Translations under genes and position numbers: made by a program
IMG/VR virus record: IMGVR_UViG_3300002092_001784
Span: 64,001 to 128,000 of that record
Length of the DNA: 64,000 bases
Source: a virus
Lineage: Duplodnaviria; Caudoviricetes
Reading direction: 5' to 3' (one strand)
Shown: one piece after another, positions 1-64,000 of the stretch
Position numbering within the stretch: position 1 is the first letter of the stretch
Layout: every line of letters begins with the position of its first letter
The notes under the pieces: generated by a model
The model's database searches: none
What the model was told of the DNA's origin: nothing
What the model saw: only the letters and a program-made list of their open reading frames with translations

Positions 1-7
1 ATAAGTT

Positions 8-1291
8 ATGAATAAACCAATATTAGTATTTCAAGGACCTTGTTTCACTCGTAGCGGATACGGGGACCATTGCAGAGATTTATTGAAATCTCTTAGGAGC
101 ATGGACAAATATGATGTAAAAATAGTTCCCATGCGATGGGGCAATACTCCACAAAATCAATTAGACCCTTCAACCGAATTTGGACAATGGATGTTGCAAA
201 ATGTAATAACTCAATTGGATGCAAAACCCGATGTGTTTATGCAAGTTTCTGTTGCAAATGAATTTGAACCAAAGGGTAACTACAATATAGGTATTACTGC
301 TGGAGTTGAAACTACACTCATTCCTAAAGATTTCATAGATGGTACAAACAAAATGGATTTGGTAATAGTACCATCACAGTTTACGAAACAGGTGTTGGTG
401 TCTACAATGTACCAGTCCAAAGATAATCGGACAGGCAAAGTAGTAGAAGAAATTAAAGTAACAAAGCCGGTTGAAGTTTTATTTGAAGGGGTTGATACTG
501 AAATATATTCAGCCGGAAATGGTGTAGATATTCTTAAAGATGTAACGGAAGATTTTGCGTTTTTGAGTGTAGGCCATTGGTTAAAGGGAGATATTGGACA
601 AGACAGAAAGGATATTGGAATGTTGATAAAAACATTTGCAACGGTATTTCAATATCTTCCAAAAGAAAAAAGACCCGCACTAATATTAAAAACTTCACAT
701 GCTGGATTTTCAGTAATGGATAGGGAGTTAACCCGTGAGAAGATTGAAACCATATTAAAGGGAATGGGTGATAAATGCCCATCGGTATATTTGCTGCACG
801 GTGATTTAAGTGATGCTGATATGGCATCATTGTATCATAACCCAAAGGTGAAGGCTATGGTATCGTTTACAAAAGGTGAAGGATATGGTAGACCATTGGC
901 AGAGTTTACATTAACAGGCAAACCAATATTGGTATCAAATTGGAGTGGACAGTTGGATTTTCTACCGGCCGATAAGGCAGTATTATTGGATGGGCAATTG
1001 ACACAGATTCACGAATCTGCGGCAGACCAATTCATTATTAAGGAAGCCCAATGGTTTACAGTTAATTATAGTAATGCGGCAAACAAAATGTATGATGTAT
1101 ATAAGAACTATCCGACGTACTTAAAAACTTCGGAAAAGCTTAAAGATAATACACTGAATGGGTTTACTTTAGATAAAATGAATACGGTATTTTCAAAAAT
1201 ATTAAATACTTATGTAAAGGAAGCTCCTAAAGTTGTTCCGTTTAGTTTACCAAAACTAAATATGATTAAACCATTAGAAAAAACTGAATGA
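8..1291 (+). CDS. Glycosyltransferase, GT-B (GT4-like)
   Basis: 427 aa; C-terminal TKGEGYGRPLAE matches the GT4 E-x7-E motif. Confidence 0.85.
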   Translation: MNKPILVFQGPCFTRSGYGDHCRDLLKSLRSMDKYDVKIVPMRWGNTPQNQLDPSTEFGQWMLQNVITQLDAKPDVFMQVSVANEFEPKGNYNIGITAGVETTLIPKDFIDGTNKMDLVIVPSQFTKQVLVSTMYQSKDNRTGKVVEEIKVTKPVEVLFEGVDTEIYSAGNGVDILKDVTEDFAFLSVGHWLKGDIGQDRKDIGMLIKTFATVFQYLPKEKRPALILKTSHAGFSVMDRELTREKIETILKGMGDKCPSVYLLHGDLSDADMASLYHNPKVKAMVSFTKGEGYGRPLAEFTLTGKPILVSNWSGQLDFLPADKAVLLDGQLTQIHESAADQFIIKEAQWFTVNYSNAANKMYDVYKNYPTYLKTSEKLKDNTLNGFTLDKMNTVFSKILNTYVKEAPKVVPFSLPKLNMIKPLEKTE

Positions 1292-1752
1292 TATTTACTT
1301 TGCAATACGATAAAATGATAGAAAGTGAGAAACCAATCGCTAGAAATCGTGTATTGCCAAGAAATATGTACAGAATCAAATCATACACTTACGCGGATGG
1401 ACATCATGAAAATTTAACAGGTATTCATTCTGCGTTAGTGTTTGTTTTTGGTAGAGATCAAGACACTTTATACTGCCTTAAAATTAATGAAGTACGGCCT
1501 ATTAAATTTTTTGATTGGTTGGCTACGATACTCGCTCACAAACATTTCAATTGGGATAATGTTGAAGAATTAAGAGAGGCAATTATTGTATCGGATAGGG
1601 CAGGTAAAGGTATATGGAAACGACAAATACATGGGAAATCCCCATACATATTACCCGCAAGTATATATCGAACTTATAAAATAAGTAGTATATCATTGAT
1701 CCATGAAATTTATTTTAAGACAAATGTACTGAAAAAGAATTTACCAAGATAA
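1288..1752 (+). CDS. Hypothetical protein
   Basis: 154 aa ORF with ATGA overlap, followed by a terminator. Confidence 0.7.
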   Translation: MIFTLQYDKMIESEKPIARNRVLPRNMYRIKSYTYADGHHENLTGIHSALVFVFGRDQDTLYCLKINEVRPIKFFDWLATILAHKHFNWDNVEELREAIIVSDRAGKGIWKRQIHGKSPYILPASIYRTYKISSISLIHEIYFKTNVLKKNLPR

Positions 1753-1753
1753 A

Positions 1754-1790
1754 ATTGGATAACTTAAAAAATTATCCAATTTTTTTTGTG
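1754..1790 (+). terminator. Intrinsic terminator
   Basis: AATTGGATAA / TTATCCAATT hairpin followed by a T run. Confidence 0.75.
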
Positions 1791-1841
1791 TTTTCTCAAA
1801 AAATATATATTTATATATAATAACAATTAAACTAATAAGTT

Positions 1842-2480
1842 ATGAATATTCCAATCACATACGCAATTACCGTTTGCAATGAACTAGAAGAAATCGTTAA
1901 GTTGGTAGATTTCCTCATACCAAAAATTAATACTGAAGATGAAATTCTAATTCAATATGATACCGATGCTGCGACAAAAGAAGTAGTTGATTATTTGAAT
2001 ATTATTTCACAAATTCATTCTAAGTTGATACGAGTAATTAACTTTCCACTGAATAACGATTTTGCTTCTTTCAAAAATAATCTGAAGAATCACGCTAATG
2101 GTATCTATATTTTCCAAGTAGATGCAGATGAAATTCCATCGGAATATCTTGTGACAAATCTTAGTATGTTTTTGGAGCATAATAAAGATGTGGATTTATT
2201 TTTTGTACCACGAATCAATACAGTTGATGGGTTGACAGATGAACACATTAAAAAGTGGGGATGGAATATCAGTCCCAATGATTGGGTGAACTTTCCCGAC
2301 TACCAAACTAGGATATACCGCAGAACATCTGAAATCGAATGGGTTGGTGCAGTACATGAACGTATTGTTGGGTATAACACATTATCAGTACTACCTGCCG
2401 AAGAACAATTTTGCCTATATCACCATAAACAGATAGAACGACAGGAAAAACAAAACGAATACTATTCTACTTTAGCATGA
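1842..2480 (+). CDS. GT2-family glycosyltransferase
   Basis: TYAITVCNE start and QVDADE DxD motif. Confidence 0.8.
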   Translation: MNIPITYAITVCNELEEIVKLVDFLIPKINTEDEILIQYDTDAATKEVVDYLNIISQIHSKLIRVINFPLNNDFASFKNNLKNHANGIYIFQVDADEIPSEYLVTNLSMFLEHNKDVDLFFVPRINTVDGLTDEHIKKWGWNISPNDWVNFPDYQTRIYRRTSEIEWVGAVHERIVGYNTLSVLPAEEQFCLYHHKQIERQEKQNEYYSTLA

Positions 2481-3463
2481 AAATAGCATTTCTTACAGAA
2501 ATAAAGGGGGCCGGTAAAATTCCAAAAGCGTTTCCCAATATGAGAACAGAATTTGCATGGATGCATACATTAGGTGCAGTTCATCACAATATTGAGTTAT
2601 TTAATTCGGTGGAAGGATATGATCATGTTTTTATTATTTTTCCAAAGGGTAGGGTATTTTTAAGTGCGGAGGGAATTAAAATAGTTAGTGCGGTTAACCC
2701 AGTATCGGAATTATTACAATCTGATATAGTTTCTGTATTAAAAAATAATAATACAAAGGTACATTATATACAGGAAGGACCACATTGGTGGTTCAATGAT
2801 TATGATGTGGCTGACCAAATTTATTTTTTTAATTTATTATCTAAATGTGATAGTATATTCGTACATAATCAGTATGATGTAAATTATTATCAGGGTATGT
2901 TTATGGATAAACCAATTCATGTCATACCTACGTTAATGATTGAAGAATTACTTTCTGATATAATTCCAATTAAGCAAGATAAAGTTATAATTGGTGGAAA
3001 CTTTGCACATTGGTATGGTGGATTTGAAAGTTATGTAGTGGCCGGTACATTGGGGATACCCATTTGGGCTCAGGACTCTCATGCAAAACGTGAATATGAA
3101 TCTGAAGTTCCGAACCTAAACCATTTACCACGGTTAATATGGGTGGATTGGATGAAAACCTTATCTGAATTTAAGTATGCAGTACACCTTATGCCAACCG
3201 TTGCTGCTGGTACATTTTCATTGAATTGTGCATATTTTTCTATACCATGTATTGGCAATGAATTGTTGGATACTCAACGGATATGTCACCCAGAACTTTC
3301 AGTTGATGTTTCTGATTTGAAACGGGCAAATAAACTGATATATCAATTACATACCGATAAAGAATTTTATAATGAATGTAGTAGAACCGCAAAGGAGAAT
3401 TATCATAGGTACTATTCGGAAGTAGTTTGGAAAGATAATATGAATAAAAAATTACAATTATGA
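2477..3463 (+). CDS. Putative GT-B glycosyltransferase
   Basis: 328 aa in the glycan operon; C-terminal half resembles GT-B; weak motif support. Confidence 0.5.
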   Translation: MKIAFLTEIKGAGKIPKAFPNMRTEFAWMHTLGAVHHNIELFNSVEGYDHVFIIFPKGRVFLSAEGIKIVSAVNPVSELLQSDIVSVLKNNNTKVHYIQEGPHWWFNDYDVADQIYFFNLLSKCDSIFVHNQYDVNYYQGMFMDKPIHVIPTLMIEELLSDIIPIKQDKVIIGGNFAHWYGGFESYVVAGTLGIPIWAQDSHAKREYESEVPNLNHLPRLIWVDWMKTLSEFKYAVHLMPTVAAGTFSLNCAYFSIPCIGNELLDTQRICHPELSVDVSDLKRANKLIYQLHTDKEFYNECSRTAKENYHRYYSEVVWKDNMNKKLQL

Positions 3464-4233
3464 GTATAACAGTTATATTAAACGGTTACAAACGTGGTGA
3501 TCATTTAGACGAGCAACTTAGGGCTTTACAGAATCAAACGATTCAACCAGATGAAATTTTACTATGGTATAATAATCCCGGCGATGATTCGGAAATCAAT
3601 TATAATATTGGTACTCAGATACCTGCGGCATATTGTAACTACAACTTCGGTGTATGGGCACGGTTTACTTTCGCATTAAACGCTCGCAGTGAGTTTGTTT
3701 GTGTGTTTGATGATGATACCATACCCGGTTCAAAGTGGTTAGAAAACTGCCTTAATACGATGAACAAGACGGAAGGATTGTTGGGTACGGTTGGTTTATT
3801 ATACCTCAATCCATTACCACCGGTACAATCATCTTATTATGAACACTATATTCGGTTTGGCTGGCCGGAAAGTGGGAACAACGAACGGACAGTTGAGGTG
3901 GATTTGGTCGGACATAGCTGGTTCTTTAAGAAAGAATGGTTATCTTATATGTTTAGAGAATTGCCAGACCCAAAATATAATACTTGCGGTGAAGATATGC
4001 ACTTTAGTTATATGTTACAAAAATATGCAGGTATAAAAACATTTGTACCGCCACATCCAATTTCAGATAAAGAATTGTGGGGTAGTATAAAGGGGGCAGA
4101 ATATGGTGGAGACCAAAATTCACTATGGGAGAGCAATCAACGAAGTATAGATGGTATACCATTTAGAGCACTAATGAATGATTACTTTTATAATCAACGA
4201 ATGAATGGATGGAGGTTATGTAATGAAAAATAA
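3460..4233 (+). CDS. GT2-like glycosyltransferase
   Basis: ITVILNGYKR start, VFDDDTIPG and GEDMH motifs. Confidence 0.75.
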   Translation: MSITVILNGYKRGDHLDEQLRALQNQTIQPDEILLWYNNPGDDSEINYNIGTQIPAAYCNYNFGVWARFTFALNARSEFVCVFDDDTIPGSKWLENCLNTMNKTEGLLGTVGLLYLNPLPPVQSSYYEHYIRFGWPESGNNERTVEVDLVGHSWFFKKEWLSYMFRELPDPKYNTCGEDMHFSYMLQKYAGIKTFVPPHPISDKELWGSIKGAEYGGDQNSLWESNQRSIDGIPFRALMNDYFYNQRMNGWRLCNEK

Positions 4234-5227
4234 ATTACCAATATTGATTTGTTTTGGAACAAGGCCAGAATGGTTGAAGGTTAAACCATTGGTGGACATT
4301 ATGAAAGATGATGAATATGTTTTGTTATTTACAGGTCAACACCCTGATTTGTTAAATGAGGTTGGTGTAGATAGACGTATAAAAATCATAGATTATGAAA
4401 ACCGATTAGATGCCGTTATTAGTAGTTGTATGCTACAATTTCCCGAAGGGAAATACAGAGCAGTACTTGTACAGGGAGATACCGCATCTGCCTTCGGATG
4501 TGCGATAGCAGCGTTTAATAGGCAAATTAAAATTCTGTATATGGAAGCCGGATTACGCAGTGGTAATTTGAAGCACCCGTATCCAGAAGAAGGATATAGA
4601 CAGATGATTTCTCGTATATCCGATATTAACTTTGCACCTACTGAATTATCAGAAACAAATTTATACGAAGAAAAGACACATGGTGATACTTTTGTGACAG
4701 GAAATACAATTTTGGACAGTTTAATTGGTTATGGTAACCCAACCTATGGTAATAGAGTATTGGTAACTTTACATCGTAGAGAAAATCATTTTTGGATAGA
4801 CCAATGGTTTGATGAAATTAATAAACTTGCAGTAGATAATCCAGAATTAGAGTTCATAATGCCAATACATCCAAATCCAATGGTAATCGCATTTAGAAAA
4901 CTATTACCAAATGTGACTTTGGTTGACCCTCTTGGACATGATGAATTAATTGGAATATTAAAAGATTGCAAATTAATAATAACCGATAGTGGTGGTTTAC
5001 AAGAAGAAGGCTCGTTTTTCAATAAAAAAGTGATTGTGTGTAGAAAAACAACAGAAAGACCGGAAGGTATTAAAAGTGGACATTTATATATGTGTGATTC
5101 CCCAAATAAACTTAGGAAATTATTTGTTAAATTGAATAAAAAACCGTATATTTGTAGCCCATGTCCATACGGTGATGGAAATGCTGCACAAAACATCTAT
5201 GATATAATACGAAATGAAAAATTTTAA
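4223..5227 (+). CDS. wecB: UDP-N-acetylglucosamine 2-epimerase
   Basis: GTRPE, TGQH, VQGDT, EAGLRS, TDSGGLQEE and ERPEG motifs; start moved to ATG 4223. Confidence 0.92.
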   Translation: MKNKLPILICFGTRPEWLKVKPLVDIMKDDEYVLLFTGQHPDLLNEVGVDRRIKIIDYENRLDAVISSCMLQFPEGKYRAVLVQGDTASAFGCAIAAFNRQIKILYMEAGLRSGNLKHPYPEEGYRQMISRISDINFAPTELSETNLYEEKTHGDTFVTGNTILDSLIGYGNPTYGNRVLVTLHRRENHFWIDQWFDEINKLAVDNPELEFIMPIHPNPMVIAFRKLLPNVTLVDPLGHDELIGILKDCKLIITDSGGLQEEGSFFNKKVIVCRKTTERPEGIKSGHLYMCDSPNKLRKLFVKLNKKPYICSPCPYGDGNAAQNIYDIIRNEKF

Positions 5228-5990
5228 GGAGCATTTTGAATTTTTTACAAAAAAACTGTTAAATAAGGAAAACTTTGCGTTTTCACGATATTCTGATGGT
5301 GAGTTGTATATTCTTCAAAATAAAGAGTTGGTTCTTGGTGATGGTGTAATAAAAATAGGAGATCGGATTCAAAGAGGATTTTATCGAACGGAAGATCATA
5401 AACATTTTGATCCAAATCAACATTCATTTTATAGAGATAAATTAATTGAAGCATACAAACATCGTCAGATAGGTTATTACAAAGGTATAGGTTGTCAATG
5501 TTGTGTGGGTAAAGAAGCGTTTGATTGGCAACTTGAATTACATGGTGGTGATGATGAATCGCTTACGTGGGCAAACCTTTGGGTGAATGGTAATTATCCC
5601 AGTTTTGTAAGTAATATACTACCGATATTTTTTAGTAGAGATTGTGTATTCATTTGTAATGATAAAGCAAATTTGACACGTTTACCATTCGTTGTGAAGG
5701 ATTTTAGAGTAGGATATAATGCAATGGTAAATGATTATAATAAAATTGAAGATATAAAGAAATGGATCGGTGACAACAATATAGTTAATCATATTTTCTT
5801 ATTTTCAGCATCAACATTCAGTAATTTGGCAATATATGAACTCTATAAAGAATATCCAAATAACACTTATATTGATATTGGGACTTGCCTAACTCCGATG
5901 ATGGATATGCCAACGGAACGTAGTTATTTGCAAGAATATTGGAATTACATACAAGGCAATGACCTTCAAAAAATATGTATATGGAATTAG
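5214..5990 (+). CDS. GT-D-fold (DUF1792-like) glycosyltransferase
   Basis: FAFSRYSDGE and YIDIG motifs. Confidence 0.5.
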   Translation: MKNFKEHFEFFTKKLLNKENFAFSRYSDGELYILQNKELVLGDGVIKIGDRIQRGFYRTEDHKHFDPNQHSFYRDKLIEAYKHRQIGYYKGIGCQCCVGKEAFDWQLELHGGDDESLTWANLWVNGNYPSFVSNILPIFFSRDCVFICNDKANLTRLPFVVKDFRVGYNAMVNDYNKIEDIKKWIGDNNIVNHIFLFSASTFSNLAIYELYKEYPNNTYIDIGTCLTPMMDMPTERSYLQEYWNYIQGNDLQKICIWN

Positions 5991-6385
5991 GTAGAATTGA
6001 ATTTAACTTAGTAGAATGTAATACGGAATATTGGGAGTTTGTTAGGGAACTTCGTAATGATAGTAGAGTGATTGGTGGTTTTATAGAAACTACATATATT
6101 ACACCAGAAATGCAAAACGAATATATGAAACTACATCAACATGAATATCGTATTGGTTTACTCTATGGAAAGCCTGTTGGTTATGTTGGTGTAATTGAAG
6201 ATGATATTCGAGTCTGTACCCATCCGAATTATCAGAAATTAGGAGTTGGTAAATTTATGATAAATGAAGCTATGAAGATATGGCCAACTGCGTTTGCGAA
6301 AGTAAAGATTGATAATACTGCAAGTCTAAAATTGTTTGAATCTTGCGGGTTTACACAAAAATATGTAATTTTAACAAAAGATTGA
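5975..6385 (+). CDS. GNAT acetyltransferase
   Basis: YQKLGVGK acetyl-CoA motif and NTASLKLFESCGF; next to an aminotransferase. Confidence 0.75.
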   Translation: MYMELGRIEFNLVECNTEYWEFVRELRNDSRVIGGFIETTYITPEMQNEYMKLHQHEYRIGLLYGKPVGYVGVIEDDIRVCTHPNYQKLGVGKFMINEAMKIWPTAFAKVKIDNTASLKLFESCGFTQKYVILTKD

Positions 6386-6386
6386 T

Positions 6387-7013
6387 ATGTTACACAATCC
6401 ATATAAAATAGTAAAAATGTTTGAAGAAGAAATAGCGGCTTATACTGGAGCACCGTATGCTATTTCCGTAGATAGTTGTACTAATGCATTATTTTTAATG
6501 TGTAAGTATTTGGAAGTTGAAGATGTAACAATACCATCTAAAACTTACTTATCAGTACCACAATCGATTATTCATGCCGGTGGTAATGTTATCTTTGATA
6601 AACGACCGGTTACTAATCATTGGAGAGGTATTTATCAGTTAAAACCATATCCAATATGGGATGCAGCTAAACGGTTAACTAAAGATATGTATATACCCGG
6701 TTCATATATGGGATTATCATTTCATATTAAAAAGAGCCTACCAATTTGGAAAGGCGGTATGATTTTAACGGATGACCCTAAAGCTGATGACTGGTTTAGA
6801 AAAGCCAGATATGAAGGTAGAAGTGAAAAGTATTATAAAGAAGATGATATAACCTTTTGTGGTTGGAATATGTATATGACTCCACAACAAGCAGCTCAAG
6901 GATTAGCATTGTTTCAGAATTATCCCGAACATAAAGAAGATACTGCTGAATTGAATGGTTATAGAGATTTAACAGAGTTTACAGTATTCAAAAATAATAA
7001 GGTTATAGAATGA
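6387..7013 (+). CDS. Short DegT/DnrJ/EryC1/StrS sugar aminotransferase
   Basis: SCTNAL, DAA, SFHIKK (PLP lysine) and GGMILT motifs; only 208 aa. Confidence 0.8.
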   Translation: MLHNPYKIVKMFEEEIAAYTGAPYAISVDSCTNALFLMCKYLEVEDVTIPSKTYLSVPQSIIHAGGNVIFDKRPVTNHWRGIYQLKPYPIWDAAKRLTKDMYIPGSYMGLSFHIKKSLPIWKGGMILTDDPKADDWFRKARYEGRSEKYYKEDDITFCGWNMYMTPQQAAQGLALFQNYPEHKEDTAELNGYRDLTEFTVFKNNKVIE

Positions 7014-7637
7014 AACGATGCATTGTAGTGCAAGGACCGACTATAAAAGAAGATGTTGATACGATAAAACAATGTTGGGGTGAGTTTCCTATTATTTTTT
7101 TCCACATGGGAAGATGCTGATAAAAATTGTTATGATCCCAATGATACTGTGATATTCAATATATATCCAGAAACTAACGGATTTCACAACTTTAATTTAC
7201 AAAGAATATCAACTTTAACTGGAATTTTGAAAGCAAAAGAACTTGGATTTGATAGAGTAATCAAGTGGCGTGGTGATTTTATTACAAATAATGCAACCGA
7301 ATTAGTTAAACTATTCAAAGATGATTACTTAAACTTTTATGCATTTATCAATGATCCAACCGGATATGTTACTGATTTTTTTATGGAGGGTGATGTTGAT
7401 GATATGCTGGAGTTGTTTAATATTATGGAAATTCATGGATACCCATTTCCCGAATTTTTAATTACAAAAAGATTGTATACTATGGGCTTAAATAATAAAG
7501 TAAATTTTATATGTAGGCAACTAACACAAGATACTAATATATATTGGAAAAAAATGAATTATTGGTTAACCGATAATAAGCAATACCCAGTTTATACGGA
7601 TTCTTTGCCAGAAATAACAAACCAACAATATCTTTGA
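7010..7637 (+). pseudogene. WavE-like glycan protein split by a +1 frameshift in a T7 tract
   Basis: ATG 7010 gives MKRCIVVQGPT...PII; removing one T from 7095-7101 joins it to FSTWED in ORF 7080-7637; compare ILQG...VISTWTD at 61744. Confidence 0.6.
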
Positions 7638-7638
7638 T

Positions 7639-8364
7639 ATGAAAATAGCACTTTGTTTACACGGTATGTTCAATTCAACACAAGACCTGAGTTCAAATGG
7701 TTTTGATGGATATGATCATATTAAAAAACATATTTTGGATAAAGGTGATACTGATGTGTTTGTTCATAGTTGGGATATAGATATGCAAGATGTAATTACT
7801 GATTTGTACAAACCAATCACTGCTGTGTTTGAACCACAAAAGGATTTTACCGATTTAATATATGATAGAGATTTGGATTTATTACCAAATACACCTAGGT
7901 CACCTCAATCAGTACTATCACACCTATATAGTGTAACAGAGGTAATGAAATTACCATATAAAACCAATACCGAATATGATATAGTTGTAAAAGCACGATT
8001 TGATTTAGGTAGAATCAATAGAAATACATCAGGACCTGGATTAGGTAATCCGTATCCCGTTCAATGCATTAATTTTCAAACAGATATTCAATTTGATAAA
8101 ATTTATATGGCTGATTGGAATTATTTTAATATGGGGCCTGCTGATATGTGGTTTTATGGTTCTTATAATGTTATGCGTTTGTTTGGTGGGTTATACGAAT
8201 CACTTATTAGCCAAATGGAAATCAATAGTCCATTTTTCAAATTTGCTGTTAATATAGAAGGAAATGCGGGTGACCTTTCCAATTCAATAGCTTTTTATAA
8301 ATACTGGATGATACAGAATGGACTTTGGGAAAAACGAATAAATTTACCTACGTTATGGGAATAA
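7639..8364 (+). CDS. Hypothetical glycan-related protein (KIALCLxG family)
   Basis: KIALCLHG start and YDIVVKARFD; paralogous to ORFs at 10414, 11713 and 20129. Confidence 0.6.
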   Translation: MKIALCLHGMFNSTQDLSSNGFDGYDHIKKHILDKGDTDVFVHSWDIDMQDVITDLYKPITAVFEPQKDFTDLIYDRDLDLLPNTPRSPQSVLSHLYSVTEVMKLPYKTNTEYDIVVKARFDLGRINRNTSGPGLGNPYPVQCINFQTDIQFDKIYMADWNYFNMGPADMWFYGSYNVMRLFGGLYESLISQMEINSPFFKFAVNIEGNAGDLSNSIAFYKYWMIQNGLWEKRINLPTLWE

Positions 8365-9053
8365 AATGGACTATATTAATTTACACACATTCGGATATGG
8401 CAGATGTGTGGCCGATGTTCTTTGGGCAACTGACTAAATACGGATTGGATACCAAATTTGAGATTTATGTTGCTGTTAATAAAAATGATGAAAGAATACC
8501 GTATACACAACTTTATTACAATGATAAACTATCATATACTGATAGATTAAAATCAATTTTAGAACAAATATCAGATGATACTATATTGTTTATACATGAA
8601 GATATGGTATTATACGATACGCCAAATTTTGGATTATTAAATCGATATTTCAATTATGTATATACTGGATATGCCGATAGTATTAAACTTATTTATGTGG
8701 AGAACGGTATTACTACAACGGATTTGGATGAAACATTGGTTACCAATCCTTATGCAAAGTTTTCAATTCAGCCTACAATAATTAAGACTTCTCGGTTAAA
8801 TTCATTATTAGATATTGTTGGTAGTGTAAGCATTTGGGATTTCGAACACAAAGCACCGTATTCTGAATTAGATTTTATGTCTAAAATTGGTAATGAAAAC
8901 AGAAGAGGTAGTTTACACTATGATAGTTCGGTATTTCCATATATAGCAACTGCTATCACAAAGGGTAAATGGAATTATAATCAATATAAAGTAGAATTAG
9001 ATAATCTTTTTGAACAATATAATATAAATCCATTTGAAAGGGGAATACTATGA
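8355..9053 (+). CDS. Putative GT-A-like protein
   Basis: ILFIHEDM motif within the glycan operon; start moved to ATG 8355. Confidence 0.5.
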   Translation: MGIKWTILIYTHSDMADVWPMFFGQLTKYGLDTKFEIYVAVNKNDERIPYTQLYYNDKLSYTDRLKSILEQISDDTILFIHEDMVLYDTPNFGLLNRYFNYVYTGYADSIKLIYVENGITTTDLDETLVTNPYAKFSIQPTIIKTSRLNSLLDIVGSVSIWDFEHKAPYSELDFMSKIGNENRRGSLHYDSSVFPYIATAITKGKWNYNQYKVELDNLFEQYNINPFERGIL

Positions 9054-10417
9054 TAAAATTAATAATTTTCGATCTTGATGGTGTGTTGGTATCGGCAAAA
9101 CATATACATTATGAAACACTTAATACCGCAATTGAAACGGTTGCTGGTAAGCAATATGCCATTACTGAAACGGAACATCTGTCTACATATGATGGATTAA
9201 AAACAAATCAGAAATTGGAAATGTTGACAAATTCCAAAGGATTACCATTGGCATTGCATACCGAAATTTGGAGTATGAAACAAAAGTTGACAATAGAAGC
9301 AATATCTGAACTGAAACAAGATGAACGATTGGTCGGTATATTTAACGAATTATCGCATAGAGGCTATAAATTGGCATGTGCTTCAAATTCAATTCGTCGT
9401 TCTGTGCTGGTTATGCTATCCAAAATCGGAGTGATTGAGTATATGGATTTAATACTTTCAAACGAAGATGTGAAGAACTCCAAACCGCATCCGGAAATGT
9501 ATTGGAAGGCAATGAGTATGATGGGAGTGTTACCTGATGAAACTCTTATAGTTGAAGATTCACCAACTGGATTACTTGCCGCAAGTAGAAGTAGAGCAAC
9601 AGTTTTGAGAGTGGACAACCCTGATGATGTGACATTAGAAAAAATCGAAACTAAATTAAAAGATAATAAAATTATGAGTATTCCAAAATGGCAAGGAGGT
9701 AAGATGAATGTTCTCATTCCAATGGCTGGGGCTGGAAGTAGGTTTCAGCAAGCAGGTTATACGTTTCCAAAACCACTAATTGATGTGGCTGGTAAACCAA
9801 TGATTCAAGTTGTAGTTGATAATATTAACATAGATGCAACTTTCATATATGTAGTACAGAAATCTCATAGAGAGAAATACAATTTGGATACGTTATTGAA
9901 TATAATAACACCAAACTGTAAAATAGTTGAGGTTGATGGATTGACTGAAGGTGCTGCTTGTACTACATTATTGGCTAAGGAATTTATAGATAATGACCAA
10001 CCATTACTGATGGCAAATTCTGATCAATTTATTGAGTGGGACAGTAATGAATTTATGTATAAGATGATTGAGCAGAATGCCGATGGGGGTATTCTTACAT
10101 TTTATTCGATTCATCCAAAATGGTCATATGCAAAACTTGATGAAAATGGTTATGTAACGGAAGTTCAAGAGAAAAATCCAATATCAGATAAGGCAACCGT
10201 TGGAATTTACTATTGGAAGCATGGTAGTGATTATGTTAAATATGCTGAACAAATGATAGAGAAAAATATCAGAGTGAATGGGGAGTTTTATACATGCCCT
10301 GTTTATAATGAAGCAATATCAGATGGGTTAAAAATTAAGACATTTGGTATTGAAAAAATGTGGGGAATTGGTGTACCAGAAGATTTACAATATTTTTTAG
10401 AAAATTATAAAAAATGA
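9050..10417 (+). CDS. HAD phosphatase fused to a sugar-nucleotidyltransferase
   Basis: FDLDGVL, KPHP and VEDS HAD motifs, then IPMAGAGSRF...PKPLI NTP-transferase motif. Confidence 0.88.
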   Translation: MIKLIIFDLDGVLVSAKHIHYETLNTAIETVAGKQYAITETEHLSTYDGLKTNQKLEMLTNSKGLPLALHTEIWSMKQKLTIEAISELKQDERLVGIFNELSHRGYKLACASNSIRRSVLVMLSKIGVIEYMDLILSNEDVKNSKPHPEMYWKAMSMMGVLPDETLIVEDSPTGLLAASRSRATVLRVDNPDDVTLEKIETKLKDNKIMSIPKWQGGKMNVLIPMAGAGSRFQQAGYTFPKPLIDVAGKPMIQVVVDNINIDATFIYVVQKSHREKYNLDTLLNIITPNCKIVEVDGLTEGAACTTLLAKEFIDNDQPLLMANSDQFIEWDSNEFMYKMIEQNADGGILTFYSIHPKWSYAKLDENGYVTEVQEKNPISDKATVGIYYWKHGSDYVKYAEQMIEKNIRVNGEFYTCPVYNEAISDGLKIKTFGIEKMWGIGVPEDLQYFLENYKK

Positions 10418-11025
10418 GTAAAGTTAGAATGGTATTTGGCGGTCAGTGGAGAGGTACACCTGAAACATGGGAGTGTGTAAAAAAATTCAAAGAATATCAT
10501 AATGCCGATGTATATGTTGCATCGCATCAAAGTTGGAAATTTCCGTTTGAATTTAATTTCGTACAGACACCCGAAAGATTGAACGGTACTATATTTGAAC
10601 AGGTCTATCATGCGCATAATGAAAAATACATATTGCAGTGGTCTGGGTTATATAACAGTTGGAATAATTGGAATTTTAATTGGGATGCTTCGGATATTGT
10701 AGTACGAGTCAGAAATGATTTGGTCTTTCCTATTTTTGAATTGAATCCGGAAGAAAATACATTTCATGTACCGACAAAAGAATTTCATGCCGAACCATTC
10801 CCTACTGATATTTTTTGTAATGACCAAATTTCGTATGGATATAAGGATGTAATGGATACCTATTTTAAGTTGCCATACACATTTAATTGGAAATATCCAA
10901 GAAAACAAAAAGCAATAGAATATCATAACGGAATTTGTGGTATCGAAGAAATACTAAGAACGCATTTGTATGATAATAACATAGAATTAAAAACATTTGA
11001 TTTGATATATGACAGGGGAAAATAA
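10414..11025 (+). CDS. Hypothetical glycan-related protein
   Basis: GQWRG start and IVVRVRNDL; paralog family. Confidence 0.55.
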   Translation: MSKVRMVFGGQWRGTPETWECVKKFKEYHNADVYVASHQSWKFPFEFNFVQTPERLNGTIFEQVYHAHNEKYILQWSGLYNSWNNWNFNWDASDIVVRVRNDLVFPIFELNPEENTFHVPTKEFHAEPFPTDIFCNDQISYGYKDVMDTYFKLPYTFNWKYPRKQKAIEYHNGICGIEEILRTHLYDNNIELKTFDLIYDRGK

Positions 11026-11716
11026 AATAAAAGTGGATGCTGAAAATAGATATACGGCAATGCAAAAACTAGCATATTCGATTGGAACTACAAATCACGA
11101 TGAGCATAACCAAAATCCTGATTATTGGCATATTCTTTTGGGTGAATTAAATAATACTGATTTGTGGGAGAATAAAGTTGCTCTTGATTTTGGTTGCGGT
11201 AAAGGTAGGAATGTGGTAAATATACACAGTAAATGTAATTGGACTCGAGTAGATGGTATTGATTTATCCGAAGCTAATATTCATTATTGTAAAAATAATT
11301 ACCCATATCTACCAAGTAATTGGTACACAAACAATGGTATTGATGTTTCCGTATTAAACGATAATGAATATGATTTTATATTATCTACTATTACTTTACA
11401 GCATATACCAGTATATGATATTAGAAAGAATATAATAACAGATTTATTTAGGGTATTGAAACCAAACGGTATTTTTTCGTTTCAAATGGCATATGGTGAA
11501 CATATAAATACTAACGAAAACGTAAGTTCATATTTTGAAAACTATTATGATGCACGTGGTACAAATAGTGCAAATGATGTTAGAATTGAAAATATAGAAG
11601 ATGTTGTTAATGATTTACAAGAAATAGGATTTGTAAATGTAAAAACTGAAATAAGAAATTCATATTCAGATGATGGTCATCCATACTGGATTTATGTGAA
11701 ATGTTCTAAAAAATGA
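11009..11716 (+). CDS. Class I SAM-dependent methyltransferase
   Basis: LDFGCGKGR, GIDLS and LKPNG motifs. Confidence 0.88.
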   Translation: MTGENKIKVDAENRYTAMQKLAYSIGTTNHDEHNQNPDYWHILLGELNNTDLWENKVALDFGCGKGRNVVNIHSKCNWTRVDGIDLSEANIHYCKNNYPYLPSNWYTNNGIDVSVLNDNEYDFILSTITLQHIPVYDIRKNIITDLFRVLKPNGIFSFQMAYGEHINTNENVSSYFENYYDARGTNSANDVRIENIEDVVNDLQEIGFVNVKTEIRNSYSDDGHPYWIYVKCSKK

Positions 11717-12384
11717 AAATTGCAATACTTTTAGCAGGACCGTATAGAGGTAGTACTCAAATATTGGAAAATCATTTACAATTCATAGGTGAGTACGATA
11801 TTTATGTTTCTTGCTTTGAACATTATAAAAATGACTGGATAAATAGTGGTTGGCCGATTAAAAAACTGTTTATCACACCAACTATTAATTTTAATGAAAC
11901 AAATTGGTCTAAGTATCGAAACGATTTAGCAGGACAAAGTGGATTTTGGCAATTTTGGAATTTGAGAAATGTAATACTAAATGTAGATAAAGATTATGAC
12001 TGGTATATAAAAAATAGGTGTGATTTACTGTTTAATACCAATGTGATTACTTCTGATTTTTTTGAAAATCTAAAGCCAAATACATTATACGCACCGTCTA
12101 ATATGTTTAATTCAAATACATGGAATGATAATGCGATTAATGATCAGTTTTATATTGGAGATTATACAGTTATGAAGGTAGTATCAGAATTTAGTATTAA
12201 TTACTATGATACATTCAGACATCAACTCAATGCAGGTGGAAATGAAAATTGTTTGAAAAATTGGTTAGATGATAATAATATATTAATTGAACCGGTTTCT
12301 TTTATAAAATATACCAAAGATTTTAATGGATACCAATACCCAACCGGAAACGATATTAACCAATACCAATTGGAAAATTTTTAA
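11713..12384 (+). CDS. Hypothetical glycan-related protein
   Basis: KIAILLAGPYR, YDWYIKNRCDL and NDQF; paralog family. Confidence 0.55.
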   Translation: MKIAILLAGPYRGSTQILENHLQFIGEYDIYVSCFEHYKNDWINSGWPIKKLFITPTINFNETNWSKYRNDLAGQSGFWQFWNLRNVILNVDKDYDWYIKNRCDLLFNTNVITSDFFENLKPNTLYAPSNMFNSNTWNDNAINDQFYIGDYTVMKVVSEFSINYYDTFRHQLNAGGNENCLKNWLDDNNILIEPVSFIKYTKDFNGYQYPTGNDINQYQLENF

Positions 12385-12393
12385 TAAATTACA

Positions 12394-13557
12394 ATGAAAA
12401 AAATAACATTTTGTATACCAACTAAGAATAATTTGAGATACCTTAAAGGGTGTATTCAATCAATACGAGAAAACAGTACATATGATAATGATATTATCGT
12501 ATTTGTAGATTCGGACAATGATGGAACTATTCATTGGTTAAAGGAAAATAGTATAAATTGCCTAATAAATGATAGTGGTACTCCAAAAGGTATTGCGTAT
12601 GGCTATAATCGATGTATTGAATCGGCTAAAACCAATATAGTATGTATGTTTCATGCTGATATGTATATGGCTAAGGGATTTGATACTGCTATACTGAAAC
12701 ATCTAAAACCGTTATCGGTAGTTAGTGGTACTCGTATCGAACCACCATTACACCCAAAGGGACAGGAGAAGGTGGTTGAAGATTTTGGTATGTATCCAGA
12801 AGATTTTAAGAAAGATGAATTTGAAGCATATACTGCCAAATTTAGCACCTTATATGAAGGTGTTACAACGCGCGGTATATTTGCTCCTTGGGCAATCTAT
12901 AAAGAAGATATAACCTCAATGGGTATGCACGATGAGATGTTCCATTCGTATCACGAAGATAGTGACATATTCAATCGTTTTATATTAAATGGGTATGAAA
13001 TAATTCAAACATGGGAGGGGTTGGTATATCATCTAACATGCAGAGGCGGTCAGTTTCAAGACGGAATCGAAAAAGTGACAACTGATACATTTTTTCATAA
13101 AATGAAAAATAATGCGTTCCGTAATTATGTTAGAAAGTGGGGCAGCTTTATTAAGAATGATATTCACCAATATCCAATAATACCTCACAAATATAATATA
13201 GGTCTTTATTTGAAAAATGGAACACCTGAGTTACTTAATATGTTAGAGCCGTGGTGTTCCAGTATATTTGTATCATTGCCAAACTCAGTTATTCAGAAAT
13301 ATATTACCGATGAACAGCCAAATACCAATGTAAACCTAAAAGAAAAAATAAATAGTGTACGCAGTGATAGTAGACCGGATATAACAGTAACGGTCGATGG
13401 TAGTAAATTAACACAACAATCTATTAATTTCATTTTTACATTATGTGAAATTTTGGATGCGAACGATTTGGTAGCCGGTGAATATGATTTTGATATATTT
13501 TCAATCACTGTATATAGAATCAATCATATTGAGAAGAATTTAATTAATAATAAATAA
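12394..13557 (+). CDS. GT2-family glycosyltransferase
   Basis: ITFCIPT, FHADM and HEDSD motifs. Confidence 0.8.
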   Translation: MKKITFCIPTKNNLRYLKGCIQSIRENSTYDNDIIVFVDSDNDGTIHWLKENSINCLINDSGTPKGIAYGYNRCIESAKTNIVCMFHADMYMAKGFDTAILKHLKPLSVVSGTRIEPPLHPKGQEKVVEDFGMYPEDFKKDEFEAYTAKFSTLYEGVTTRGIFAPWAIYKEDITSMGMHDEMFHSYHEDSDIFNRFILNGYEIIQTWEGLVYHLTCRGGQFQDGIEKVTTDTFFHKMKNNAFRNYVRKWGSFIKNDIHQYPIIPHKYNIGLYLKNGTPELLNMLEPWCSSIFVSLPNSVIQKYITDEQPNTNVNLKEKINSVRSDSRPDITVTVDGSKLTQQSINFIFTLCEILDANDLVAGEYDFDIFSITVYRINHIEKNLINNK

Positions 13558-14402
13558 TGAAAACAGTATTAGTTACAGGTGGTTGTGGTTTTATTGGTTA
13601 TGCTTTAACGGGGGAACTTATTAGGAGAGGATATTCTGTTGATGTTATTGATAATCTTTCTATTGGACGTGAAGCTAAAGATGTATCAGATACTGGGGCT
13701 ACATTTTTACATGGTGATGTAAGGGGTATGGAAAACTTAATTATGAGACCACATGATTATGTTTTTCATTTGGCAGCATTAAGTAGAATACAACCATCTT
13801 TTCAAAACCCAACACAAACTTTTTCGGTAAATGTTGATGGTACTCGGCAAGTTATAGAATATGCACATCGTACTAAAGCTAAACTGATATATGCCGGTTC
13901 TTCTTCACGATGGCATAACCCAACATTATCACCATATGCTATGAGTAAACATATGGGAGAAGAGTGGATTAAGATGTATAAAAAGGTATATGGACTAAAT
14001 TCTGAAATAGTTAGGTTTTACAACGTATATGGGCCCGGAGAATTAGTGGATTCGCATATGGCGGCTGTAATTGGATTATGGCGGTCCGCAATTAAAAAAG
14101 GTCAACCGATTTTAATACACAGTGATGGTGAGCAACGTAGAGATTTTACTCACATTGATGATATTATAGATGGATTGATTAAAATTGCAGAAAGTGATGA
14201 AACCCATGAAGATGCGTGGGAATTGGGTACTGGGAAGAATTACTCATTAAACGAAGTTGCTGATATGTTTGGGGCTGACCGGAAATATACAGATGATGTT
14301 AAAGGTAATTATAGAGAAACATTAAGAGTTAATAATGATGCTATTGATAGATTGGGATGGCAACCTAAAGATAGATTAAAACAATATATAGACGGATTAT
14401 GA
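13557..14402 (+). CDS. NAD-dependent epimerase/dehydratase
   Basis: GGCGFIG, HLAA, YAMSK, RFYNVYGP and RDFTH extended-SDR motifs. Confidence 0.92.
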   Translation: MKTVLVTGGCGFIGYALTGELIRRGYSVDVIDNLSIGREAKDVSDTGATFLHGDVRGMENLIMRPHDYVFHLAALSRIQPSFQNPTQTFSVNVDGTRQVIEYAHRTKAKLIYAGSSSRWHNPTLSPYAMSKHMGEEWIKMYKKVYGLNSEIVRFYNVYGPGELVDSHMAAVIGLWRSAIKKGQPILIHSDGEQRRDFTHIDDIIDGLIKIAESDETHEDAWELGTGKNYSLNEVADMFGADRKYTDDVKGNYRETLRVNNDAIDRLGWQPKDRLKQYIDGL

Positions 14403-15283
14403 AAAAAAGTACATTAGTAGTAGTGCATTGTATGCCAACCGAAATAGAAATGCTGGAACGCTTTATGGTACGGTATCGTAAATCACTTTCGCATTTGGAT
14501 AGTAATGATGATGTTACATTAAAAGTGACACTAAACCTAAACCCTAAACTTACAGATTGGGATGTTAGTGAATTGAAGCAGGATTATTTTATAAAACGAT
14601 TTGATACATTGTTTGATGATATTAAAAGTGTAAATGAAATTCAATTGGGTGATTCGTTAATGGGAACTACTCAACAGAAACGAGAAAGTATTGAGTTGGA
14701 TTACGACCAATTTATATTTTGTGATCCAGATGTAATTACGCATGAGTTGTTATTGGCAACTCAAATCCATACATCATACGATATGAACGGTATGTATATC
14801 ATATCACCATCATTACCTAAATGGTGGGATTATACTTGGAATCAGTTATGTCATTCTGATTATGTAAACCGACCATATCAATACGCATATAGCGATGAAT
14901 GTATATTAAACGCAGAAATCCAAACAGTTTCCGATATAACTGTTAAACCTATTAGTAGAATAAAATTTGGATGTGGTATGCATACTTTATATTCCAAAGA
15001 ATTTTGGAAGTTTATCGGAATACCCGAATCGTTGGGGGGTTATGGGCCGGAAGATACATATGCAATGCAAGCAGCATCCTTAGCTATAAAGTTCGGTTAT
15101 GATATTAAACAATTTGTATTGGATGGCATTTACATTACGGAAGATTTGATAAATAAAAAATGTGAAATCGAAAGTAAAATAGTAAAAGTTGATAATAAAT
15201 CAGAACTGTATAAAAATGGTGAAGATAACAGTAAAATAGAATTAGTGAACTTTGGTAAAAAACTATACACTTTTTTGAGATAA
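14399..15283 (+). CDS. Putative GT-A-like protein
   Basis: FIFCDPD and YGPED motifs. Confidence 0.5.
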   Translation: MKKSTLVVVHCMPTEIEMLERFMVRYRKSLSHLDSNDDVTLKVTLNLNPKLTDWDVSELKQDYFIKRFDTLFDDIKSVNEIQLGDSLMGTTQQKRESIELDYDQFIFCDPDVITHELLLATQIHTSYDMNGMYIISPSLPKWWDYTWNQLCHSDYVNRPYQYAYSDECILNAEIQTVSDITVKPISRIKFGCGMHTLYSKEFWKFIGIPESLGGYGPEDTYAMQAASLAIKFGYDIKQFVLDGIYITEDLINKKCEIESKIVKVDNKSELYKNGEDNSKIELVNFGKKLYTFLR

Positions 15284-15367
15284 ATAAAAAAATTAAATAT
15301 TTATAATAAATTAAAAAGTGCGTGAATTGCACACCATTTAGTTTCAACTAATTATATAAAATTCTAC

Positions 15368-15979
15368 ATGCAAATGATTGAAATATATGCAAGTGTGTTA
15401 ATCGCATTAATAACTACTTTGTTTGGCCCGTTGTTTGTCACTTGGGTTCGACATAGAATAGTTAAAAAACCCAAAGATGCATTGGTTGGAGATTTAATTG
15501 AGCTCGAAAAGGTGGATATTGAATTACAAGAAATACTTGATTACCTTAATGCAGATAGAGTGTGGATAACACAACTTCATAACGGTGGCCATTTCTTACA
15601 TTCCAATAAATCTATGAAGAAGTTTTCGGTAATGTATGAAGTTACGTCTGCTGGAATTTCTACCATATCATCTACACTTTCAAATATACCAATGACGTTA
15701 TATTCGGCATTGTTTAAGGAATTATTAACTAACAAAAAGGTAATAGTACATGATGCACTTGCATCCTGCAACACCTATGGATTAAATAATATAGCAACAA
15801 GTTCAGGTACTGTATCATTTTATATTGTGGGTATGTTTGATTTCGGAACAGAATTTCTTATCGGTATGGTTGGTGTTGATTATTTGGAAGAAACCCAACT
15901 AACAGATGAACAGTTGGAATATTTGCAATTTAAGGTAGAAAAAATATCAGGATACCTGTCGGCAAAATATAAAAGATAA
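15368..15979 (+). CDS. Holin-like protein (one N-terminal TM helix plus a GAF-like domain)
   Basis: Hydrophobic residues about 6-26, then ADRVWI..HNG and GMVGVDY GAF-like pattern; same architecture as T4 holin T. Confidence 0.5.
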   Translation: MQMIEIYASVLIALITTLFGPLFVTWVRHRIVKKPKDALVGDLIELEKVDIELQEILDYLNADRVWITQLHNGGHFLHSNKSMKKFSVMYEVTSAGISTISSTLSNIPMTLYSALFKELLTNKKVIVHDALASCNTYGLNNIATSSGTVSFYIVGMFDFGTEFLIGMVGVDYLEETQLTDEQLEYLQFKVEKISGYLSAKYKR

Positions 15980-16512
15980 TGATAGCAAGGAGTTTATTTA
16001 CAGAAGATAAGAAATTGAGAGTGTTTGACTTTGATGATGTTTTGGTCAAAACAACATCATTTGTTTATGTGACTCATAAAAATGGAAGTAAGCAAAAGTT
16101 ATCACCCGCACAATATGCTGTATATAAAGAACAACCGGGTGATATATTTGATTACAAAGATTTTCAGCAGGTATCCAATCCAAAATTGATAAAGGGATAT
16201 GTTGAATTATTAAAAAGAATTGTCAATTCCGGTGGAGACCGTAAAGTCTATATATTAACAGCAAGAAATGCTTATAAACCCGTATATGATTTTATTAGAC
16301 AATTAGGGGTTCGTAATGTTGAAGTAATAGCATTGGGTGATTCAAATCCAGAAAAGAAAGCAGATTGGATTGAAGATCAAATTAAATCCAATGGATATGA
16401 TGATGTGTTTTTTGTAGATGATTCTATTAAAAATGTGGAAGCAGTTCGTAAAAGATTACAAAAATATCCTAGCATAAAGAAAAAAATACAACTGGCAAAA
16501 AGTTCCAGTTAA
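15979..16512 (+). CDS. HAD-family phosphatase
   Basis: VFDFDDVL, ILTAR, K and FVDDS motifs. Confidence 0.75.
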   Translation: MIARSLFTEDKKLRVFDFDDVLVKTTSFVYVTHKNGSKQKLSPAQYAVYKEQPGDIFDYKDFQQVSNPKLIKGYVELLKRIVNSGGDRKVYILTARNAYKPVYDFIRQLGVRNVEVIALGDSNPEKKADWIEDQIKSNGYDDVFFVDDSIKNVEAVRKRLQKYPSIKKKIQLAKSSS

Positions 16513-16528
16513 TAAACGAATATTAACA

Positions 16529-17017
16529 TTGACACCCATAATGAGTTATATATATTGGTTCACAGGAAACTATGGTGCTGGTAAAACCACAATTGGCACT
16601 AAGTTAAAAGAATTTCTTCAAACCGAAAAACGTAATTGGCGTAAAACGGTATTTTATATTGATGAAACCGAATTACGAAATATCACAAATAACACAGATT
16701 ATTCATCGGAAGGTAATCACAAAATAGTTGTAGATATTCAACTAATAACAAAATTCTTGCATAATAACATATGCGATGTTATTGTGACATCAACCTCACC
16801 AAACAGAGAGTTACGGGAGCAGTTTAAGAATGAAATGGGTGATTCTGTAATTGAGATATATACCCACACTAATCGTAAACGGAAAACGGACGCACTTAAA
16901 GTTGATAATTATGAAATACCGGAATCCAATTTTATAGATATGGATACTACGCATGATAATCCTGCACAATCATTTTCGAACCTGATAACTCACCTAAAAT
17001 CTATAAATAAGTTATAA
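16529..17017 (+). CDS. Adenylylsulfate kinase-like P-loop protein
   Basis: YWFTGNYGAGKTT at the N-terminus; TTG start. Confidence 0.6.
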   Translation: MTPIMSYIYWFTGNYGAGKTTIGTKLKEFLQTEKRNWRKTVFYIDETELRNITNNTDYSSEGNHKIVVDIQLITKFLHNNICDVIVTSTSPNRELREQFKNEMGDSVIEIYTHTNRKRKTDALKVDNYEIPESNFIDMDTTHDNPAQSFSNLITHLKSINKL

Positions 17018-17033
17018 TTAGTATATTAAAGTT

Positions 17034-17576
17034 ATGGAAGATTCAGTATTTGACCCAACGCAAAACTTATCCCTAGCCCCTAAACAACGGTCTAAACGTG
17101 GATTTGCATCACGTCCCCTAATGGAATCAGAAATCAGAGATGTTCAAAAAAGAGCACGTTCTGCTGCCGAAGCCGCAAGATTATTGGGTGTAGTTTATAA
17201 TACCTATAAAAAATATGCACAAATGTATGGTATATTTGAGGACTTAAAAAATCCGTCTTGTATTGGTATTCCTAAAAAATCAAATGGTGGTATTGGTAAC
17301 TACCCGTTAGATGATATATTGGCAGGTAAGCACCCTACTTATGATATATCCAAACTAAAAAAGAGATTACTATTAAATGGGTATTTGGAAGAGAAGTGCT
17401 GTTTGTGTGGTTATGAAGAAAGAAGATTAACAGACCACAGAGTACCATTGGTATTGGATTTTGTGGATGGGGATCGGAAAAATTTCTTATATGATAACCT
17501 ACGCATGCTATGTCTAAACTGTTCATTCCTACACAATGGAAATCTGACAGGACCAAAACAACTCTACTATTATTGA
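17034..17576 (+). CDS. HTH plus degenerate HNH zinc-finger protein
   Basis: SAAEAARLLGV HTH; CCLCG...LDFVDG..N..NLRMLCLNC. Confidence 0.6.
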   Translation: MEDSVFDPTQNLSLAPKQRSKRGFASRPLMESEIRDVQKRARSAAEAARLLGVVYNTYKKYAQMYGIFEDLKNPSCIGIPKKSNGGIGNYPLDDILAGKHPTYDISKLKKRLLLNGYLEEKCCLCGYEERRLTDHRVPLVLDFVDGDRKNFLYDNLRMLCLNCSFLHNGNLTGPKQLYYY

Positions 17577-17583
17577 TAATAAA

Positions 17584-17615
17584 TTTGGAAAAGTGAAAAA
17601 TTATTAGTATCTTTG
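17584..17615 (+). promoter_or_regulatory. Bacteroidota primary-sigma promoter
   Basis: TTTG-N20-TATCTTTG. Confidence 0.75.
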
Positions 17616-17646
17616 TATAAATTAAACAATTAAAATAAAAACAGTT

Positions 17647-17859
17647 ATGAGCAAGTATTTTGAAGTTTCAGTTGAAGTTGTCGTATCTACGGCTAAGAAT
17701 GGCAAAGAAAAAAAGAACAAGGAAGTATACCTCGTTGACTCAATGTCAGTTACCGAAGCAGAAGCGCGTGTAGTTAAAGATTTTACCGATGCTGGAGTTG
17801 TGTTAGACTATAAAGTTGTTTCGGTAAAGGAGAGTAGAGTAATTCAAGTAATTGAATAA
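17647..17859 (+). CDS. DUF4494-like small protein
   Basis: YFEV..., EVYLVDSMSVTEAEARV pattern typical of this Bacteroidota family. Confidence 0.65.
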   Translation: MSKYFEVSVEVVVSTAKNGKEKKNKEVYLVDSMSVTEAEARVVKDFTDAGVVLDYKVVSVKESRVIQVIE

Positions 17860-17861
17860 TT

Positions 17862-18110
17862 ATGGAAACAGATATTAAAGAAGAAAAAGTAGTAGTTTTG
17901 AAACGAAACCCGCCCGGTGATAGGTGGAGTTTCGTTTCAGAACCATCTGGCACAGTGTATCCATCATTAACGGCTGGGTTGGATGCGTGGTATCAAACCA
18001 ATGGTAATACGAGTTTTTTTATTGATGCAAGGGCTGGAACAGTAAGTGTTGTTAAATCAGTAGAAGTTGAAAGACCAATTGAAAAGTATTCTTTATACGG
18101 AGAATATTAA
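17862..18110 (+). CDS. Hypothetical protein
   Basis: 82 aa ORF, co-oriented. Confidence 0.6.
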   Translation: METDIKEEKVVVLKRNPPGDRWSFVSEPSGTVYPSLTAGLDAWYQTNGNTSFFIDARAGTVSVVKSVEVERPIEKYSLYGEY

Positions 18111-18168
18111 AACAGAACGATGTTTATATTTATATAAAATTATCGTTTAATTGTATAAACCTATTATA

Positions 18169-19020
18169 ATGAGTAAGAAAATCCTAAATGAAATAAAAAG
18201 TATCTCTAATGAACTGAAAGAAATTCGTAAGAGTATGTTGCTTCAAATGATTACAGAAGGTGTTGATGATCCGGGAATCCTAAAATGTGTATTTTTAGCA
18301 GGTGGACCGGGTTCGGGTAAAAGTTATGTGGCCAATGAAATATTTGGTATGACAGATGAAATGAAAAATCAAACATTTTCCGCATCTGGGTTGAAGATAG
18401 TTAATTCAGACCGTGCATTTGAAAAAGTACTTAAAGATTATGGTATAGACCCAAAAGATTTAGCAAAGATTGAAAAAGACGAACCTGAATTTTGGAATAA
18501 CATTGTATTAGGACAACTTAGAACTAAAGCCAAAACTATTACAAATACGCAAAAATCATTTTACGAAATGGGAAGGCTTGGAATGATAATTGATGGTACT
18601 GGTGATGAAGTTTCATCTATACTTGAAAAGAAAGTCAAAGCTGAAAAAATGGGGTATGATTGTTATATGATTTTTGTGAATACTTCTTTGGAAGTTGCTC
18701 TATATCGTAACGCACACCGTTCTAGGCAGTTGAGCGAAAAATTAGTTAAAGAAATATGGCATAAATGCCAAAATAATTTAGGTAAGTTCCAACACATATT
18801 TGGACCAAGATTTACTATTGTTGATAATACATCAGGTGTACCGTTTCATTGGACGGATACGGATACCAAAGGTAGGGAATATGAAATGGATACGGCTGTT
18901 GCACGTGGAGTGCTGGCTGCTGTTAATAAATTCGTTAATGCACCTTTGCAAAATCCAGATGGCAAAAAATGGGTATTGAGCGCTAGGGCATTAAAAAACG
19001 CTAATTTGATAAATAAGTAA
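18169..19020 (+). CDS. P-loop kinase (zeta-toxin/AAA_33-like)
   Basis: FLAGGPGSGKS, VNSD, IIDGT and RN..R lid motifs; start moved to ATG 18169. Confidence 0.7.
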   Translation: MSKKILNEIKSISNELKEIRKSMLLQMITEGVDDPGILKCVFLAGGPGSGKSYVANEIFGMTDEMKNQTFSASGLKIVNSDRAFEKVLKDYGIDPKDLAKIEKDEPEFWNNIVLGQLRTKAKTITNTQKSFYEMGRLGMIIDGTGDEVSSILEKKVKAEKMGYDCYMIFVNTSLEVALYRNAHRSRQLSEKLVKEIWHKCQNNLGKFQHIFGPRFTIVDNTSGVPFHWTDTDTKGREYEMDTAVARGVLAAVNKFVNAPLQNPDGKKWVLSARALKNANLINK

Positions 19021-19021
19021 C

Positions 19022-19153
19022 ATGGCAAAGAAAGATTCAGCACAGAAAGTTTTCGGTAAATTATCATTCGGTAAGAAAGGGACGGGTAAATTAAAAAAAC
19101 ACCCAAACAGACACGATAGAAGAGAGAAAAATTACAGAGGACAGGGTCGTTAA
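19022..19153 (+). CDS. Small basic protein (43 aa), not in ORF track
   Basis: MAKKDSAQKVFGKLSFGKKGTGKLKKHPNRHDRREKNYRGQGR. Confidence 0.6.
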   Translation: MAKKDSAQKVFGKLSFGKKGTGKLKKHPNRHDRREKNYRGQGR

Positions 19154-19170
19154 TCGTTACGAAATCTATT

Positions 19171-19341
19171 ATGAAAAATGAAAAATTTTATATCGAGAAA
19201 TTAATTCTTGATGATGAGTATGCCGATGATATTGTATTGGACAAGACTACAAAAATAAGTAAATTCAAAAGAAACAATCCAAAGAAGCCAAAAAGTAAGC
19301 ATCACCAAAATGTGGAAGTTTTTGAAGATGAATTGGATTAA
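19171..19341 (+). CDS. Small protein (56 aa), not in ORF track
   Basis: MKNEKFYIEKLILDDEYADD...FEDELD fills the gap between genes. Confidence 0.55.
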   Translation: MKNEKFYIEKLILDDEYADDIVLDKTTKISKFKRNNPKKPKSKHHQNVEVFEDELD

Positions 19342-19353
19342 ATACAAATTAAT

Positions 19354-19812
19354 ATGTTACAACACTACATTTCACATAGAGGAAATTTAGATGGTCGGAT
19401 TCCTGATAAAGAAAACCATCCATCTTATATTAATGACGCTATTGCTTCCGGATATGAGGTTGAGATTGATGTTTGGATGATTGAAGGTGTCCTATTTTTA
19501 GGACACGATGAACCCCAATATGGTATAACTCAACATTGGTTGAATGAACGTTCGGATAGATTATGGATACATTGTAAAAACACTGAAGCAGTTGAATGGT
19601 TCAGTAGTATTACAGGGTTTTGGTGGTTTTGGCATGAATCGGATACACTTACTTTAACATCAGCTGGCCACCGTTGGGTATATCCCGGAAAACAACCAAT
19701 CAATAGAAGTATCGCAGTACTGCCGGAAATACATAACGATGATGTCAGTCAATGTGTTGGTATTTGTTCAGATTATATACAAAACTATAAATACCAGTTC
19801 ACCCACGTATGA
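19354..19812 (+). CDS. Glycerophosphodiesterase/PI-PLC-like protein
   Basis: ISHRGN, VEIDVW and LGHD motifs. Confidence 0.7.
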   Translation: MLQHYISHRGNLDGRIPDKENHPSYINDAIASGYEVEIDVWMIEGVLFLGHDEPQYGITQHWLNERSDRLWIHCKNTEAVEWFSSITGFWWFWHESDTLTLTSAGHRWVYPGKQPINRSIAVLPEIHNDDVSQCVGICSDYIQNYKYQFTHV

Positions 19813-20132
19813 AAATCAATAAATTAGATGAAATGTTTCGTGGTTGGTTTGTTGGTAACTTTGAACCTACATTATACCTTACCAATGATGTTGAAGTGGC
19901 AGTTAAACGATACAATAAAGGAGATTATGAAGCAGCACATTACCATAAAATAGCAACAGAGATAAGTGTTGTTATATCAGGTCGTGTCAGAATGAATGGT
20001 ATTGAATATGGTGCTGGGGATATTATTACAATGGAGCCCGATGAGGCAACCGATTTTGAAGCACTGGAAGATGGTACAGTAAATGTAGTAGTTAAACTAC
20101 CTGGAGCTAACGATGATAAATATTTAGTATGA
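19809..20132 (+). CDS. Cupin-domain protein
   Basis: HYHKIATE cupin motif. Confidence 0.7.
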   Translation: MKINKLDEMFRGWFVGNFEPTLYLTNDVEVAVKRYNKGDYEAAHYHKIATEISVVISGRVRMNGIEYGAGDIITMEPDEATDFEALEDGTVNVVVKLPGANDDKYLV

Positions 20133-20953
20133 AAATAGCACTTTGTTTTTCTGGCCATATAAATGACTTGAATGATACTAAAGAATATTGGACAGGGCTG
20201 ATTAAAAAATATGATATTGATGTATATGGTTCGTTTTGGGAGGATGAACATATAGAGTTTGGTGATACTGCTGAAAACTTCTTAAACATATATTCGCCGA
20301 AACGGTTTGAAGTTGAGAATTATGAAGCATTTAAGACATCAACTCAAGATTTAGTATCTATGAATATTGATCCACCTGCTGAAATCGAATCATTTTTTAT
20401 GGGTACTACTAAACGGTTTGGTCAGTTATCTATGTATTACAGAATATGGAGATGTAATATGCTTACCAAACAAACCGGTACTAAATACGATTTAGTTATT
20501 AGAGCACGGACAGATACTAAGTTAGATGATAACTTTGAAATAACTTACAATGAAATGTTGAATGTGCCGGTTGGTATTGTGTGTGCATATGTATTGCCTA
20601 ATTCATTTGGGTATAATGATTGCTTTGCGTATGGTACTCCAAAGATAATGGATTATTACAGTTTTCTGTTTTTACGCATGATGGAATACCTTAAAGCAGG
20701 ATATTATGCATTACCGGCTGAACATTTTCTTTTAGTTCATTTTTCAAAAATACACATACAGGTTAGACAGATGGCCAATTATATAACCGTTACACGTACA
20801 TCCAAACGAATGCCGGATGAGGTATATAATCGCACCACATCACCATTCGAAGAAAATGTACAATGGAGCGATTGGTGGGAAGACACTATCTCAAATCCAG
20901 CCCAATTTGGAAATTTTATGAAAGCATCAATTAAAGACGATTTTGTGGTTTAG
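20129..20953 (+). CDS. Hypothetical glycan-related protein (KIALCFSG family)
   Basis: KIALCFSG, YDLVIRARTD and NDCFAYG motifs. Confidence 0.6.
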   Translation: MKIALCFSGHINDLNDTKEYWTGLIKKYDIDVYGSFWEDEHIEFGDTAENFLNIYSPKRFEVENYEAFKTSTQDLVSMNIDPPAEIESFFMGTTKRFGQLSMYYRIWRCNMLTKQTGTKYDLVIRARTDTKLDDNFEITYNEMLNVPVGIVCAYVLPNSFGYNDCFAYGTPKIMDYYSFLFLRMMEYLKAGYYALPAEHFLLVHFSKIHIQVRQMANYITVTRTSKRMPDEVYNRTTSPFEENVQWSDWWEDTISNPAQFGNFMKASIKDDFVV

Positions 20954-20992
20954 TATCGTTTATGATATTTAATTAAAATTAATTATCTTATT

Positions 20993-21151
20993 ATGGACAT
21001 AGCAAATAAAATATCAATTATTATTGAAATGCTTGATGACTCGGTATCTCTTGAAGATTGGGGTATTGTGGAAGATGCAAGACGTGAACTGAATTTTCTT
21101 TACGAAGAAATTGAATCTGATTTTCCATTAGATGATTTCGATCAGGATTAA
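20993..21151 (+). CDS. Small acidic protein (52 aa), not in ORF track
   Basis: MDIANKISIIIEMLDDSVSLEDW...DDFDQD. Confidence 0.55.
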   Translation: MDIANKISIIIEMLDDSVSLEDWGIVEDARRELNFLYEEIESDFPLDDFDQD

Positions 21152-21189
21152 TTAAAATTACAACTTTTATAAAGAAAAATCACAAAAAA

Positions 21190-21221
21190 TTTGGAAAGTT
21201 CAAATATTATTCGTATATTTG
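21190..21221 (+). promoter_or_regulatory. Bacteroidota promoter
   Basis: TTTG-N20-TATATTTG. Confidence 0.7.
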
Positions 21222-21266
21222 GACTTCAGATTAGGTGTGATATGGATAAAAATTACTTATTACGAT

Positions 21267-21340
21267 TTAACAATTTCTTAACATTAAATATTTGGAAATT
21301 CGTTAAAAAATACCTATCTTTGTGTATTGAGTTTTGAGAG
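21267..21340 (+). promoter_or_regulatory. Extended promoter with upstream TTAACA repeat and downstream leader motif
   Basis: TTAACA-N5-TTAACA, TTTG-N20-TATCTTTG, GTATTGAGTTTTGAGAG. Confidence 0.8.
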
Positions 21341-21362
21341 TTATTAATTTAATCCCTTTCTT

Positions 21363-23633
21363 ATGAAAGTTTCTTCAAAAGATGTTTCTAAAAAAAGTTC
21401 GTATGGTGCTTCCGCTTGGTGGATGGATGATTTCGATACCAGTTACGCTGATTCGTATCTATCTGATACCGATAAACATGCCACCGATTTGTATAAAATG
21501 GCTTCCCATCGTAGGGCTATCGCCAACTTTGTTGGTATTGTAACCAACAAATCTATTCCTGTTAAATTTGTTTCCAAAGGTGATTCGTTTACAGATGGTA
21601 AGAGTGTTACTATTTCTTCCAAAGTAAGTGACCCAAAGGAGTTTGACTCAACGGTTGGTTTGGCTTTGCATGAAGGTTCTCACATTAAACTTTCAGATTT
21701 CGGTATTCTGAAAGACCTTAGTGTTAATATCCACTCACTTATTAGTTATGATAAACGTGCGGAACTTACTGAACTTTCCACTGTTAAAAAAGTTGATTTT
21801 TATTATACTGTAAAAAGTATTCTTAATTGGGTTGAAGACCGTAGGATTGACCAATATGTTTTCAATCAGGCCCCTGGCTATCGTGATTACTATCGGGCAA
21901 TGTATGATAAATACTTCAATGACCCTATTATTGAAAAGGCGTTGGCTAGTAATGAGTTTACAAAGGAAACCATTAAATCGTATATGTTTCGTTTGATTAA
22001 TCTACATTCCAAATCAACCCGACTTGATGCTTTGAAATCACTTCGTAAGATTAGTAATGTAGTTGACCTATCAAATATCAGTAGGTTACAATCATCCAAA
22101 GATGCGTTGGGTGTGGCGCTTGAGATTACAGAAATCATTCTTAATTCGATTGTGTTGCCCGAACCGCCTAAACCAAAAGAGCCGGAACAAAAATCTGAAC
22201 AAACCGATGGTGGTGGTTCTGGTGCGGGTGATGGTTCTGATGAAAGTGAATCTGATGAATCTGATGAGAAATCGGGTTCTGACAGTAAAAGTGGTAAATC
22301 GGACGATGATTCTGACGAAGATGATTCTGAGGGTGGTGAATCGGGTGGTATATCTGATGACGAATCGGATGATTTTGGTGAGTATGGTTCTGAAAAGCCA
22401 GAACAAACTTCAGATAAAACCAATGGTACTTCTCCTGATGTTGAAAATGATACTGATGATACTGATAGTGAGGGTGGTATGAGTTCTACCGGTGCTGGTT
22501 CTGAGGCTGAACCGTTTAACGATGGTTCTGACTCCAACTCCGCTGATAATCGTTTGACTGATAAACAAATGAAACAGTTGGAGAAGAAACTGAAATCGCA
22601 GGAAGATTTTGTTAACGGTGACGTTAAGAAATCTACGGTTACCAAAACAGAACAGCAATCTCTAAAGAATATTGAAGAATCGGGCGCTGAACTTTCAGTA
22701 GTTGGTAAAGATATTCCAACTTACGGTGGACCTCTTAAAGGTATTGAATGTGTTGTGGTTAAAAAAATGACCGAATCGGTTATGCTTGAGAAATCGTTTC
22801 CATTAACACACAAATCTTACAATTATAAGACAGGTACTTATGATATGAAATCTTTTTCAGATTCGGCTGTTGAGGCTGGTATTCGGTTGGGAACTATGCT
22901 TGGTAAAAGGTTGCAGGTTCGTTCTGAAGCAAGAGAAACGGTTTACAATCGCCAGTTAGTTGGTAGGTTGGATAAACGAATGGTTTCTTCGCTTGGGTTT
23001 GGTAATGAGCATGTGTTTTTCACCCGTGAGATTGACAAATACAACAAAGCTAACTTACATATTTCAATTGACGCTTCCGGTTCTATGGCCGGTTCAAAGT
23101 GGGACTCTACTATGACTAATGTAGTTGCTTTGGCTAAAGCAGTTGATATGATTCCAAATCTTCAGATTCAGATTTCATTCAGAACTACGCAAGGTAATTC
23201 ACCTTATGTGGTTATTGCTTACGATAGTAGGGTTGACAAGTTTGTTAAAATCAAAAGTTTGTTCAGATATTTAAGACCAGAAGGTCTTACACCTGAAGGA
23301 CTTTGTTTTGAAGCAATTCTGAAATATATGGTTTCGTCTGGAACTGATATTGATTCTTACTTTGTGAATATTTCAGATGGTGAACCTTATTTCACCGCTC
23401 AAAGTGGTTTGTATTATACTGGGGCTACCGCTTCCAAACATACCCGAACTATGGTGGACAATATTTCTAAAATGGGAATCAGAGTTTTATCTTACTTCGT
23501 TAGTAGTGGTAACAACGAACGGGTGATGGCTACTTTCAGAGAGTGTTACGGTAAGGCCGCTTCGTTTATTAATGTTACTAATATGGTAGAAGTTTCCCGT
23601 ACTATGAACGCCTTATTTATGACTAAGGCGTAA
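21363..23633 (+). CDS. CobT-like vWA protein with N-terminal HExxH domain
   Basis: LHEGSH, long acidic linker, MIDAS motif IDASGS...T...SDGE. Confidence 0.8.
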   Translation: MKVSSKDVSKKSSYGASAWWMDDFDTSYADSYLSDTDKHATDLYKMASHRRAIANFVGIVTNKSIPVKFVSKGDSFTDGKSVTISSKVSDPKEFDSTVGLALHEGSHIKLSDFGILKDLSVNIHSLISYDKRAELTELSTVKKVDFYYTVKSILNWVEDRRIDQYVFNQAPGYRDYYRAMYDKYFNDPIIEKALASNEFTKETIKSYMFRLINLHSKSTRLDALKSLRKISNVVDLSNISRLQSSKDALGVALEITEIILNSIVLPEPPKPKEPEQKSEQTDGGGSGAGDGSDESESDESDEKSGSDSKSGKSDDDSDEDDSEGGESGGISDDESDDFGEYGSEKPEQTSDKTNGTSPDVENDTDDTDSEGGMSSTGAGSEAEPFNDGSDSNSADNRLTDKQMKQLEKKLKSQEDFVNGDVKKSTVTKTEQQSLKNIEESGAELSVVGKDIPTYGGPLKGIECVVVKKMTESVMLEKSFPLTHKSYNYKTGTYDMKSFSDSAVEAGIRLGTMLGKRLQVRSEARETVYNRQLVGRLDKRMVSSLGFGNEHVFFTREIDKYNKANLHISIDASGSMAGSKWDSTMTNVVALAKAVDMIPNLQIQISFRTTQGNSPYVVIAYDSRVDKFVKIKSLFRYLRPEGLTPEGLCFEAILKYMVSSGTDIDSYFVNISDGEPYFTAQSGLYYTGATASKHTRTMVDNISKMGIRVLSYFVSSGNNERVMATFRECYGKAASFINVTNMVEVSRTMNALFMTKA

Positions 23634-23653
23634 TTAAACTTAAATTATTAAAA

Positions 23654-23932
23654 ATGGCAGAATTAAAAGGAAAAGTGATTGCAGGTAAGGTTTTGATACA
23701 GCCTGAACAATCTGTTACTAAAACGAGCGGGGGTATTATTATCCCCGACTCTGCAAAAGAAAAACCAAACTCCGGCAAAGTTATACTTGTCGGTTTGGCT
23801 AAATCTGATGAAATAGTGGAAGTATCCATTGGGGATACTGTTTTTTATCCAAAATATGTGGGTACTGAAATTAGTATTGATGGTACTGATTATTTACTCA
23901 TATCTCAATCGGATATACTATTCATCGCTTAA
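23654..23932 (+). CDS. groES: Co-chaperonin GroES
   Basis: KTSGGIIIPDSAKEKP mobile loop. Confidence 0.95.
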   Translation: MAELKGKVIAGKVLIQPEQSVTKTSGGIIIPDSAKEKPNSGKVILVGLAKSDEIVEVSIGDTVFYPKYVGTEISIDGTDYLLISQSDILFIA

Positions 23933-23949
23933 ATTTTAATTAAAAATAA

Positions 23950-25578
<1,629 letters not shown>

Positions 25579-25590
25579 TAGACATGAGAT

Positions 25591-25620
25591 TGAAACCGGC
25601 TTCGGCCGGTTTCATTTCTT
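25591..25620 (+). terminator. Intrinsic terminator
   Basis: TGAAACCGGC-TTCG-GCCGGTTTCA followed by a T-rich tail. Confidence 0.8.
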
Positions 25621-25692
25621 AACAATTTATTAACATTAAAAATTTGGAAATTAGAATTGAATTTTGTATCTTTGAGTATTGTTCTTTGAGAG
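25619..25692 (+). promoter_or_regulatory. Extended promoter with boxA-like site
   Basis: TTAACA repeat, TTTG-N20-TATCTTTG, GTTCTTTGA at 25681. Confidence 0.75.
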
Positions 25693-25728
25693 AGTTGAGT
25701 TTTTCAGTCTGATGTTATTTTTGTTGAT

Positions 25729-25805
25729 TTAACAATTATTTAACATTAAAAGTTTGGAAAGTTCATTTTTATTTCTTATATTTGTGTATTGATTTTTGAG
25801 AGAGA
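25729..25805 (+). promoter_or_regulatory. Second tandem extended promoter
   Basis: TTAACA repeat, TTTG-N20-TATATTTG, GTATTGATTTTTGAGAG. Confidence 0.75.
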
Positions 25806-25843
25806 TATTATTTTTTATTCGTTTTATTTAACCCCATATTATT

Positions 25844-27040
25844 ATGAAGAATTTAGATTCGGTTTCGGTTTTTAAGGTTGTTAAAGTTTCTGGAGCTTTC
25901 AAACTCCAAAGTGTTAATGGTGAAATCGTTGGTACGGCTGGTATCAACACCGGTACTCGTCGTAAGGCGTTTGATACCGATAAGGCCCTCAAACAGGTAG
26001 TTGGTAAGACCGGTAAGGTTTCCTACCGTTTAGTTGAAATGGATGAGTATTCCAAATTGGTTGCTCCACTAAAAGAACAGGCCGAAGTTAATTCGGAACC
26101 TGTTAAATCTCACGCTGAGATTACCGATTTCATTCACAACCGTTCGTTGGAACTGAAACCTGTACATTTGGTGATGACCCCACTCAAATGGAAGTATCTA
26201 ATCCGTTCGGCAGTGAGAGCTAAGAATATTATGATGACCGGACCTGCCGGTTGTGGAAAAACGTTGGCCGCCAAAACATTGGTTACGGCTCTTAACCGAC
26301 CTGATTACTATTTCAACTTAGGAGCAACGCAGGATGCTAGAGCAACTCTTATTGGTAACACCCACTTTGATTCTAAAAACGGTACGTTCTTCTCAGAATC
26401 GGCATTCGTTAAGGCTATCAGAACACCAAACGCGGTTATCCTATTGGATGAGTTGAGTAGAGCACACCCTGATGCTTGGAATATTTTGATGACTGTGTTG
26501 GACCAGGGACAACGTTACCTTCGTTTGGATGAGGCTGAAAATTCACCGATTGTGAATGTGGCTGAGGGTGTTACTTTCATCGCTACCGCCAATATCGGTA
26601 ATGAGTATACATCGACTAGAGTTTTGGATAGGGCATTACTTGACCGTTTCACTACTATTGAAATGGATGTTCTGAACGCAACAGAAGAACTTGACCTTCT
26701 GAAATATATGTACCCTGATGTTGATGTTTATGATTTGAACGCTGTGGCTGAAATTGCTCACCACACCCGTGAGATGAGCAAATCTGAGAGTGGTAAATTA
26801 ACTAATATGGTTTCGACCAGAGCAAGTGTTGAAACGGCTGGTTTACTTTATGACGGGTTTACACTTACTGAGGCGGCTGAAATCGCTATCTTCCCTTTCT
26901 TCTCTACTGATGGTGGTGTGGACTCCGAAAGGACTTACATCAAACAGTTAGTTCAGAAATACCAACGTGAAGAGAAATCAGAACCGTTGTTTACGGCCGA
27001 AGCAAAACCCGCCGATACCGATAGTAAAATCATTTGGTAA
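25844..27040 (+). CDS. MoxR/CbbQ/NorQ-like AAA+ ATPase
   Basis: GPAGCGKT Walker A, ILLDELSR Walker B, ATAN, ALLDRF and STR motifs. Confidence 0.88.
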   Translation: MKNLDSVSVFKVVKVSGAFKLQSVNGEIVGTAGINTGTRRKAFDTDKALKQVVGKTGKVSYRLVEMDEYSKLVAPLKEQAEVNSEPVKSHAEITDFIHNRSLELKPVHLVMTPLKWKYLIRSAVRAKNIMMTGPAGCGKTLAAKTLVTALNRPDYYFNLGATQDARATLIGNTHFDSKNGTFFSESAFVKAIRTPNAVILLDELSRAHPDAWNILMTVLDQGQRYLRLDEAENSPIVNVAEGVTFIATANIGNEYTSTRVLDRALLDRFTTIEMDVLNATEELDLLKYMYPDVDVYDLNAVAEIAHHTREMSKSESGKLTNMVSTRASVETAGLLYDGFTLTEAAEIAIFPFFSTDGGVDSERTYIKQLVQKYQREEKSEPLFTAEAKPADTDSKIIW

Positions 27041-27068
27041 TCGGTAAGGGGTTAACGATTATCATTAG

Positions 27069-27097
27069 AGTAGTGGGGGAAACTCCACTACTTTTTT
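27069..27097 (+). terminator. Intrinsic terminator
   Basis: AGTAGTGGGG-GAAA-CTCCACTACT followed by a T run. Confidence 0.8.
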
Positions 27098-27103
27098 ATA
27101 ACT

Positions 27104-27298
27104 TTGAAATTTAATATAAATCATATGAGTACTAATAAAAAAGGTGATTGGATTGACCGGTTGATGAAATCATACCGAGTACCAGCAGAAACACCATCGG
27201 ATGTGAATAAAAAGAAAAGTATATTGAGAGAGTCACAATTAAAAATTATTAACCAAAGTAAAGCAAAAAATGAAAGAAACATTAAAACTGGTAACTAA
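27104..27298 (+). CDS. Hypothetical protein
   Basis: 64 aa ORF; start uncertain. Confidence 0.5.
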   Translation: MKFNINHMSTNKKGDWIDRLMKSYRVPAETPSDVNKKKSILRESQLKIINQSKAKNERNIKTGN

Positions 27299-27569
27299 TT
27301 TTGATGTTACCAATTTTGATAAATTACAGTTTGTAGAGAGAAATAGCTTTTCAAATATGAAGCAGGCAATTGTTGAGTATGCAAACGGATATGGTGCAAG
27401 TATAATCATCGATGACAATTCATACGGTGGGTTGGCTGGTTTATATGAAATTGCGGTATTAGGTAAGAATGGTGAAATCGTATATAATACACCAATTACG
27501 AATGATGTGTTGGGGTATTTATCAGAACAAGAAGTAACAGAAACATTAATTAAAATTAAGAACCTTTAA
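27270..27569 (+). CDS. Hypothetical phage protein
   Basis: FxNGYGASI...GLYEIAVL...DVLGYL pattern common in phages. Confidence 0.65.
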   Translation: MKETLKLVTNFDVTNFDKLQFVERNSFSNMKQAIVEYANGYGASIIIDDNSYGGLAGLYEIAVLGKNGEIVYNTPITNDVLGYLSEQEVTETLIKIKNL

Positions 27570-27580
27570 GTTTTCAAAAG

Positions 27581-27856
27581 ATGGAAGTTGTAAAAAGTAG
27601 GTATGGTGCAGACCGTTCAGTGGAACGTGTTGATTTTGGTAAGGTATTGGTAATGGGTGAATCGGAGTTCAGCCGCCAATCAGTTAATAACAAAGGGGTC
27701 ACTACTCTATTTGATTTTGAGGGTGGACCTTGCTATACGCTAGGTGGTAAAATCGCCTTTGAAGGGTTGAATTGGAAGATTACTTCCATTGGTTCACAGG
27801 AGACCAACCACAATGGTTTGGTTAAGTGTGTATTGGGTGTTGAACCTCTATACTAA
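27581..27856 (+). CDS. Hypothetical protein
   Basis: 91 aa ORF. Confidence 0.6.
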   Translation: MEVVKSRYGADRSVERVDFGKVLVMGESEFSRQSVNNKGVTTLFDFEGGPCYTLGGKIAFEGLNWKITSIGSQETNHNGLVKCVLGVEPLY

Positions 27857-27967
27857 ACCTAAAATTCGGTGGATTTGATACGTTAAGTCCACCGATTATT
27901 CATGTCCTAACAGATAGTTTAATTAAAAAAAATAACCTCTTAAATGGGGTTAAAATGAAAATAAACA

Positions 27968-28582
27968 ATGGTCAATAATTCAGAACAAATAAAAAGTATG
28001 CTATCCTTCGGTACTGATGATTTTTACTTTGTTGAAATAATAAAACGTAGAAAAGATAATCCAGAGTTGGACAGAAGTGAAAAGGTTATTCGTAATTTTT
28101 ATATTGAATCGTTTGAGCAGTATGATAAATTACTACCGATAATTACTAAAGTATGTGATTATGAGAACGCAAGGGCATATTTTCGTATCAATCGACGTAA
28201 TTATAAGAAGTTAGCATTGCACATCAACAAACGAATAGCAGAATATTTGATAAATGGTTCTGAAAAATCAATCAGAACTGTATTTGATTCTGTTGCCGGT
28301 GAAATTCATTCTGATGATGACACTAAATGGATTGTGGATATTGATAACTTATCATTTGACGATAAATTTTCATCAGTAATGGGATTGGGTACACGTCCTA
28401 TGTATTATTCATACTTGGAAAAACTTCAGATTGAAGCAAATAGAGTGCCATTGATGCACGTATTACCTACTAAAAGTGGTATTCATATTGTTACAAGACC
28501 ATTTAATTTGCAAAAATTCAAAGAAGTGCATCCGGAGATTGATGTACATAAAGATAATATGGTAGTTTTATACTGCCCATAA
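27968..28582 (+). CDS. Hypothetical phage protein
   Basis: 204 aa; KWIVDID and TKSGIH motifs (possibly primase-like, unverified). Confidence 0.6.
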   Translation: MVNNSEQIKSMLSFGTDDFYFVEIIKRRKDNPELDRSEKVIRNFYIESFEQYDKLLPIITKVCDYENARAYFRINRRNYKKLALHINKRIAEYLINGSEKSIRTVFDSVAGEIHSDDDTKWIVDIDNLSFDDKFSSVMGLGTRPMYYSYLEKLQIEANRVPLMHVLPTKSGIHIVTRPFNLQKFKEVHPEIDVHKDNMVVLYCP

Positions 28583-28595
28583 TTTAATCGATAGT

Positions 28596-28934
28596 ATGAC
28601 GAGATTATTGTTTTTAGTGTTGATGTTGTTTACATTGGGATTATCCGCACAAACCAGAGATACTACAAAAATAAATGCGGACGAACAAATTAGATTCGAT
28701 AGAATTGATTCTACGCTGCATGAATATGGTAAGCAACAAACTGTTGCAAATAAAATTACAGTTGTATCGATATTGTTTGTAGTTGGTGGAACTGTAATTG
28801 GAGTTCCAACAATGCCGCTATTGGTAGCAACTTCAATGTGTGATTTGGCAACGTTGATTGTAAGTAGTAAAGCAAATAAAAGATTATCAGGAAATACACC
28901 AAAAAGAAAACGAAAGCATGAAAATAACAGATAA
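28596..28934 (+). CDS. Membrane/secreted protein
   Basis: Signal-peptide-like N-terminus and a hydrophobic C-terminal segment. Confidence 0.55.
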   Translation: MTRLLFLVLMLFTLGLSAQTRDTTKINADEQIRFDRIDSTLHEYGKQQTVANKITVVSILFVVGGTVIGVPTMPLLVATSMCDLATLIVSSKANKRLSGNTPKRKRKHENNR

Positions 28935-29394
28935 GTATGTATTCTTCTACAATGATGAGTTTTCCCAATGGCATAGAGCTCCAATGTTAATTGATGGTAT
29001 TCGATATAACTGCGCAGAGCAGTATATGATGCATCAAAAGGCATTGCTGTTTGATGATACGGAAATAGCCGGACTCATTATGAGTGCAGATTTTGCGGCG
29101 GTTCAAAAGAAGTTAGGTAGAGCGGTAAAGGGCTTCCATCAAACTAAATGGGACCGGTATTGCCTATCCATAGTTTATAAGGGAAATTTGGCAAAGTTTT
29201 CACAGAACCCGGAATTACGCAAACTTATACTTTCGTTTGGTGACAGAGTTTTTGTTGAAGCATCCAAATTTGATTCGGTGTGGGGTGTTGGTTTTAGTGA
29301 ATATGATGATGAAATACTAAATCCCGAAAATTGGCGTGGTACTAATCTATTAGGAACTGTATTGACAATGGTTCGGAATGAATTAAAAGGATAA
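28918..29394 (+). CDS. NADAR (YbiA-like) protein
   Basis: FSQW, AEQYMM..KA.LF, KFSQN, EAS..D.VWGVG and G.NLLG..L motifs. Confidence 0.9.
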   Translation: MKITDKYVFFYNDEFSQWHRAPMLIDGIRYNCAEQYMMHQKALLFDDTEIAGLIMSADFAAVQKKLGRAVKGFHQTKWDRYCLSIVYKGNLAKFSQNPELRKLILSFGDRVFVEASKFDSVWGVGFSEYDDEILNPENWRGTNLLGTVLTMVRNELKG

Positions 29395-29396
29395 AA

Positions 29397-29903
29397 ATGG
29401 CAAACTATAAAGAAATTGAAGGTGATTTGATACAACTAGCTAAACAGGCTAAGTTTGATGTTATCGCTCACGGATGTAATTGTATGAGTAATATGGGAGC
29501 TGGTATTGCAGTTCCAATGGCATTAACATTTGGGTGTAACCGATTTGAAATGGAAAGATGGGGCCGAACTATTCAAAAACTTGGTTGTATTGATTTTCAA
29601 ACATTCGTATTGGGCGAAAACGCAATGTGGAATTTGGAAAACGGTAAAAATCATAAAGATGAACCAGAACTTATAGTTGTTAATGCATATACTCAAGTTT
29701 TTCCAAGAGCAGACCTCAAACCATTGGATTATGAAGCATTGACATTGTGTATGCGTAAAATGAATGTGGTGTTCAGAGGTAAACATATAGGATTGCCGAA
29801 AATTGGAGCCGGATTGGCAGGTGGGGATTGGGAACGAATTAAAACAATCATACAGACCGAATTAAAAGATTGTGATATAACGGTTGTAATATATAAAAAA
29901 TAA
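29397..29903 (+). CDS. Macrodomain (ADP-ribose hydrolase-like) protein
   Basis: EGDLI, IAHGCNC...MGAGIA and PKIGAGLAGGDW motifs. Confidence 0.9.
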   Translation: MANYKEIEGDLIQLAKQAKFDVIAHGCNCMSNMGAGIAVPMALTFGCNRFEMERWGRTIQKLGCIDFQTFVLGENAMWNLENGKNHKDEPELIVVNAYTQVFPRADLKPLDYEALTLCMRKMNVVFRGKHIGLPKIGAGLAGGDWERIKTIIQTELKDCDITVVIYKK

Positions 29904-30280
29904 TGAGTAACGGAGTTACAATTCAAGGTTGGAAAAAACTAAATGGTATGGGGTGTTTCATATGCACTATGCCACTTACATTTGGAAAAGCTGATATAAT
30001 TAATGAGTTGTATACTGTTGAGTTGTTATCCGATAAAAAATCAATATTACAGGTAGATATTTGGGCAGATGATATGCTTATGGAAGTTAGAGCAAAATCC
30101 ACAATACTACATACTGTACCAGTTCTTCGTTCTGATATAAACCCAAAGGATATAGCAAGCCCTATACATTTTATAAATAAACTGGATAGTATTGTTAACT
30201 CAAACAAACCATTTCAATCATACCTATATTTAGTGGCTGAAATTGAAAACGATGCACCAACATTAAGTAATCCACATTAG
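29903..30280 (+). CDS. Hypothetical protein
   Basis: 125 aa ORF. Confidence 0.55.
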   Translation: MSNGVTIQGWKKLNGMGCFICTMPLTFGKADIINELYTVELLSDKKSILQVDIWADDMLMEVRAKSTILHTVPVLRSDINPKDIASPIHFINKLDSIVNSNKPFQSYLYLVAEIENDAPTLSNPH

Positions 30281-30301
30281 CATAATATTTATATTAAAGT
30301 A

Positions 30302-30634
30302 TTGAAATTCATGGAGCCAAAAAAAATATTCATAGAGGGAAAGCCGCAGATTCATAAATGGGCAGATGAAAATCGCAGTATCATAATGGAATGTCTTTAT
30401 GATAATGTGTTCGATTTTGTTAAAAAAAATGAAGATGTCAGAGTGGTTTTGAAGCTTGTTACGGGTGGAGAAAAGCCATCACGTGGTCGTATGAAACAAA
30501 ACGGTTATAATATCGAGTTTACTATATCTAAAGATGATATTGTGGAAACTATTGATAATTTATTAACTTATATGATCGAAACAGAAGAATATGAAAAGTG
30601 CGGAGAATTGACAGATTTGAAAAAAATGATTTGA
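30302..30634 (+). CDS. Hypothetical protein with UVR-like C-terminal motif
   Basis: ETEEYEKCGEL at the C-terminus. Confidence 0.55.
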   Translation: MKFMEPKKIFIEGKPQIHKWADENRSIIMECLYDNVFDFVKKNEDVRVVLKLVTGGEKPSRGRMKQNGYNIEFTISKDDIVETIDNLLTYMIETEEYEKCGELTDLKKMI

Positions 30635-30652
30635 AAAAAATAACATATTTAT

Positions 30653-30874
30653 ATGAATAGAGAGTACTTTGAAAAAATATCAAATAGGCAAGAGGTCTTA
30701 AAAAAAGAATTGCAGTATTGGGTCAATTTTGTACCATCTGGTGGAATGGGTCATTACGCTAAAAATATAAAGATTGAAACTATTACTGAAAAGTTGGAAA
30801 AAATTGAAAGTAAACTTGGAGATAAATATGTTGTAGATTTTAACGAATTATTAGAATTGATAAAAGATGTATAG
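30653..30874 (+). CDS. Hypothetical protein
   Basis: 73 aa ORF. Confidence 0.55.
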   Translation: MNREYFEKISNRQEVLKKELQYWVNFVPSGGMGHYAKNIKIETITEKLEKIESKLGDKYVVDFNELLELIKDV

Positions 30875-31577
30875 AACAAATAAAGTGTTAGATGAAGTAT
30901 CCTTAAATCGAATATATCAGCATGTTGTTGATAAAAAAGTACCGTCTTGGGGTATCATCACTGCTTATAGAAACGGTAATAGCAAAAAGAAAAACATTGA
31001 AAAAAACAATGAATTGGCAGCCAAACTCAGAGAAATGGGATATGGTTTTGCTAAAATGAAGGGAGCTTGGAAAGAATGTCAAGACCAATCCGTACCGTAT
31101 AGTAAATGTCCTCCTGAGAAATTAGTAGATGCACATGAAATTACATATTTTGTTCCAAATCTAAAGAAAGATCAATTACATAAATTATGTAATGAGTTTG
31201 AACAAGATGCGGTTATTTATGGGGATGAAACAACCAAAGGTAATGCACATCTAATGTTTCAAGATGGTTCATCTGAAAATATTGGTAAGTTCCACCCAGA
31301 TACAATTGCTGCAAACTATACCAAACTCAATAACAATAGAAACTTTACATTTGCTAAACGCAAACAAAAACAAAAAGTAGAGCCAACTACCGCAACCGTT
31401 CAAAAACCGGAGAAAACTACATTGAAGAGTTTACTACCAACCGGAGTATTGAATAGTATGATTAAGAACCCAGAAACAGGTCGTAATGTGAAAGTTAAAT
31501 CAGCATTACGATATGATAAAGATTCACAAGCGTATAAAGCAGCAAAGCAAAAAATATCAAACGCAATCAAAAAATAA
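30867..31577 (+). CDS. Hypothetical protein (DUF3293-like N-terminus)
   Basis: WGIITAYR...N.ELAAKL...G.W.E pattern. Confidence 0.5.
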   Translation: MYRTNKVLDEVSLNRIYQHVVDKKVPSWGIITAYRNGNSKKKNIEKNNELAAKLREMGYGFAKMKGAWKECQDQSVPYSKCPPEKLVDAHEITYFVPNLKKDQLHKLCNEFEQDAVIYGDETTKGNAHLMFQDGSSENIGKFHPDTIAANYTKLNNNRNFTFAKRKQKQKVEPTTATVQKPEKTTLKSLLPTGVLNSMIKNPETGRNVKVKSALRYDKDSQAYKAAKQKISNAIKK

Positions 31578-31609
31578 TTTGGTAAATCCAAAAATTATTC
31601 GTATCTTTG
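31578..31609 (+). promoter_or_regulatory. Promoter for tmRNA
   Basis: TTTG-N20-TATCTTTG ending 15 nt before the tmRNA. Confidence 0.8.
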
Positions 31610-31623
31610 TAACATCAAAATAT

Positions 31624-32002
31624 GGGGCTGACAGGTATTGACAGCGTATGACGAGGGTATATTGATGCAAGCGGGGTTAGATGGAAACCCTTGAACACCT
31701 ATCAAACAATAAAAGGCGTTAATAACTACGCATTAGCAGCGTAACCCATAGGGTTAACATAGCTTGGGGTCGTTGAACATATAACCTCGCAACAGAAGTT
31801 CATAAGGTGATGATACTACCAGCTAAGTGTATTGTGGGTGCAGGCGGAGCTCATATAAAATAATTCCAGCCAAGTTGTTTATCGGTGGGTTTCTCACATA
31901 CATCAAACCGTTTTATTTGTCAGTAAGAAACAACTGAATAAGCTTGTGAACGATGTGTATTTAAGCTATGTCTGGACGAGGATTCAACTTCCTCCAGCTC
32001 CA
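31624..32002 (+). ncRNA. ssrA: tmRNA; tag ORF 31715-31744 encodes GVNNYALAA
   Basis: 5' GGGGCTG pairs with CAGCTCC-A (G3.U70 alanine identity); T arm GAGGA-TTCAACT-TCCTC; tag ends in YALAA. Confidence 0.95.
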
Positions 32003-32081
32003 CGAAAATCAATTCAAGCTCGCCAATATCTAACTACTGCATCAAAACTGTGGATAGAGGTGAGCTTGATTTTTGTATTAA

Positions 32082-32303
32082 ATGAGTTATATTATGAGAG
32101 AATTATCTTTATTGGAAAGACGAAATGTTGCAAGATACCGTACTAATAAATCACAATGGATGTTTATATTACGAAATGGACACTGTAAGGAGACATATGA
32201 TATGATGGGTATACCGGCTACGCTGGATGAATACGATGAGTATATCAAAACACATCCAATTTTACAGCAACACCTTCCGAAATCAGAAACGGAAGTTTTT
32301 TAA
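32082..32303 (+). CDS. Hypothetical protein
   Basis: 73 aa ORF. Confidence 0.5.
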   Translation: MSYIMRELSLLERRNVARYRTNKSQWMFILRNGHCKETYDMMGIPATLDEYDEYIKTHPILQQHLPKSETEVF

Positions 32304-32319
32304 CTAACAGTTTGTTCAT

Positions 32320-32619
32320 ATGCTAGCATACAAACTATGTAGGTTACTTAAATCGGGTGAAATTACACCACTGTTTATCAATAAGGAAAAACGATTACCG
32401 TTTAACGAATGGATGGATGCTGAATCACATCCCACCGATGGTTATAAACTCCGACCATTTTGGCATTGCACTTCACAACCAATAGCGCCACATCTTTCAA
32501 AAGAAGGTAGGGTGTGGGTGGAATGTGAGATTGAAAATTTTACCGAATTTATAAGACCGGTACATCAGGGAGGTAAGTGGTATTTGGCAAATAGAATCAA
32601 ACTAATAAAAATAATATGA
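32320..32619 (+). CDS. Hypothetical phage protein
   Basis: RPFWHC...APHL...RVWVECE pattern. Confidence 0.65.
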   Translation: MLAYKLCRLLKSGEITPLFINKEKRLPFNEWMDAESHPTDGYKLRPFWHCTSQPIAPHLSKEGRVWVECEIENFTEFIRPVHQGGKWYLANRIKLIKII

Positions 32620-32625
32620 AAAGTA

Positions 32626-32657
32626 TTTGGAAAATTCAAATATTTTTCGTATCTTTG
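32626..32657 (+). promoter_or_regulatory. Bacteroidota promoter
   Basis: TTTG-N20-TATCTTTG. Confidence 0.75.
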
Positions 32658-32699
32658 TATTCAAATTAAATTTTTTAACAATTAAATTAAAAGTGTGTT

Positions 32700-33395
32700 A
32701 TGGTAAAAAGTAGATTGTTTTTTGTTGGGATGCTGTTTAGTGCAGCAGTTTTGGTTACTTCTTGTGCATCGTTTCCTCAAGCAGAGTATGATGCCACAAA
32801 AGCAGCCGTTAGTGAAGTAAAAACTGTTGGTGCTGATGTGTATGTACCGGAGGCTTTCAAATCGTTGAATGATTCATTACAGAGTGCAGAACTTAAATTG
32901 AATGATGAAAAGGCGAAATGGTTTAAGACTTACAAAGATTCTAAAAAGAGTTTGGCAAGTGTAACCAACTTCGCAGCAGAAGTTAAAGCCAAAACTGAAT
33001 TTCGGAAAGCCGAATTGGTAAAAGAAAATCAGGCATTGGTTACTGAAATTAACGGATTGATTGCAACCAATGTTGAACTGTTAAAGGGAGCACCAAAGGG
33101 TAAAGGAGATGCTGAAATTCTTGTAGCAATTAAGACTGACATTTCAGTAGTTCAAACTTCCGTTACTGAAGCAAGTGGATTGAACACATCTGGTGATTTG
33201 CTTGGGGCAAACGGTAAACTGAAGGCAGCTAAGGAAAAGGCGTTAACAATTAAATCGGAATTGGAAACGGCAATTGAAAAGGCTAAACTTCGTAAGAAAG
33301 CCCACAAAACTGTTCACAAAAATCAACACCAATCCGTACATTCAGCAATCCATCACATCGCTCCAAAGGCATGGCGTAGGATTGTGGCGAAGTAA
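32700..33395 (+). CDS. Helical lipoprotein (DUF4398-like)
   Basis: Signal peptide with VTS/C lipobox; P.AE...A.AA...A.VY.PE pattern. Confidence 0.65.
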   Translation: MVKSRLFFVGMLFSAAVLVTSCASFPQAEYDATKAAVSEVKTVGADVYVPEAFKSLNDSLQSAELKLNDEKAKWFKTYKDSKKSLASVTNFAAEVKAKTEFRKAELVKENQALVTEINGLIATNVELLKGAPKGKGDAEILVAIKTDISVVQTSVTEASGLNTSGDLLGANGKLKAAKEKALTIKSELETAIEKAKLRKKAHKTVHKNQHQSVHSAIHHIAPKAWRRIVAK

Positions 33396-33428
33396 GGAAC
33401 TTCCACATTTATATATGTGGATTTAAGG

Positions 33429-33529
33429 AATTTGGTAGTAAATACGTCCGGCAGTTCCACTGTCTAAGCCGAAACGGTTATGGCACCTGAGACAGGATTA
33501 CGTTGTGGGTTCGAGTCCCACCCAAATTA
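33429..33529 (+). ncRNA. tRNA-like RNA (acceptor stem plus T arm, no anticodon arm)
   Basis: AATTTGG/CCAAATT-A; GTGGG-TTCGAGT-CCCAC; branched core. Confidence 0.65.
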
Positions 33530-33591
33530 CATTATAAATAATTAAACAATAAGTGTTATATCAGAAATAAAAATATGTAAAATTAACGAAT

Positions 33592-33849
33592 ATGAATGAA
33601 AAAATGGAAAAGAAAGATTTAATTATTACAGTATCAGGGCAATTTGCATCTGGTAAATCACGTTTAACATTCTTATTGAAGAAATTTTTACGTGACAATG
33701 GGTTTGATGTGGAATTTGATGGGAACATAGATCACCCAACAGAAAGTAATTTCGATAAACATATGAGTAAAAATTTTGATGAAGTGATTAACAGCATCAA
33801 AGAAACTAGAAAGATAACATTAAAAGAAGTGCAACTTGCTCGTGATTGA
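33592..33849 (+). CDS. Small P-loop-containing protein
   Basis: ITVSGQFASGKS. Confidence 0.55.
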   Translation: MNEKMEKKDLIITVSGQFASGKSRLTFLLKKFLRDNGFDVEFDGNIDHPTESNFDKHMSKNFDEVINSIKETRKITLKEVQLARD

Positions 33850-33944
33850 AAACGTGATTAAATTGCACATAACGGAACGCAATTTTACTTAGGAACAATG
33901 AACTCACTATCAGTTAGTTATACTCATAAATTTTAATTCAATCC

Positions 33945-34020
33945 TTAACAATTTCTTAACATTAAAAATTTGGAAAGTTGATGTAAATATCGTATCTTTA
34001 CTATGTAATCAATAAGAGAT
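33945..34020 (+). promoter_or_regulatory. Extended promoter
   Basis: TTAACA-N5-TTAACA, TTTG-N20-TATCTTTA. Confidence 0.75.
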
Positions 34021-34025
34021 ACGTT

Positions 34026-34448
34026 ATGAATAGACATTTGATTCCCTCCAGTTCGTTGGCCCCTGTTTTGAGTTCTGAAAAGAATAATAGTGGTGCTGAG
34101 TTTACGGTTGTTTCTAATAAAACCGGTAAGGATTACACTTACAAAATCGTTCGTTCGGAATACAACAATAAGTGGTTTACCCACGTGAAGGTTGAAACCG
34201 GCTATATGAAGTTTAAGAGATTGGGAACTTACTTTAATGGTAAGATTTTCAACAAAAGGGAGTTGGTTGAAACTCCATCGGCCGTTGCAATATCCTACAT
34301 TCTTAATAAAGTTGAGAAAGGTGATTTTGGTTCGTTGGATAAAAATGTGAAGGTAATGCATATTGGAAAGTGTTTGTGTTGTGGTAGACCACTCACTGAT
34401 GCTCACAGTATCGAAATCGGGTTGGGACCTGTTTGTGCTAATCATTAA
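34026..34448 (+). CDS. DUF6011-like zinc-finger protein
   Basis: CLCCGRPLTD..SI..GLGPVC. Confidence 0.75.
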   Translation: MNRHLIPSSSLAPVLSSEKNNSGAEFTVVSNKTGKDYTYKIVRSEYNNKWFTHVKVETGYMKFKRLGTYFNGKIFNKRELVETPSAVAISYILNKVEKGDFGSLDKNVKVMHIGKCLCCGRPLTDAHSIEIGLGPVCANH

Positions 34449-34467
34449 TAATCCGTAAACATAAATT

Positions 34468-34842
34468 ATGACAACGAAATTCATAAAAAATTATAAAAAT
34501 ACTTGGACTATAAAAAATCCAAAGATTAATATTTCCAAATCTGAGATTAGAGAAACGATTTCGGAAGTGGGAAAACGATTTGGTTATGATTACATACATG
34601 GAACTCCGGCCGATTGGGAATTTGAAGGGCCAGTTATTCCGGTTGAAATTGCTAATATGGAAGTTGAAGAATTTCTAAATGATAATTTCAAACCAATGGT
34701 GGAGGCAATTAAAAATCAATTTCAACTCATATCAGGTAAGCAGGTTTCTATAAGGGTAACTACCGATACTAAGAGTTGGAAAGAATACAATACAGTTGAA
34801 GTACATTATACAGTAGTCATTTTAGAACTTAAATTTAATTAA
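34468..34842 (+). CDS. Hypothetical protein
   Basis: 124 aa ORF. Confidence 0.55.
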   Translation: MTTKFIKNYKNTWTIKNPKINISKSEIRETISEVGKRFGYDYIHGTPADWEFEGPVIPVEIANMEVEEFLNDNFKPMVEAIKNQFQLISGKQVSIRVTTDTKSWKEYNTVEVHYTVVILELKFN

Positions 34843-34843
34843 G

Positions 34844-35431
34844 ATGGAATTACGAACACTGCTAGAAAATGAGTTGAGATCAAAATTACAGAATTTTGCT
34901 CTATCTGAATCGTATGGACATCGTGCTGTTGGGGATAAGTTAGAATCGGACACTGCGTATGTGGCCAGCCAACTATTTAATGTAGAATTTGGTAATCCTA
35001 CAAGTAAAAGATCAATAGAAGATTTTAGTGTATTGATAAAAAATACATTACACATGTATGATGTGAAAACTCACTATATACAATCAACTGCTGGGTTCTC
35101 AATGCCTAATTTAATTTCAGTTAAACGATTAAAAAATGTTTTAGAAAATAATTTACAATCACTATGTTATATATTCATTGATTATAAGAGAGAAAATGGA
35201 TGGGTGTTGATTGAAGATATTCATATTAAATATGTATGGGAGTTGGATTGGTCAATACTAACAATCGGCTCTTTGGGAAAGGGGCAGTTACAAATCAAAG
35301 ATGCTAATAAAAAACTAATTTTTACTACAATCGGTAAGGATGCTTGGTTTGAAATATTGAAATTGAAAGTGAAAGAATTTTACCGAAAAGAACTAAATAA
35401 AATACAAAAAGAGACATTAGTATGGCAATAA
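34844..35431 (+). CDS. Putative type II restriction endonuclease (PD-(D/E)xK, HincII-like)
   Basis: EDF...YDVKT...PNLIS..RL resembles the HincII-type core; overlaps a methyltransferase gene. Confidence 0.55.
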   Translation: MELRTLLENELRSKLQNFALSESYGHRAVGDKLESDTAYVASQLFNVEFGNPTSKRSIEDFSVLIKNTLHMYDVKTHYIQSTAGFSMPNLISVKRLKNVLENNLQSLCYIFIDYKRENGWVLIEDIHIKYVWELDWSILTIGSLGKGQLQIKDANKKLIFTTIGKDAWFEILKLKVKEFYRKELNKIQKETLVWQ

Positions 35432-36300
35432 GATATTTTAATGAAACATTTGAAAATTCGGTTAATTATATACAAAACGCTTCCGTAGATTTATTATTCT
35501 TAGACCCACCATACTATATCAGTGGAAACAAAAAAAATATAAATTTAGAAACCGGTGATAGAAGTGATTGGGACTCACAATGGGAAACTAAAGATGAATA
35601 TTATAATTGGATTGAAACTGTACTAAAGTTAGGATATACTCAATTAAAAGATTATGGTTCTTTGTATTTGTGTATAAGTTGGCAACATTCTCCAATGTTT
35701 CATCTGTTGCTTGAAAAATGTGGATTTACAGTTCAAAACAGAATAACATGGAAACGAGATAAAGGTAGGGGTTCAAATAACAATTGGAAGTCTATGCATG
35801 AAGATGTTTTTTTTGCAACAAAGCATCCTAGCAAATACACATTCAATGTCAATGCGGTAATGATTGAAAAAAATGTAGTTGCCCCATATCGTAATACCGA
35901 TGGCTCTCCGAAGGATTGGTGGGTTGACGCCAATGGTAATAAAGTAAGATTGACATATCCGGGTAATATTTGGACAGATTTATGTGTACCGTATTGGAGT
36001 ATGAACGAAGTTAAAAGTTATGCAAAAACTAAAAAAACACCCAATAACTTATTTCAAAAACATAATACACAAAAACCAAAAGCTCTTGTGAAGCGATGTA
36101 TATTGGCAAGTACAAATGAGAATGATTTAGTTGTAGATTATTTTTCTGGTAGTGGAACTACTGCAATATCTTCTGAAGAACTAAATAGAAACTCAATTTC
36201 ATTTGAAATAAATAAAACATACATTGAAATATTAAAAACAAGAATTAATAACGAATTGCCAAATAATACTACAATAGATAATGATTTAACATTTTTTTAA
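35422..36300 (+). CDS. Beta-class N6-adenine/N4-cytosine DNA methyltransferase
   Basis: DPPY near the N-terminus, then HNTQKP and DYFSGSGTT near the C-terminus. Confidence 0.92.
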   Translation: MAIRYFNETFENSVNYIQNASVDLLFLDPPYYISGNKKNINLETGDRSDWDSQWETKDEYYNWIETVLKLGYTQLKDYGSLYLCISWQHSPMFHLLLEKCGFTVQNRITWKRDKGRGSNNNWKSMHEDVFFATKHPSKYTFNVNAVMIEKNVVAPYRNTDGSPKDWWVDANGNKVRLTYPGNIWTDLCVPYWSMNEVKSYAKTKKTPNNLFQKHNTQKPKALVKRCILASTNENDLVVDYFSGSGTTAISSEELNRNSISFEINKTYIEILKTRINNELPNNTTIDNDLTFF

Positions 36301-36357
36301 CATTAAAAATTTGGAAATACCAAATAAAAGTTGTATATTTGTAATGTAGTTCTTTGA
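36286..36357 (+). promoter_or_regulatory. Extended promoter plus boxA-like site heading the ncRNA region
   Basis: TTAACA repeat, TTTG-N20-TATATTTG, GTTCTTTGA at 36349. Confidence 0.8.
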
Positions 36358-36367
36358 GAAGATAATT

Positions 36368-36469
36368 GGTCGGGTGGCGAAATTGGTAGACGAATAATCT
36401 CTTACATATAGAGATAAGAATAAGGCTGCAAGGCAGTACTTCATGCAGGTTCGAGTCCTGCCCTGATCA
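36368..36469 (+). ncRNA. tRNA-Leu-like RNA with non-canonical anticodon region (copy 1)
   Basis: GGTCGGG/CCTGATC-A, D arm TGGCGAAATTGGTAGACG, T arm GCAGG-TTCGAGT-CCTGC. Confidence 0.7.
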
Positions 36470-36475
36470 CAAAAT

Positions 36476-36865
36476 AAATTCGTAACCGATAGCAGGTGGG
36501 CAGTAGGGCTATCCGAATTAAAACAAATGGTATAACGATGAAATGATCAACTCGAGATAAGATCAGAGTAGTATGAAAGTAAACGAAGCCCGTGGTATCA
36601 ATCAAACACCTCTACGTGGTGATGCTAGAAATCCAGAAATGGAGCTAAGTTTGAACAGTTCAGTTAAAAAAAGTAAGATGGTTAAAGTTAGTCCAAGCTT
36701 TAACATTAGTGTTCAATGGATTAGAAAGGGAAATCTGTAATCAGTCGTAATGGGCTATGAGCTTACGTCTAATCGCTAATATTTAATCATCGTGACCCTA
36801 ATCTTATTATTCCTATAATTTAATTGATGGAGTATGAACGTTAGTTCAGTAATAAGAAAGGGTTC
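36476..36865 (+). ncRNA. Unassigned structured RNA A
   Basis: No long ORF; helices GATAGC/GCTATC, ACGATGA/TCATCGT and ACCCT..CTTATTA/TAATAAG..AGGGT. Confidence 0.55.
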
Positions 36866-36872
36866 TAATATT

Positions 36873-36996
36873 GATCAGGTGGCGGAATTGGTAGACGCTT
36901 ACAATATGATAAGGTGAACGAGAGGAGAACCGATAAGAATCAACCGCTTTTATATTATTCAGCTTCACTTAGCAGGTTCGAATCCTGCCCTGATCA
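36873..36996 (+). ncRNA. tRNA-Leu-like RNA with a 73-nt insert replacing the anticodon and variable arms (copy 2)
   Basis: GATCAGG/CCTGATC-A, D arm TGGCGGAATTGGTAGACGC, T arm GCAGG-TTCGAAT-CCTGC. Confidence 0.7.
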
Positions 36997-37001
36997 CATA
37001 A

Positions 37002-37065
37002 TCGACCATAAGAGGATTGGTAATGAGGAACACATTACAAGTGGTTGACAGCTCGGAAAGACGGC
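37002..37065 (+). ncRNA. Small two-hairpin motif with GACAG..GGAAAGAC (possibly Flavo-1-like)
   Basis: TCGACCAT/GTGGTTGA followed by CAGCTCGGAAAGACGGC; second copy at 40353. Confidence 0.4.
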
Positions 37066-37085
37066 ATTTGTTCTTTGAAAAAATA

Positions 37086-37660
37086 AACTCTTCTGCTTGA
37101 AGCAAAGCAATCTTAAAGACATCCATAACCACCATAAGAACGTTTGTTGGGTTAATAAGATAGATCATAGCAGTGATCGTTGTTTTGTGGAGAGATGATA
37201 TAACGTTTTATCAATTCCAATCTGCAATTGGACAGAAGAGTTTTTAAAATAGAAAGAGGAGACTGGGTTATATTTGATAATGGAGGCAATTCCTGGATAT
37301 ATCACACTCCTCTAAATAAACAGGCTAAACATTGAATCCTGATGTGAATTACTGCCCGTAGGGTTAATTTATAGGTACTGATATTGTGCCCTTAATTCAC
37401 ATAAAGATGTACACAGTAATGTGTAACGTGTTGTTCCCTTGAGAAAGGAATAGTTTATGTTCAGAGACAGAGGGTGTACCTTGAGTACCGACTCTCACCA
37501 ACACGAATGAGTTCTCAGCAAAAATGATTAATAAGGAACGAAGCAATCCCTTAATATACATAGTGAGGTATAGTTAATCATTGTGACCCTACTCTTATCA
37601 GTAGTTTAAGAAACTATCGCTCTGTTTTTTACAGGATGGAAAGGATTGATAGACAAGAGG
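37086..37660 (+). ncRNA. Unassigned multi-domain structured RNA B (about 570 nt)
   Basis: Follows a boxA-like site; helices AAACTCTTCTG/CAGAAGAGTTT, GAGGAG/CTCCTC, ATGTGAATTA/TAATTCACAT, CGTGTTG/CAACACG, AATGATTAA/TTAATCATT. Confidence 0.6.
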
Positions 37661-37696
37661 GTGCTAATAAATAAATTGAAAAAAGTACAAAATTAA

Positions 37697-37728
37697 TTTG
37701 GAAATGTGAAAAATTATTCGTATCTTTG
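37697..37728 (+). promoter_or_regulatory. Bacteroidota promoter upstream of tRNA-fMet
   Basis: TTTG-N20-TATCTTTG. Confidence 0.75.
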
Positions 37729-37772
37729 TATAAATTAAAAAACTATATACTTATATATATATTAAAACATAC

Positions 37773-37850
37773 AGCAGGATGGACTGGAGATGGTCCCAGC
37801 TCGGTCTCATAAGCCGAATCACACGAGTTCGAATCTCGTTCCTGCAACCA
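37773..37850 (+). tRNA. tRNA-Met(CAT), probably initiator
   Basis: TCGGT-CTCATAA-GCCGA; 1:72 mismatch; CCA encoded. Confidence 0.85.
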
Positions 37851-37922
37851 TTAAAAAATTGATTGAAGCCAGCACCTAATAAAACCGAGTGCGTGAATAA
37901 ATAAAAAGCCGGACATCAATTT

Positions 37923-37994
37923 TTAACATTTTTTAACTAAAAAAGATTTGGAAATTAAAAATATTTTTCGTATCTTTGTAGTATAGTTCTTTGA
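37923..37994 (+). promoter_or_regulatory. Promoter plus boxA-like site
   Basis: Partial TTAAC repeat, TTTG-N20-TATCTTTG, GTTCTTTGA at 37986. Confidence 0.75.
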
Positions 37995-38001
37995 GATGAT
38001 T

Positions 38002-38153
38002 ATTGAAACAAGCTGGAGCTTGTAATGTGAAAATTGAATTAATTTAGGGGTTCATAACTCCTTCATCCAGCGGTGCAATACCGTAGTAACATTCAATGTA
38101 ATGTGGTTAATATTCAGAATAAGCAGATGATGGTTCAATTCCATCTTTCAATA
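38002..38153 (+). ncRNA. tRNA-like-capped RNA (152 nt)
   Basis: ATTGAAA/TTTCAAT-A acceptor-like stem; GATGG-TTCAATT-CCATC T arm; inner GCTGGA/TCCAGC helix. Confidence 0.6.
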
Positions 38154-38180
38154 ATTATTTTTAATAAAATTACAAAAAGA

Positions 38181-38242
38181 TTTGGAAATGTGAAAAATTT
38201 TTCGTATCTTTGTAAAACAAAATTAAAACATACGTTCTTTAA
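38181..38242 (+). promoter_or_regulatory. Promoter plus boxA-like site upstream of the GOLLD-like RNA
   Basis: TTTG-N20-TATCTTTG; GTTCTTTAA at 38234. Confidence 0.75.
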
Positions 38243-38259
38243 TAGTATTTAAGATTTAA

Positions 38260-39135
38260 GAACTGAACAAAGCTTCGGCAGAGTGAAAGTTCAAGACGGC
38301 CGCCTATGGTCGTTAAATAAACTACGAAAGTAGGATAAAGTGAACCGGTGTGGTTTATACGGTTTGCGGTTTGATAATCGAAAGGTTGTTGAGCTCGAGT
38401 AGGCAATGGAAATATCATCGCTCCTTTAGTATTGAGGGTAACACTGTAAAGATGGTGGAGAGATGACTGGGCTAAGTAGATAGTCCGGTTGAGTTCGGAA
38501 GAACAATAAGAATAATTTCAAGGATTTATGCAAGAAATGGGAACTTAATCCCTTCTCACTATTGCGTGATTCAATATGAGAGTTGACTTAAAACCGAAAG
38601 GTAATGTAAGTATGGTGAATTGCCAGAATGTACAGGTGGTGCTGTTATTCCTTTCACTACAAAGTTTTACCAAAAGCTTTGAATACTTCAGTCCACTTAA
38701 AATGTGGTGTTAGGGATAACACATTGGGTAGTTTAGTATTCCGTTGTTCAAAAGGTAACGGAGCTGGTTGGCGAACCACTACCCGAATCCATCTACAAAC
38801 CAAAACTATTTGAAATATGGTTCAAAACTAAAAATCAAAAAGCAAAAGTGTTCGTCAGTTGCAAGCGAAAGGTGCGTACTTAGTAATGGGTTGTCCATTG
38901 CCATATGTAATAGCCAAAATCATATGATTCTAAGGAAAGACTTCTAACACCGCAAGTGCTAATCAGTTCGGCAGAATTGATGAGGTGTAATAGTTGGAGA
39001 GTAGTTTGTAACTCAAAGAGTGGTTCACTTAAATAACCCGCATTGAATCAATACCAGCCAAAAGCAGGTGGATAATAAGGGAAACAATAATCCTTATAAA
39101 GATGGTTCACATAAGCAAGTAATCTCATTGCAAAT
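38260..39135 (+). ncRNA. GOLLD-like giant ornate RNA (boundaries approximate)
   Basis: About 870 nt with no credible ORF; many GNRA and UUCG-type hairpins; 3' blocks GTTCAAAAGGTAACG, AAAGCAAAAGT..GCAAGCGAAAG, GAGTAGTTTG..GAGTGGTT and GGTGGATAA resemble GOLLD as I recall it; next to tRNAs. Confidence 0.75.
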
Positions 39136-39143
39136 AACAAAAC

Positions 39144-39212
39144 GCGGAAATCGTATAATGTAGTATCACAGGCCTCCAGCCTGTTGGTTGTGGACGATTC
39201 CACATTTCCGCT
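39144..39212 (+). tRNA. Atypical tRNA-Gly(TCC)
   Basis: GCGGAAA/TTTCCGC-T; loop CCTCCAG (C33); 6-nt T loop ACGATT. Confidence 0.6.
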
Positions 39213-39251
39213 CACTTAGTTATGGTTCTATTAATTAAAAACCAAAAATTT

Positions 39252-39319
39252 GCGGTTTAAGTGTTACGGTAGCACAGGAACATTCCAGTTTCAAGATGGG
39301 TTCGACTCCCAAAACCGCT
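39252..39319 (+). tRNA. Atypical tRNA-Gly(TCC)
   Basis: GCGGTTT/AAACCGC-T; GGAAC-ATTCCA-GTTTC with a 6-nt loop. Confidence 0.55.
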
Positions 39320-39355
39320 CTAAGATAAATTCAGTTCAGTAATGAACTAAAAATC

Positions 39356-39458
39356 TACGGTAGAAGTGGGTGATTGGGCGGGATACCTTAAATAAGATTC
39401 GCAACTTTCAAGTCCATTCGCTTTCACAATAGTAAATGTGAATATTGTGACTACCGTA
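39356..39458 (+). ncRNA. Unassigned three-way-junction RNA
   Basis: TACGGTAG/CTACCGTA closing stem; TCACAATA/TATTGTGA hairpin. Confidence 0.5.
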
Positions 39459-39496
39459 AAAATATTAAAAAAATAAAAACATAATACTTATATACA

Positions 39497-39622
39497 ATGA
39501 AAACCTTAGCATTACATACAAATTTGTTTAATTTACCACTCTATAAAAGCTGGTCGAATATTTGTGTGTTTAATTCAAGCATTCGCAAGAGTTCAGTTGA
39601 GGGAAGTAATTTATTTACGTGA
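39497..39622 (+). CDS. Leader peptide 1 (41 aa), candidate attenuator of the downstream tRNA array
   Basis: MKTLALHTNLFNLPLYKSWSNICVFNSSIRKSSVEGSNLFT; 39593-39603 is complementary to the terminator 5' arm. Confidence 0.7.
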   Translation: MKTLALHTNLFNLPLYKSWSNICVFNSSIRKSSVEGSNLFT

Positions 39623-39660
39623 CGTATTAGAAGATAAAAGAATACAAACTAACTAAATAG

Positions 39661-39694
39661 ACCCTCTACTGATAAACAAAGTAGGGGGTTTTTT
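39661..39694 (+). terminator. Attenuator terminator 1
   Basis: ACCCTCTACT/AGTAGGGGGT 10-bp stem followed by a T run. Confidence 0.85.
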
Positions 39695-39709
39695 CGTTTG
39701 TAACAATTT

Positions 39710-39780
39710 GTTTCTATGGTGAAATGGTATCACGACGGACTGTTAATCCGTGATTTATGGTTCGAGTCCATATGGGAACG
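39710..39780 (+). tRNA. tRNA-Asn(GTT)
   Basis: ACGGA-CTGTTAA-TCCGT; full cloverleaf. Confidence 0.92.
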
Positions 39781-39819
39781 CTAGAACAAAAGGTTCATTG
39801 AAATATTTGAGTTTGATTT

Positions 39820-39894
39820 GGGCATGTAGTTTAGCTGGTTGAAAATGTCTGGTTTACACCCAGAAGACCGTAGGTTCAAATCCTACCTTGCCTA
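39820..39894 (+). tRNA. tRNA-Val(TAC)
   Basis: TCTGG-TTTACAC-CCAGA. Confidence 0.9.
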
Positions 39895-39904
39895 CATATA
39901 ATAT

Positions 39905-39971
39905 GCCGACGAACAGGAATAAGCCGGGTCTGTAAAACCCTAGCTCGAGGTTTCGATCACCTCCGGCGGCA
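39905..39971 (+). tRNA. Truncated tRNA-Tyr(GTA) without a clear D stem or long variable arm
   Basis: GGGT-CTGTAAA-ACCC; T arm GAGGT-TTCGATC-ACCTC; 67 nt. Confidence 0.65.
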
Positions 39972-39976
39972 CAATT

Positions 39977-40049
39977 GGAGAAGAAGCTAACTTGGTAGAA
40001 GCACTGGTCTGAAAAATCAGAGGAATTGGATCGAAACCAATCTTTTCCA
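39977..40049 (+). tRNA. tRNA-Phe(GAA)
   Basis: CTGGT-CTGAAAA-ATCAG. Confidence 0.9.
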
Positions 40050-40076
40050 CAATCCAAAAAGGATTATATTAAAAAT

Positions 40077-40150
40077 GACTTCGTGGCCAAACTGGATAAG
40101 GCTTCTCACTTTTAATGAGAAAATTGTGAGTTCAAATCTCACCGGAGTCA
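40077..40150 (+). tRNA. tRNA-Lys(TTT)
   Basis: TCTCA-CTTTTAA-TGAGA. Confidence 0.92.
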
Positions 40151-40249
40151 CTAGGGAACGTGGGTGGTAATCTGACCGGATATAGGATTGGATGGGAAAC
40201 AGACAGGGAGCCTGCTGAAATTCTGTAAAGGGTTGGGAATTTATGTTAT

Positions 40250-40322
40250 GGTTCGGTAGACCAACGGTAGAGTCAGTAGTTTCAAAAGCTATAAAGTGTG
40301 GGTTCGAATCCCACTCGGACTA
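40250..40322 (+). tRNA. tRNA-Leu(CAA) with short variable loop
   Basis: GTAGT-TTCAAAA-GCTAT; A73. Confidence 0.82.
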
Positions 40323-40352
40323 CATTGGAATACATATTCGAACGAAGTGTAT

Positions 40353-40405
40353 TAGCAAAGACGAGAAGTCAATCATTCGTTTGTGACAGGTGTGGAAAGA
40401 CATAC
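40353..40405 (+). ncRNA. Second GACAG..GGAAAGAC motif
   Basis: Helix ending in TGA, then CAGGTGTGGAAAGACATAC. Confidence 0.4.
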
Positions 40406-40410
40406 GATAT

Positions 40411-40485
40411 GGTCCGGTAGCCCAATTTGGTAGAGGCAGCAGACTTAAACCCTGCATAGTGAGAGTTCAAATCTCTTTCGGACTA
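40411..40485 (+). tRNA. tRNA-Leu(TAA) with short variable loop
   Basis: GCAGA-CTTAAAC-CCTGC; A73. Confidence 0.82.
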
Positions 40486-40495
40486 CAATTATTAA

Positions 40496-40569
40496 CGGCG
40501 AATCGTCTAATTTGGTTAGGACGCAAATCTGATAAGTTTGTAATCCCAGTTCGAAGCTGGGCTCGCCGA
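40496..40569 (+). tRNA. tRNA-Ile(GAT)
   Basis: CAAAT-CTGATAA-GTTTG. Confidence 0.88.
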
Positions 40570-40586
40570 CAAACAATAAAAAAAAT

Positions 40587-40678
40587 GGAAGTATAAATCC
40601 CAGATGGACTAAGGGAGCCGGTCTTGAAAACCGTAGGTCGCTAAACACGGCGTGTAAGTTCGAGTCTTACTACTTCCG
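40587..40678 (+). tRNA. tRNA-Ser(TGA)
   Basis: CCGGT-CTTGAAA-ACCGT; long variable arm; G73. Confidence 0.9.
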
Positions 40679-40781
40679 CAGCATGTGTGATATATCACTC
40701 ATTAATGATTAATTTGATTAAAATAAACAACATTATGAAAAAACTATTTGACAAGTATTAGGTTAATTAAAACCTAGTATT

Positions 40782-41003
40782 ATGAAACCGTACAAAAAAT
40801 CAATGATTGCTAAAACTACAACTTGTAGAAAAGAATACAAAGTAGTTACTAACCGTTTTTATAAAGACCCGTATTGGGATGAAGGGCTATACTTTTATCC
40901 AACAATACGAAAGGGTTATAAAAACCCTAACAGACAGATTATGAGTTATCAGATTAGAATGTATCGAACTTGGAAACATAATCGGAAAACTCAATGGAAA
41001 TAA
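40782..41003 (+). CDS. Hypothetical basic protein
   Basis: 73 aa, ends YRTWKHNRKTQWK. Confidence 0.6.
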   Translation: MKPYKKSMIAKTTTCRKEYKVVTNRFYKDPYWDEGLYFYPTIRKGYKNPNRQIMSYQIRMYRTWKHNRKTQWK

Positions 41004-41010
41004 ACAATAC

Positions 41011-41092
41011 ACATTCGCTCATTGGCGTGACCAGCCGGCTCCAACCCGGTAATGCGTAAGCGTGGTTGAGGGTTCGAATCCCTACGAATGTG
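41011..41092 (+). tRNA. Atypical tRNA-Trp(CCA) with long variable arm
   Basis: ACATTCG/CGAATGT-G; GCCGG-CTCCAAC-CCGGT; extra arm ATGCG-TAAG-CGTG. Confidence 0.65.
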
Positions 41093-41098
41093 CACTAT

Positions 41099-41171
41099 AC
41101 GTAAGTAGCTCAATTGGTAGAGTAGTGGTCTCCAAAACCACCGGTTGGGAGTTCGAGTCTCTCCTTACGTG
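41099..41171 (+). tRNA. tRNA-Trp(CCA)
   Basis: GTGGT-CTCCAAA-ACCAC. Confidence 0.92.
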
Positions 41172-41174
41172 CAT

Positions 41175-41251
41175 GGCCTTATGGTGTAATTGAATAACAC
41201 GCTTCGCTACGGACGAAGAGAGTGAGGGTTTGAATCCTTCTAGGGTCACCA
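41175..41251 (+). tRNA. tRNA-Arg(ACG)
   Basis: CTTCG-CTACGGA-CGAAG; CCA encoded. Confidence 0.9.
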
Positions 41252-41253
41252 AT

Positions 41254-41327
41254 TTAACAATTTCTTAACATTAAAAATTTGGAAATACTGAATAAATGTA
41301 GTATATTTGATTATAAAATTAAGAGAT
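41254..41327 (+). promoter_or_regulatory. Extended promoter
   Basis: TTAACA-N5-TTAACA, TTTG-N20-TATATTTG. Confidence 0.78.
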
Positions 41328-41468
41328 ATGACAAAAGTATGGATAGCCGATGTAAACCGAAAAGATGGTAGGAAGCTAGTTTCATTTTGGAACAGTACTT
41401 TGACCGGAACATATTTTATTGAAAAGAATCGTTTTGGTAAACTTTATTCAGTAATCAAACAGTTTTAA
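41328..41468 (+). CDS. Small protein (46 aa), not in ORF track
   Basis: MTKVWIADVNRKDGRKLVSFW..., directly after the promoter. Confidence 0.55.
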   Translation: MTKVWIADVNRKDGRKLVSFWNSTLTGTYFIEKNRFGKLYSVIKQF

Positions 41469-41471
41469 GTT

Positions 41472-42194
41472 ATGAAACAGTTAATCGGATTTACCATTAA
41501 GTATTATACATTGTGGAATTATTCAGAAGAGCCGCAATACGTTACGGATGCATATGGTAATCATCATCAAAGTGGTATCAAACAGCATTATGAATACATT
41601 AAGAATGTAAGTTTTGATATTGAAAAGGTGAAGAAACTACACCCCGAACTTTCAATCGATGAAGGGCTTAGGGGTAAGACCAGTAGTTGGTATGATTACA
41701 AAAAGATTGATTTACCTAACAACATTTTTTGGGGTGGTAAATATACCGGTCTATTGATTGATGAAATTCTGGTTAGAGATTTTAAGTATTGCCGATGGGC
41801 TGCATCGAATTACAGTCAGGTGGAAGAATATCTTTCAACCTGTCCGTTTTATTTGGAGCAGATGGGTCAACAACAAAAACGGTTGGATGAACAACTAAAA
41901 TCAGCAGGATTGTTAACCGAAGGTCAGATTGCTACTATTCATTTTACATCAAATGGATATAACGCCAATGATGAATTTACAGAGTGTTGGGCAACTGGTA
42001 TTTATGATTCTATTGGGGTTAAGGTGATGTTTAACGGTGTTAAACGGGTTGGTGGTATGTATCCTTATCTAATGCCATTGGTTAACGGAAAGTGTCAAAA
42101 AACGAAAGGAAAGGCATTTCAAATTGAAGTGGCTGAAGTATTCAATACGAATGTTTACAAAGATACAATTACTCAACAGATACGAATTAAATAA
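41472..42194 (+). CDS. Hypothetical protein
   Basis: 240 aa ORF. Confidence 0.65.
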   Translation: MKQLIGFTIKYYTLWNYSEEPQYVTDAYGNHHQSGIKQHYEYIKNVSFDIEKVKKLHPELSIDEGLRGKTSSWYDYKKIDLPNNIFWGGKYTGLLIDEILVRDFKYCRWAASNYSQVEEYLSTCPFYLEQMGQQQKRLDEQLKSAGLLTEGQIATIHFTSNGYNANDEFTECWATGIYDSIGVKVMFNGVKRVGGMYPYLMPLVNGKCQKTKGKAFQIEVAEVFNTNVYKDTITQQIRIK

Positions 42195-42198
42195 AGTT

Positions 42199-42582
42199 AT
42201 GACAAAAGAAGAAATTGAATTAGTTAATAGTAAGTGTCCTTATGAGCAGGGTATATTTGTTGAACCATGGGCGATTCCAATCCATATCAAAGAACCTGTA
42301 ATTTATTGTAGATATGAAACTGGTGGGTATCGTGGTGGCGGTTATTGGAATGATGGTGAACCTACATATTATGAAGAAGATGCACCTGATGACAAGTTCA
42401 AAGTATTGGATTTGGTATTGGAAATTCTGAAACCAAATATATCATATTTACAGTATAAAAAAATAGAAAATATGATACACGACAATTACGAAACCGAATA
42501 TGAATATTACGGTAATTCTACAAATTGGAAAGTTGAATACATTATTTTATCTGAATTGGAGAAATTCTTAGAAAATTGTTAA
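42199..42582 (+). CDS. Hypothetical protein
   Basis: Start moved to AAGTT-ATG at 42199. Confidence 0.6.
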   Translation: MTKEEIELVNSKCPYEQGIFVEPWAIPIHIKEPVIYCRYETGGYRGGGYWNDGEPTYYEEDAPDDKFKVLDLVLEILKPNISYLQYKKIENMIHDNYETEYEYYGNSTNWKVEYIILSELEKFLENC

Positions 42583-42586
42583 CAAT

Positions 42587-42892
42587 ATGAACATAGACGA
42601 ATACAAAGAACTTGAAGATGAATTGTTGTCAAAACATCGGTTTGAATTACATAAGTTGCGTTCGGATTATGTTGCCAATAATAAAAAATACAGTATTGGC
42701 GACTTTGTTTATAATGTAACTGGAATTATTCGGGTCGATAGTGTAGGTTATAGGTTGTTCTTGGGTGGTATTGAGATTGTTTATACCGGATACCGATATA
42801 AGAAACAAAATGGACAAATCAGTAGAACAAAGGATAAGCTAATGGCAACTTTATGGGAAAGTCATAAACTTAAATTGTTAACAATTTCTTAA
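42587..42892 (+). CDS. Hypothetical protein
   Basis: 101 aa ORF. Confidence 0.6.
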   Translation: MNIDEYKELEDELLSKHRFELHKLRSDYVANNKKYSIGDFVYNVTGIIRVDSVGYRLFLGGIEIVYTGYRYKKQNGQISRTKDKLMATLWESHKLKLLTIS

Positions 42893-42950
42893 CATCAAAA
42901 GTTTGGAAATCCAAAATAAATGTAGTATATTTGAATATAATCATTAAGAG
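42878..42950 (+). promoter_or_regulatory. Extended promoter
   Basis: TTAACA-N5-TTAACA, TTTG-N20-TATATTTG. Confidence 0.78.
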
Positions 42951-42959
42951 ATATACATT

Positions 42960-43556
42960 ATGAAACCTTCGAAAATTACAGTTCAGATTAACGGTGTTAA
43001 ACTTCAACTTCCAGAAACGGCTATTAAAAAAACGAATTGGAAGGGTGAACCGATTACTCCTTATATTGAGATTGGACAAGTAGAAACCGCTTCCCTTTCT
43101 AAACAGTATGTTAAACTAAAATATCCGAACGTATCCGTTTCAGCAAGTTCAGATTCATATTCCGGTGGGTGTAGTTGTAATGTGTATCTTTCCGATGAAT
43201 ATGGGTTTCCGGTATCGAAAACGATTCTTAACGATGTTCAGAAGTTTGCATATCAGTTTCAATCGGGTCACTTCGATGGTATGACCGATAGTTACAATTA
43301 CAATGAAGTTGACCCTACTTCGGATAACGGAACTCGTCTTTCAACTGGATGTAGTTATGTGTTTGTTAACAACCGACCAAAGTTTGGTTCGGGTCCTGAT
43401 ATTATCCGTTCCATTAGAGAACATATGGAAGGTAAGTATAACTGTGGTGTTACCACATTTGAAGTGGCTAAAACACAAACCGCTAGGTATCACAAACCGG
43501 CCGCTATTGAAAGGGCTTTGAAAGGTGTTGATTTGAAAAAGGCATTGAAATTTTAA
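42960..43556 (+). CDS. Hypothetical protein (LPD29-like motif)
   Basis: FSVR-like VSASSDSYSGG and G.FDGMTDSY pattern. Confidence 0.55.
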   Translation: MKPSKITVQINGVKLQLPETAIKKTNWKGEPITPYIEIGQVETASLSKQYVKLKYPNVSVSASSDSYSGGCSCNVYLSDEYGFPVSKTILNDVQKFAYQFQSGHFDGMTDSYNYNEVDPTSDNGTRLSTGCSYVFVNNRPKFGSGPDIIRSIREHMEGKYNCGVTTFEVAKTQTARYHKPAAIERALKGVDLKKALKF

Positions 43557-43571
43557 TATATAAACAAAGTT

Positions 43572-43829
43572 ATGAAAAAATTGTATGAACCAAAAATTGG
43601 TAGTATTGTCAGACATACTGGATTTCAACAAAATCCAAAAGAATACCCTTGTGATGTGTATATTGTTAGTGGGCAGTTTTTCTCGAATGGTAGATTATCT
43701 AATTTCTGGGAGTGGCGTAGGGTTTTAGATGGTAACCAGCTGGGTGATATTGAAAAGGGGTATGGCGATTTTGAGGAAACTGAAAATAAATATGAAATTA
43801 ATCATACAGTTAGTATAGTTAAAACATAA
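43572..43829 (+). CDS. Hypothetical protein
   Basis: 85 aa ORF. Confidence 0.6.
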   Translation: MKKLYEPKIGSIVRHTGFQQNPKEYPCDVYIVSGQFFSNGRLSNFWEWRRVLDGNQLGDIEKGYGDFEETENKYEINHTVSIVKT

Positions 43830-43838
43830 ATAATAATT

Positions 43839-43909
43839 GTCACACAAATCAAATGGATTGGTGCTTGTCTGCAAAATAAGATTAGTGAGTTCGATTCTCA
43901 CGTGTGACT
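43839..43909 (+). tRNA. tRNA-Cys(GCA)
   Basis: CTTGT-CTGCAAA-ATAAG; U73. Confidence 0.88.
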
Positions 43910-43914
43910 CATAT

Positions 43915-43988
43915 GGTGTCTATGGTGTTAATGGTAGCATGACAGATTGTGGTTCTGTGGGTGAGAGGTTCGAATCCTCCTAGACACA
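43915..43988 (+). tRNA. tRNA-His(GTG)
   Basis: ACAGA-TTGTGGT-TCTGT; encoded G-1. Confidence 0.88.
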
Positions 43989-43997
43989 CTTAAAAAA

Positions 43998-44048
43998 ATT
44001 ATAAGGCTAGAACCTTATAATCGCATATTATAAGGCTAGAACCTTATA
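43998..44048 (+). repeat. Twin 22-nt direct repeat, each copy a hairpin
   Basis: ATTATAAGGCTAGAACCTTATA at 43998 and 44027. Confidence 0.9.
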
Positions 44049-44055
44049 TTTTTAT

Positions 44056-44141
44056 GGAGAGTGAAGTAGCAAGGTCTGTTACCACCGCCTGCTAAGCGGA
44101 TGGCTCTGAAAATGGGTACGTTTCGAATACGTCGTTCTCCG
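44056..44141 (+). tRNA. tRNA-Ser(GCT)
   Basis: CCGC-CTGCTAA-GCGG; long variable arm; G73. Confidence 0.88.
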
Positions 44142-44154
44142 CATTTATTAACTC

Positions 44155-44228
44155 GGTTCGGTAGACCAATTGGTAGAGTCAACGGCTTTAGACACCGTCC
44201 AGTGTGGGTTCGAATCCCACTCGAACTA
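44155..44228 (+). tRNA. tRNA-Leu(TAG) with short variable loop
   Basis: ACGGC-TTTAGAC-ACCGT; paralog of the tRNA at 40250. Confidence 0.82.
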
Positions 44229-44241
44229 CAAAAAGATATTT

Positions 44242-44895
44242 ATGAAATTAGTTTTAGAAAAAGGACAAAGGTTATACTTCACCTCGGATTCACACTACGG
44301 TCATCACAACATCTGTTCTGCAACTACAAAATGGGTAGATGCAGAAGATATGACTCGGGATTTCGAATCGTTGGACAGTATGAATGATATGTTGGTAGAC
44401 AATATCAATAAGTTGGTTGGTGAAAATGATATTCTATTTCATTTAGGTGACTGGTCTTTTGGTGGATTTGATAACATCAGAAAATTCAGAGAGAGGATTG
44501 CTTGTAAGAACATTCATTTGGTACTTGGTAACCATGACCACCATATCGCTAATAACAAAGATGGTGTTCAATCTCTTTTCAGTTCGGTAAACAATTATGT
44601 GTTTCTGGATGTGAGAGTACCGATTAACAAAAACCATAATGACAGACACGCATTTGTATTGTGTCACTTTCCGATTGCAAGTTGGGATAGTATGAACACA
44701 GGAGTACTGCATTTGCATGGACACACTCACCTACCTCCGCATTTAAGAATTGCCGCAGGTAGGGCAATGGACATTGGTATGGATGGGAACGGATTAGAAC
44801 CGATTGAATACACAGAGGTTGTAAACCTATTGAAAGATAGACCAATCCGAAAGTTGAGTTTACCGACGGACCACCATGAAAAAAGATTGATTTAA
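44242..44895 (+). CDS. Calcineurin-like metallophosphoesterase
   Basis: SDSHYGH, LGD, GNHD and HGHTH motifs; start moved out of the tRNA to ATG 44242. Confidence 0.9.
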   Translation: MKLVLEKGQRLYFTSDSHYGHHNICSATTKWVDAEDMTRDFESLDSMNDMLVDNINKLVGENDILFHLGDWSFGGFDNIRKFRERIACKNIHLVLGNHDHHIANNKDGVQSLFSSVNNYVFLDVRVPINKNHNDRHAFVLCHFPIASWDSMNTGVLHLHGHTHLPPHLRIAAGRAMDIGMDGNGLEPIEYTEVVNLLKDRPIRKLSLPTDHHEKRLI

Positions 44896-44927
44896 TTTGG
44901 TAATATGAAATATTTTTTGTATATTTG
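44896..44927 (+). promoter_or_regulatory. Bacteroidota promoter
   Basis: TTTG-N20-TATATTTG. Confidence 0.7.
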
Positions 44928-44944
44928 TAAAAAATAAATAAGTT

Positions 44945-45124
44945 ATGAAAGAATTAAGGATTTATGAATTTCAAGCAAAGCAAATCGAGGATACATTTCG
45001 TTTGATTGCCCGATTATTAAAATCGCAAGATAAATTAACATCTCTTGATAGAGATGTGATGCAGAGTTGGGGAATGATTGAAAATGTATTGAATGGCAAT
45101 ATCAATGAACAGGTAAAACGATAA
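44945..45124 (+). CDS. Small protein (59 aa), not in ORF track
   Basis: MKELRIYEFQAKQIEDTFRL..., AAGTT-ATG start. Confidence 0.6.
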   Translation: MKELRIYEFQAKQIEDTFRLIARLLKSQDKLTSLDRDVMQSWGMIENVLNGNINEQVKR

Positions 45125-45127
45125 GTT

Positions 45128-45568
45128 ATGACAGGTAAAGAATTGGGAGCATTACTATTTGGTATTCATCATCACGACGAACGAAGTGAAAAGATAATCT
45201 ACTTTGAAGAAGATTTATTACCAATACTTCTTGCCGCAGGATTGCCCCAACCGGAGTGGGGTGGCAGTATGGATTTGGATCAATATAGTGAATTGGAATC
45301 GGAACGATGGTTACGAGAAGCTGAACAACGAAAAGAAGAAAGAGAACGATTGAATCTATTTGTTACAGGTGATAGAGTTGTGATTGATACTACTGATTTA
45401 CAATATTTTCCATGGAAATACGAAAAGTATATTGGTGTGGTTGGGGTGGTATATTCTACTGCAATGGGTGGTGAGCAAGGAATTGGTCCGTTTCAAGAGA
45501 TTAGAGTTGACTTTAACGGAACTATAACAGAATCATTACTAAGCATATATTTTAAGCATACAATCTAA
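45128..45568 (+). CDS. Hypothetical protein
   Basis: 146 aa ORF. Confidence 0.6.
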   Translation: MTGKELGALLFGIHHHDERSEKIIYFEEDLLPILLAAGLPQPEWGGSMDLDQYSELESERWLREAEQRKEERERLNLFVTGDRVVIDTTDLQYFPWKYEKYIGVVGVVYSTAMGGEQGIGPFQEIRVDFNGTITESLLSIYFKHTI

Positions 45569-45570
45569 AT

Positions 45571-46131
45571 ATGAAAATTTTATTCCTTGACCACGATGGA
45601 GTAATTTGTTTGTCCCCACAGTGGGGAGGTCGTTTCAAAAACAAAGAAGGACTTGATTTGATGTTTGACAGATTTGATGATAAAGCAGTAAAGGTACTGA
45701 ATAAAATCATTGAAGAAACCGATTGCGAAATTGTGGTATCATCCGATTGGAGATTGTTCGCTACATTAGAGCAAATGCAAGAATTGTATCTTATCCGTGG
45801 TATCTTAAAATCACCGATTGATTATACACCACTAACCGCAGATACTGATGTAATACCTGATGGGTTTACATTTGATAGGTGGGAATGGGAAGTACAGCAA
45901 AGTAGGTGTTTTGAGATTAAAACTTGGTTAAAACGCCATACTGAAATTACGAATTGGGTGGCAGTTGATGATATGAATATGAGTTCAGATTATAAGTTTG
46001 AATACGATTCACATAAGCAGTTGTGGGGGTTGGATAATTTTGTAAGGACACCGATTTCAAATCAAGGAATTAAACAAACCGGAATTAAGGATAAAATTGT
46101 TAAAATACTTAATCAAACTCAAAATATGTAA
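45571..46131 (+). CDS. HAD-family protein (HAD_SAK_2-like)
   Basis: ILFLDHDGVI, VVSSDWR, R..EI..WL and WVAVDD motifs. Confidence 0.82.
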   Translation: MKILFLDHDGVICLSPQWGGRFKNKEGLDLMFDRFDDKAVKVLNKIIEETDCEIVVSSDWRLFATLEQMQELYLIRGILKSPIDYTPLTADTDVIPDGFTFDRWEWEVQQSRCFEIKTWLKRHTEITNWVAVDDMNMSSDYKFEYDSHKQLWGLDNFVRTPISNQGIKQTGIKDKIVKILNQTQNM

Positions 46132-46193
46132 TAATTTAACGGAACTTTATTATTGGTTGGTATATTTATAGGTGTAATAAAATACCTATAAAG

Positions 46194-47276
46194 ATGAAAA
46201 AACCCAAAGTTCTGTTTATTCTTAAAAAAAGACAAGATTACGGTGAACCACACCCAGCGCATATTGGGTTGAGTACTGGTTTATATAATTCGGCAACATT
46301 TGTTAACGATATGCTAAATGATGCAGGAATCCATTCACATATTGAAGTGGTAGTTGACAATAATGATATAGATAGAGAAGTTACTAAACACAAACCAACT
46401 CATGTTATTATTGAGGCGTTGTGGGTAGTACCATCTAAATTTGATGTGTTGTGTAAATTACACCCAACTGTAAATTGGATTATAAGGCTTCATAGTGAAC
46501 TTCCATTTTTAGCAAATGAAGGAAACGCTATGGATTGGATTGGATGTTATATACAGCATAGAAACGTACATATTGCAGTAAATGCCCCACGTACTATGAA
46601 TGATATTAAACATTATCTTCGTATCAAGATGGGCTGGTTAAATAATATGGTGAATAAGAAAGTAATTTATTTACCAAATTTTTATCCTCAGAAGTACAAA
46701 GTAAAGAAATTCAATGTGAATGATGATACTATTGATATTTCTTGTTTTGGGGCAGTTAGACCGTTTAAGAATCATCTTAATCAGGCTATGGCAGCAATTA
46801 AGTTTGCTGACAAGATTGGTAAGAAGTTGAGATTTCATATCAATACCGGTCGTTTTGAAATGAAAGGTGTATCAGTCTATACTAATTTGGTTGGATTGTT
46901 TGATCACCTATCAGATAGAGGACATAAGTTAATTAACCATGAGTGGACACACCATGATGAATTTTTGAAAATCTGTTCTCAAATGGATATTGCAATGCAA
47001 TGTTCATTTTCTGAAACTTTTAATATAGTTGCCGCAGATGAGATTTCTCAGGGAGTACCATTGGTAGCATCTAAAGAGATAGTTTGGTCGAGTTCTTTGT
47101 TTAATGCAAATCCAACAGATACGAAGTCTATTACCAATGCATTGATGCTGACATATAAGATGCCGTGTTTGAATGTAAAATGGAATAAACTTGGTTTAAC
47201 AACTTATACAAATAAGACTCGGAAAATATGGGTTGATTATTTCAAAAAACAAAACCCATTCATTCTTAACAAATAA
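46194..47276 (+). CDS. GT-B glycosyltransferase-like protein
   Basis: FGAVRPFKN and SFSETFNIVAAD (E-x7-D) motifs. Confidence 0.7.
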   Translation: MKKPKVLFILKKRQDYGEPHPAHIGLSTGLYNSATFVNDMLNDAGIHSHIEVVVDNNDIDREVTKHKPTHVIIEALWVVPSKFDVLCKLHPTVNWIIRLHSELPFLANEGNAMDWIGCYIQHRNVHIAVNAPRTMNDIKHYLRIKMGWLNNMVNKKVIYLPNFYPQKYKVKKFNVNDDTIDISCFGAVRPFKNHLNQAMAAIKFADKIGKKLRFHINTGRFEMKGVSVYTNLVGLFDHLSDRGHKLINHEWTHHDEFLKICSQMDIAMQCSFSETFNIVAADEISQGVPLVASKEIVWSSSLFNANPTDTKSITNALMLTYKMPCLNVKWNKLGLTTYTNKTRKIWVDYFKKQNPFILNK

Positions 47277-47312
47277 AATAGTGATTTTTTAATTTTTGAA
47301 TACTTATATACG

Positions 47313-47417
47313 ATGAAGAACACAATAAACACATACCCGCAACCTAGTAGACCAACAACCGTTGGGACAGGAAGAGGTACGCAAAATTACATAGTTCGGA
47401 ATCGCAAATTAGATTAA
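47313..47417 (+). CDS. Leader peptide 2 (34 aa), candidate attenuator of the Arg/Pro/Thr/Gly/Gln tRNA array
   Basis: MKNTINTYPQPSRPTTVGTGRGTQNYIVRNRKLD; 47392-47400 is complementary to the terminator 5' arm. Confidence 0.75.
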   Translation: MKNTINTYPQPSRPTTVGTGRGTQNYIVRNRKLD

Positions 47418-47440
47418 ATAAAAAACATTCATATAATTTG

Positions 47441-47480
47441 AAAAATCCGAGCTAAACATAAAGAGTTCGGATTTTTTATT
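47441..47480 (+). terminator. Attenuator terminator 2
   Basis: AAAAATCCGAGCT / AGTTCGGATTTTT followed by a T-rich tail. Confidence 0.85.
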
Positions 47481-47580
47481 TTAAGATATTAACACCATCG
47501 TTCTTTGGCATAACGGAGAAAAATAATTATGGAACAAGGCATTATTATCGATATAGATATAATGGTGAATAGTGTTATAT

Positions 47581-47653
47581 GGCCCTATGATGTAATGGAT
47601 TAGCATCAGTCCCTTCTAAGGATTTCGTTAGCGTTCGAATCGCTATGGGGCTA
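47581..47653 (+). tRNA. tRNA-Arg(TCT)
   Basis: AGTCC-CTTCTAA-GGATT. Confidence 0.9.
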
Positions 47654-47688
47654 CTAAGTTATTAAGTGTAAACTAAAAAACAGAAATT

Positions 47689-48120
47689 ATGAAATTATTA
47701 AAAATAGTATTGATATGTATATTACTATCGCTAATACCTGTTCAGTTTAAGGCTGATATTGCAGATTTGGTTGTGTTTGAAAATATATTAAAGAAAGAAC
47801 AGAAACCTCGTATTGTAACAGTAACAACATATACTGTGAATCGTAAAAAGTATACCGCTAGTGGATTTGAGGTAACTCCGGATAATCCGGCAGCAGAACG
47901 AATTATCGCAATTAGTAGGGATTTGAAGAAACGATTTGAATATGGTGAGCGTGTACTGGTTACTGGTATTGGAGAATATAGTGGGGTTTATATTATAAGG
48001 GATTTGATGGGTAAAAAGTGGAAGAACCGAATAGATATTCTAATTGATCCGGAAGATGAACATACAAAATTGTTTAATGCAAGATTGTATCGAATGGATG
48101 CTGAAGATTCAGAAAAGTAA
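47689..48120 (+). CDS. 3D-domain (peptidoglycan hydrolase-like) secreted protein
   Basis: Signal peptide; T.Y...TASG...IAISRD...D......RIDIL. Confidence 0.75.
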   Translation: MKLLKIVLICILLSLIPVQFKADIADLVVFENILKKEQKPRIVTVTTYTVNRKKYTASGFEVTPDNPAAERIIAISRDLKKRFEYGERVLVTGIGEYSGVYIIRDLMGKKWKNRIDILIDPEDEHTKLFNARLYRMDAEDSEK

Positions 48121-48128
48121 AAGTATAT

Positions 48129-48201
48129 AGCGAGTGAGGTGTAATGATTTTGCATACCGCATTTGGGATGCGGGGGAGGAGTTTGATTCTCACACTTGCT
48201 A
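48129..48201 (+). tRNA. tRNA-Pro(TGG)
   Basis: CCGCA-TTTGGGA-TGCGG; weak T stem. Confidence 0.8.
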
Positions 48202-48229
48202 CAAAAAAATAAAAACGAAGTAGTTATAT

Positions 48230-48589
48230 ATGGAAAAACTAACATATAAAACCGATGGGGACATGAGTGAATACTTCGAAAGATTATCCGATATAATCAA
48301 AAAAGGGAAAACACAGGAAGAAGTGGTATCAATGATTCTTAATGTGGTAAACGCCAAGAAAAAGTTGGTGAAGTATAAAGGTGGCAAATGTGAATTATGC
48401 GGATACAATCGAAGTATAAATGCATTACATTTTCATACTCGTAACAAAGATGGTAAAGATTATATCATAAGTGGCAAAACTTTATCAATGGATACTCTTA
48501 AAAAGGATGTGGATAAATATGTATTGGTTTGTTCAAATTGCAGAGTAGAAATAAATGAAGGAATTGTTGATATTAGTTTGGAAAGTTGA
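48230..48589 (+). CDS. Degenerate HNH-like protein
   Basis: KGGKCELCGY...ALHFH...VCSNC. Confidence 0.65.
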   Translation: MEKLTYKTDGDMSEYFERLSDIIKKGKTQEEVVSMILNVVNAKKKLVKYKGGKCELCGYNRSINALHFHTRNKDGKDYIISGKTLSMDTLKKDVDKYVLVCSNCRVEINEGIVDISLES

Positions 48590-48608
48590 AATATTTTTCG
48601 TATCTTTG
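48577..48608 (+). promoter_or_regulatory. Bacteroidota promoter upstream of tRNA-Thr
   Basis: TTTG-N20-TATCTTTG. Confidence 0.75.
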
Positions 48609-48623
48609 TAAAATTAAATAAAC

Positions 48624-48708
48624 GCCTCTATCGTATAGTGGTCGATTACAGCTGATTTGTAATCAGCATTTCGAAAGAAACTCGTCGGTTCGAATCCGGC
48701 TAGGGGCT
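48624..48708 (+). tRNA. tRNA-Thr(TGT) with long variable arm
   Basis: GCTGA-TTTGTAA-TCAGC; extra arm TTTC-GAAA-GAAA. Confidence 0.85.
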
Positions 48709-48784
48709 CGGGGTAACTCATATTGAGAACCCGTTCCGATAACATACCCAGAGTGGTTACTTAAACGAAGTGTTATCAAATATT

Positions 48785-48860
48785 GCGAATGTAGCTCAAT
48801 TGGTAGAGTACGGCGTTGCCAACGCTGAGGTTGTGAGATCGTAGCTCATCATTCGCTCCA
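48785..48860 (+). tRNA. tRNA-Gly(GCC)
   Basis: CGGCG-TTGCCAA-CGCTG; CCA encoded. Confidence 0.92.
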
Positions 48861-48973
48861 TAAGGGTTTCCCGCTTTAAGGTGAAGGACACGCGGGCGGA
48901 GACGTTCAGAATTAGTCATTAAACAATTCAAAACCTTAAGTCTATGATGGGAGGGCCCTACCCATTAAATTTT

Positions 48974-49046
48974 GCGGAAGTAGCTCAATTGGTAGAGCGC
49001 CTGCCTTCCAAGCAGGGGGTTGAGGTATCGTACACCTTCTTCCGCT
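48974..49046 (+). tRNA. tRNA-Gly(TCC)
   Basis: CCTGC-CTTCCAA-GCAGG. Confidence 0.92.
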
Positions 49047-49102
49047 CCGGTCACTTTTTTGTAAGTTAGAGATGAAAGTTCGATTTTATTATATTTATAT
49101 GT

Positions 49103-49789
49103 ATGAAACGATGCAAAAAATGTAATATAGAATTTGAACCTCAACGAGGATTGTTGAATTATTGCTCATTAGCATGTAGGAACAGTAGAAATTGGACGGT
49201 TGCTGATAAATTAAAAAAATCAATTAGTGCTAAAAATAGTGCTAAAGTTATTGAATCAAACTCTAAATTATCTGATAAATTAAAAGAATATTGGTCGGAT
49301 GAAACTAAAAGATTGGCTCAATCATATCGTATAAAAAATATATGGACTGATGAAATGAGAAAAATTTATTCATCCAATCGAATGGGAGTTAAGCATTCAG
49401 CAGAAACAATAGAAAAAATAAGAACTATTCAAAAACAAAGATTAAAGGATAACCCAATGCTGCATCCTAATAGATTATGTGCTGGTATTAATGAAAGTTA
49501 TCCCGAAAGAATGATTAGGGAATATTTTGAAAATATTGGATATGTAAATGGTATTGATTTTATTCAGCAATTTGAATATAAAGGTTATTATGTAGATTTT
49601 TATATACCAAAAACTAATATTTGTATAGAAGTTGATGGTGAATATTGGCATGATAGTTCAAATCAAAAAGAAATTGATAGAGAAAATGAAATAAAGAAAA
49701 CATATAAATTATATAGATTATCCGCAAAACAAGTATTGAAAAAAGAATACGAAGATTTATTAAAAAATATATTTTCAGAATTGAATTAA
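49103..49789 (+). mobile_element. Free-standing homing-type endonuclease (Zn finger, NUMOD3-like, DUF559/Vsr-like)
   Basis: CKKC...CSLAC, KHSAETIEKI and YYVDFY...IEVDGEYWH; inserted between tRNA genes. Confidence 0.7.
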
Positions 49790-49886
49790 TATAAAAACTC
49801 AAGTACCCGTACAGCTAGAGTAGGGTTAAATTAGATACGATTTCTCAGTTTCAATAACACGCTGGAAGTAGAATGCTTGAGAATAT

Positions 49887-49957
49887 TGCCCGATGGTGTA
49901 ACGGTAGCACCCATCACTTTGACTGATGTAGTTTAGGTTCGAATCCTAATCGGGCGA
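49887..49957 (+). tRNA. tRNA-Gln(TTG)
   Basis: CATCA-CTTTGAC-TGATG. Confidence 0.92.
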
Positions 49958-49970
49958 CTAAAATAGTTTT

Positions 49971-50528
49971 ATGAAAAATTGGAAGAAAATATTAATAATC
50001 ATTGCGGCAATTGGATTAGCTGCATTTGTAATTTGGAAAATAGTAACATATACAGAACCGGAGTTTCACCCAGAGCCGTTTCCAATCAATAATACAGTTG
50101 CCAATCTAACAGGTGGTAAGACTTATTTGGATACAATAGTTCATCTGGCATTAAACGCATTGGATTTTAAGGGATTGGTTGTTGTTATTCAACCATTAAC
50201 ACCTGCAATGCAGTCCGCATTTTCTCAAACATTGGAACTTAAAGCTCAGATTAAACCGGATAGTGATAGTACACTGTTTCATTTGTATATTGGTGATTTA
50301 AGTAAATCGGAAGCAATTGGGGTAGTATCGCATGAAATGATACATTTGAAACAATATTATCTAAAGGAATTAGTAGTTAAAAACGATACTGCTTATTGGC
50401 AAGAATATCCAATACCTATTACATCTGTGGAATACGAAGCAAGGCCGTGGGAAACTCAAGCTTTTAATTTGAGTAAAGATTTAGAATGGATATTAAAACA
50501 TAAACTGTATAATTTATACACAAAATAA
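49971..50528 (+). CDS. Membrane-anchored HExxH metallopeptidase-like protein
   Basis: N-terminal TM helix; SHEMIHL..Q and PWETQA motifs. Confidence 0.7.
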   Translation: MKNWKKILIIIAAIGLAAFVIWKIVTYTEPEFHPEPFPINNTVANLTGGKTYLDTIVHLALNALDFKGLVVVIQPLTPAMQSAFSQTLELKAQIKPDSDSTLFHLYIGDLSKSEAIGVVSHEMIHLKQYYLKELVVKNDTAYWQEYPIPITSVEYEARPWETQAFNLSKDLEWILKHKLYNLYTK

Positions 50529-50533
50529 CCGAT

Positions 50534-50989
50534 ATGAAATTTAGAAAAATGTTTCAATCTACCGAATTTGAAGTAGTTGATTATGTGAAGGAATATTTGG
50601 ACGAACATGAAGATATTGAAATTCTAATCGGTTGTGATTCACAAAATCGTTCATCCGAAACCGTATATGCAGTTGTAGTTGCAATGTACAGACCTGGGAA
50701 GGGAGCACATATAATTTTCCGCAAATGGAAAACACCAAAGGAATTTAACAGACCAACTCGGTTATTAAATGAGGTATGGTTTTCAGTTGAAGTTGCGGAA
50801 TTATTAAAAAATGCAGGTGTTAAGAAGCCGAAATGGATAGATATAGATATTAACCCGGACCCTCGTTATAAATCAAATGAAGTATTTCGTCAGGCTGTTG
50901 GGCTGGTGGAAGGAATGGGTTATAGCTGCAGATTCAAATCATTAGGCCCAATTACAACGTATACCGCAGATTCATTAGTAAAATCTTAA
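50534..50989 (+). CDS. RNase H-like YkuK (DUF458) protein
   Basis: IGCDSQ, RLLNEV and IDIDIN motifs. Confidence 0.8.
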   Translation: MKFRKMFQSTEFEVVDYVKEYLDEHEDIEILIGCDSQNRSSETVYAVVVAMYRPGKGAHIIFRKWKTPKEFNRPTRLLNEVWFSVEVAELLKNAGVKKPKWIDIDINPDPRYKSNEVFRQAVGLVEGMGYSCRFKSLGPITTYTADSLVKS

Positions 50990-51001
50990 AAAAACAATTA
51001 T

Positions 51002-51634
51002 ATGATTAAAGAAACACATTACAATCCAGATTGGCAAATAAATCGAATCAACTTTATACTTGAACGGTATCCAGAAGAATTTTTCAAAGGAAAACGTATT
51101 TTAGAATTAGGTTCATATAATGGTTATATTGGTGCACGGTTTGCTGAAATGGGAGCAATAGTACATTGTATAGAGGGTAGGCCCGAAAATGTTCAATACA
51201 TTAAAGATAACTATCCTAATGTTACTGTGGAATTGGCAGATTTAGATACGACTGATTGGAAATTTGGTAAATGGGATGTAATTATTAACTTTGGGTTGGT
51301 TTACCATCTACAAAATTGTCACAAAGAGCATTTGACAAACTGTATTCAAAATACCAATCTTATGTTCTTAGAATCGGTAATATATGATAGTGATGAACCG
51401 GAAATATTTACCAGACATGAAATTGGAGCTGATCAATCATTAAGTGAATTTGGGGGAACGCCATCAACTTCATATGTTGAGAATATTTTATCAGAGTATT
51501 CAATATTTTACACAAAATACGCAAATTCTGAATTGAACGGTGGTCCTCATCATTATGATTGGGTTGATGTAAATTCTAAAGTACTGGATCAATACGCTCG
51601 CAGATTTTGGATAATTAATTCCATTACTATATAA
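51002..51634 (+). CDS. Class I SAM-dependent methyltransferase
   Basis: ILELGSYNG, IEGR..N and FGLVYHL motifs. Confidence 0.82.
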   Translation: MIKETHYNPDWQINRINFILERYPEEFFKGKRILELGSYNGYIGARFAEMGAIVHCIEGRPENVQYIKDNYPNVTVELADLDTTDWKFGKWDVIINFGLVYHLQNCHKEHLTNCIQNTNLMFLESVIYDSDEPEIFTRHEIGADQSLSEFGGTPSTSYVENILSEYSIFYTKYANSELNGGPHHYDWVDVNSKVLDQYARRFWIINSITI

Positions 51635-51637
51635 CAT

Positions 51638-51711
51638 TTAACAATTATTTAACATTAAAAGCTTGGTTATTCCAAGCTTTTTTTGTATATTTGTGTATTG
51701 AGTTTTGAGAG
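51638..51711 (+). promoter_or_regulatory. Extended promoter overlapping a terminator-like hairpin
   Basis: TTAACA repeat; AAAAGCTTGG-TTATT-CCAAGCTTTT plus T run; TATATTTG; leader motif. Confidence 0.75.
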
Positions 51712-51734
51712 TGTTTAATTAAAAAAAATACATT

Positions 51735-51944
51735 ATGAGTAAATATCAAGCTAAAATAGTTAAAGCGATTAAAGCTGGAGCTAAGTTACAATGTACCGAA
51801 GGCGTAAACTACAAGACTTGGTTGGTTTATTCTGATGGTAAAAAAGAAAACGTTAGACGTGATTCAGCTAATAAAGTATGTATAGACTATGAAAGAAAAT
51901 TAGTATTCGGTGAGTGGTCTGGCATTAGATGGAGAAACATTTAA
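51735..51944 (+). CDS. Hypothetical protein
   Basis: 69 aa ORF after the promoter. Confidence 0.6.
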   Translation: MSKYQAKIVKAIKAGAKLQCTEGVNYKTWLVYSDGKKENVRRDSANKVCIDYERKLVFGEWSGIRWRNI

Positions 51945-52014
51945 CAATTTCTTAACATTAAAAATTTGGAAATACTGAATAAATGTAGTACCTTTAGGTA
52001 TTGAGTTTTGAGAG
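51941..52014 (+). promoter_or_regulatory. Extended promoter
   Basis: TTAACA repeat, TTTG-N20-TACCTTTA, leader motif. Confidence 0.75.
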
Positions 52015-52038
52015 TGTTTAATCCTAAAAAATAAAGAT

Positions 52039-52164
52039 ATGAAAACTTATTATGGTGTTGTTTCCTTAGAAAATGAGTTGGTTTCTGAGAGTGAGTATGA
52101 ATGGGAAGCAATATTGGTTCGTGAATATCACGAAGGTTCAATTGTTAAACAGTATTCAAAATAA
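52039..52164 (+). CDS. Small protein (41 aa), not in ORF track
   Basis: MKTYYGVVSLENELVSESEYEW... Confidence 0.5.
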   Translation: MKTYYGVVSLENELVSESEYEWEAILVREYHEGSIVKQYSK

Positions 52165-52170
52165 AAAGTT

Positions 52171-52404
52171 ATGAATTATATCAATTCGTTGTTGTCAAAT
52201 GTTGAGTTCGAAAGTGAAGAACAGATTTTAAGTATTAAGAAAACTCTTCAAAATCGTTATAATTGTGAAGTTCGGCCGCGTGGTAGGCATTCTAACCGAA
52301 AATTGGTTTTAGGAAATAAGTGGGTAGCTAATACTCAAAATGATATTCCTTGGAGATTGGCCGAAACTGTTTCTTTTTATAATGTTGTTAGACGTAAACG
52401 TTAA
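52171..52404 (+). CDS. Hypothetical protein
   Basis: 77 aa ORF. Confidence 0.6.
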   Translation: MNYINSLLSNVEFESEEQILSIKKTLQNRYNCEVRPRGRHSNRKLVLGNKWVANTQNDIPWRLAETVSFYNVVRRKR

Positions 52405-52415
52405 TTATTTAAGTT

Positions 52416-52682
52416 ATGGAAATTCAAAAAGTTATTGAGTGTACAAATTGTGGTAGTGGAAATACTGATGTAATTCTTGGGAACAATGCAAATGGTTCGG
52501 TTGTGGTACAATGTTGCCAATGTAAACATATTTGGAAAATAGTAGAACAAGAACCTATAACCTATACGGAGCAGGAAGTGCTGGAATTACTTGAGGCATT
52601 CAAAGTTACTTTGGAATTTGCTAAACAGTATAGAATACCTTGTGATATTAAGGTGTTGTTTGAAGGGCATAAAAAGAAATAA
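52416..52682 (+). CDS. Zinc-ribbon protein
   Basis: CTNC...CCQC. Confidence 0.6.
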   Translation: MEIQKVIECTNCGSGNTDVILGNNANGSVVVQCCQCKHIWKIVEQEPITYTEQEVLELLEAFKVTLEFAKQYRIPCDIKVLFEGHKKK

Positions 52683-52695
52683 AATACATAAACAT

Positions 52696-52770
52696 TTAAC
52701 AATTTCTTAACATTAAAAATTTGGAATATTGCAAAAAATGTGTTATCTTTGAGTATTGAGTTTTGAGAGT
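52696..52770 (+). promoter_or_regulatory. Extended promoter
   Basis: TTAACA repeat, TTTG-N20-TATCTTTG, leader motif. Confidence 0.78.
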
Positions 52771-52794
52771 GTTTAATCCTAAAAATTTTGAGTT

Positions 52795-52974
52795 ATGAAA
52801 GTTTCAGTTTCTAAAAGAACCAAGTCGATTGTAGGTAAAGAATCTTATGAATCAGTTGCCGCTAAATTCGGTTTCAAAAAGCCGGTGTATCAGAAATACA
52901 TCATCATCAATGGTGTTCCCCACAAAGCTACGGCTGAAGGTTTAGTTCCGTTAACCAAAGTTAGTTCACTTTAA
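52795..52974 (+). CDS. Small basic protein (59 aa), not in ORF track
   Basis: MKVSVSKRTKSIVGKESYES... Confidence 0.6.
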   Translation: MKVSVSKRTKSIVGKESYESVAAKFGFKKPVYQKYIIINGVPHKATAEGLVPLTKVSSL

Positions 52975-52985
52975 TCTTATCTGTT

Positions 52986-53219
52986 ATGAATGTTGTTACA
53001 AATCCTATTGTTACTATGAAATCCGATTTATCGAAAGTTATTGGAAAGGTTGTTTCGGAAGATTTTTCATCTACCGGTCGTGCTAAGTTACTTTCGGTTG
53101 GAAATAAATATGTTAGATTTGAAATGATGAAATCACCATATGGATTTGACGGTATAGAAGATGAAGGTAGGATTTACACAAGACCGATACTTTCAGCTTG
53201 GAAAACTTTCTTTCGTTAA
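52986..53219 (+). CDS. Hypothetical protein (paralog A)
   Basis: Aligns by eye with 53236-53490. Confidence 0.65.
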   Translation: MNVVTNPIVTMKSDLSKVIGKVVSEDFSSTGRAKLLSVGNKYVRFEMMKSPYGFDGIEDEGRIYTRPILSAWKTFFR

Positions 53220-53235
53220 TTTAATTCTATTTTTT

Positions 53236-53490
53236 ATGAGAAAAATTCACCCAAAACCTTATGTTTTTATTGAACGTATGAATGATTTGAAAAATGAGTT
53301 GGCTACCGTAATTGGGAAACCAGTGGCTCAAAATCAATCACCTACACTGAACGCAAAGTTGGTGAAGATTAATAAAACCACTTGTACTTTTGAAGTTACA
53401 CAATCACCATATCGAAGTGGTGATGAATCGAAAATCGGTAAACGTTATTTAGTACCGATTCAATATGCTTGGAACGCTTATTTCTTTTAA
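53236..53490 (+). CDS. Hypothetical protein (paralog B)
   Basis: VIGK.V...AKL...FE...SPY...PI..AW..FF shared with 52986. Confidence 0.65.
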   Translation: MRKIHPKPYVFIERMNDLKNELATVIGKPVAQNQSPTLNAKLVKINKTTCTFEVTQSPYRSGDESKIGKRYLVPIQYAWNAYFF

Positions 53491-53491
53491 T

Positions 53492-53698
53492 ATGAAACTA
53501 TTAAATATAATACTTTGTTTGATATTGGTTATTGGTATGAATAGCATTCTCAATTATCCAATTACATTTATGAGGCAACCGGTTGGCATTGAACCATTAA
53601 TAGCGGCTTTTGATTTGTTATTTAATCAAATCGTAATTGCATACACGGTTAGTAAGTTTTGGACATGGTTTAATTCAAACATAAAAGAAAAGGTATGA
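53492..53698 (+). CDS. Small membrane protein
   Basis: Two hydrophobic segments. Confidence 0.55.
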   Translation: MKLLNIILCLILVIGMNSILNYPITFMRQPVGIEPLIAAFDLLFNQIVIAYTVSKFWTWFNSNIKEKV

Positions 53699-53886
53699 GA
53701 TACGTTATTTTACCCATATTAGGGTTACTTTATGGTTATTGGACTGTATGCTCTATACATGATTTATTCAACCTAAAGGATGGAACGAAATGGTGGATAG
53801 GTGAAATAGCTAGAATATATTGGGTATGCCTGCACGCAGCAGTTATTGTGGTTTATTTAATCGAATTGATTGCACTTTTTTGGTAA
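53695..53886 (+). CDS. Small membrane protein
   Basis: Two hydrophobic segments. Confidence 0.55.
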   Translation: MRYVILPILGLLYGYWTVCSIHDLFNLKDGTKWWIGEIARIYWVCLHAAVIVVYLIELIALFW

Positions 53887-53906
53887 ACAATTAAAAATTA
53901 TATATT

Positions 53907-54080
53907 ATGATTTCAATAAAAGAAAGGGTGATTATTTTGATATTATCCATTGTGACTATTATGTTATTATGTATCGCATTTGGATTTAAGTTGGAGACCA
54001 GTAATGTGATTGGTATGTGTGGTGGTGCATTTGGGTATCAAATTGCAGATTACTTTATTCAAAAACGTAAAAACAAATAA
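53907..54080 (+). CDS. Small membrane protein (57 aa), not in ORF track
   Basis: MISIKERVIILILSIVTIMLLCIAFG... Confidence 0.5.
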   Translation: MISIKERVIILILSIVTIMLLCIAFGFKLETSNVIGMCGGAFGYQIADYFIQKRKNK

Positions 54081-54091
54081 AATTATACAGT

Positions 54092-54355
54092 ATGGCAACT
54101 TTTAGAGTAGATGATATAGATATATCTCCTGATGATTATATCTATGAATGTTCGGAAAACGAAATTAAGGAATTGATATCCTGTCTTAAAGAAGAAGGAC
54201 ACTTAACAAGTGATGAATATGAACCGGCGGAGTTTGAACGGATGGGTGATGGTGAACGTATGTTTGAAAAGGCTTTACACAATCTACATACTAAGTGGAA
54301 TTTATTAAGTAAAGAAGATGAAGAAACAATTTTAAGAATTAGTAAACAATTTTAA
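54092..54355 (+). CDS. Small acidic protein
   Basis: 87 aa ORF. Confidence 0.6.
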   Translation: MATFRVDDIDISPDDYIYECSENEIKELISCLKEEGHLTSDEYEPAEFERMGDGERMFEKALHNLHTKWNLLSKEDEETILRISKQF

Positions 54356-54357
54356 TT

Positions 54358-54576
54358 ATGAAAACATTTGAAACAGTTTTAGGTGGTATTGTTATTTTGG
54401 TGGGTTCGTTGTGTTTAATTGCAGCTGTGCTTGGATACCCGCTGATGTTATTGTGGAATTGGTTGATGCCAATCTTATTTAAGTTGCCGGAAATTACGTT
54501 TTGGCAGGCAGTTGGGTTGAATGTGTTATCGGGTATTTTATTTAAGTCATCATCAACATCATCAAAAAAAGAATAA
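54358..54576 (+). CDS. Small membrane protein
   Basis: LLWNWLMP.LF.LP.ITFWQA pattern common in phages. Confidence 0.65.
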   Translation: MKTFETVLGGIVILVGSLCLIAAVLGYPLMLLWNWLMPILFKLPEITFWQAVGLNVLSGILFKSSSTSSKKE

Positions 54577-54577
54577 T

Positions 54578-54841
54578 ATGAAAAAGTTATTAGTATTAGC
54601 AGTAATTGTAGCCGGTCTATTTACGGTAAGTTGTACAGAAAATATTCGGGCACGCCATTGGGGTGGAACTGAAAACATTCAGTTAGAATCAGGAAATCGT
54701 GTGGTAAATGTAACATGGAAGGAAGGAAATGTCTGGATACTTACAAAGCAAGATGCTACCACAAAACCTACCGTATATACCTTTGCGGAAAAATCGAATT
54801 GGGGAGTTATGCAAGGTAGTATCGTTATTGTTGAAAACTAA
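54578..54841 (+). CDS. Lipoprotein
   Basis: MKKLLVLAVIVAGLFTVS/C lipobox; WGG...KLV..TWK-like pattern. Confidence 0.65.
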   Translation: MKKLLVLAVIVAGLFTVSCTENIRARHWGGTENIQLESGNRVVNVTWKEGNVWILTKQDATTKPTVYTFAEKSNWGVMQGSIVIVEN

Positions 54842-54846
54842 AAGTT

Positions 54847-55020
54847 ATGTTAGATTTAACATTAGATGAGCAGATTTCCATTAACGAAATACTGATGGAA
54901 GCGGCAGCATACGGATTGAGAAACGATGTGGACATGTTGGCTATTGAATACATTGAAATGGGTGTATTTCCAACCGAAGCATATGAACTTGCGTATTGTG
55001 ATTTAACAGAGGATTATTGA
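54847..55020 (+). CDS. Small acidic protein (57 aa), not in ORF track
   Basis: MLDLTLDEQISINEILMEAAAYGLR... Confidence 0.55.
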   Translation: MLDLTLDEQISINEILMEAAAYGLRNDVDMLAIEYIEMGVFPTEAYELAYCDLTEDY

Positions 55021-55034
55021 AATTGTAAAAAAAA

Positions 55035-55301
55035 ATGATAACGAGAGAATTTCTTATAGAAGGACATGATGCATATACATTATCACCTGACGAGTTGGGG
55101 GTAAATGAAAGCGGATGGACTATAACAGGTGACGTACATGAAGATTATTATGAATGGGTGAATGAGTTTGAAGCGAGTCATCCGGTTTATGGTAGAGTTT
55201 GGGGTGATTTTGAACAAATAGTATATGCAGACAGTGATGCTGGGTATGTCCATTTTTTTGAAAATCATACTCCGCAAAGTTGGGATTATTGGGATATTTA
55301 A
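55035..55301 (+). CDS. Hypothetical acidic protein
   Basis: 88 aa ORF. Confidence 0.6.
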   Translation: MITREFLIEGHDAYTLSPDELGVNESGWTITGDVHEDYYEWVNEFEASHPVYGRVWGDFEQIVYADSDAGYVHFFENHTPQSWDYWDI

Positions 55302-55370
55302 CATTAATTTAACATTGAAAGTTTGGAAACCCCAAACTTTTTTTGTATCTTTAAGTATTGATTTGAGAGA
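55298..55370 (+). promoter_or_regulatory. Extended promoter overlapping a terminator-like hairpin
   Basis: TTAACA repeat; AAAGTTTGG-AAACC-CCAAACTTT plus T run; TATCTTTA. Confidence 0.72.
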
Positions 55371-55373
55371 GTT

Positions 55374-55739
55374 ATGAAAAGATCAGAAGTAAAAAGGCTT
55401 TCGGAAATGGTACTTGAAAAGGTTGTAGAACGTTATGGTAACAGTAAGTTCCAACCAACTACTCCGTATTTATCATTAGAAACATCACCTTATTCGGATG
55501 CTAAAGACCCAAACGCAAAGGGTGTGTTTATGTTCGATGATAATGAGATTGTGGTTTACTGGAAGAATATGGGTAGTTTGGAAGAGTTGGCAAGAACGAT
55601 TGTTCACGAATATCAACACTATTTACAATCACCACGTTGGTTTTCACGTTACTATTCGATGGGGCACACTTATGAAACACATCCGTATGAAGTTAAAGCT
55701 TACGCTGAAGAAGAAAATTGGAAATCTGTACTAAATTAA
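55374..55739 (+). CDS. Small HExxH metallopeptidase-like protein
   Basis: TIVHEYQHYLQ and HPYEVKA motifs. Confidence 0.75.
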   Translation: MKRSEVKRLSEMVLEKVVERYGNSKFQPTTPYLSLETSPYSDAKDPNAKGVFMFDDNEIVVYWKNMGSLEELARTIVHEYQHYLQSPRWFSRYYSMGHTYETHPYEVKAYAEEENWKSVLN

Positions 55740-55745
55740 AAAGTT

Positions 55746-55922
55746 ATGTGGAAAAGATTAAAATCGAAACTGTTAACGAAGTGGTTTATTGAGTGGGTTA
55801 ATGATGAATATGATTTGGAACTGTTAGCAGCAACCCGCCAATTGATTCAGAAGCAAGAACAACAAATTAAGTGGTACATTCACTTTGGTAATCGGATAGA
55901 AATTAAAGGATTTGGAAAATAA
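55746..55922 (+). CDS. Small protein (58 aa), not in ORF track
   Basis: MWKRLKSKLLTKWFIEWV... Confidence 0.5.
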   Translation: MWKRLKSKLLTKWFIEWVNDEYDLELLAATRQLIQKQEQQIKWYIHFGNRIEIKGFGK

Positions 55923-55932
55923 AAGATAATAA

Positions 55933-56166
55933 ATGCAAAGTCAATTTTTGAATGTAAATGGTGAACAGTTTCAACTAATACGAAAGTTCAATACCGGTGG
56001 TTGGTTTGATAAGGCAGTTGAAACGTTTGGTGGTGAAGAAATATGTAGGCAATATCATTGTGATAAGTTGCTAAAAGATAGTAACGGTGTTTTTTATTTA
56101 GTAAATGAAGTAACCGATGCTATGATTGTATTGCCGGTGGAAGAAAGTGAAACACAAAACGTATAA
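55933..56166 (+). CDS. Hypothetical protein
   Basis: 77 aa ORF. Confidence 0.6.
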   Translation: MQSQFLNVNGEQFQLIRKFNTGGWFDKAVETFGGEEICRQYHCDKLLKDSNGVFYLVNEVTDAMIVLPVEESETQNV

Positions 56167-56176
56167 TAGTAATAAA

Positions 56177-57031
56177 ATGAGATATACAGTAGGAATTGTA
56201 GGGTATGGGTTCGTTGGTGAATCACAGGCATATGCATTTGCTCCGATAGCAGACATAAAAGTATATGATATTGATGAAAAGAAATGCACCCATTCGTTGG
56301 AAGATGTATTAAATCAGCAGTTTGTATTTATATGTTTGCCAACTCCAATGTTGGAAAACGGAAAGCAAGATATATCATTGATTGATAATTTCTTTAAGCA
56401 AATTGAATATTACGATACGCCCGATACTATTTTTATAATAAAATCAACAGTACTACCCGGAACAACAGATGAATTACTTACTACCTATTGGAGAAAGATT
56501 GTATTTTGTCCCGAATTTTTAACTGAAAAGAACGCCAAATTGGATATGCTTACCCAACCTCGTATCATATTGGGTGGTAATCGTATATGGTTGTCGTATG
56601 TACAAGAATTGTTTGAGGCCAGATTTGGTAATAAGCATTATATCTTAACAGATAGTACATCTGCTGAAATAATAAAGTATATGTGTAACAATTTTTTATC
56701 AGTTAAGGTATCGTTTGTAAATGAATTTTATGATTTGGTAGAAACAGTTGGTGCTGATTGGGATTCTGTAATTGAAGGATTTGTATCAGACCCTCGTATT
56801 GGTAATTCGCATACACAAACTCCCGGACCCGATGGTAAGCGTGGATTTGGTGGAACTTGTTTTCCGAAAGATATAAATGGTATGATTGAATTTAGCAAAG
56901 ATATGGAAGTTGATATGGATGTATTAAAATCCACATGGAAAACAAATTTAAGAGTAAGACCTGAGCAAGATTGGAAGGAATTGGAAGGTAGAGCAGTAAC
57001 TAAAAAAATTAAAGAAGATGGGAAAAGTTAA
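56177..57031 (+). CDS. ugd: UDP-glucose 6-dehydrogenase family protein (short form)
   Basis: GYGFVG, ICLPTP, KSTV.PGT, PEFL.E and GFGGTCFPKD motifs; start moved to 56177. Confidence 0.9.
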   Translation: MRYTVGIVGYGFVGESQAYAFAPIADIKVYDIDEKKCTHSLEDVLNQQFVFICLPTPMLENGKQDISLIDNFFKQIEYYDTPDTIFIIKSTVLPGTTDELLTTYWRKIVFCPEFLTEKNAKLDMLTQPRIILGGNRIWLSYVQELFEARFGNKHYILTDSTSAEIIKYMCNNFLSVKVSFVNEFYDLVETVGADWDSVIEGFVSDPRIGNSHTQTPGPDGKRGFGGTCFPKDINGMIEFSKDMEVDMDVLKSTWKTNLRVRPEQDWKELEGRAVTKKIKEDGKS

Positions 57032-57335
57032 AGAACAATTATTGAACGAAGCACTTCCGCATGAAGATATTCGTGATAGTATTTATGAATTGGGTATTGA
57101 AGAATATGTGGATTATATTGATAAATCCAAAAACGGATGGTATGAAAATTTGGAAAGGGAATCTAAACTATTCAAAGATATATCAGATGAACAATATTAT
57201 TCATCAGATTTTCTATTAGCATTGGATTACGCATTTGACCAAATTAAATTATCACCTGATGAAATTGGTACTGATGTATATATCGACTTATTAAAAGAGC
57301 AGGTCCTAATTTATTTGAAAAGTATTATCGTATAA
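57018..57335 (+). CDS. Hypothetical protein
   Basis: 105 aa ORF. Confidence 0.6.
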   Translation: MGKVKEQLLNEALPHEDIRDSIYELGIEEYVDYIDKSKNGWYENLERESKLFKDISDEQYYSSDFLLALDYAFDQIKLSPDEIGTDVYIDLLKEQVLIYLKSIIV

Positions 57336-57382
57336 TCATTATTTGGTTGAGTAGTTGATATTTATTGTAAACCAATAAACTA

Positions 57383-58135
57383 TTGACTATGGCAAACAAC
57401 AGGGTGTATGGCTGGAAACGACAAGCTCCAGACCACAGGGATTTAATTTATAAGGTAAGTGAACATACAAAACTACCAAAATCGGTTGATTTAAGACCAA
57501 ACTGTCCGCCGGTGTATGACCAAGGTTCTTTGGGTTCATGTACCGCTAATGCGATTGCTGGCGCAATTGAGTTTGATTTTCTGAAACAAAAGCATGAAGA
57601 TTACACACCGTCTCGATTGTTTATTTATTACAATGAACGATTGATTGAGGGTACACTTTCAGAAGATGCCGGAGCAGCATTGCGTGATGGTATAAAAACG
57701 GTTAATAAGTATGGAGTTTGTAATGAAACATTATGGCCTTACAATGTAAATAATTTTACAACAAAGCCAAGTGATGATGCATATACAACCGCATTGACCG
57801 ACATTGTTACAAAATACGAAGCATTAACAAATATACATTCTTACAAAGCAGCATTGGCAGCTGGGTATCCATTTGTATTCGGATTTTCCGTATATGGGGC
57901 ATTTGAATCAGAGGAAGTAGCAGCTACTGGAATTGTACCACAACCCGATTTGAACGATGAATTTATGGGTGGCCATGCAGTTTGTGCGGTAGGATATGAT
58001 GACGACAAAGAATGGTTTATCGTAAGAAACAGCTGGGGACCGAATTGGGGAGATAAAGGATACTTCTATTTACCATATTCTTATTTCAAACCGGGGCTTT
58101 CTGATGATTTTTGGGTAATTTATTTTATAGCATAA
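57383..58135 (+). CDS. C1 (papain-family) cysteine peptidase
   Basis: DQGSLGSCTANA, GGHAV and RNSWG catalytic motifs. Confidence 0.92.
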   Translation: MTMANNRVYGWKRQAPDHRDLIYKVSEHTKLPKSVDLRPNCPPVYDQGSLGSCTANAIAGAIEFDFLKQKHEDYTPSRLFIYYNERLIEGTLSEDAGAALRDGIKTVNKYGVCNETLWPYNVNNFTTKPSDDAYTTALTDIVTKYEALTNIHSYKAALAAGYPFVFGFSVYGAFESEEVAATGIVPQPDLNDEFMGGHAVCAVGYDDDKEWFIVRNSWGPNWGDKGYFYLPYSYFKPGLSDDFWVIYFIA

Positions 58136-58148
58136 ATTTCTCAATTAT

Positions 58149-58193
58149 TTAACATTAAAAGCTTGGTTATTCCAAGCTTTTTTTGTATCTTTA
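58149..58193 (+). promoter_or_regulatory. Promoter overlapping a terminator-like hairpin
   Basis: Same AAAAGCTTGG..CCAAGCTTTT palindrome as at 51657; TATCTTTA. Confidence 0.7.
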
Positions 58194-58215
58194 TAGTGTG
58201 TTAAAATAATAAGTT

Positions 58216-58494
58216 ATGAATATAGGAAACATTATCGATTATCAAAAACTTGCATTTGATAGAGCAATAGAACTGTATAAAGCAAGATACACATTTCAAC
58301 GTCCATTTGAGTTTGAATTGATGGGAATTTTAGTTGATTCGAGTTTTGTTATTGTTACGTTTATGGAAACAAAAACAACTCAGATTGATAGGCAGATGAT
58401 ATTATTTTCAGAATTGGATTTATCGGCTGAAGATTGGGATCATTATGTGGCAACACAAACACAAATATCCGAATGGAAGGAAGGGGTATTATGA
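58216..58494 (+). CDS. Hypothetical protein
   Basis: 92 aa ORF. Confidence 0.6.
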   Translation: MNIGNIIDYQKLAFDRAIELYKARYTFQRPFEFELMGILVDSSFVIVTFMETKTTQIDRQMILFSELDLSAEDWDHYVATQTQISEWKEGVL

Positions 58495-58766
58495 AACAAA
58501 AACCATCACTACTAATATGTTCATGTCATAATACAGAGCATCAAATGATTTTCTTATTTGATGAATGGGATGATACGGATGGTGCAGTTTATATTCACAC
58601 CCATTTGAACAAAGGAGGATTTTGGTATAGGTTGAAGTATGCCGTAAAATATATCTTCGGACACCAAAGTAGATATGGTGCATTTGATGAGTTCATCATT
58701 AAGCCGGAAGATGCCAATGAATTTGAGAAAGTGATTAAATACTTAAAACGAAACGAAATCAAATAA
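58491..58766 (+). CDS. Hypothetical phage protein
   Basis: CSCH..EH...FW.RLKYA.KYIFG..SRYG.FDE pattern. Confidence 0.65.
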   Translation: MKQKPSLLICSCHNTEHQMIFLFDEWDDTDGAVYIHTHLNKGGFWYRLKYAVKYIFGHQSRYGAFDEFIIKPEDANEFEKVIKYLKRNEIK

Positions 58767-58773
58767 TTAAATT

Positions 58774-59136
58774 ATGAAAAAGTTACTTAAAAAATTGGAT
58801 TGGTGGTTTGACATCAATATTGCTTATTACTTTTACAATGGTAATAAGATGCACCGTTACTATGAATACCTTGAACGGAAATGGGGAATTAAACCGGCAA
58901 CTATTCGAGAAAACGTATTGGAATTAAACGCAGATGCGGTTTTATGGGATGATTTGGATGAAGCTATAATTGGAATATCAGATGATAATAGAGTAGTTTA
59001 CAGTATTCAAAAAATGATTACCGAACTTCAAAAAAATAATAAGTGGACATATGAAGAAGCAGATGAGTGGGTAAATTATAATATAACAAGTGCTTATGTT
59101 GGCGAGTTCACACCGATACATATTTATGAATTTTAA
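58774..59136 (+). CDS. Hypothetical phage protein
   Basis: D.AIIG...VVYS..KM...A.EW..YN...AYVG..TPI pattern. Confidence 0.65.
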   Translation: MKKLLKKLDWWFDINIAYYFYNGNKMHRYYEYLERKWGIKPATIRENVLELNADAVLWDDLDEAIIGISDDNRVVYSIQKMITELQKNNKWTYEEADEWVNYNITSAYVGEFTPIHIYEF

Positions 59137-59148
59137 CAAAGGTTATTT

Positions 59149-59403
59149 ATGAAAAAAACATGCAATACTTGCACTTATAAAAGTGAAATAGCAAATTCAC
59201 ATCGTATTACTTGCCATTACTATTGGGAGAATAAACATCTATTGTACACATCACCCGCATCATTGAGTGATATATCGGATTATGCAAAGACAAGTGGATG
59301 GTTTGATTTTCCGTATGATTTTGATCCACTTTGGATTACAACGGACTGTAATGGTTATAAACGTGAAATTGATGAACCGATACTTTACACTAATGAATTT
59401 TAA
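59149..59403 (+). CDS. Cys-rich hypothetical protein
   Basis: CNTC...C...GWF.FP..FDP.W...C. Confidence 0.65.
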   Translation: MKKTCNTCTYKSEIANSHRITCHYYWENKHLLYTSPASLSDISDYAKTSGWFDFPYDFDPLWITTDCNGYKREIDEPILYTNEF

Positions 59404-59482
59404 GTTATGGAAGAAACTGCTATAATAATCGAAAATACTTATATCGTTGATTGGCAAATGGCAACCACAATTACAGTTACTA

Positions 59483-60481
59483 ATGGATAGAGAATTATTT
59501 ATAATATCCGCATATTGTCCGGCATTGGAACAGCAAATTCAGTTAAGAAATTTGGTCTATAAAATTAAAGAAGAGGGACGAAATGTATTATTGGTATCAC
59601 ATACGCATACACCAGATGATATAGTAAAGCAATGTGATTATTATTTTTATGACAAGGATAATTTACTTATTGATGCTTGGAAAACTGTGGGTAATTGGTA
59701 TTGGTATTCCGGTGATTTAAGTATGAACACTTACTTTAGTCTATTCAATTATTCTAATTATAGTGTACCGGCATTAAAACTGATGTTTCATGGGTTATTA
59801 TTGGGTAAGGAATTGGGATACAATAAAGCACATTTTTTGGTGTATGATACTGAAATCTTAAACTTTACTGTTTTTGATAAAAATAATCTATTGTTGGATG
59901 AGTACGATGCCATTGCATACAACATAAGAGAAGATTTCAATCCAATGCCGGCGGGATACTACATTGCTTTTAATTTGGACGGATATAGTTATGATGATTT
60001 AAGATTCGATCAAAACCGATTGGTAGAAGAACTGTCAGCATCAGATGAAGGCAATATTGGTGAGATAAGTATGATGAAAAACTTCTTATCATCTAAACGA
60101 TTCTCATTTGATCCAATATCCAAACTGGATTCTGATTCGATACGTGTTAATCTAAGCCATACATCGGATTCAACATATCTTGCCAAAAATGTTATAGCAT
60201 GTGCCTGTGTTAGAGAAGTATCCGGCATTGAAGATGGTGTAATATTTTTTATAAACAATAACGGTGGTATGGATATTAAGATTGAAATATTATTGAATGA
60301 TTCAAAATGGGTGGCTGTTACGGCAAATCCGTTTGAATGGCGATACATTTATCTATGTACCTTAGCCGAACTGCAAAATATCAAATTTTATATGGATGGC
60401 AAACCATTGCGTGAGATGGATTTTGTAAATGATATTCCAATCGATATTTTTAAGAAAAGAAGTGTATTTAGAACACCATAA
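59483..60481 (+). CDS. Hypothetical protein (possibly glycan-related)
   Basis: Start moved to ATG 59483 (MDRELFIISAYCP). Confidence 0.6.
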   Translation: MDRELFIISAYCPALEQQIQLRNLVYKIKEEGRNVLLVSHTHTPDDIVKQCDYYFYDKDNLLIDAWKTVGNWYWYSGDLSMNTYFSLFNYSNYSVPALKLMFHGLLLGKELGYNKAHFLVYDTEILNFTVFDKNNLLLDEYDAIAYNIREDFNPMPAGYYIAFNLDGYSYDDLRFDQNRLVEELSASDEGNIGEISMMKNFLSSKRFSFDPISKLDSDSIRVNLSHTSDSTYLAKNVIACACVREVSGIEDGVIFFINNNGGMDIKIEILLNDSKWVAVTANPFEWRYIYLCTLAELQNIKFYMDGKPLREMDFVNDIPIDIFKKRSVFRTP

Positions 60482-60482
60482 A

Positions 60483-60514
60483 TTTGGAAAATCCATTATT
60501 TTTTCGTATCTTTG
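60483..60514 (+). promoter_or_regulatory. Bacteroidota promoter
   Basis: TTTG-N20-TATCTTTG. Confidence 0.75.
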
Positions 60515-60551
60515 TATCATTCAAACTATAAAACAATTAAAACATAAAAAG

Positions 60552-60983
60552 ATGACATTAAATCAGGCTCTAAAGCGAAAGAACAAACTTGCATTAGAAA
60601 TTAAGAATTTATATGAAATTCTTAAAACTCAAAATTCTTTAGAAGAATCAGCTCCACGTAGATATTCAATTAAAACTACATTGGATACTATTAATCAAAA
60701 GATTTTAGAATTATCAAAACTGAAAGCAAAAATACATGGGGCAAATAAACCGATGTACGAACAGATTTTTTTAATTGCTGAACTAAAAGGTTTGGCAAAA
60801 CAACTCAAACAGATGCCAACCGATGAAGGTAAAGTATCGCAGAGGTTTGGCGGTAGTAGTGAATCAAAGACAGTTGAAATTGACATTGCATCGAAAAACG
60901 ATATTGTATCTTTTTTAGAAAACAGTATCGATGAATTGCAAGATACATTGGATAAATACAATGCAGTTACTACTATAAATTAA
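60552..60983 (+). CDS. DIP1984/DUF6847-like coiled-coil protein
   Basis: MTLNQALKRKNKL...N...LQD.LD..N..T.I pattern; start moved to 60552. Confidence 0.65.
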   Translation: MTLNQALKRKNKLALEIKNLYEILKTQNSLEESAPRRYSIKTTLDTINQKILELSKLKAKIHGANKPMYEQIFLIAELKGLAKQLKQMPTDEGKVSQRFGGSSESKTVEIDIASKNDIVSFLENSIDELQDTLDKYNAVTTIN

Positions 60984-60985
60984 TT

Positions 60986-61181
60986 TAGTGATTGGGAACG
61001 ATGATGATTGAGTTAAATAGATAATTCTACCCATGGCAGTTTGCCGGACTGTGATAATTGATAATGATAAAAATCTAGTAAAAATTCTATATTCAATTGG
61101 TCAATCTTTAGGCACATCAATTCTTAAAATTCATTGAAACTGTTATCTACTTTAGTTCTTTTGGATTCGTTCCCTACACTA
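60986..61181 (+). ncRNA. Rod-like 196-nt structured RNA
   Basis: Nested helices TAGTG/CACTA, GGGAACGA/TCGTTCCC, GAGTTAAATAGATAA/TTATCTACTTTAGTTC, CAGTTT/AAACTG, AATTGAT/ATCAATT. Confidence 0.65.
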
Positions 61182-61245
61182 TTATTAATTTATATCACTA
61201 ATACGGAGTTCATAATATTTATATAGGTATTAAACTTAACTTATT

Positions 61246-61449
61246 ATGAAAAACCGTATTAGTAATTTTATTCTAAATGTGGATGCTTTACATGTAGTTA
61301 TTGCAATAATAATAATAACTATATTAGATGTGTGGGTGTTTCCATTTACATGCATCGGTGATTACATTACCAATATTGCATCTGGATTAGCAGGTGGGAT
61401 TGCTGGAGCATATACATATCGACGTATTAAACAAAAATCATTAAAATAA
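61246..61449 (+). CDS. Small membrane protein
   Basis: Two TM segments and a basic tail. Confidence 0.55.
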   Translation: MKNRISNFILNVDALHVVIAIIIITILDVWVFPFTCIGDYITNIASGLAGGIAGAYTYRRIKQKSLK

Positions 61450-61464
61450 TAAAAAATAAAGGTT

Positions 61465-61740
61465 ATGAAGTGTATTAAATCAGAAGTTGGGGTTATAGAT
61501 AGAGTTAATGACGCATTGGCAGAAACGAGAGTTAATACCGGTGAGTGGAGTTATGTAGCGAAATCCGAATGGAAATCATTACGAATTAATGTTGGTAAGA
61601 AAGTAAAAGAAAAGAATACAGTTGATTCGCCCGAATCTAATACTGTAAATACTCAAATAACAGATGCAGTAACTACACCTAAGAAAAAGAAAAAGGAAAG
61701 AGTAGCTGACGAGAAATCAAAATCAAAGAAAAAGAAGTAA
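61465..61740 (+). CDS. Lys-rich hypothetical protein
   Basis: 91 aa ORF. Confidence 0.6.
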   Translation: MKCIKSEVGVIDRVNDALAETRVNTGEWSYVAKSEWKSLRINVGKKVKEKNTVDSPESNTVNTQITDAVTTPKKKKKERVADEKSKSKKKK

Positions 61741-61743
61741 TTT

Positions 61744-62691
61744 ATGTTGGATGATGTAACGATAATACTTCAAGGTAGAATTGACGAAGAGTGCTTTAAC
61801 CTTTGGTTGGCTAATTATTCGGAGTACAATGTAGTAATATCGACATGGACAGACTGCTCTATTGATTTTTCAAAAATAGAATTGCCAAGCCATTGGAAAT
61901 TGGTAAAGACAACATATCCATATACTAGACTTACTACGGATTCCAATTTGGATTATCAAGTAATAACTACACTTAGTGCTTTATATGCAACTAATACCAA
62001 ATGGGTAATTAAGATGCGATTGGATGAATATTGGTCTAATATGGAAGTGGTATATCGAAAAATGATATTGGATGAAAAAAAGATAGTCTGTGGTTCTATG
62101 TTTTTTAGACCTATGATAAATCAATATCCATGGCACATATCCGATCATGTAATGGGCGGTACTGTTGATAATATGAAATTAATGTTTGAAAAAACATTAC
62201 ATAATCTGGAAATAAAACTATGGGATTATCCTATACCAGAATCCCATTTGGGATTGGCATATGTTATGGCAAAAGAACCGGATTTAGATAGTTTGCCAAA
62301 CATTTCATATTATCTAAAAAAAGTTGATATAACAAAATCCGATTCTGAAATCAAAACAACAGTAAATGCATCGGTAGCTATGGTGGTTGATACTGCTATT
62401 AAACTACTTACTGATGCAATTATGGATGGCGATATCCCAAATTGGAAAGAAATGCATCGTAAATTACTATATAGCAAAGAAGTATTGAATGAAAGTATCA
62501 AATGTGTTGAGACTAAATTTGTTGATCATATAGATTACGCTAAATATCTTCCAATTTGGTTTGATATTGTGGATGTTAATCAATTAAAACCATATATTGC
62601 CACTCAATCATATGATATATGGGGTGATGGGCCGGGTCGTATTTGGTATCGTGATAATTTCGATAATAAAGATTGCATAACTCACTTTTAA
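61744..62691 (+). CDS. WavE-like glycan biosynthesis protein
   Basis: TIILQG, VVISTW, VIKMR.D and HISDH motifs. Confidence 0.6.
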   Translation: MLDDVTIILQGRIDEECFNLWLANYSEYNVVISTWTDCSIDFSKIELPSHWKLVKTTYPYTRLTTDSNLDYQVITTLSALYATNTKWVIKMRLDEYWSNMEVVYRKMILDEKKIVCGSMFFRPMINQYPWHISDHVMGGTVDNMKLMFEKTLHNLEIKLWDYPIPESHLGLAYVMAKEPDLDSLPNISYYLKKVDITKSDSEIKTTVNASVAMVVDTAIKLLTDAIMDGDIPNWKEMHRKLLYSKEVLNESIKCVETKFVDHIDYAKYLPIWFDIVDVNQLKPYIATQSYDIWGDGPGRIWYRDNFDNKDCITHF

Positions 62692-62700
62692 CTAAAAAAA

Positions 62701-62732
62701 TTTGGAAATACGAAATATTATTCGTATATTTA
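62701..62732 (+). promoter_or_regulatory. Bacteroidota promoter
   Basis: TTTG-N20-TATATTTA. Confidence 0.6.
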
Positions 62733-62750
62733 CATTATTAAATTAATAAA

Positions 62751-63971
62751 ATGAATGAAGTAACATCTTGTCCGATAACGGGCGATACTGAACGGTTTAC
62801 ATATATCAATTTGGGTGATATGCCATTGGTTAACAATTTATGCGATACTATGGATGAATCGTTTAAGTGTGATACATATCCATTAGCGGTTCAATATTTT
62901 ACTAAAAGTAAACTATCCTGTCTTACTCACAATATCGATCCGGATTTGGTATTTTCGCAATATTCATATAAATCAGGAGTAATCAAGCCATATGCCGAAC
63001 ATTGTAGAGAAATGTTTGATTTTCTAAATGATTATGCTAAGTTACACATACCCGGAATTACGGTGTTAGATATTGGTGGAAATGATGGAACTTTATTGAA
63101 AGAATTTTTGGGATTAAATCCAAAGCTGGACGTTCTAAATGTTGATGCATCGGAAAATCTAACTGAAGTGAGTTTTGTAGAAAATCACATACCTACCTTA
63201 AACGCATATTGGGGGGTTGAAACCGCTAAGCAATTAAATCGCAAATTCAAATTAATAACATCAACCAATGTTTTTCAACATACGCCACCAATAAAAGATT
63301 ATGTTGAGGCAGTTGCTATGAGTTTAGATACCAATGGATTGTGGTGTTTAGAATTTCCGTATTGGAAGGAAAGTATGGAAACTAAACAATATGATCAGAT
63401 TTATCACGAACACGTTTATTATTATTTAGTAGAGCCACTCAAATTATTATTTGACCAATATGGTTTGGATATTATAAAGATTGTAAAACAGCCAATACAT
63501 GGTGGTAGTTTACGATTACTTATAGCTAAAAAAGAAGATAAATGGCCAATATGCGGTAGTGTTGATGATCATATTTATTTTGAACAATATCTTACATCTG
63601 ACTACTATAAGGGTTGGGGTACTGATGTTCAGCTTTATATGGATACTTGCTGGGAGTTTTTAGCAGAATTGAAAAGTGAGGGAAACAATATAGTTGGATT
63701 TGGTGCAGCAGCAAAAGGGTGTGTATTTCTTAACAGTGTTGGTATAGATAATCTTACATTGGATGTTGTTATTGATGATACCGATTTGAAGCAAGATAAA
63801 TACATTCCCGGTACTGGTATTCAAATTAAGAGTAGGGAATACTTAAAGAACCATAAAGTGGATTACATTTTAATCCTAGCTCACAATTTTAAGGATGCCA
63901 TTATGGAAAGTTTGAAAGATGAATACAATGGTAAATTCATTATAATGTTTCCCACAATACAAATACTTTAA
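62751..63971 (+). CDS. NDP-sugar C-methyltransferase
   Basis: Zn-binding N-terminus (LGDMPL.N), LDIGGNDG, YDQIYHEH, HGGSLR and GFGAAAKG motifs. Confidence 0.9.
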   Translation: MNEVTSCPITGDTERFTYINLGDMPLVNNLCDTMDESFKCDTYPLAVQYFTKSKLSCLTHNIDPDLVFSQYSYKSGVIKPYAEHCREMFDFLNDYAKLHIPGITVLDIGGNDGTLLKEFLGLNPKLDVLNVDASENLTEVSFVENHIPTLNAYWGVETAKQLNRKFKLITSTNVFQHTPPIKDYVEAVAMSLDTNGLWCLEFPYWKESMETKQYDQIYHEHVYYYLVEPLKLLFDQYGLDIIKIVKQPIHGGSLRLLIAKKEDKWPICGSVDDHIYFEQYLTSDYYKGWGTDVQLYMDTCWEFLAELKSEGNNIVGFGAAAKGCVFLNSVGIDNLTLDVVIDDTDLKQDKYIPGTGIQIKSREYLKNHKVDYILILAHNFKDAIMESLKDEYNGKFIIMFPTIQIL

Positions 63972-64000
63972 TATAAATTAATATGTTACTACTAATCAAA

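What the first reader, a model, noticed from the sequence alone, without database searches (positions are those of the whole stretch)
36476..37660. Two unassigned large structured RNAs sharing a junction motif
Seen: region A (36476-36865) and region B (37086-37660) both contain AATCAT(C/T)GTGACCCTA(A/C)TCTTAT (near 36786 and 37576). In both, this joins the 3' strand of one helix (ACGATGA/TCATCGT in A; AATGATTAA/TTAATCATT in B) to a second helix that closes on AGGGT. The upstream helix encloses about 250 nt in A but only about 50 nt in B. B has at least five more self-contained domains separated by A-rich linkers. Inference: a conserved two-helix module with variable inserts, either one large RNA or an array of decoy domains. 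B is in the size range of ROOL RNA, but I cannot recognise it as such.
Basis: partly seen in the sequence, partly recalled or inferred. Interest (0 to 1): 0.66.

Follow-up and report, generated by a model that had tools for sequence, protein, structure and literature searches.

The report
Uncatalogued large phage RNA, two copies
The stretch holds one full and one cut-down copy of a large folded non-coding RNA that occurs in about a hundred phage genomes beside tRNA and tmRNA genes, is missing from the RNA family catalogue, is very abundant during infection by one cultured relative, and has no known job.

Summary

Region B's conserved core is 37321-37672, about 350 nt, not 37086-37660. It is a typical member of a structured RNA family found in at least 98 IMG/VR phage contigs. 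One member lies in the cultured crAss-like Cellulophaga phage phi14:2, in the intergenic region that a 2020 preprint reports as an abundant, stable "long non-coding RNA" of unknown function.

No Rfam 15 family covers it. That includes ROOL, GOLLD, group I introns, RNase P and HDV-like ribozymes.

The helices covary. An invariant strand (AAUGAGUUCUCAGCAAG) probably pairs with two hairpin loops. The variable arms carry swappable cassettes, and in some members a homing-endonuclease gene.

Region A keeps only the 3' two-helix module (27 bits against 44-116 for other members). Its long arm carries a foreign pseudoknotted module shared with crAss-like phage cr53_1.

tRNA-Leu-like elements flank A. 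The unit has one promoter, boxA-like leaders and no predicted terminator, so I infer a processed poly-RNA transcript.

Function is unknown. My best guess is a stable trans-acting RNA tied to translation or tRNA metabolism. This scan has already reported the same family on other DNA.

The parts
36310..36341 (+). Bacteroidota-type promoter (TTTG at 36310-36313, TATATTTG at 36334-36341) that starts the RNA operon
   Evidence: Read from the sequence. A 64-nt repeat of it stands at 37942 (D2). That it works as a promoter is an inference.
36349..36359 (+). boxA-like leader GTTCTTTGAGA. Further copies lie at 37070-37080 (before B's extension, with no promoter in front) and at 37986-37996.
   Evidence: (D4) and 75: four exact copies in 64 kb, three of them at the heads of RNA units. 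The boxA or processing role is an inference.
36368..36469 (+). tRNA-Leu-like element 1: acceptor, D and T arms kept, anticodon region replaced
   Evidence: Rfam tRNA model 28.6 bits. ARAGORN does not call it.
36476..36871 (+). Region A: cut-down paralogue that keeps only the family's 3' module
   Evidence: Model R1 gives 27.4 bits, E 3.6e-6. None of the H1-H5 blocks or the AGUUCUCAGCAAG strand is present.
36479..36517 (+). A: 5' hairpin (UUCGUAACCGAUAGC ... GCUAUCCGAA), specific to this copy
   Evidence: No relatives were found.
36535..36793 (+). A: helix H6 (ACGAUGA with UCAUCGU) enclosing a 245-nt insert
   Evidence: It corresponds to family helix H6, which covaries.
36695..36774 (+). Foreign cassette inside A's H6 arm: a pseudoknotted module. 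AAGCU pairs with AGCUU, crossed by GAUUAGA with UCUAAUC, around the invariant GUAAUCAGUCGUAAUGGGCUAUG.
   Evidence: Shared with the crAss-like phage cr53_1 intergenic region and 7 IMG/VR contigs. The second helix differs but stays paired in all 4 distinct versions. No Rfam match.
36792..36868 (+). A: junction GUGA plus helix H7 (ACCCUAAUCUUAUUA ... UAAUAAGAAAGGGU) plus tail UCUAA
36873..36996 (+). tRNA-Leu-like element 2, with a 56-nt insert in place of the anticodon arm
   Evidence: Rfam tRNA model 34.8 bits
37087..37313 (+). 5' extension specific to this phage: a closed multibranch domain (37087-37241) and a hairpin (37255-37313)
   Evidence: Fold z = -2.4. Not aligned or conserved in 80 relatives.
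37321..37672 (+). Region B core: full family member
   Evidence: Aligns over all blocks with 54 relatives. R1 gives 93.5 bits, but B was in the model's seed.
37321..37341 (+). B H1: hairpin CAGG[CUAAACAUUGAAU]CCUG. The loop is invariant and the stem covaries.
   Evidence: stem variants AAGG/CCUU, CAGG/CCUG, GUCG/CGAC, AACC/GGUU, CGCU/AGCG
37343..37401 (+). B H2: variable hairpin (UGUGAAUUA with UAAUUCACA)
37410..37425 (+). B H3: GNRA-tetraloop hairpin UACAC-A[GUAA]U-GUGUA
   Evidence: 3 pairs with compensatory changes. The loop is GUAA, GAAA or GAGA in relatives.
37427..37505 (+). B H4: long-range helix CGUGUUG with CAACACG. It encloses H5 (37434-37450, UUCC[CUUGAGAAA]GGAA) and a variable region.
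   Evidence: 7 pairs, 6 of them with compensatory changes. H5 stem variants UUGC/GCAA and UUAC/GUAA. Homing-endonuclease ORFs sit in this variable region in L016, L047, L071 and L106.
37506..37521 (+). B hub strand AAUGAGUUCUCAGCAA. It is nearly invariant and is the proposed partner of the H1 loop (CAUU with AAUG) and the H5 loop (UGAGAA with UUCUCA).
   Evidence: The pairing is inferred. Support is one concerted swap (L070) and one alternative subtype (CCC with GGG).
37523..37582 (+). B H6: AAUGAUUAA with UUAAUCAUU and a 42-nt variable loop
37583..37672 (+). B: junction GUGA, helix H7 (ACCCUACUCUUAUC ... GAUAGACAAGAGGGU), tail GCUAAUAAA
37696..37729 (+). Next promoter (TTTG 37696-37699, TATCTTTG 37722-37729), which bounds the unit
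   Evidence: D1. No terminator-like site in 36200-38300.

Best explanation
SHOWN
- B (core 37321-37672) is a gene for a large structured non-coding RNA. It belongs to a widespread, uncatalogued phage RNA family.
- The fold is a string of helices H1-H7, and the helices covary.
- A (36476-36871) is a tandem, cut-down paralogue. It keeps only H6, the junction, H7 and the tail. In its H6 arm it has taken up an unrelated pseudoknotted cassette that is also found in crAss-like phages.
- A relative in Cellulophaga phage phi14:2 lies in an intergenic region reported as abundant from the earliest sampled time of infection and stable afterwards.

INFERRED, STRUCTURE
- The fold is built around an almost invariant single strand, AAUGAGUUCUCAGCAAG. 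This strand probably pairs with the loops of H1 and H5, giving a double pseudoknot.
- That core sits next to the invariant junction CGUGA and the closing helix ACCCU/AGGGU.
- H2, H6, H7 and the interior of H4 are variable arms that carry swappable cassettes.

INFERRED, EXPRESSION
- One promoter at 36310 drives the whole unit: leader, tRNA-like 1, A, tRNA-like 2, leader, B.
- RNase P and the tRNA 3'-end processing enzymes cut at the tRNA-like elements and so release A and B as separate stable RNAs.

INFERRED, FUNCTION (about 0.35 within this explanation)
- The RNA acts in trans during infection. Its invariant core binds a highly conserved partner linked to translation or tRNA metabolism.
- The variable arms display accessory modules.
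For: Family and its absence from catalogues:
- The pattern for the 3' module hits 105 IMG/VR stretches.
- Model R1 finds 99 of 100 loci at 44-116 bits.
- Rfam 15 gives no family over the element in the window or in 47 related loci.

Structure:
- H3 and H4 have 9 pairs with compensatory changes.
- H6 has 8 of 8 pairs with compensatory changes. 89.7% of cells are paired, against 39-52% when the partners are slid, and 0 of 500 shuffles reach the observed values.
- H1 and H5 stem variants stay paired.
- The common U-G pair in H7 and the G-U pairs in H6 fit the + strand only.

Pseudoknots:
- UGAGAA with UUCUCA is invariant except in L070. There the loop becomes GGCAU and the strand GUGCC, which still pair.
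- CAUU with AAUG occurs in 63 members. The alternative 5' subtype has CCC with GGG in 7.

Copy A:
- Only two R1 hits exist in the complete 266-kb genome.
- A lacks all 5' blocks.
- The cassette is shared with cr53_1 and others.
- Tandem copies recur in L017 and L131.

Expression:
- The phi14:2 member lies at 2908-3362, right after g004.

Context:
- tRNA arrays or a tmRNA lie on the same strand in many loci.
- The window holds a tmRNA, 19 ARAGORN tRNA calls (18 with an assigned anticodon) and a GOLLD RNA.
- tRNA-like elements flank A with 6-7 nt spacers.
- No terminator is predicted.
Against: - No experiment bears on function.
- No protein neighbour is shared by more than 16 of 121 loci.
- Both pseudoknots rest on nearly invariant sequence plus one or two lineage events, so covariation support is thin.
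- The H7 outer helix never varies among full members, which says nothing either way.
- A's whole-region fold energy is no better than shuffled sequence (z = -0.75). A could therefore be a decaying duplicate rather than a working RNA.
- The processing model is not tested. I could not obtain reads for this phage.
- The phi14:2 paper names intergenic regions, not exact RNA ends. That the family RNA is the abundant species there is likely but not proven.
Confidence: 0.7

Rival explanations
1. A is a working mini-variant, not a decaying duplicate. On this view the 3' two-helix module (H6, CGUGA, H7, tail) is an autonomous, portable unit, for example a docking site for a shared partner or a stability or processing element. 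Different cargo RNAs are attached to it: the family's 5' domain in B, and the crAss-type pseudoknot cassette in A.
For: - A keeps every invariant nucleotide of the junction and the closing helix (GUGACCCUA, AGGGU, CUAA), while all else differs from B.
- A's H6 and H7 remain fully paired with sequences different from B's.
- The tRNA-like elements frame A precisely, as they would a mature product.
- The cassette in its arm is itself a conserved structured module.
Against: - No second A-type RNA (3' module alone with intact invariant junction and closing-helix nucleotides) was found among about 105 loci.
- L131's partial copy has mutated invariant positions and looks degenerate.
- A scores far below all other members (27 against at least 44 bits).
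- Its overall fold is no better than shuffles.
Confidence: 0.35
2. The family is a self-assembling RNA-only particle or scaffold like ROOL and GOLLD: a homo-oligomeric cage or ring made by phages.
For: - The lifestyle matches: large, ornate, phage-borne, next to tRNA genes, and a GOLLD gene lies 1 kb downstream in the same island.
- GOLLD and ROOL were shown by cryo-EM to form multimers (bioRxiv 10.1101/2024.12.08.627333, abstract listed).
- Invariant loops (the H1 loop and the GNRA loop of H3) could make contacts between molecules.
Against: - There is no sequence or model similarity to GOLLD or ROOL.
- I saw no self-complementary conserved loop.
- Nothing here can test assembly.
Confidence: 0.12
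3. The family is a ribozyme. Either it acts on tRNA or tmRNA precursors like RNase P, or it is a group-I-like self-splicing or mobile element, as homing-endonuclease genes sit inside it.
For: - Many invariant nucleotides lie in junctions rather than helices.
- NUMOD4-HNH endonuclease ORFs lie inside the H4 loop on the same strand in several members. Known ribozymes that house such ORFs this way are introns.
- The RNA is constantly associated with tRNA and tmRNA genes.
Against: - Rfam group I, group II and RNase P models give nothing at E up to 10.
- The element lies in intergenic DNA with unrelated, non-coding flanks, so there are no exons to join.
- I could not trace a P3-P7 type core.
- Only about 6 of about 105 members carry an endonuclease gene. 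That fits a homing endonuclease targeting a conserved gene rather than an intron.
Confidence: 0.1
4. It is a divergent member of an already catalogued family (ROOL, GOLLD 5' half, HDV-like ribozyme, tmRNA) that the models miss.
For: - The size range fits ROOL.
- There is a weak HDV-F-prausnitzii hit inside A (36595-36658; 24 bits against a threshold of 44; E 0.13).
Against: - No hit reaches any gathering score in the window or in 47 related loci.
- A relaxed scan gives no ROOL or GOLLD hit over A or B.
- The weak HDV hit lies in A's private insert, not in the shared module.
Confidence: 0.03

Closest known systems
The 'long non-coding RNA' of the g004-g005 intergenic region of Cellulophaga phage phi14:2 (Drobysheva et al., bioRxiv 10.1101/2020.03.07.982082)
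   Same: Same family by sequence and structure. The phi14:2 copy (KC821624 2908-3362) scores 107.6 bits with model R1 and carries all blocks. It also lies near a phage tmRNA, as in this window.
   Different: That report gives only expression level and timing of an intergenic region. It gives no family, fold or ends. The phi14:2 genome has one copy, while this phage has a full copy plus a cut-down one, bracketed by tRNA-like elements.
GOLLD RNA (Rfam RF02032)
   Same: Large, ornate, phage-borne, beside tRNA genes, function unknown. A true GOLLD lies at 38724-39131 in the same RNA island.
   Different: No model hit over A or B and no local similarity. The core elements are different. This family is about half the size.
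ROOL RNA (Rfam RF03087; accession from memory)
   Same: Size range, prophage or phage context, tRNA neighbourhood (from my knowledge of the literature).
   Different: No ROOL hit at E up to 10 on B, and none at gathering score in 47 related loci.
Group I introns that house homing-endonuclease genes
   Same: The core is conserved, peripheral loops vary, and NUMOD4-HNH ORFs are inserted in a peripheral loop on the same strand.
   Different: It is intergenic with no exons. There is no Rfam Intron_gpI hit. Only a few members carry an ORF.
Phage T4 stable RNAs of the tRNA cluster (species 1 and 2, rnaC and rnaD)
   Same: Stable non-tRNA RNAs co-transcribed with phage tRNAs and presumably released by tRNA-processing enzymes, function unknown (from my knowledge).
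   Different: The T4 RNAs are about 120-140 nt. No similarity was tested or expected.

Membership tests
Unnamed phage RNA family (phi14:2 lncRNA type) | 3' module: hub strand, H6, CGUGA, H7 closing ACCCU/AGGGU, tail UGCUAA | tested here: met
   B scores 93.5 bits with R1, though it was in the seed. It aligns block by block. A meets it only in part: 27.4 bits, no hub strand, tail UUCUAA.
Unnamed phage RNA family (phi14:2 lncRNA type) | 5' domain: H1 loop UAAACAUUGA, GNRA hairpin H3, long-range H4 enclosing H5 loop CUUGAGAAA | tested here: met
   B has all of these at 37321-37505. A has none, so A is not a full member.
Unnamed phage RNA family (phi14:2 lncRNA type) | Phage context beside tRNA or tmRNA genes, same strand | tested here: met
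ROOL (Rfam) | Match to the Rfam covariance model at or near the gathering score | tested here: not met
   No hit at E up to 10 over 36250-38750. None in 47 related loci at gathering score.
GOLLD (RF02032) | Match to the conserved 3' domain model | tested here: not met
   The only GOLLD hit in the window is 38724-39131. A and B have none and share no significant local similarity with it.
Group I intron | Interrupts a gene whose exons are rejoined | tested here: not met
   Flanks are AT-rich intergenic DNA, promoters or complete tRNAs, and differ between loci.
Group I intron | Conserved P3-P8 core with P7 guanosine site, or a match to Rfam RF00028 (accession from memory) | tested here: not met
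   No Intron_gpI hit at E up to 10. The core was not traceable by eye. A dedicated subclass model was not available.
Bacterial RNase P RNA | Conserved regions CR-I to CR-V with the P4 pseudoknot, or a match to Rfam RNase P models | tested here: not met
   No RNase P hit at E up to 10. The CR motifs, recalled from memory, were not seen.
HDV-like or theta ribozyme | Nested double pseudoknot P1-P1.1-P2-P3 with a catalytic C, and a model score above threshold | tested here: inconclusive
   Only a weak hit inside A's insert (36595-36658, 24 of 44 bits). The cassette at 36695-36774 has a P1/P2-like crossed topology, but I could not assign a P3 or P1.1. Self-cleavage was not tested.
tRNA-Leu-like phage RNAs (flanking elements) | Acceptor, D and T arms of a class II tRNA with the anticodon region replaced | tested here: met
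   tRNA model hits of 28.6 and 34.8 bits with large inserts. ARAGORN does not call them. They are context, not part of A or B.

The most novel reading that the evidence does not exclude
The family is a new functional class of large phage RNA: a ribozyme, or an RNA-only assembly on a par with ROOL and GOLLD. Its 3' two-helix module would be a portable unit that phages graft onto different RNA cargos. Region A would be the first seen example of such a graft, carrying a pseudoknot cassette borrowed from crAss-like phages.
Probability: 0.2. Interest if true: 0.85.

Novelty: new variant of a known kind. Interest (0 to 1): 0.62.

Why it matters
Large bacterial and phage RNAs with intricate conserved folds are rare. 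Each one solved so far (RNase P, the group I and II introns, and recently OLE, ROOL and GOLLD) has revealed unusual chemistry or architecture.

This family has four useful properties:
- It is widespread in phages that infect Bacteroidota-type hosts.
- It is reported as among the most abundant transcripts in a cultured crAss-like phage.
- It travels with tRNA and tmRNA genes.
- It is conserved enough to be a homing-endonuclease target.

It therefore probably matters to the phage, perhaps for taking over or protecting translation.

Cellulophaga phage phi14:2 and its host can be grown, so the open question of what these phage RNAs do can be tested directly. The A/B pair adds natural evidence on which part of the RNA can stand alone.

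Tried and rejected
- Rfam: a gathering scan of the window, a relaxed scan of 36250-38750, gathering scans of 47 related loci and a relaxed scan of the cassette loci all gave no family over the elements.
- GOLLD or tmRNA similarity within the window: none. The two short repeats shared with GOLLD (D7 and D11) are at chance level.
- Genome-wide spread in bacteria: 16 pattern hits in species genomes looked like a very wide host range. Only 4 of them (MAG contigs L123, L124, L128, L131) are real by model R1. The rest are chance matches, as expected for an 18-base pattern in 596 Gb.
- Shared protein partner: none was found. The best candidate was a family homologous to phi14:2 g004, adjacent in about 10 loci. 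It has no Pfam family and its PHROG has no known function. It is absent from this complete phage genome, and its model (pLDDT 68) matches no solved fold.
- Group I intron reading: rejected, because there are no exons and no model hit.
- RNAalifold's UGAG/CUCA hairpin with a 2-nt loop is sterically impossible, so I read that strand as a pseudoknot partner instead.
- Relatives of A's private 5' hairpin: only chance hits in coding DNA.
- Literature search by sequence words: nothing relevant.
- MAFFT alignments mis-register H1, H6 and H7 by one base in some rows, so pair counts were taken from the model-fitted alignment, which leans towards the model's structure.
Full report
**Setting**

The window is bases 64001-128000 of a 266-kb IMG/VR phage record that CheckV rates complete. 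Its promoters are of the Bacteroidota type (TTTG ... TAnnTTTG), read from the sequence.

The finding lies in an island of RNA genes:
- a tmRNA at 31624-32005
- 19 ARAGORN tRNA calls, 18 of them with an assigned anticodon
- a GOLLD RNA at 38724-39131, 275 bits

The order around the finding is:
1. promoter, 36310-36341
2. leader GTTCTTTGAGA, 36349
3. tRNA-Leu-like element, 36368-36469
4. region A
5. tRNA-Leu-like element, 36873-36996
6. spacer with a second copy of the leader, 37070
7. region B
8. next promoter, 37696-37729

No terminator-like site lies in 36200-38300.

The 23-nt motif occurs only at 36785 and 37576, with none expected by chance. They enclose 245 nt in A and 42 nt in B, and both second helices close ACCCU on AGGGU.

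**Relatives**

A pattern for the shared module (GTGACCCTA, 40-70 nt, AGGGTKCTAA) hits 105 stretches of viral contigs.

An alignment of 80 non-redundant copies with 600 nt of upstream sequence shows conserved blocks over about 300-450 nt and nothing further upstream.

B aligns with 54 relatives over every block from 37321 to 37672. It folds somewhat better than shuffles (z = -2.4) and may be a lineage-specific 5' extension or leader.

**Not a catalogued family**

Rfam 15 gives no family over A or B:
- none at gathering scores
- none meaningful at E up to 10 (the only hit of note is a 24-bit HDV-like match inside A's private insert)
- none over the element in 47 related loci

There is no local similarity to the window's GOLLD or tmRNA.

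**Structure**

From:
- H1 is a hairpin with an invariant loop, UAAACAUUGA, and a covarying stem.
- H2 is a variable hairpin.
- H3 is a hairpin whose loop is GUAA, GAAA or GAGA, that is, a GNRA tetraloop. Three of its pairs show compensatory changes.
- H4 is a 7-bp long-range helix. Six of its pairs show compensatory changes, for example GUGUUG/CAACAC becoming ACGUGAG/CUCACGU or CAUGCAG/CUGCAUG.
- H4 encloses H5. The H5 stem covaries (UUCC/GGAA, UUGC/GCAA, UUAC/GUAA) and its loop CUUGAGAAA is invariant. H4 also encloses a variable region.
- Then come the nearly invariant strand AAUGAGUUCUCAGCAAG, helix H6, CGUGA, helix H7 and the tail UGCUAA.

I built a covariance model of the 3' domain (R1). 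It finds 99 of 100 loci at 44-116 bits. The missing one, L018, is a chance pattern match in coding-like DNA.

On the model-fitted alignment:
- All 8 H6 pairs show compensatory changes.
- 89.7% of cells are paired, against 39-52% when partners are slid by 1-3 columns.
- No shuffle out of 500 reaches the observed values.
- The outer part of H7 never varies, so it is neither supported nor contradicted.
- The frequent U-G and G-U pairs fit only the + strand.

This alignment is fitted to the model, so it leans towards the structure.

**Two pseudoknots are likely but thinly supported**

First pseudoknot: the H5 loop UGAGAA is complementary to UUCUCA in the invariant strand. Both are almost invariant. 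The one member with a different loop (L070, GGCAU) also has a different strand (GUGCC), and these still pair.

Second pseudoknot: the H1 loop CAUU is complementary to AAUG, just upstream in the same strand (63 members). Members with an alternative, shorter 5' domain have CCC and GGG at the corresponding places (7 members).

These are one or two evolutionary events, not statistics.

If both hold, the invariant strand is a hub that ties the 5' domain to the H6/H7 junction.

**Variable arms, tandem copies and endonuclease genes**

The same inserts recur in otherwise different members, and several look like tRNA T-arms.

In L016, L047, L071 and L106 (and a shorter one in L091), a NUMOD4-HNH homing-endonuclease ORF lies on the same strand inside the H4 variable region. 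GIY-YIG genes are also frequent nearby.

This would fit a highly conserved, probably important gene that homing endonucleases target. It also shows the RNA tolerates 400-550 nt inserts there.

Tandem copies recur: L017 has two, and L131 has a full copy followed by a degenerate partial one.

**Region A**

R1 finds only B and A in the whole 266-kb genome. A scores 27.4 bits, far below every other member.

What A keeps:
- every invariant nucleotide of the junction and closing helix
- fully paired H6 and H7

What A lacks:
- H1 to H5
- the hub strand, of which only ACAAAUG remains at 36523-36529

What A has of its own:
- a private 5' hairpin with no relatives
- a 245-nt insert in H6

Within that insert, 36695-36774 is a second conserved element. 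AAGCU pairs with AGCUU, crossed by a helix that reads GAUUAGA/UCUAAUC here. The same helix is GGAUAC/GUAUCC in crAss-like phage cr53_1, and is CGAUACA/UGUAUUG and AGAAUCA/UGAUUUU in two other contigs. These surround the invariant GUAAUCAGUCGUAAUGGGCUAUG.

In cr53_1 this element opens a 310-nt intergenic region. In L012 it directly follows a promoter. It matches no Rfam family.

So A is a mosaic: the family's 3' module plus a foreign cassette. I cannot decide whether it works or is decaying. I give the working mini-variant reading 0.35.

**Expression evidence from a cultured relative**

A typical member finds Cellulophaga phage phi14:2, a cultured crAss-like phage. The copy lies at 2908-3362, immediately after g004. 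In GenBank only tiny opposite-strand ORFs were once annotated there, and these were later removed. R1 gives it 107.6 bits.

The preprint on this phage's virion RNA polymerase reports the following for the g004-g005 and g005-g006 intergenic regions:
- They are transcribed rightward at higher levels than most protein genes.
- Unlike other early transcripts, they do not decline.
[quoted passage not shown]"

The second region holds a tmRNA (4031-4500). I found no later work on these RNAs in the held library.

**Distribution**

Of 16 pattern hits in 185,579 species genomes, only four MAG contigs are real. The family is therefore essentially confined to phages.

No protein gene is shared by more than 16 of 121 loci. 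A g004-like protein that is adjacent in about 10 loci is absent from this phage and has no recognisable fold.

About 6% of loci have a class-II tRNA or tRNA-like gene starting within 40 nt of the RNA's end, as region A does. In others a tRNA ends where H1 begins (L058).

**How it most likely works**

Shown:
- a conserved, covarying fold
- phage restriction
- linkage to tRNA and tmRNA genes
- a relative lying in an intergenic region reported as highly and stably transcribed

Inferred:
- The whole unit is one transcript from the 36310 promoter. The leaders resemble the boxA antitermination signal of rRNA operons; that resemblance is recalled from memory and not tested.
- The tRNA-like elements act as punctuation at which RNase P and the tRNA 3'-end processing enzymes release A and B.
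- The mature RNA acts in trans through its invariant core.

For the function I rank:
- a stable binder of a conserved translation or tRNA-metabolism component, about 0.35 within the main explanation
- an RNA-only assembly like ROOL or GOLLD, 0.12 as a stand-alone rival
- a ribozyme, 0.1 as a stand-alone rival

None of these can be separated with the tools at hand.

**Novelty**

The family is absent from Rfam 15. As far as I could find, it is known in print only as an unexplained abundant transcript.

This scan has already reported the same family several times on other DNA, with the same verdict. The family itself is therefore not new to the scan.

What this window adds:
- the A/B pair
- the mosaic nature of A, with the crAss-type cassette
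- the hub-strand model with two loop pairings
- the bracketing by tRNA-like elements

Noticed in passing
36368-36469 and 36873-36996: Two paralogous tRNA-Leu-like elements with intact acceptor, D and T arms, but with oversized, unrelated sequence in place of the anticodon arm. ARAGORN does not call them. Similar elements directly follow the large RNA in L014, L045, L055, L066, L070 and L128.
   Followed up: partly
36349-36359, 37070-37080, 37986-37996, 25681-25691: The exact motif GTTCTTTGA(G/A)A stands at the heads of RNA transcription units. The copy at 37070 has no promoter in front of it. It resembles a boxA antitermination signal or a processing site.
   Followed up: partly
L005 3960-4268 (crAss-like phage cr53_1, NC_055889.1 75400-75710): A 310-nt unannotated intergenic region. 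It opens with the pseudoknot module shared with region A and ends in a T-arm plus acceptor-like hairpin (AAGGTTCGATTCCTTAGCTATCAC). It is probably another unassigned structured phage RNA.
   Followed up: partly
L133 4031-4500 (Cellulophaga phage phi14:2): The phage carries its own tmRNA (tag GSSVQKLAMVA). It is not annotated in the records shown and accounts for the second 'long non-coding RNA' of the published transcriptome.
   Followed up: yes
L016, L047, L071, L106, L091 (H4 variable region of the RNA gene): NUMOD4-HNH homing-endonuclease ORFs are inserted inside the non-coding RNA gene on the same strand. This is unusual outside introns.
   Followed up: partly
37990-38160: A further promoter-plus-leader unit whose product gives only a weak tRNA hit (38080-38153, 18 bits). 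It may be another aberrant tRNA-like RNA.
   Followed up: no
L075 1056-1763 and relatives (phi14:2 g004 family, PHROG 15656): A protein of about 230 aa and unknown function lies directly beside the RNA gene in about 10 loci, either upstream or downstream. It has no Pfam family and no fold match, and it is absent from this window's phage.
   Followed up: yes

Follow-up and report, generated by a model that had tools for sequence, protein, structure and literature searches.

The window analyzed here is a 64,000-nucleotide stretch of DNA from a giant freshwater phage in which a 41-codon ORF and an intrinsic terminator lie directly ahead of an array of 12 tRNA genes. Further upstream, the full GOLLD RNA model (RF02032, positions 1 to 416) is matched at 38724 to 39131; the ORF, which we call the leader, is outside this covariance-model match, starting 366 nt further on, past a tRNA-like element. 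A highly conserved structured element (39356 to 39459) sits just upstream of the leader. Two metatranscriptome runs contain about 8% of the words sampled from the stretch. The features referred to below are as follows.

38183 to 38212, plus strand: closest canonical promoter upstream (TGGAAA-N16-TATCTTTG), ahead of the GOLLD RNA
39483 to 39501, plus strand: start-region motif AATACTTATATACAATGAA, with an exact copy at a second leader (47299 to 47317)
39497 to 39622, plus strand: leader ORF from the ORF list, 41 codons plus a TGA stop, peptide MKTLALHTNLFNLPLYKSWSNICVFNSSIRKSSVEGSNLFT
39504 to 39510, plus strand: candidate anti-antiterminator, a possible role only; pairs with 39596 to 39602 in the full-length minimum free energy (MFE) fold of 39483 to 39700
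39521 to 39589, plus strand: proposed sensor block, codons 9 to 31 (NLFNLPLYKSWSNICVFNSSIRK), defined by residue match to the amino acids of the downstream tRNAs
39593 to 39603, plus strand: antiterminator 5′ strand TCAGTTGAGGG, in codons 33 to 36, complementary to 39662 to 39672
39661 to 39694, plus strand: intrinsic terminator (5′ arm 39661 to 39670, loop 39671 to 39679, 3′ arm 39680 to 39689, T run to 39694)
39710 to 40677, plus strand: first part of the tRNA array, Asn(GUU), Val(UAC), Tyr(GUA), Phe(GAA), Lys(UUU), Leu(CAA), Leu(UAA), Ile(GAU), and Ser(UGA)-like
40782 to 41003, plus strand: 73-amino-acid ORF within the tRNA array, with 127 homologues, used as the anchor for finding relatives
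41011 to 41251, plus strand: second part of the tRNA array, a class II tRNA-like gene with a CCA anticodon, Trp(CCA), and Arg(ACG)

With default settings, ARAGORN recognized the Asn, Val, Phe, Lys, Leu(CAA), Leu(UAA), Ile, Trp, and Arg(ACG) genes; relaxed settings added Tyr(GUA) at 39902 to 39972 and the class II tRNA-like gene with a CCA anticodon at 41011 to 41093. A sub-threshold class II match in Rfam at 40587 to 40677 is likely a Ser tRNA, given UGA in its anticodon loop. The 73-amino-acid ORF belongs to no Pfam family; in most of the related phage contigs whose context was fetched, its homologues lie inside or adjoin tRNA arrays.

The leader resembles a list of the amino acids served by these tRNAs. 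Of the 23 residues in codons 9 to 31, 21 belong to the set that the array serves, and none of the ten amino acids in that set is missing; over the whole leader, 31 of 40 residues fall in this set, compared to a fraction of 0.56 in the proteome (binomial P = 0.004). Five of its codons are AAT, and five of the six Leu codons are TTA or TTG. The evidence from composition of this leader alone is nevertheless modest, because the amino-acid set of the array is what AT-rich ORFs tend to encode. Among random short ORFs from the same AT-rich genome (n = 572), the mean fraction in the set was 0.67; 12% reached the match fraction of the leader, and 1.7% also covered all ten amino acids. Taken alone, then, the leader gives P values of about 0.02 for composition and about 0.03 for the pairing described below. 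Used as a protein query, the leader peptide had no homologue besides itself among 5.8 billion proteins.

The terminator consists of a 10-bp stem in which one pair is G-U, a loop of 9 nt, and a T6 run (ΔG, −14.7 kcal/mol), and it ends 16 nt before tRNA-Asn, which starts at 39710. Within the leader, TCAGTTGAGGG (39593 to 39603) is complementary at 10 of 11 positions to CCCTCTACTGA (39662 to 39672) in the terminator. The duplex energy of −11.0 kcal/mol is one that few of 5,000 leader shuffles matched (P = 0.029). The MFE structure is the antiterminator both in a transcript that stops short of the 3′ arm and with a ribosome masked at codons 12 to 26; in the full transcript (39483 to 39700), the terminator forms. 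Moving the masked ribosome to the stop codon still gives the antiterminator as the MFE structure, and static folding thus fails to account for the "off" state. One can envision the segment at 39504 to 39510 acting as an anti-antiterminator, although this role is only a possibility inferred from the fold. A second candidate for the "off" state is that the ribosome terminating at the stop codon leaves its footprint on the 3′ GGG of the antiterminator. These elements had been outlined in a preliminary description of the locus, and the 41-codon ORF, the 10-bp terminator at 39661 to 39694, the 10-of-11 pairing, the 12 tRNAs, the five AAT codons, and the TTA/TTG share of the Leu codons all held. This anatomy and the alternative pairings are shown; among the criteria for a leader-peptide attenuator, cognate regulatory codons, an intrinsic terminator, and a mutually exclusive antiterminator are present, as is a short upstream ORF whose translation is inferred.

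A second leader in the same genome (47313 to 47417) shares the 19-nt start region exactly and is followed by a terminator of its own, the 3′ arm of which is copied inside the ORF. It is rich in Pro, Gln, Arg, Thr, and Gly, and the tRNAs downstream are Arg(UCU), Pro, Thr, Gly, Gly, and Gln. The 19-mer (with R at position 14) occurs at only two sites in the 266-kb genome, one per leader, and is identical in the sister strain discussed below. It is probably a translation-initiation region, an inference from sequence alone. We considered it as a promoter and rejected this, since no −33/−7 boxes of the well-defined promoter class precede the motif. A search for the motif in IMG/VR contigs gave five chance matches, all within protein genes.

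In a sister strain (L013, 93% identical), the leader ORF is open at the same length (L013:1077-1202), with nine substitutions and no indel. The substitutions are spread over all codon positions and change eight codons, six of them non-synonymously; four of the six amino-acid replacements remain within the amino-acid set of the array. One change is a swap of AGC-ATT-CGC to CGC-ATT-AGT, which retains one Arg CGC codon. The two strains are identical across the start motif, the antiterminator, and the two arms of the terminator. In the spacer that follows the stop codon, the sister strain shows five substitutions and a 2-nt deletion, and its terminator has two additional closing pairs (ΔG, −19.2). 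At 39509, a G-to-A change converts a G-U to an A-U pair in the candidate anti-antiterminator pairing. The family of this leader consists of these two members only and has no covariation.

The canonical promoter motif has 24 matches in the window, compared to 2.9 expected, and 42 in the genome; a scan found none between 38183 and 41280. Because no promoter is closer, the leader transcript probably starts at the GOLLD promoter at 38183, although this is an inference from the motif scan. For the same reason, the leader would be translated from a long, structured, GOLLD-containing transcript. In lacking a canonical promoter between 38183 and itself, this leader differs from most relatives, a point against the attenuator reading.

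Support for reading this leader as an attenuator comes from comparison rather than from the leader alone. Using the 73-amino-acid ORF as the anchor, we fetched about 70 loci of related large phages; an unfiltered pipeline run on 72 records gave 57 terminator-to-tRNA junctions with a short ORF upstream, in 25 leader families. Leader residues matching their own arrays numbered 345 of 804 over the class, compared to 233.9 ± 16.8 for permuted arrays (z = 6.6), and none of 100,000 permutations reached 345. The match was confined to the reading frame (0.43, versus 0.28 to 0.30 off frame), held when codons were matched at the wobble level (z = 7.7), and was also seen in a within-locus test of own against other arrays (P = 0.008). 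Array-matching residues are concentrated upstream of the antiterminator (53%, compared to 24% in and after it; P = 1e-15). Codon-box (isoacceptor) specificity for Leu, Arg, and Ser was not significant at the level of the class (53 readable, versus 47.7 expected).

The pairing is also specific to each locus. Summed duplex energies of cognate leaders and terminators were −245.8, compared to −179.2 ± 10 (z = −6.6), and each terminator paired best with its own leader. In a seven-member family (L050), 7 of the 10 antiterminator pairs have changed on both sides in a compensatory way, and 85.7% of cells are paired, compared to 11 to 44% with slid partners. In the same family, the serine codon box switches between AGC and TCG with Ser kept; frame specificity, such synonymous Ser box switches, and in-frame indels are the coding signatures of the class. 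In the present leader, the distance from the end of the antiterminator to the final base of the stop codon is 18 nt, which falls within the commonest range in the class, −13 to −18. The statistical mirror between leaders and arrays and the covariation in a sibling family are thus shown at the level of the class.

Other routes to relatives yielded little. A neighboring 240-amino-acid protein was rejected as an anchor; it has 104 homologues, but in unrelated contexts without tRNA arrays. Two further anchors, P0119 and P0116, led to arrays of the Glu/Asp/Tyr type, outside the family of this leader. Close relatives sought among GenBank phages gave only tRNA and GOLLD fragments, and exact and degenerate DNA patterns found none in metagenome contigs and none in viral contigs.

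These comparisons bear on what the preliminary description had made of the locus. Its core claim, that a translated leader whose codons mirror the tRNAs controls the terminator through an in-ORF antiterminator, is supported by independent comparative tests, with translation itself still inferred; the segment at 39593 to 39603 is unchanged in the sister strain, and its counterpart covaries in the L050 family. The idea of a "general" sensor of tRNA shortage did not hold, since leaders throughout the class show specificity for the array that each precedes. It had also been suggested that TGT, AGC, and CAT codons in the leader match Cys, Ser(GCU), and His tRNAs downstream. Those tRNAs are indeed present (about 43839 to 44142) but fail as targets; their array is 2.6 kb further on, and the terminator at 39661 to 39694 cannot gate them because four protein genes and two promoters (41280 and 42904) intervene. 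That array (Cys, His, Ser, and Leu(UAG), 43839 to 44229) lies directly behind an 85-amino-acid gene, without a leader. The genome has a third tRNA array (Glu, Glu, Asp, ?, Ala; genome positions 148157 to 149353), which was rejected as a further case of the leader-terminator architecture; it has a promoter and an 88-codon ORF upstream but no terminator.

It seems likely that the leader is a ribosome-mediated (leader-peptide) transcription attenuator gating the 12-gene tRNA array. We imagine that RNA from the GOLLD promoter at 38183 carries the 41-codon ORF, whose codons 9 to 31 specify almost wholly what the downstream tRNAs carry (Asn, Val, Tyr, Phe, Lys, Leu, Ile, Ser, Trp, and Arg). When the cognate charged tRNAs are scarce, the leading ribosome would stall within these codons, leaving 39593 to 39603 free to pair with 39662 to 39672 in the terminator 5′ arm; the hairpin would then form too late, and RNA polymerase would read into the tRNA genes. 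When decoding is fast, the ribosome would cover the antiterminator segment and reach the stop codon at 39620, and the hairpin (39661 to 39689) with its U run would terminate transcription 16 nt before tRNA-Asn. The net effect would be negative feedback, with slow decoding of cognate codons leading to synthesis of the phage tRNAs. That the ORF is translated, that ribosomes stall in it, which way the switch works, and how the antiterminator is suppressed under fast translation are inferred, not shown, and the model rests on no expression data.

Could the ORF instead be there by chance, with 39661 to 39694 a plain terminator of the GOLLD/tRNA-like unit and the tRNAs expressed by leaky readthrough or from an unrecognized promoter? 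Given that no promoter lies between 38183 and 41280, the terminator does end a long non-coding unit; moreover, 12% of random short ORFs reach the leader's match fraction, and the substitutions between strains favor no codon position. Against this, composition, pairing, the 19-nt motif shared with the second unit, and an ORF open in the sister strain co-occur here, and 25 leader families show the same architecture, with frame specificity, covariation, and a mirror of z = 6.6 to 7.7. The 16 nt between terminator and tRNA-Asn also leave no room for a promoter. We consider this explanation unlikely.

Two other possibilities appear more remote still. The ORF might encode a functional small protein, or the region might produce a 200-nt small regulatory RNA ending at the terminator, in either case unlinked to regulation of the tRNAs. 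Small genes with a terminator behind them are abundant in phages. In bacteria, leader peptides and attenuator RNAs can have functions in trans once released, as for rnTrpL and peTrpL of Sinorhizobium (PMC6614838, PMC7298713). However, the peptide has no homologue but itself, six of the eight codons that changed between strains did so non-synonymously, and one would not expect a protein that functions by itself to mirror a tRNA set or its gene to carry a covarying antiterminator. Equally improbable is a translation-independent switch, in which a factor or a tRNA binds the leader RNA directly, in the manner of a T-box or via a protein, and selects terminator or antiterminator. Translation of the ORF is not needed for the alternative pairing to exist, and the conserved element at 39356 to 39459 is close by. 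Yet no Rfam family of any kind, T-box included, matched 39330 to 39710 at E ≤ 1; the mirror between leader and array is found in the ORF frame only (0.43, versus 0.28 to 0.30); synonymous codon-box switches preserve the amino acid; and it is hard to see how a single RNA fold could recognize ten different tRNAs.

The attenuator reading can be set beside known systems. trpL, hisL, leuL, pheL, and thrL are the leader-peptide transcription attenuators of enterobacterial amino-acid operons. Like the phage leader, they have a short ORF that contains regulatory codons and, between this ORF and the genes, an intrinsic terminator; in our proposal, the likeness extends to translation of the ORF and to ribosome position setting the availability of the antiterminator, so that stalling leads to readthrough. 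The phage leader differs in being phage borne, in having tRNAs rather than biosynthetic enzymes as targets, and in lacking any sequence relationship; its sensor samples about ten amino acids, one to a few times each, without a run of a single residue, and its stop codon follows rather than precedes the antiterminator segment. Integration of several amino acids by one leader is known from ilvGMEDA (Leu, Val, and Ile) and thr (Thr and Ile), but those leaders read two or three amino acids of one pathway, whereas here there are ten, set by the tRNA content of the array. Leader-peptide attenuation of the translation apparatus, with charged tRNA sensed, has parallels in the pheM leader of pheST, the phenylalanyl-tRNA synthetase operon of E. 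coli, and in bacilli, where a His leader precedes hisS paralogues (PMC2965389); there the target is a synthetase for a single amino acid, and here it would be the tRNA genes themselves. T-box riboswitches bind uncharged tRNA directly, via a specifier codon and a conserved T-box sequence, without translation. They likewise couple tRNA status to a choice of terminator or antiterminator ahead of translation-apparatus genes, but cmscan found no T-box at E ≤ 1 over 36200 to 41500, leaving the criterion for membership unmet, and the signal here is specific to the reading frame. Our search of the literature found no published account of such control for tRNA genes.

We lean, with some reserve, toward a broader proposal, that large phages of Bacteroidota-like (and possibly other) hosts carry modular, fast-evolving "mirror" attenuators that measure decoding for a set of codons and induce the tRNAs in short supply. 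If so, each array would be preceded by a mini-ORF listing the codons that the array serves. Shortage could follow host tRNA cleavage by anticodon nucleases, host shut-off, or entry into a host with mismatched codon usage. Why phages carry tRNA arrays and how they control them is debated, with compensation for codon usage set against escape from host tRNA depletion. A sensor that linked each array to how fast its own codons are decoded would be evidence that tRNA supply is regulated on demand. Readthrough at a single terminator gives a directly testable readout. Since the leaders spell out array content, they can be recognized by computer and could help to place the boundaries of tRNA operons in annotation, to find the codons that are limiting for translation during infection, and to predict which tRNAs matter there. 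Leader-peptide attenuation would then act on tRNA genes, extending a classic bacterial mechanism to a new target and to viruses.

The 41-codon ORF ahead of the 12-gene tRNA array, which we call leader 1, is likely part of a working attenuator of that array. This is inferred from sequence alone; neither read-through nor translation has been observed. The preliminary description had placed an ORF, a terminator, a pairing between them, and 12 tRNAs here, and all of these were confirmed in the sequence. Its interpretation of them as a leader-peptide attenuator sensing tRNA shortage is supported by comparative tests on independently fetched loci.

Leader 1 and its terminator (the + strand carries all genes of the window)
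39497-39622, +: leader 1 ORF, 41 codons
39661-39670 with 39680-39689, +: terminator, 10-bp stem, 9-nt loop, and T6 run; dG -14.7 kcal/mol

Ten of the 11 positions of TCAGTTGAGGG (39593-39603), a segment within the ORF, are complementary to the terminator 5′ arm, and 16 nt separate the T run from the start of tRNA-Asn. The array extends to 41251 and holds 12 tRNA or tRNA-like genes, 9 of them found by ARAGORN at default settings; a relaxed threshold adds Tyr(GUA) and a class II species with a CCA anticodon, and the sole trace of a Ser(UGA)-like class II gene is a sub-threshold Rfam match. The class II CCA gene (41011-41093), which has a long variable arm, lies directly 5′ of an ordinary tRNA-Trp(CCA) and is missing from the corresponding position in a sister strain (L013). 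The preliminary description had further extended the target to Cys, His, and Ser(GCU) tRNAs 2.6 kb downstream; this part failed, because genes and promoters intervene. Between that tRNA-His and tRNA-Ser(GCU), a direct repeat, TTATAAGGCTAGAACCTTATA, is present in two copies (43990-44050).

Taken alone, leader 1 is suggestive but not compelling, because random ORFs and shuffled leaders match it at modest rates. Thirty-one of its 40 residues belong to the array's ten amino acids, with all ten represented; random short ORFs of this AT-rich genome average 0.67 in that set, 12% reach 0.775, and 1.7% both reach it and cover all ten. The antiterminator duplex (-11.0 kcal/mol) is equalled by 2.9% of shuffled leaders.

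The sequencing runs holding the window come from freshwater and lake metagenomes, and the lake metagenomes also contain the sister strain, about 93% identical and recovered as a contig of the same layout. There, the ORF is open and of equal length, with nine substitutions in eight codons and no indel. Six of the codon changes are nonsynonymous, so conservation does not extend to the peptide sequence itself; four of these six changes remain in the array's amino acid set. Where AGC-ATT-CGC has become CGC-ATT-AGT, one CGC codon, readable by Arg(ACG), is retained. No change affects the start motif, the antiterminator segment, or either terminator arm; the 38-nt spacer past the stop codon, by comparison, carries five substitutions and a deletion of 2 nt.

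As an anchor for finding relatives, a neighboring 240-aa gene was rejected, its context not being conserved. A 73-aa ORF within the array (40782-41003) has 127 homologues and lies in or adjoining tRNA arrays in most related large-phage contigs for which context was fetched. Its protein is basic (consensus ...PYWDEG...MYRTWKHNRKTQWK) and matches no Pfam family. Alignment of this family was used to fetch 67 viral loci. A pipeline blind to composition was then run on 72 records: ARAGORN, then a hairpin-plus-T-run detector. Terminators of dG <= -9 lying 0-350 nt 5′ of a tRNA were retained, and of the ATG ORFs with 15-60 codons whose end lay at most 90 nt upstream, the longest was taken as the leader. 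This yielded 57 junctions and 25 leader families, all of which, obvious false positives included, enter the statistics. Many of these leaders mirror their own arrays strikingly.

Leaders and the tRNAs downstream of them
MRRHSIHTISISTSSS...: Ser, Ser, Ser, His, His, Thr, Thr, Ser, Ile, Ile
MKKMSNILVLCLCVLVL...: Cys, Cys, Val, Val, Leu x5
MRQFTHTMSFTICSKWADER...: Ala, Ile, Phe, Lys, Glu, Asp, Trp, Arg, Cys, His, Met
MNNTFTHTCQFTFWPTQPF...: Pro, Trp, Cys, Phe, Gln

Across the families, 345 of 804 residues match the leader's own array, versus 233.9 +/- 16.8 after permutation of the arrays across families (maximum 313 in 100,000 permutations). The match is 0.43 in frame, versus 0.30 and 0.28 in the other two frames of the same DNA. 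Genome composition is controlled for by comparing arrays within loci having at least two leaders; here, own-array-specific residues stand at 0.37 and other-array-specific residues at 0.21 (P = 0.008). At the wobble level, codon-anticodon matching of leaders to arrays gives z = 7.7; matching at the isoacceptor level was not demonstrated. Matches are concentrated upstream of the predicted antiterminator (53%, versus 24% in and after it; P = 1e-15), as an attenuator requires. The leaders also pair better with their own terminator 5′ arms than with those of others (summed energy, -245.8 versus -179.2 +/- 10).

One family, that of locus L050 (n = 7), has three unrelated terminator sequences, each with a matching partner inside the ORF; 7 of 10 antiterminator pairs are compensatory, and 85.7% of cells are paired, compared with 11-44% for slid partners. 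In its sensor part, variation falls mainly at third codon positions, and AGC/AGT exchanges with TCG for the same serine. Between two other loci, L020 and L027, the differences are synonymous changes plus an indel of 3 nt that keeps the frame. We read these patterns, on sequence evidence only, as those expected of a translated frame. Another family of leader-like ORFs, MNRNLYIEMCNEI..., which has a terminator of its own (L020:1699-1822, L027:94-240, and, in a third locus, L032:1311-1436), lies one gene 5′ of Glu/Tyr/Asp/Asn/Cys/Met/Ile arrays and mirrors those rather than the single tRNA-Met that follows it; it might therefore represent tandem attenuators.

When the nascent RNA is folded to 39679, the antiterminator is the MFE structure; placing a 30-nt ribosome mask at codons 12-26 does not alter this, and at codon 30 the mask covers half of the antiterminator. 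Folding of the full transcript gives the terminator, and 39596-39602 then pairs with 39504-39510. Because folding with ribosome masks fits, we propose that a ribosome stalling in the sensor block (codons 9-31, 39521-39589) would leave the antiterminator free, permitting read-through into the tRNA array.

Static folding does not explain the "off" state, since a ribosome at the stop codon leaves the antiterminator free in the model. The antiterminator ends 18 nt short of the final stop-codon base, a distance inside the range seen most often in the class (-13 to -18), and the mRNA path of the 30S subunit would put the 5′ boundary of a ribosome at termination at about this spacing. Given this agreement, it is plausible, by inference, that the terminating ribosome partly masks the GGG nucleus of the antiterminator. 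Alternatively, the upstream segment 39504-39510 may pair with the antiterminator.

A 19-mer, AATACTTATATACRATGAA, occurs exactly twice in 266 kb, at leader 1 and at 47299, and ends within the first codons of the ORF. No -33/-7 promoter boxes were found upstream of it, and it is therefore read, again by inference from sequence alone, as a translation-initiation region common to both leaders.

The second leader-terminator unit
47299-47480, +: ORF 47313-47417 (MKNTINTYPQPSRPTTVGTGRGTQ...), 34 codons; terminator 47445-47472

In this ORF, AGTTCGGA is a copy of the 3′ arm of its own terminator. The peptide is rich in Pro, Gln, Arg, Thr, and Gly; the downstream tRNAs are Arg(UCU), Pro, Thr, Gly, Gly, and Gln, of which Pro(UGG) (48129-48202) is detected at a relaxed threshold only. 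Protein genes interrupt this array, as does a promoter at 48579.

The IMG/VR record of the phage totals 266,153 bp, of which the window (G+C, 32-38%) is bases 64001-128000. The promoter motif TGGAAA-N16-TAT(A/C)TTTG forms a sharply defined class with a -7 box of the Bacteroidota type; it has 24 copies in the window versus 2.9 expected, and 42 genome-wide. Ten to 20 nt past many of these promoters genome-wide is a conserved box, (T)TTGAGAG (e.g., window 21293, 25645, 36312, and 37949), possibly a transcript-start or antitermination signal. A non-coding RNA island spanning 36300-41470 holds promoters, GOLLD, a tRNA-like element, the leader region, and the tRNA array.

RNA features of the island and a tmRNA outside it
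31624-32003: phage-encoded tmRNA, tag peptide VNNYALAA (ARAGORN and Rfam, 83 bits)
36312, 37699, 37949, 38183: island promoters
36368-36469, 36873-36996: two long-insert tRNA-like genes (Rfam tRNA, 28.6 and 34.8 bits)
36595-36658: weak HDV-like ribozyme match between those two genes (24 bits, under gathering score)
38724-39131, probably from about 38260: GOLLD RNA (RF02032), 275 bits, full-length, model positions 1-416; own promoter at 38183
39251-39320: tRNA-like element, acceptor and T arms; ARAGORN reports a 2-nt "anticodon" (tc)
39356-39459: Y-shaped RNA structure, 104 nt; MFE -30.7 kcal/mol, z = -3.8

The sister strain keeps the tRNA-like element (L013:821-890), and the Y-shaped structure, identical in both strains, is better conserved than any other part of the region; it has no Rfam match and nothing similar among the other fetched loci. 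In most relatives, the leader ATG lies 20-60 nt downstream of a canonical promoter. Leader 1 differs in having no promoter of its own, and no copy of the TGGAAA class occurs from 38183 to 41280. Leader 1 is probably carried by the GOLLD transcript, 3′ of the tRNA-like element and the Y-shaped structure, and conceivably all four share a single transcript.

A T-box identity for the leader 1 region was rejected, as an Rfam scan gave no T-box match. Leader-peptide attenuation of tRNA genes, phage or cellular, was undescribed in the full-text literature searched, a scope that excluded most subscription journals. Leader 1 would work like the trp, his, leu, phe, and thr leaders and the multivalent ilv and thr leaders; among the systems nearest in spirit are pheM-pheST and the His leader of hisS paralogues (PMC2965389). 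The attenuator proposed here would be a known mechanism in a new variant form, one whose target is tRNA genes.

Follow-up and report, generated by a model that had tools for sequence, protein, structure and literature searches.

Two short ORFs of the genome of a freshwater giant phage, each followed by an intrinsic terminator and an array of tRNA genes, were analyzed within a 64,000-nt stretch of DNA (hereafter, the window). Based on computation only, we conclude that both elements are probably ribosome-mediated (leader-peptide) transcription attenuators gating the phage tRNA arrays. The anatomy of the elements, their conservation, the alternative pairing of the terminator arm, and the co-variation of leader codons with tRNA anticodons are shown by sequence analysis. 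The original prediction, a demand-driven attenuator with codons mirroring its own array, is supported by homologous leaders with open frames in related phages, conserved antiterminator pairing, compensatory changes in a hairpin (P1), and leader codons tracking the tRNA partition.

Anatomy of the leader regions

Leader ORF 1 (39497..39622, plus strand, 41 codons) and leader ORF 2 (47313..47417, plus strand, 34 codons) were identified by translation and by homologous leaders in relatives, and belong to two conserved families, B and A, respectively, located ahead of tRNA arrays in approximately 40 related freshwater phage contigs. Leaders of families A and B head arrays in G1 (310 kb), L011–L097, and about 40 IMG/VR loci; homologues of leader 1 are present in L001, L025, L094, L096, L099, L104, L105, L130, L134, L090, L097, L031, L064, and L091, and homologues of leader 2, in L001, L012, L025, L094, L096, and approximately 35 IMG/VR loci. 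The first feature expected of an attenuator, namely a short reading frame opened by a start codon, is present both in the window (41 and 34 codons) and, with 24–50 open codons, in all relatives.

The intrinsic terminators, both on the plus strand, occupy positions 39660..39696 (hairpin 39660–39690, −16.0 kcal/mol) and 47443..47480 (hairpin 47443–47474, −12.1 kcal/mol), so that hairpins of −12 to −16 kcal/mol with T-runs lie 26–38 nt past the leader stop codons, as expected. The antiterminator would be provided by segments inside the ORFs. In leader 1, AGTTGAGGG (39595..39603, plus strand) can pair with the 5′ arm of the terminator, CCCTCTACT, the duplex having the energy of −11.0 kcal/mol (P = 0.029 compared with dinucleotide shuffles) and the segment ending 16 nt 5′ of the stop codon. 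In leader 2, the strand AGTTCGGA (47393..47401, plus strand), identical to the core of the 3′ arm of terminator 2, forms a duplex of −11.6 kcal/mol (P = 0.006, same comparison). The complementarity exceeds that of dinucleotide shuffles at P < 0.05 in 11 out of 16 leaders, and in most of them the distance from the end of the segment to the stop codon is 11–20 nt, which satisfies the expectation for an antiterminator.

The same 12-mer was initially noticed 1 nt 5′ of both leader ATG codons, and indeed ATACTTATATAC occurs exactly twice in the window, as exact plus-strand matches upstream of leader 1 (39484..39495, a promoter-like or 5′-UTR element) and leader 2 (47300..47311). A third copy with one mismatch (37747..37758, plus strand), 14 nt 5′ of tRNA-Met and with a canonical TATCTTTG box 17 nt 5′ of it, is accompanied by neither a leader ORF nor a terminator. 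The count itself is unremarkable, with three matches at one mismatch or fewer compared with 1.09 expected in the window, and 10 out of 100 shuffles reaching three. The 12-mer is a variant of ATATTTATATA, found in the genome 18 times on the plus strand and twice on the minus strand, and 13 of the 18 plus-strand copies lie 12–38 nt upstream of an ORF start. Just 5′ of the leader 1 copy, the canonical −7 box known from relatives is degenerate (TACC-G vs. TACCTTTG in G1); the leader 2 copy aligns with the 5′ UTR of the family A relatives, 3′ of the TATATTTG box of these phages, at the position of which the window has TAATTTTTG. The 12-mer is not a special shared signal; it is either a 5′ UTR homologous to that of the family A relatives or a copy of a common promoter-like motif.

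Leader codons and tRNA arrays

The array behind leader 1 (39710..44229, plus strand), identified by ARAGORN with standard and relaxed thresholds and by Rfam, starts with tRNA-Asn at 39710, followed by Val, Tyr, Phe, Lys, Leu(CAA), Leu(UAA), Ile, Ser(UGA), a class II tRNA with the CCA anticodon, Trp, Arg(ACG), Cys, His, Ser(GCU), and Leu(UAG), with interspersed protein genes. The array behind leader 2 (47581..49958, plus strand) consists of Arg(UCU), Pro(UGG), Thr(UGU), Gly(GCC), Gly(UCC), and Gln(UUG), interspersed with small protein genes. The third tRNA cluster of the genome (Glu, Glu, Asp, Ala) lacks a leader/terminator element of this kind, a point against the attenuation reading.

The compositions of the leaders are as first reported: Gln and the AGA codon are absent from leader 1, whose sole Gly (GGA) is inside the antiterminator segment, and leader 2 lacks Phe, Trp, Cys, and His, its sole Leu being the penultimate codon. 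Of the 40 codons of leader 1, 33 correspond to tRNAs of its own array, the level matched by 0.06% of 40-codon windows of the genome genes. In leader 2, the six tRNAs of its array read 16 out of 33 codons, including 14 out of 16 at residues 9–24, which is equaled by none of 65,504 windows from the genome genes. Codons not matched by the array concentrate at the second codon and from the antiterminator onward, and the latter position fits attenuation, since a stall there could no longer free the antiterminator. The suggested placement of a codon for the first tRNA about 20 nt 5′ of the antiterminator holds in the window (AAT at 39572, 23 nt; AGA at 47373, 20 nt) and fails as a general rule, only six out of 12 relatives having such a codon at 16–26 nt.

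Comparison with related genomes, proposed originally as a check of codon content against anticodon content, shows that the leader codons follow the tRNA partition of each genome, also after rearrangements. In the partition test, the leader–codon match is compared with that for random re-partitions of the tRNA species of the same genome, yielding P = 5e-5 for the window (or 1.6e-4 when restricted to the standard tRNA calls), about 2e-6 for G1, 1.5e-4 for L025, and 3e-5 for L094. The window leaders score 31 on the partition of the window and 12 on that of G1, and the G1 leaders, 46 on their own partition and seven on that of the window. For example, in L134, where Glu and Asp tRNAs sit in the A array, the A leader gains E and D, and the B leader has WASQR where relatives have WADER; in L142 and L174, the Asp tRNA in the array is accompanied by D in the leader; and the array of L172 (Ser, Gln, Pro, Phe, Asn, Val, Ile, His, Met) matches 30 out of 38 leader codons. 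Permutation of arrays among the leaders of one family gives the same trend, with 357 matched codons compared with the mean of 283 for family A, and 421 compared with 348 for family B (P ≤ 2e-5 in both cases), these P values being inflated by common ancestry of leaders and arrays.

In the genomes with a single leader in front of the entire tRNA region, 18 out of 20 leaders of 41–49 amino acids hold all 20 amino acids (random expectation 0.008–0.02), Cys and His being kept at shifting positions, and in L064, all 48 leader codons are read by its 26 tRNAs. As a counter-argument, the match is poor in some leaders, e.g., 13 out of 31 codons for the family B leader of L025, and 16 out of 32 for that of L096. 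The leader codons match the regulated product, as is required of an attenuator.

Proposed mechanism and alternative explanations

Transcription from the promoter would yield an RNA beginning with the leader ORF of 34–41 codons, where a segment of 8–9 nt near the 3′ end is predicted to pair with the 5′ arm of the intrinsic terminator 40–60 nt downstream. A fast leading ribosome would cover this segment, or the stop codon 11–20 nt further, while RNA polymerase makes the terminator; with the segment masked, the terminator hairpin would form, leaving the tRNA genes untranscribed. If the tRNAs for the leader codons are scarce or uncharged, the ribosome would lag behind, and the free segment would pair with the terminator 5′ arm, allowing the polymerase to enter the array, possibly with processivity provided by a boxA-like site. 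As the leaders consist almost wholly of codons of the tRNAs from their own arrays, each array would respond to the shortage of its own tRNAs, and tRNA supply may be set by demand via negative feedback.

That the leaders are translated, that ribosomes stall on them, and that read-through is regulated is inferred, without transcript, ribosome, or read-through data, and no RNA runs containing this phage were found. An attenuator is also expected to have a pause or 1:2 anti-antiterminator hairpin synchronizing the ribosome with the polymerase; the covarying P1 hairpin inside the family A ORF, of no established role, is the only structure of this sort seen. Neither a conserved partner of the antiterminator strand nor a clear 1:2 anti-antiterminator was found, and thus the default state of an untranslated transcript would be read-through, which counts against the attenuation reading. 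Another counter-argument is the position of the window ATG codons 1 nt past the promoter-like 12-mer; translation therefore needs an mRNA that is leaderless or has a very short leader, unless transcription starts upstream.

BoxA sequences, with the consensus such as GYTCTTTAA or TGTTCTTTGA, are found at the start of stable-RNA transcripts, where they are bound by NusB and NusE. The motif GTTCTTTGG (47500..47508, plus strand), 20 nt past terminator 2, is boxA-like, judging only by its resemblance to the rrn consensus. The same motif is found 3′ of the stable-RNA promoters at 36349, 37070, 37986, and 38234, and in relatives it adjoins terminators or tRNA-Leu; in window leader 2 and in the family B leader of L096, it occurs directly 3′ of the terminator, with no space for a promoter there. 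The pattern GTTCTTT(G/A)(A/G), again judged by the consensus and without binding data, has 13 sites genome-wide, five of which are plus-strand sites within 14.5 kb of the tRNA region.

It is unlikely, but should be considered before the other alternatives, that each short ORF is simply a small protein gene equipped with a promoter and a terminator of its own, that the arrays are transcribed from other promoters, and that the codon match is incidental or reflects local codon adaptation. Conserved peptide cores, e.g., MSYWSAIETLGNDR in approximately 20 clusters, agree with this explanation, as does the fact that a terminator followed by a promoter is the standard module of this genome. Moreover, in family A of L012, G1, and probably L025, a canonical promoter TTTG-N19-TAnnTTTG and boxA lie between the terminator and the first tRNA, so that the arrays there could be transcribed independently of the leader. 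However, in window leader 1 and the family B leaders of G1 and L090, the gap between the terminator and the first tRNA is 10–11 nt and hence too short for a promoter, and ordinary protein genes do not account for the expression of such tRNAs. They also leave unexplained the antiterminator inside the ORF, the leader amino acids tracking the tRNA partition of each genome, and the presence of all 20 amino acids in the single leaders.

Still less likely, the elements are translation-independent RNA switches or small RNAs, where a bound factor (a protein, uncharged tRNA as in the T-box, or a metabolite) makes the decision, and the ORF is a by-product. Retention of P1, GTTCGG, and the terminator irrespective of the reading frame speaks for such a switch. 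The P1 hairpin inside leader 2 (CCAAC-AACC-GTTGG; 47352..47365, plus strand) is supported by covariation, with compensatory changes in three out of five pairs and 100% of cells paired among five family A members; GTTCGG is conserved in relatives at the antiterminator strand of leader 2; and the L031-type peptides have a core with nucleotide-level conservation, which could have another purpose. On the other hand, the leader ORFs (24–50 codons) stay open across divergent members, though GTTCGG is read in two different frames; codon identity, beyond the nucleotide sequence alone, tracks the tRNA sets; no Rfam T-box or other cis-regulatory match is seen at E ≤ 1; and the leaders, of approximately 170 nt, have no T-box architecture.

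We see even less support for the terminators acting constitutively, as partial terminators or insulators setting the array dose without any sensing: terminators are common here (68 on the plus strand of this genome) and regulation has no direct evidence, but antiterminator pairing beats shuffles and keeps a constant position with respect to the stop codon, and a fixed dose gives the codon match no role. Finally, a W-x11-P spacing is conserved, together with an acidic residue at W+4 (YWSAIETLGNDRTP), which recalls W12, D16, and P24 of TnaC, and at least the L031-type leaders could be TnaC-like arrest peptides responding to a small molecule in the ribosome tunnel and not to tRNA supply, but this is the least likely explanation, as the motif is missing from the window leaders and other family B members, and the L031-type peptides hold all 20 amino acids, fitting codon sensing.

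Why phages carry tRNA genes, and what use they make of them, is an open question, usually answered by codon compensation, host shut-off, or escape from anticodon nucleases. If the attenuation reading is true, the leaders are sensors of decoding speed for exactly the codons of the downstream tRNAs, phages regulate tRNA supply by demand, and tRNA genes join amino-acid genes as targets of classical attenuation; the leader sequence would also allow one to predict which tRNAs are treated by a phage as limiting. The elements, which are small and modular, could become codon-specific reporters of translation speed. A role of the circuit in countering tRNA-targeting defences is speculation. A broader hypothesis, conceivable at present but not one we would favor, is that many large phages have codon-resolved closed-loop tRNA control, with "test translation" of its own codons for each array, the ON state when translation collapses, a built-in counter to anti-tRNA defences, and co-evolution of leaders and arrays. 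The array would then switch on when the host tRNA pool fails due to codon-usage mismatch, host shut-off, or anticodon nucleases, and, if so, the leader sequence predicts the array content.

Comparison with known regulatory systems

We have found no paper describing leader-peptide attenuation of phage tRNA arrays. Scanning of positions 36000–52000 with cmscan (E ≤ 1) yielded no match to the Rfam Trp, His, Leu, and Thr leader families; the T-box riboswitch (RF00230) was considered as a candidate and rejected, as its covariance model had no match in the same scan. Like the proposed phage element, the T-box senses the tRNA status via a terminator/antiterminator switch 5′ of translation-related genes; unlike the much shorter phage leaders, it makes direct contact with uncharged tRNA, operates without an ORF, and has synthetase and amino-acid genes as its targets. 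In rrn-type boxA/Nus antitermination, the apparent similarity is the GTTCTTTGA-like motif just 3′ of the phage stable-RNA promoters and of terminator 2; boxA provides processive antitermination, not sensing, and in the phage, where only resemblance to the consensus is seen, it would act after the attenuator decision. The tRNA region of phage T5, according to the record annotation, is similarly organized as a promoter, a short ORF, and then tRNA genes, but no terminator separates the ORF from the tRNA; e.g., T5.070 ends 5 nt before tRNA-Cys.

The attenuators of amino-acid operons (trpL, hisL, leuL, thrL, pheL) also combine a translated short leader, an intrinsic terminator, and a competing antiterminator, and, as in the phage leaders, their regulatory codons report the charged-tRNA supply linked to the regulated product. 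The differences are that enzymes are regulated there and tRNA genes here; that the phage leader samples from five to 20 amino acids instead of single-amino-acid runs; that the phage antiterminator strand is within the ORF, 11–20 nt ahead of the stop codon, and not downstream of that codon; and that the phage leaders have no clear 1:2 anti-antiterminator. Among the leader-peptide attenuators, the closest are the multivalent ones, ilvGMEDA (Ile/Val/Leu) and thr (Thr/Ile).

Leader families and the codon content of tRNA arrays

The 360-aa protein encoded upstream of leader 2 (short ORF 47313–47417, + strand), used as a query, retrieved the complete 310-kb genome of a related phage, G1 (locus L001), and 80 lake-metagenome loci. 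Beside the homology searches, we scanned for the anatomy itself, with a short ORF upstream of a terminator and a tRNA gene shortly downstream of it. Two leader families emerge, family A with leader 2, and family B with leader 1 (short ORF 39497–39622, + strand). Family B peptides start with MKxxxxH; the family was detected only by the anatomy-based scan, and a protein search of G1 with leader 1 gave no match. A peptide-profile search yielded 25 further protein clusters with their genomic contexts, and two DNA-pattern scans of IMG/VR yielded about 40 further loci; the element heads a tRNA array in every case having sufficient flanking sequence. Matches of the IMG/VR pattern GAAGAGGT...ACATA.GTTCGG were G1 and loci L008–L010, the latter three being chance occurrences inside unrelated coding genes.

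The original prediction was that the codon content of leaders correlates with the anticodon content of the arrays across genomes, and this is what we observe. Codons were assigned to tRNAs by standard wobble rules, and "own minus cross" matches were compared with at least 100,000 random re-partitions of the tRNA species of each genome, yielding P = 5e-5 for the window, ~2e-6 for G1, 1.5e-4 for L025, and 3e-5 for L094. With standard ARAGORN calls only, that is, dropping the relaxed calls Tyr (39902), Ser (44056), and Pro (48129), which lack Rfam support at E<=1, the window value is still 1.6e-4. Leader 1 has 33 out of 40 codons matched, which is equalled in 0.06% of windows in the genes of this genome, and residues 9–24 of leader 2 have 14 out of 16, equalled in none of 65,504 windows. 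In G1, the array behind each leader reads 25 out of 25 codons of leader B through the antiterminator inclusive, and 24 out of 27 codons of leader A, the mismatched codons being concentrated at codon 2 and 3' of the antiterminator.

The leader content co-varies with array rearrangements: tRNA partitions vary among genomes, and each leader pair is fitted by its own partition. Thus, the window leaders score 31 with the window partition vs. 12 with the G1 partition, and the G1 leaders, 46 with their own partition vs. 7 with that of the window. Locus L134 has Glu and Asp tRNAs behind leader A, which contains E and D, and its leader B reads WASQR where the relatives have WADER; L142 and L174 combine an array containing Asp tRNA with a leader containing D; and the array of L172 (Ser, Gln, Pro, Phe, Asn, Val, Ile, His, Met) follows a leader made from those residues (30 out of 38 codons). 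Permutation of arrays within families gave 357 matched codons vs. a mean of 283 in family A, and 421 vs. 348 in family B (P<=2e-5 in both cases, inflated by shared ancestry). The match is poor in the family B leaders of L025 and L096.

Where a single leader heads the whole tRNA region, 18 out of 20 distinct leaders, of 41–49 residues, contain all 20 amino acids (random expectation 0.008–0.02), and the remaining two lack only Cys; the positions at which Cys and His are kept vary by member. At locus L064, 48 out of 48 codons are read by 26 downstream tRNAs. This locus, together with L031, L091, L093, and proteins P0003–P0022, belongs to a subfamily with the invariant core YWSAIETLGNDR(T/A)P, which is invariant at the nucleotide level as well (L031 vs. 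L064). The W-x11-P spacing of this core recalls the TnaC arrest peptide; no other subfamily has the motif, and the likeness is probably a coincidence.

No predicted leader was found at the third tRNA cluster of the genome (Glu, Glu, Asp, Ala; genome positions 147882–149353, outside the window), which has no terminator; upstream of it lies an 87-aa ORF with 15% Glu, ending 11 nt before tRNA-Glu.

Terminators, alternative pairing, and the upstream motif

Within the window, the factual statements of the original prediction are all confirmed, and the anatomy is as follows: ORFs of 41 and 34 residues; a leader 1 without Gln or AGA codons and with Gly only inside the antiterminator; a leader 2 without Phe, Trp, Cys, or His and with Leu only next to the stop codon; strong intrinsic terminators after each ORF, at 39660–39690 (-16.0 kcal/mol) and 47443–47474 (-12.1 kcal/mol); and, near the ORF 3' ends, segments complementary to the terminator 5' arm, AGTTGAGGG at 39595 and AGTTCGGA at 47393. 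Compared with dinucleotide shuffles, this pairing has P of 0.029 for leader 1 and 0.006 for leader 2. One proposed rule failed: a codon for the first tRNA of the array lies about 20 nt before the antiterminator in only six out of 12 leaders, and we reject it as a general feature.

Of 16 leaders with differing terminator sequences, 11 have a best pairing with the terminator 5' arm that is better than in shuffles (P<0.05), and the 3' end of the pairing segment is mostly 11–20 nt before the stop codon. The motif GTTCGG repeats the terminator 3' arm sequence and hence is able to base-pair with the 5' arm. Its conservation extends over two reading frames (GTT-CGG in some members, xGT-TCG-G in others), and it is thus an RNA-level element; the ORF frame is open in all members despite this. 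The P1 hairpin inside the family A ORF retains its pairing via compensatory changes at three out of five pairs.

The first tRNA starts 10–11 nt after the terminator in window leader 1 and in the family B leaders of G1 and L090, and a boxA-like GTTCTTTG(A/G) directly follows the terminator in the family B leader of L096 and in window leader 2; the tRNAs of these arrays can only be transcribed by read-through. In some family A relatives, a canonical promoter and a boxA-like site separate the terminator from the first tRNA, and there read-through would merely supplement constitutive transcription.

Both leaders were said to start 1 nt after the same 12-mer, and ATACTTATATAC is indeed present exactly at 39484 and 47300, each time 1 nt 5' of the ATG; this signal is not exclusive to the leader pair. 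A copy with one mismatch precedes tRNA-Met (37747). The 12-mer itself is a variant of a genome-wide motif, ATATTTATATA, with 18 copies on the + strand vs. two on the - strand; 13 of the 18 are 12–38 nt upstream of an ORF start. The same motif plus aATGAAAAC occurs at genome position 30635, where a stop codon comes after three codons. At leader 2, the 12-mer aligns to the 5' UTR of the relatives, 3' of a Bacteroidota-type TATATTTG box, in place of which the window has TAATTTTTG; at leader 1, it has no counterpart among relatives, and the ancestral box is degenerate (TACC-G vs. TACCTTTG in G1). Given the genome-wide variants and these alignments, the 12-mer is either a shared short UTR or a -7/-10-like promoter element, in which case the mRNAs would be nearly leaderless, and where translation starts in the window is uncertain.

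The stable-RNA region

The record (266,153 bp, 34% G+C, all long ORFs on the + strand; the window is its bases 64001–128000) has been seen in freshwater metagenomes only. No close relative was found among deposited phages, and megablast and blastn searches of both leader regions against the phage collection revealed similarity at the tRNA level only. The stable-RNA region (36–50 kb of the window) holds ~27 tRNA genes in blocks; a tmRNA is at 31624–32003. A full-length GOLLD RNA (38724–39131, + strand; Rfam RF02032, 275 bits, E 5e-78) sits closely 5' of leader 1, with a promoter-like TATCTTTG box and a boxA-like site (38234) upstream. No leader was found 3' of GOLLD in G1, where a tmRNA is present instead (L006).

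The boxA-like motifs GTTCTTT(G/A)(A/G) at 36349, 37070, 37986, 38234, and 47500 (+ strand) lie directly 3' of TAnnTTTG boxes and 5' of stable-RNA genes, which suggests rrn-type antitermination of the phage stable-RNA transcripts. Terminator cassettes of near-identical sequence (AAAGCTTGGTTATTCCAAGCTTT, then TTTTGTAT) recur at genome positions 115658, 122158, 163183, and 182822 (also 119318 and 150620), those inside the window having the window positions 51658, 55318, and 58158; their T-run plus G also provides the following promoter with its -33 TTTG.

Several elements of the region are atypical. A class II tRNA-like gene with a long variable arm and a CCA anticodon (41011–41093, + strand) lies beside a normal tRNA-Trp. 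Between GOLLD and leader 1, a tRNA-like element (39251–39320, + strand) has an abnormal anticodon loop (ARAGORN "???"), and its 3' end has a weak match to the tmRNA model end. Rfam tRNA matches at 36368–36470 and 36873–36997 (+ strand) are called by ARAGORN solely as Lys tRNAs with introns, and these tRNA genes may be interrupted or degenerate. A metallophosphoesterase-like ORF is at 44290–44895. At L003 (7333–8155), a partial copy of tRNA-Glu comes first, then an inserted ORF of ~730 nt, and last the full tRNA-Glu, and L004 (4191–4265) lacks this insert; the arrangement resembles the insertion of a homing endonuclease at a tRNA gene.

Proposed mechanism and known attenuators

The relatives, the alternative pairing, and the codon match support the proposed leader attenuator with codons mirroring the array. 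The leader probably acts as a translation-speed sensor in trp-type attenuation of the tRNA arrays. A ribosome keeping pace would cover the antiterminator strand while the terminator is made, and transcription would stop; a ribosome delayed at any upstream codon would leave the strand free, so that the array would be transcribed. The analysis demonstrates the anatomy and the co-variation; that the leaders are translated, that ribosomes stall on them, and that read-through is regulated is inferred. There are no RNA data for this phage. The suggested link to tRNA-targeting defences is speculative but plausible in its context: the tRNA region encodes a HAD-domain protein of the "Swiss Army Knife" RNA-repair type (45571–46131, + strand; PF18143, E 6e-23).

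An Rfam scan of window positions 36000–52000 gave no T-box and no leader-family match at E<=1, and we found no account of leader-peptide attenuation of tRNA genes in the full-text literature. Phage T5 shares small ORFs amid tRNAs but has no terminators, and hence is not a precedent. The ilvGMEDA and thr leaders are multivalent leader attenuators, and the phage leaders follow the same logic. Unlike these, the phage element would regulate tRNA genes, up to 20 amino acids are represented in its leaders, and its antiterminator strand lies inside the ORF.
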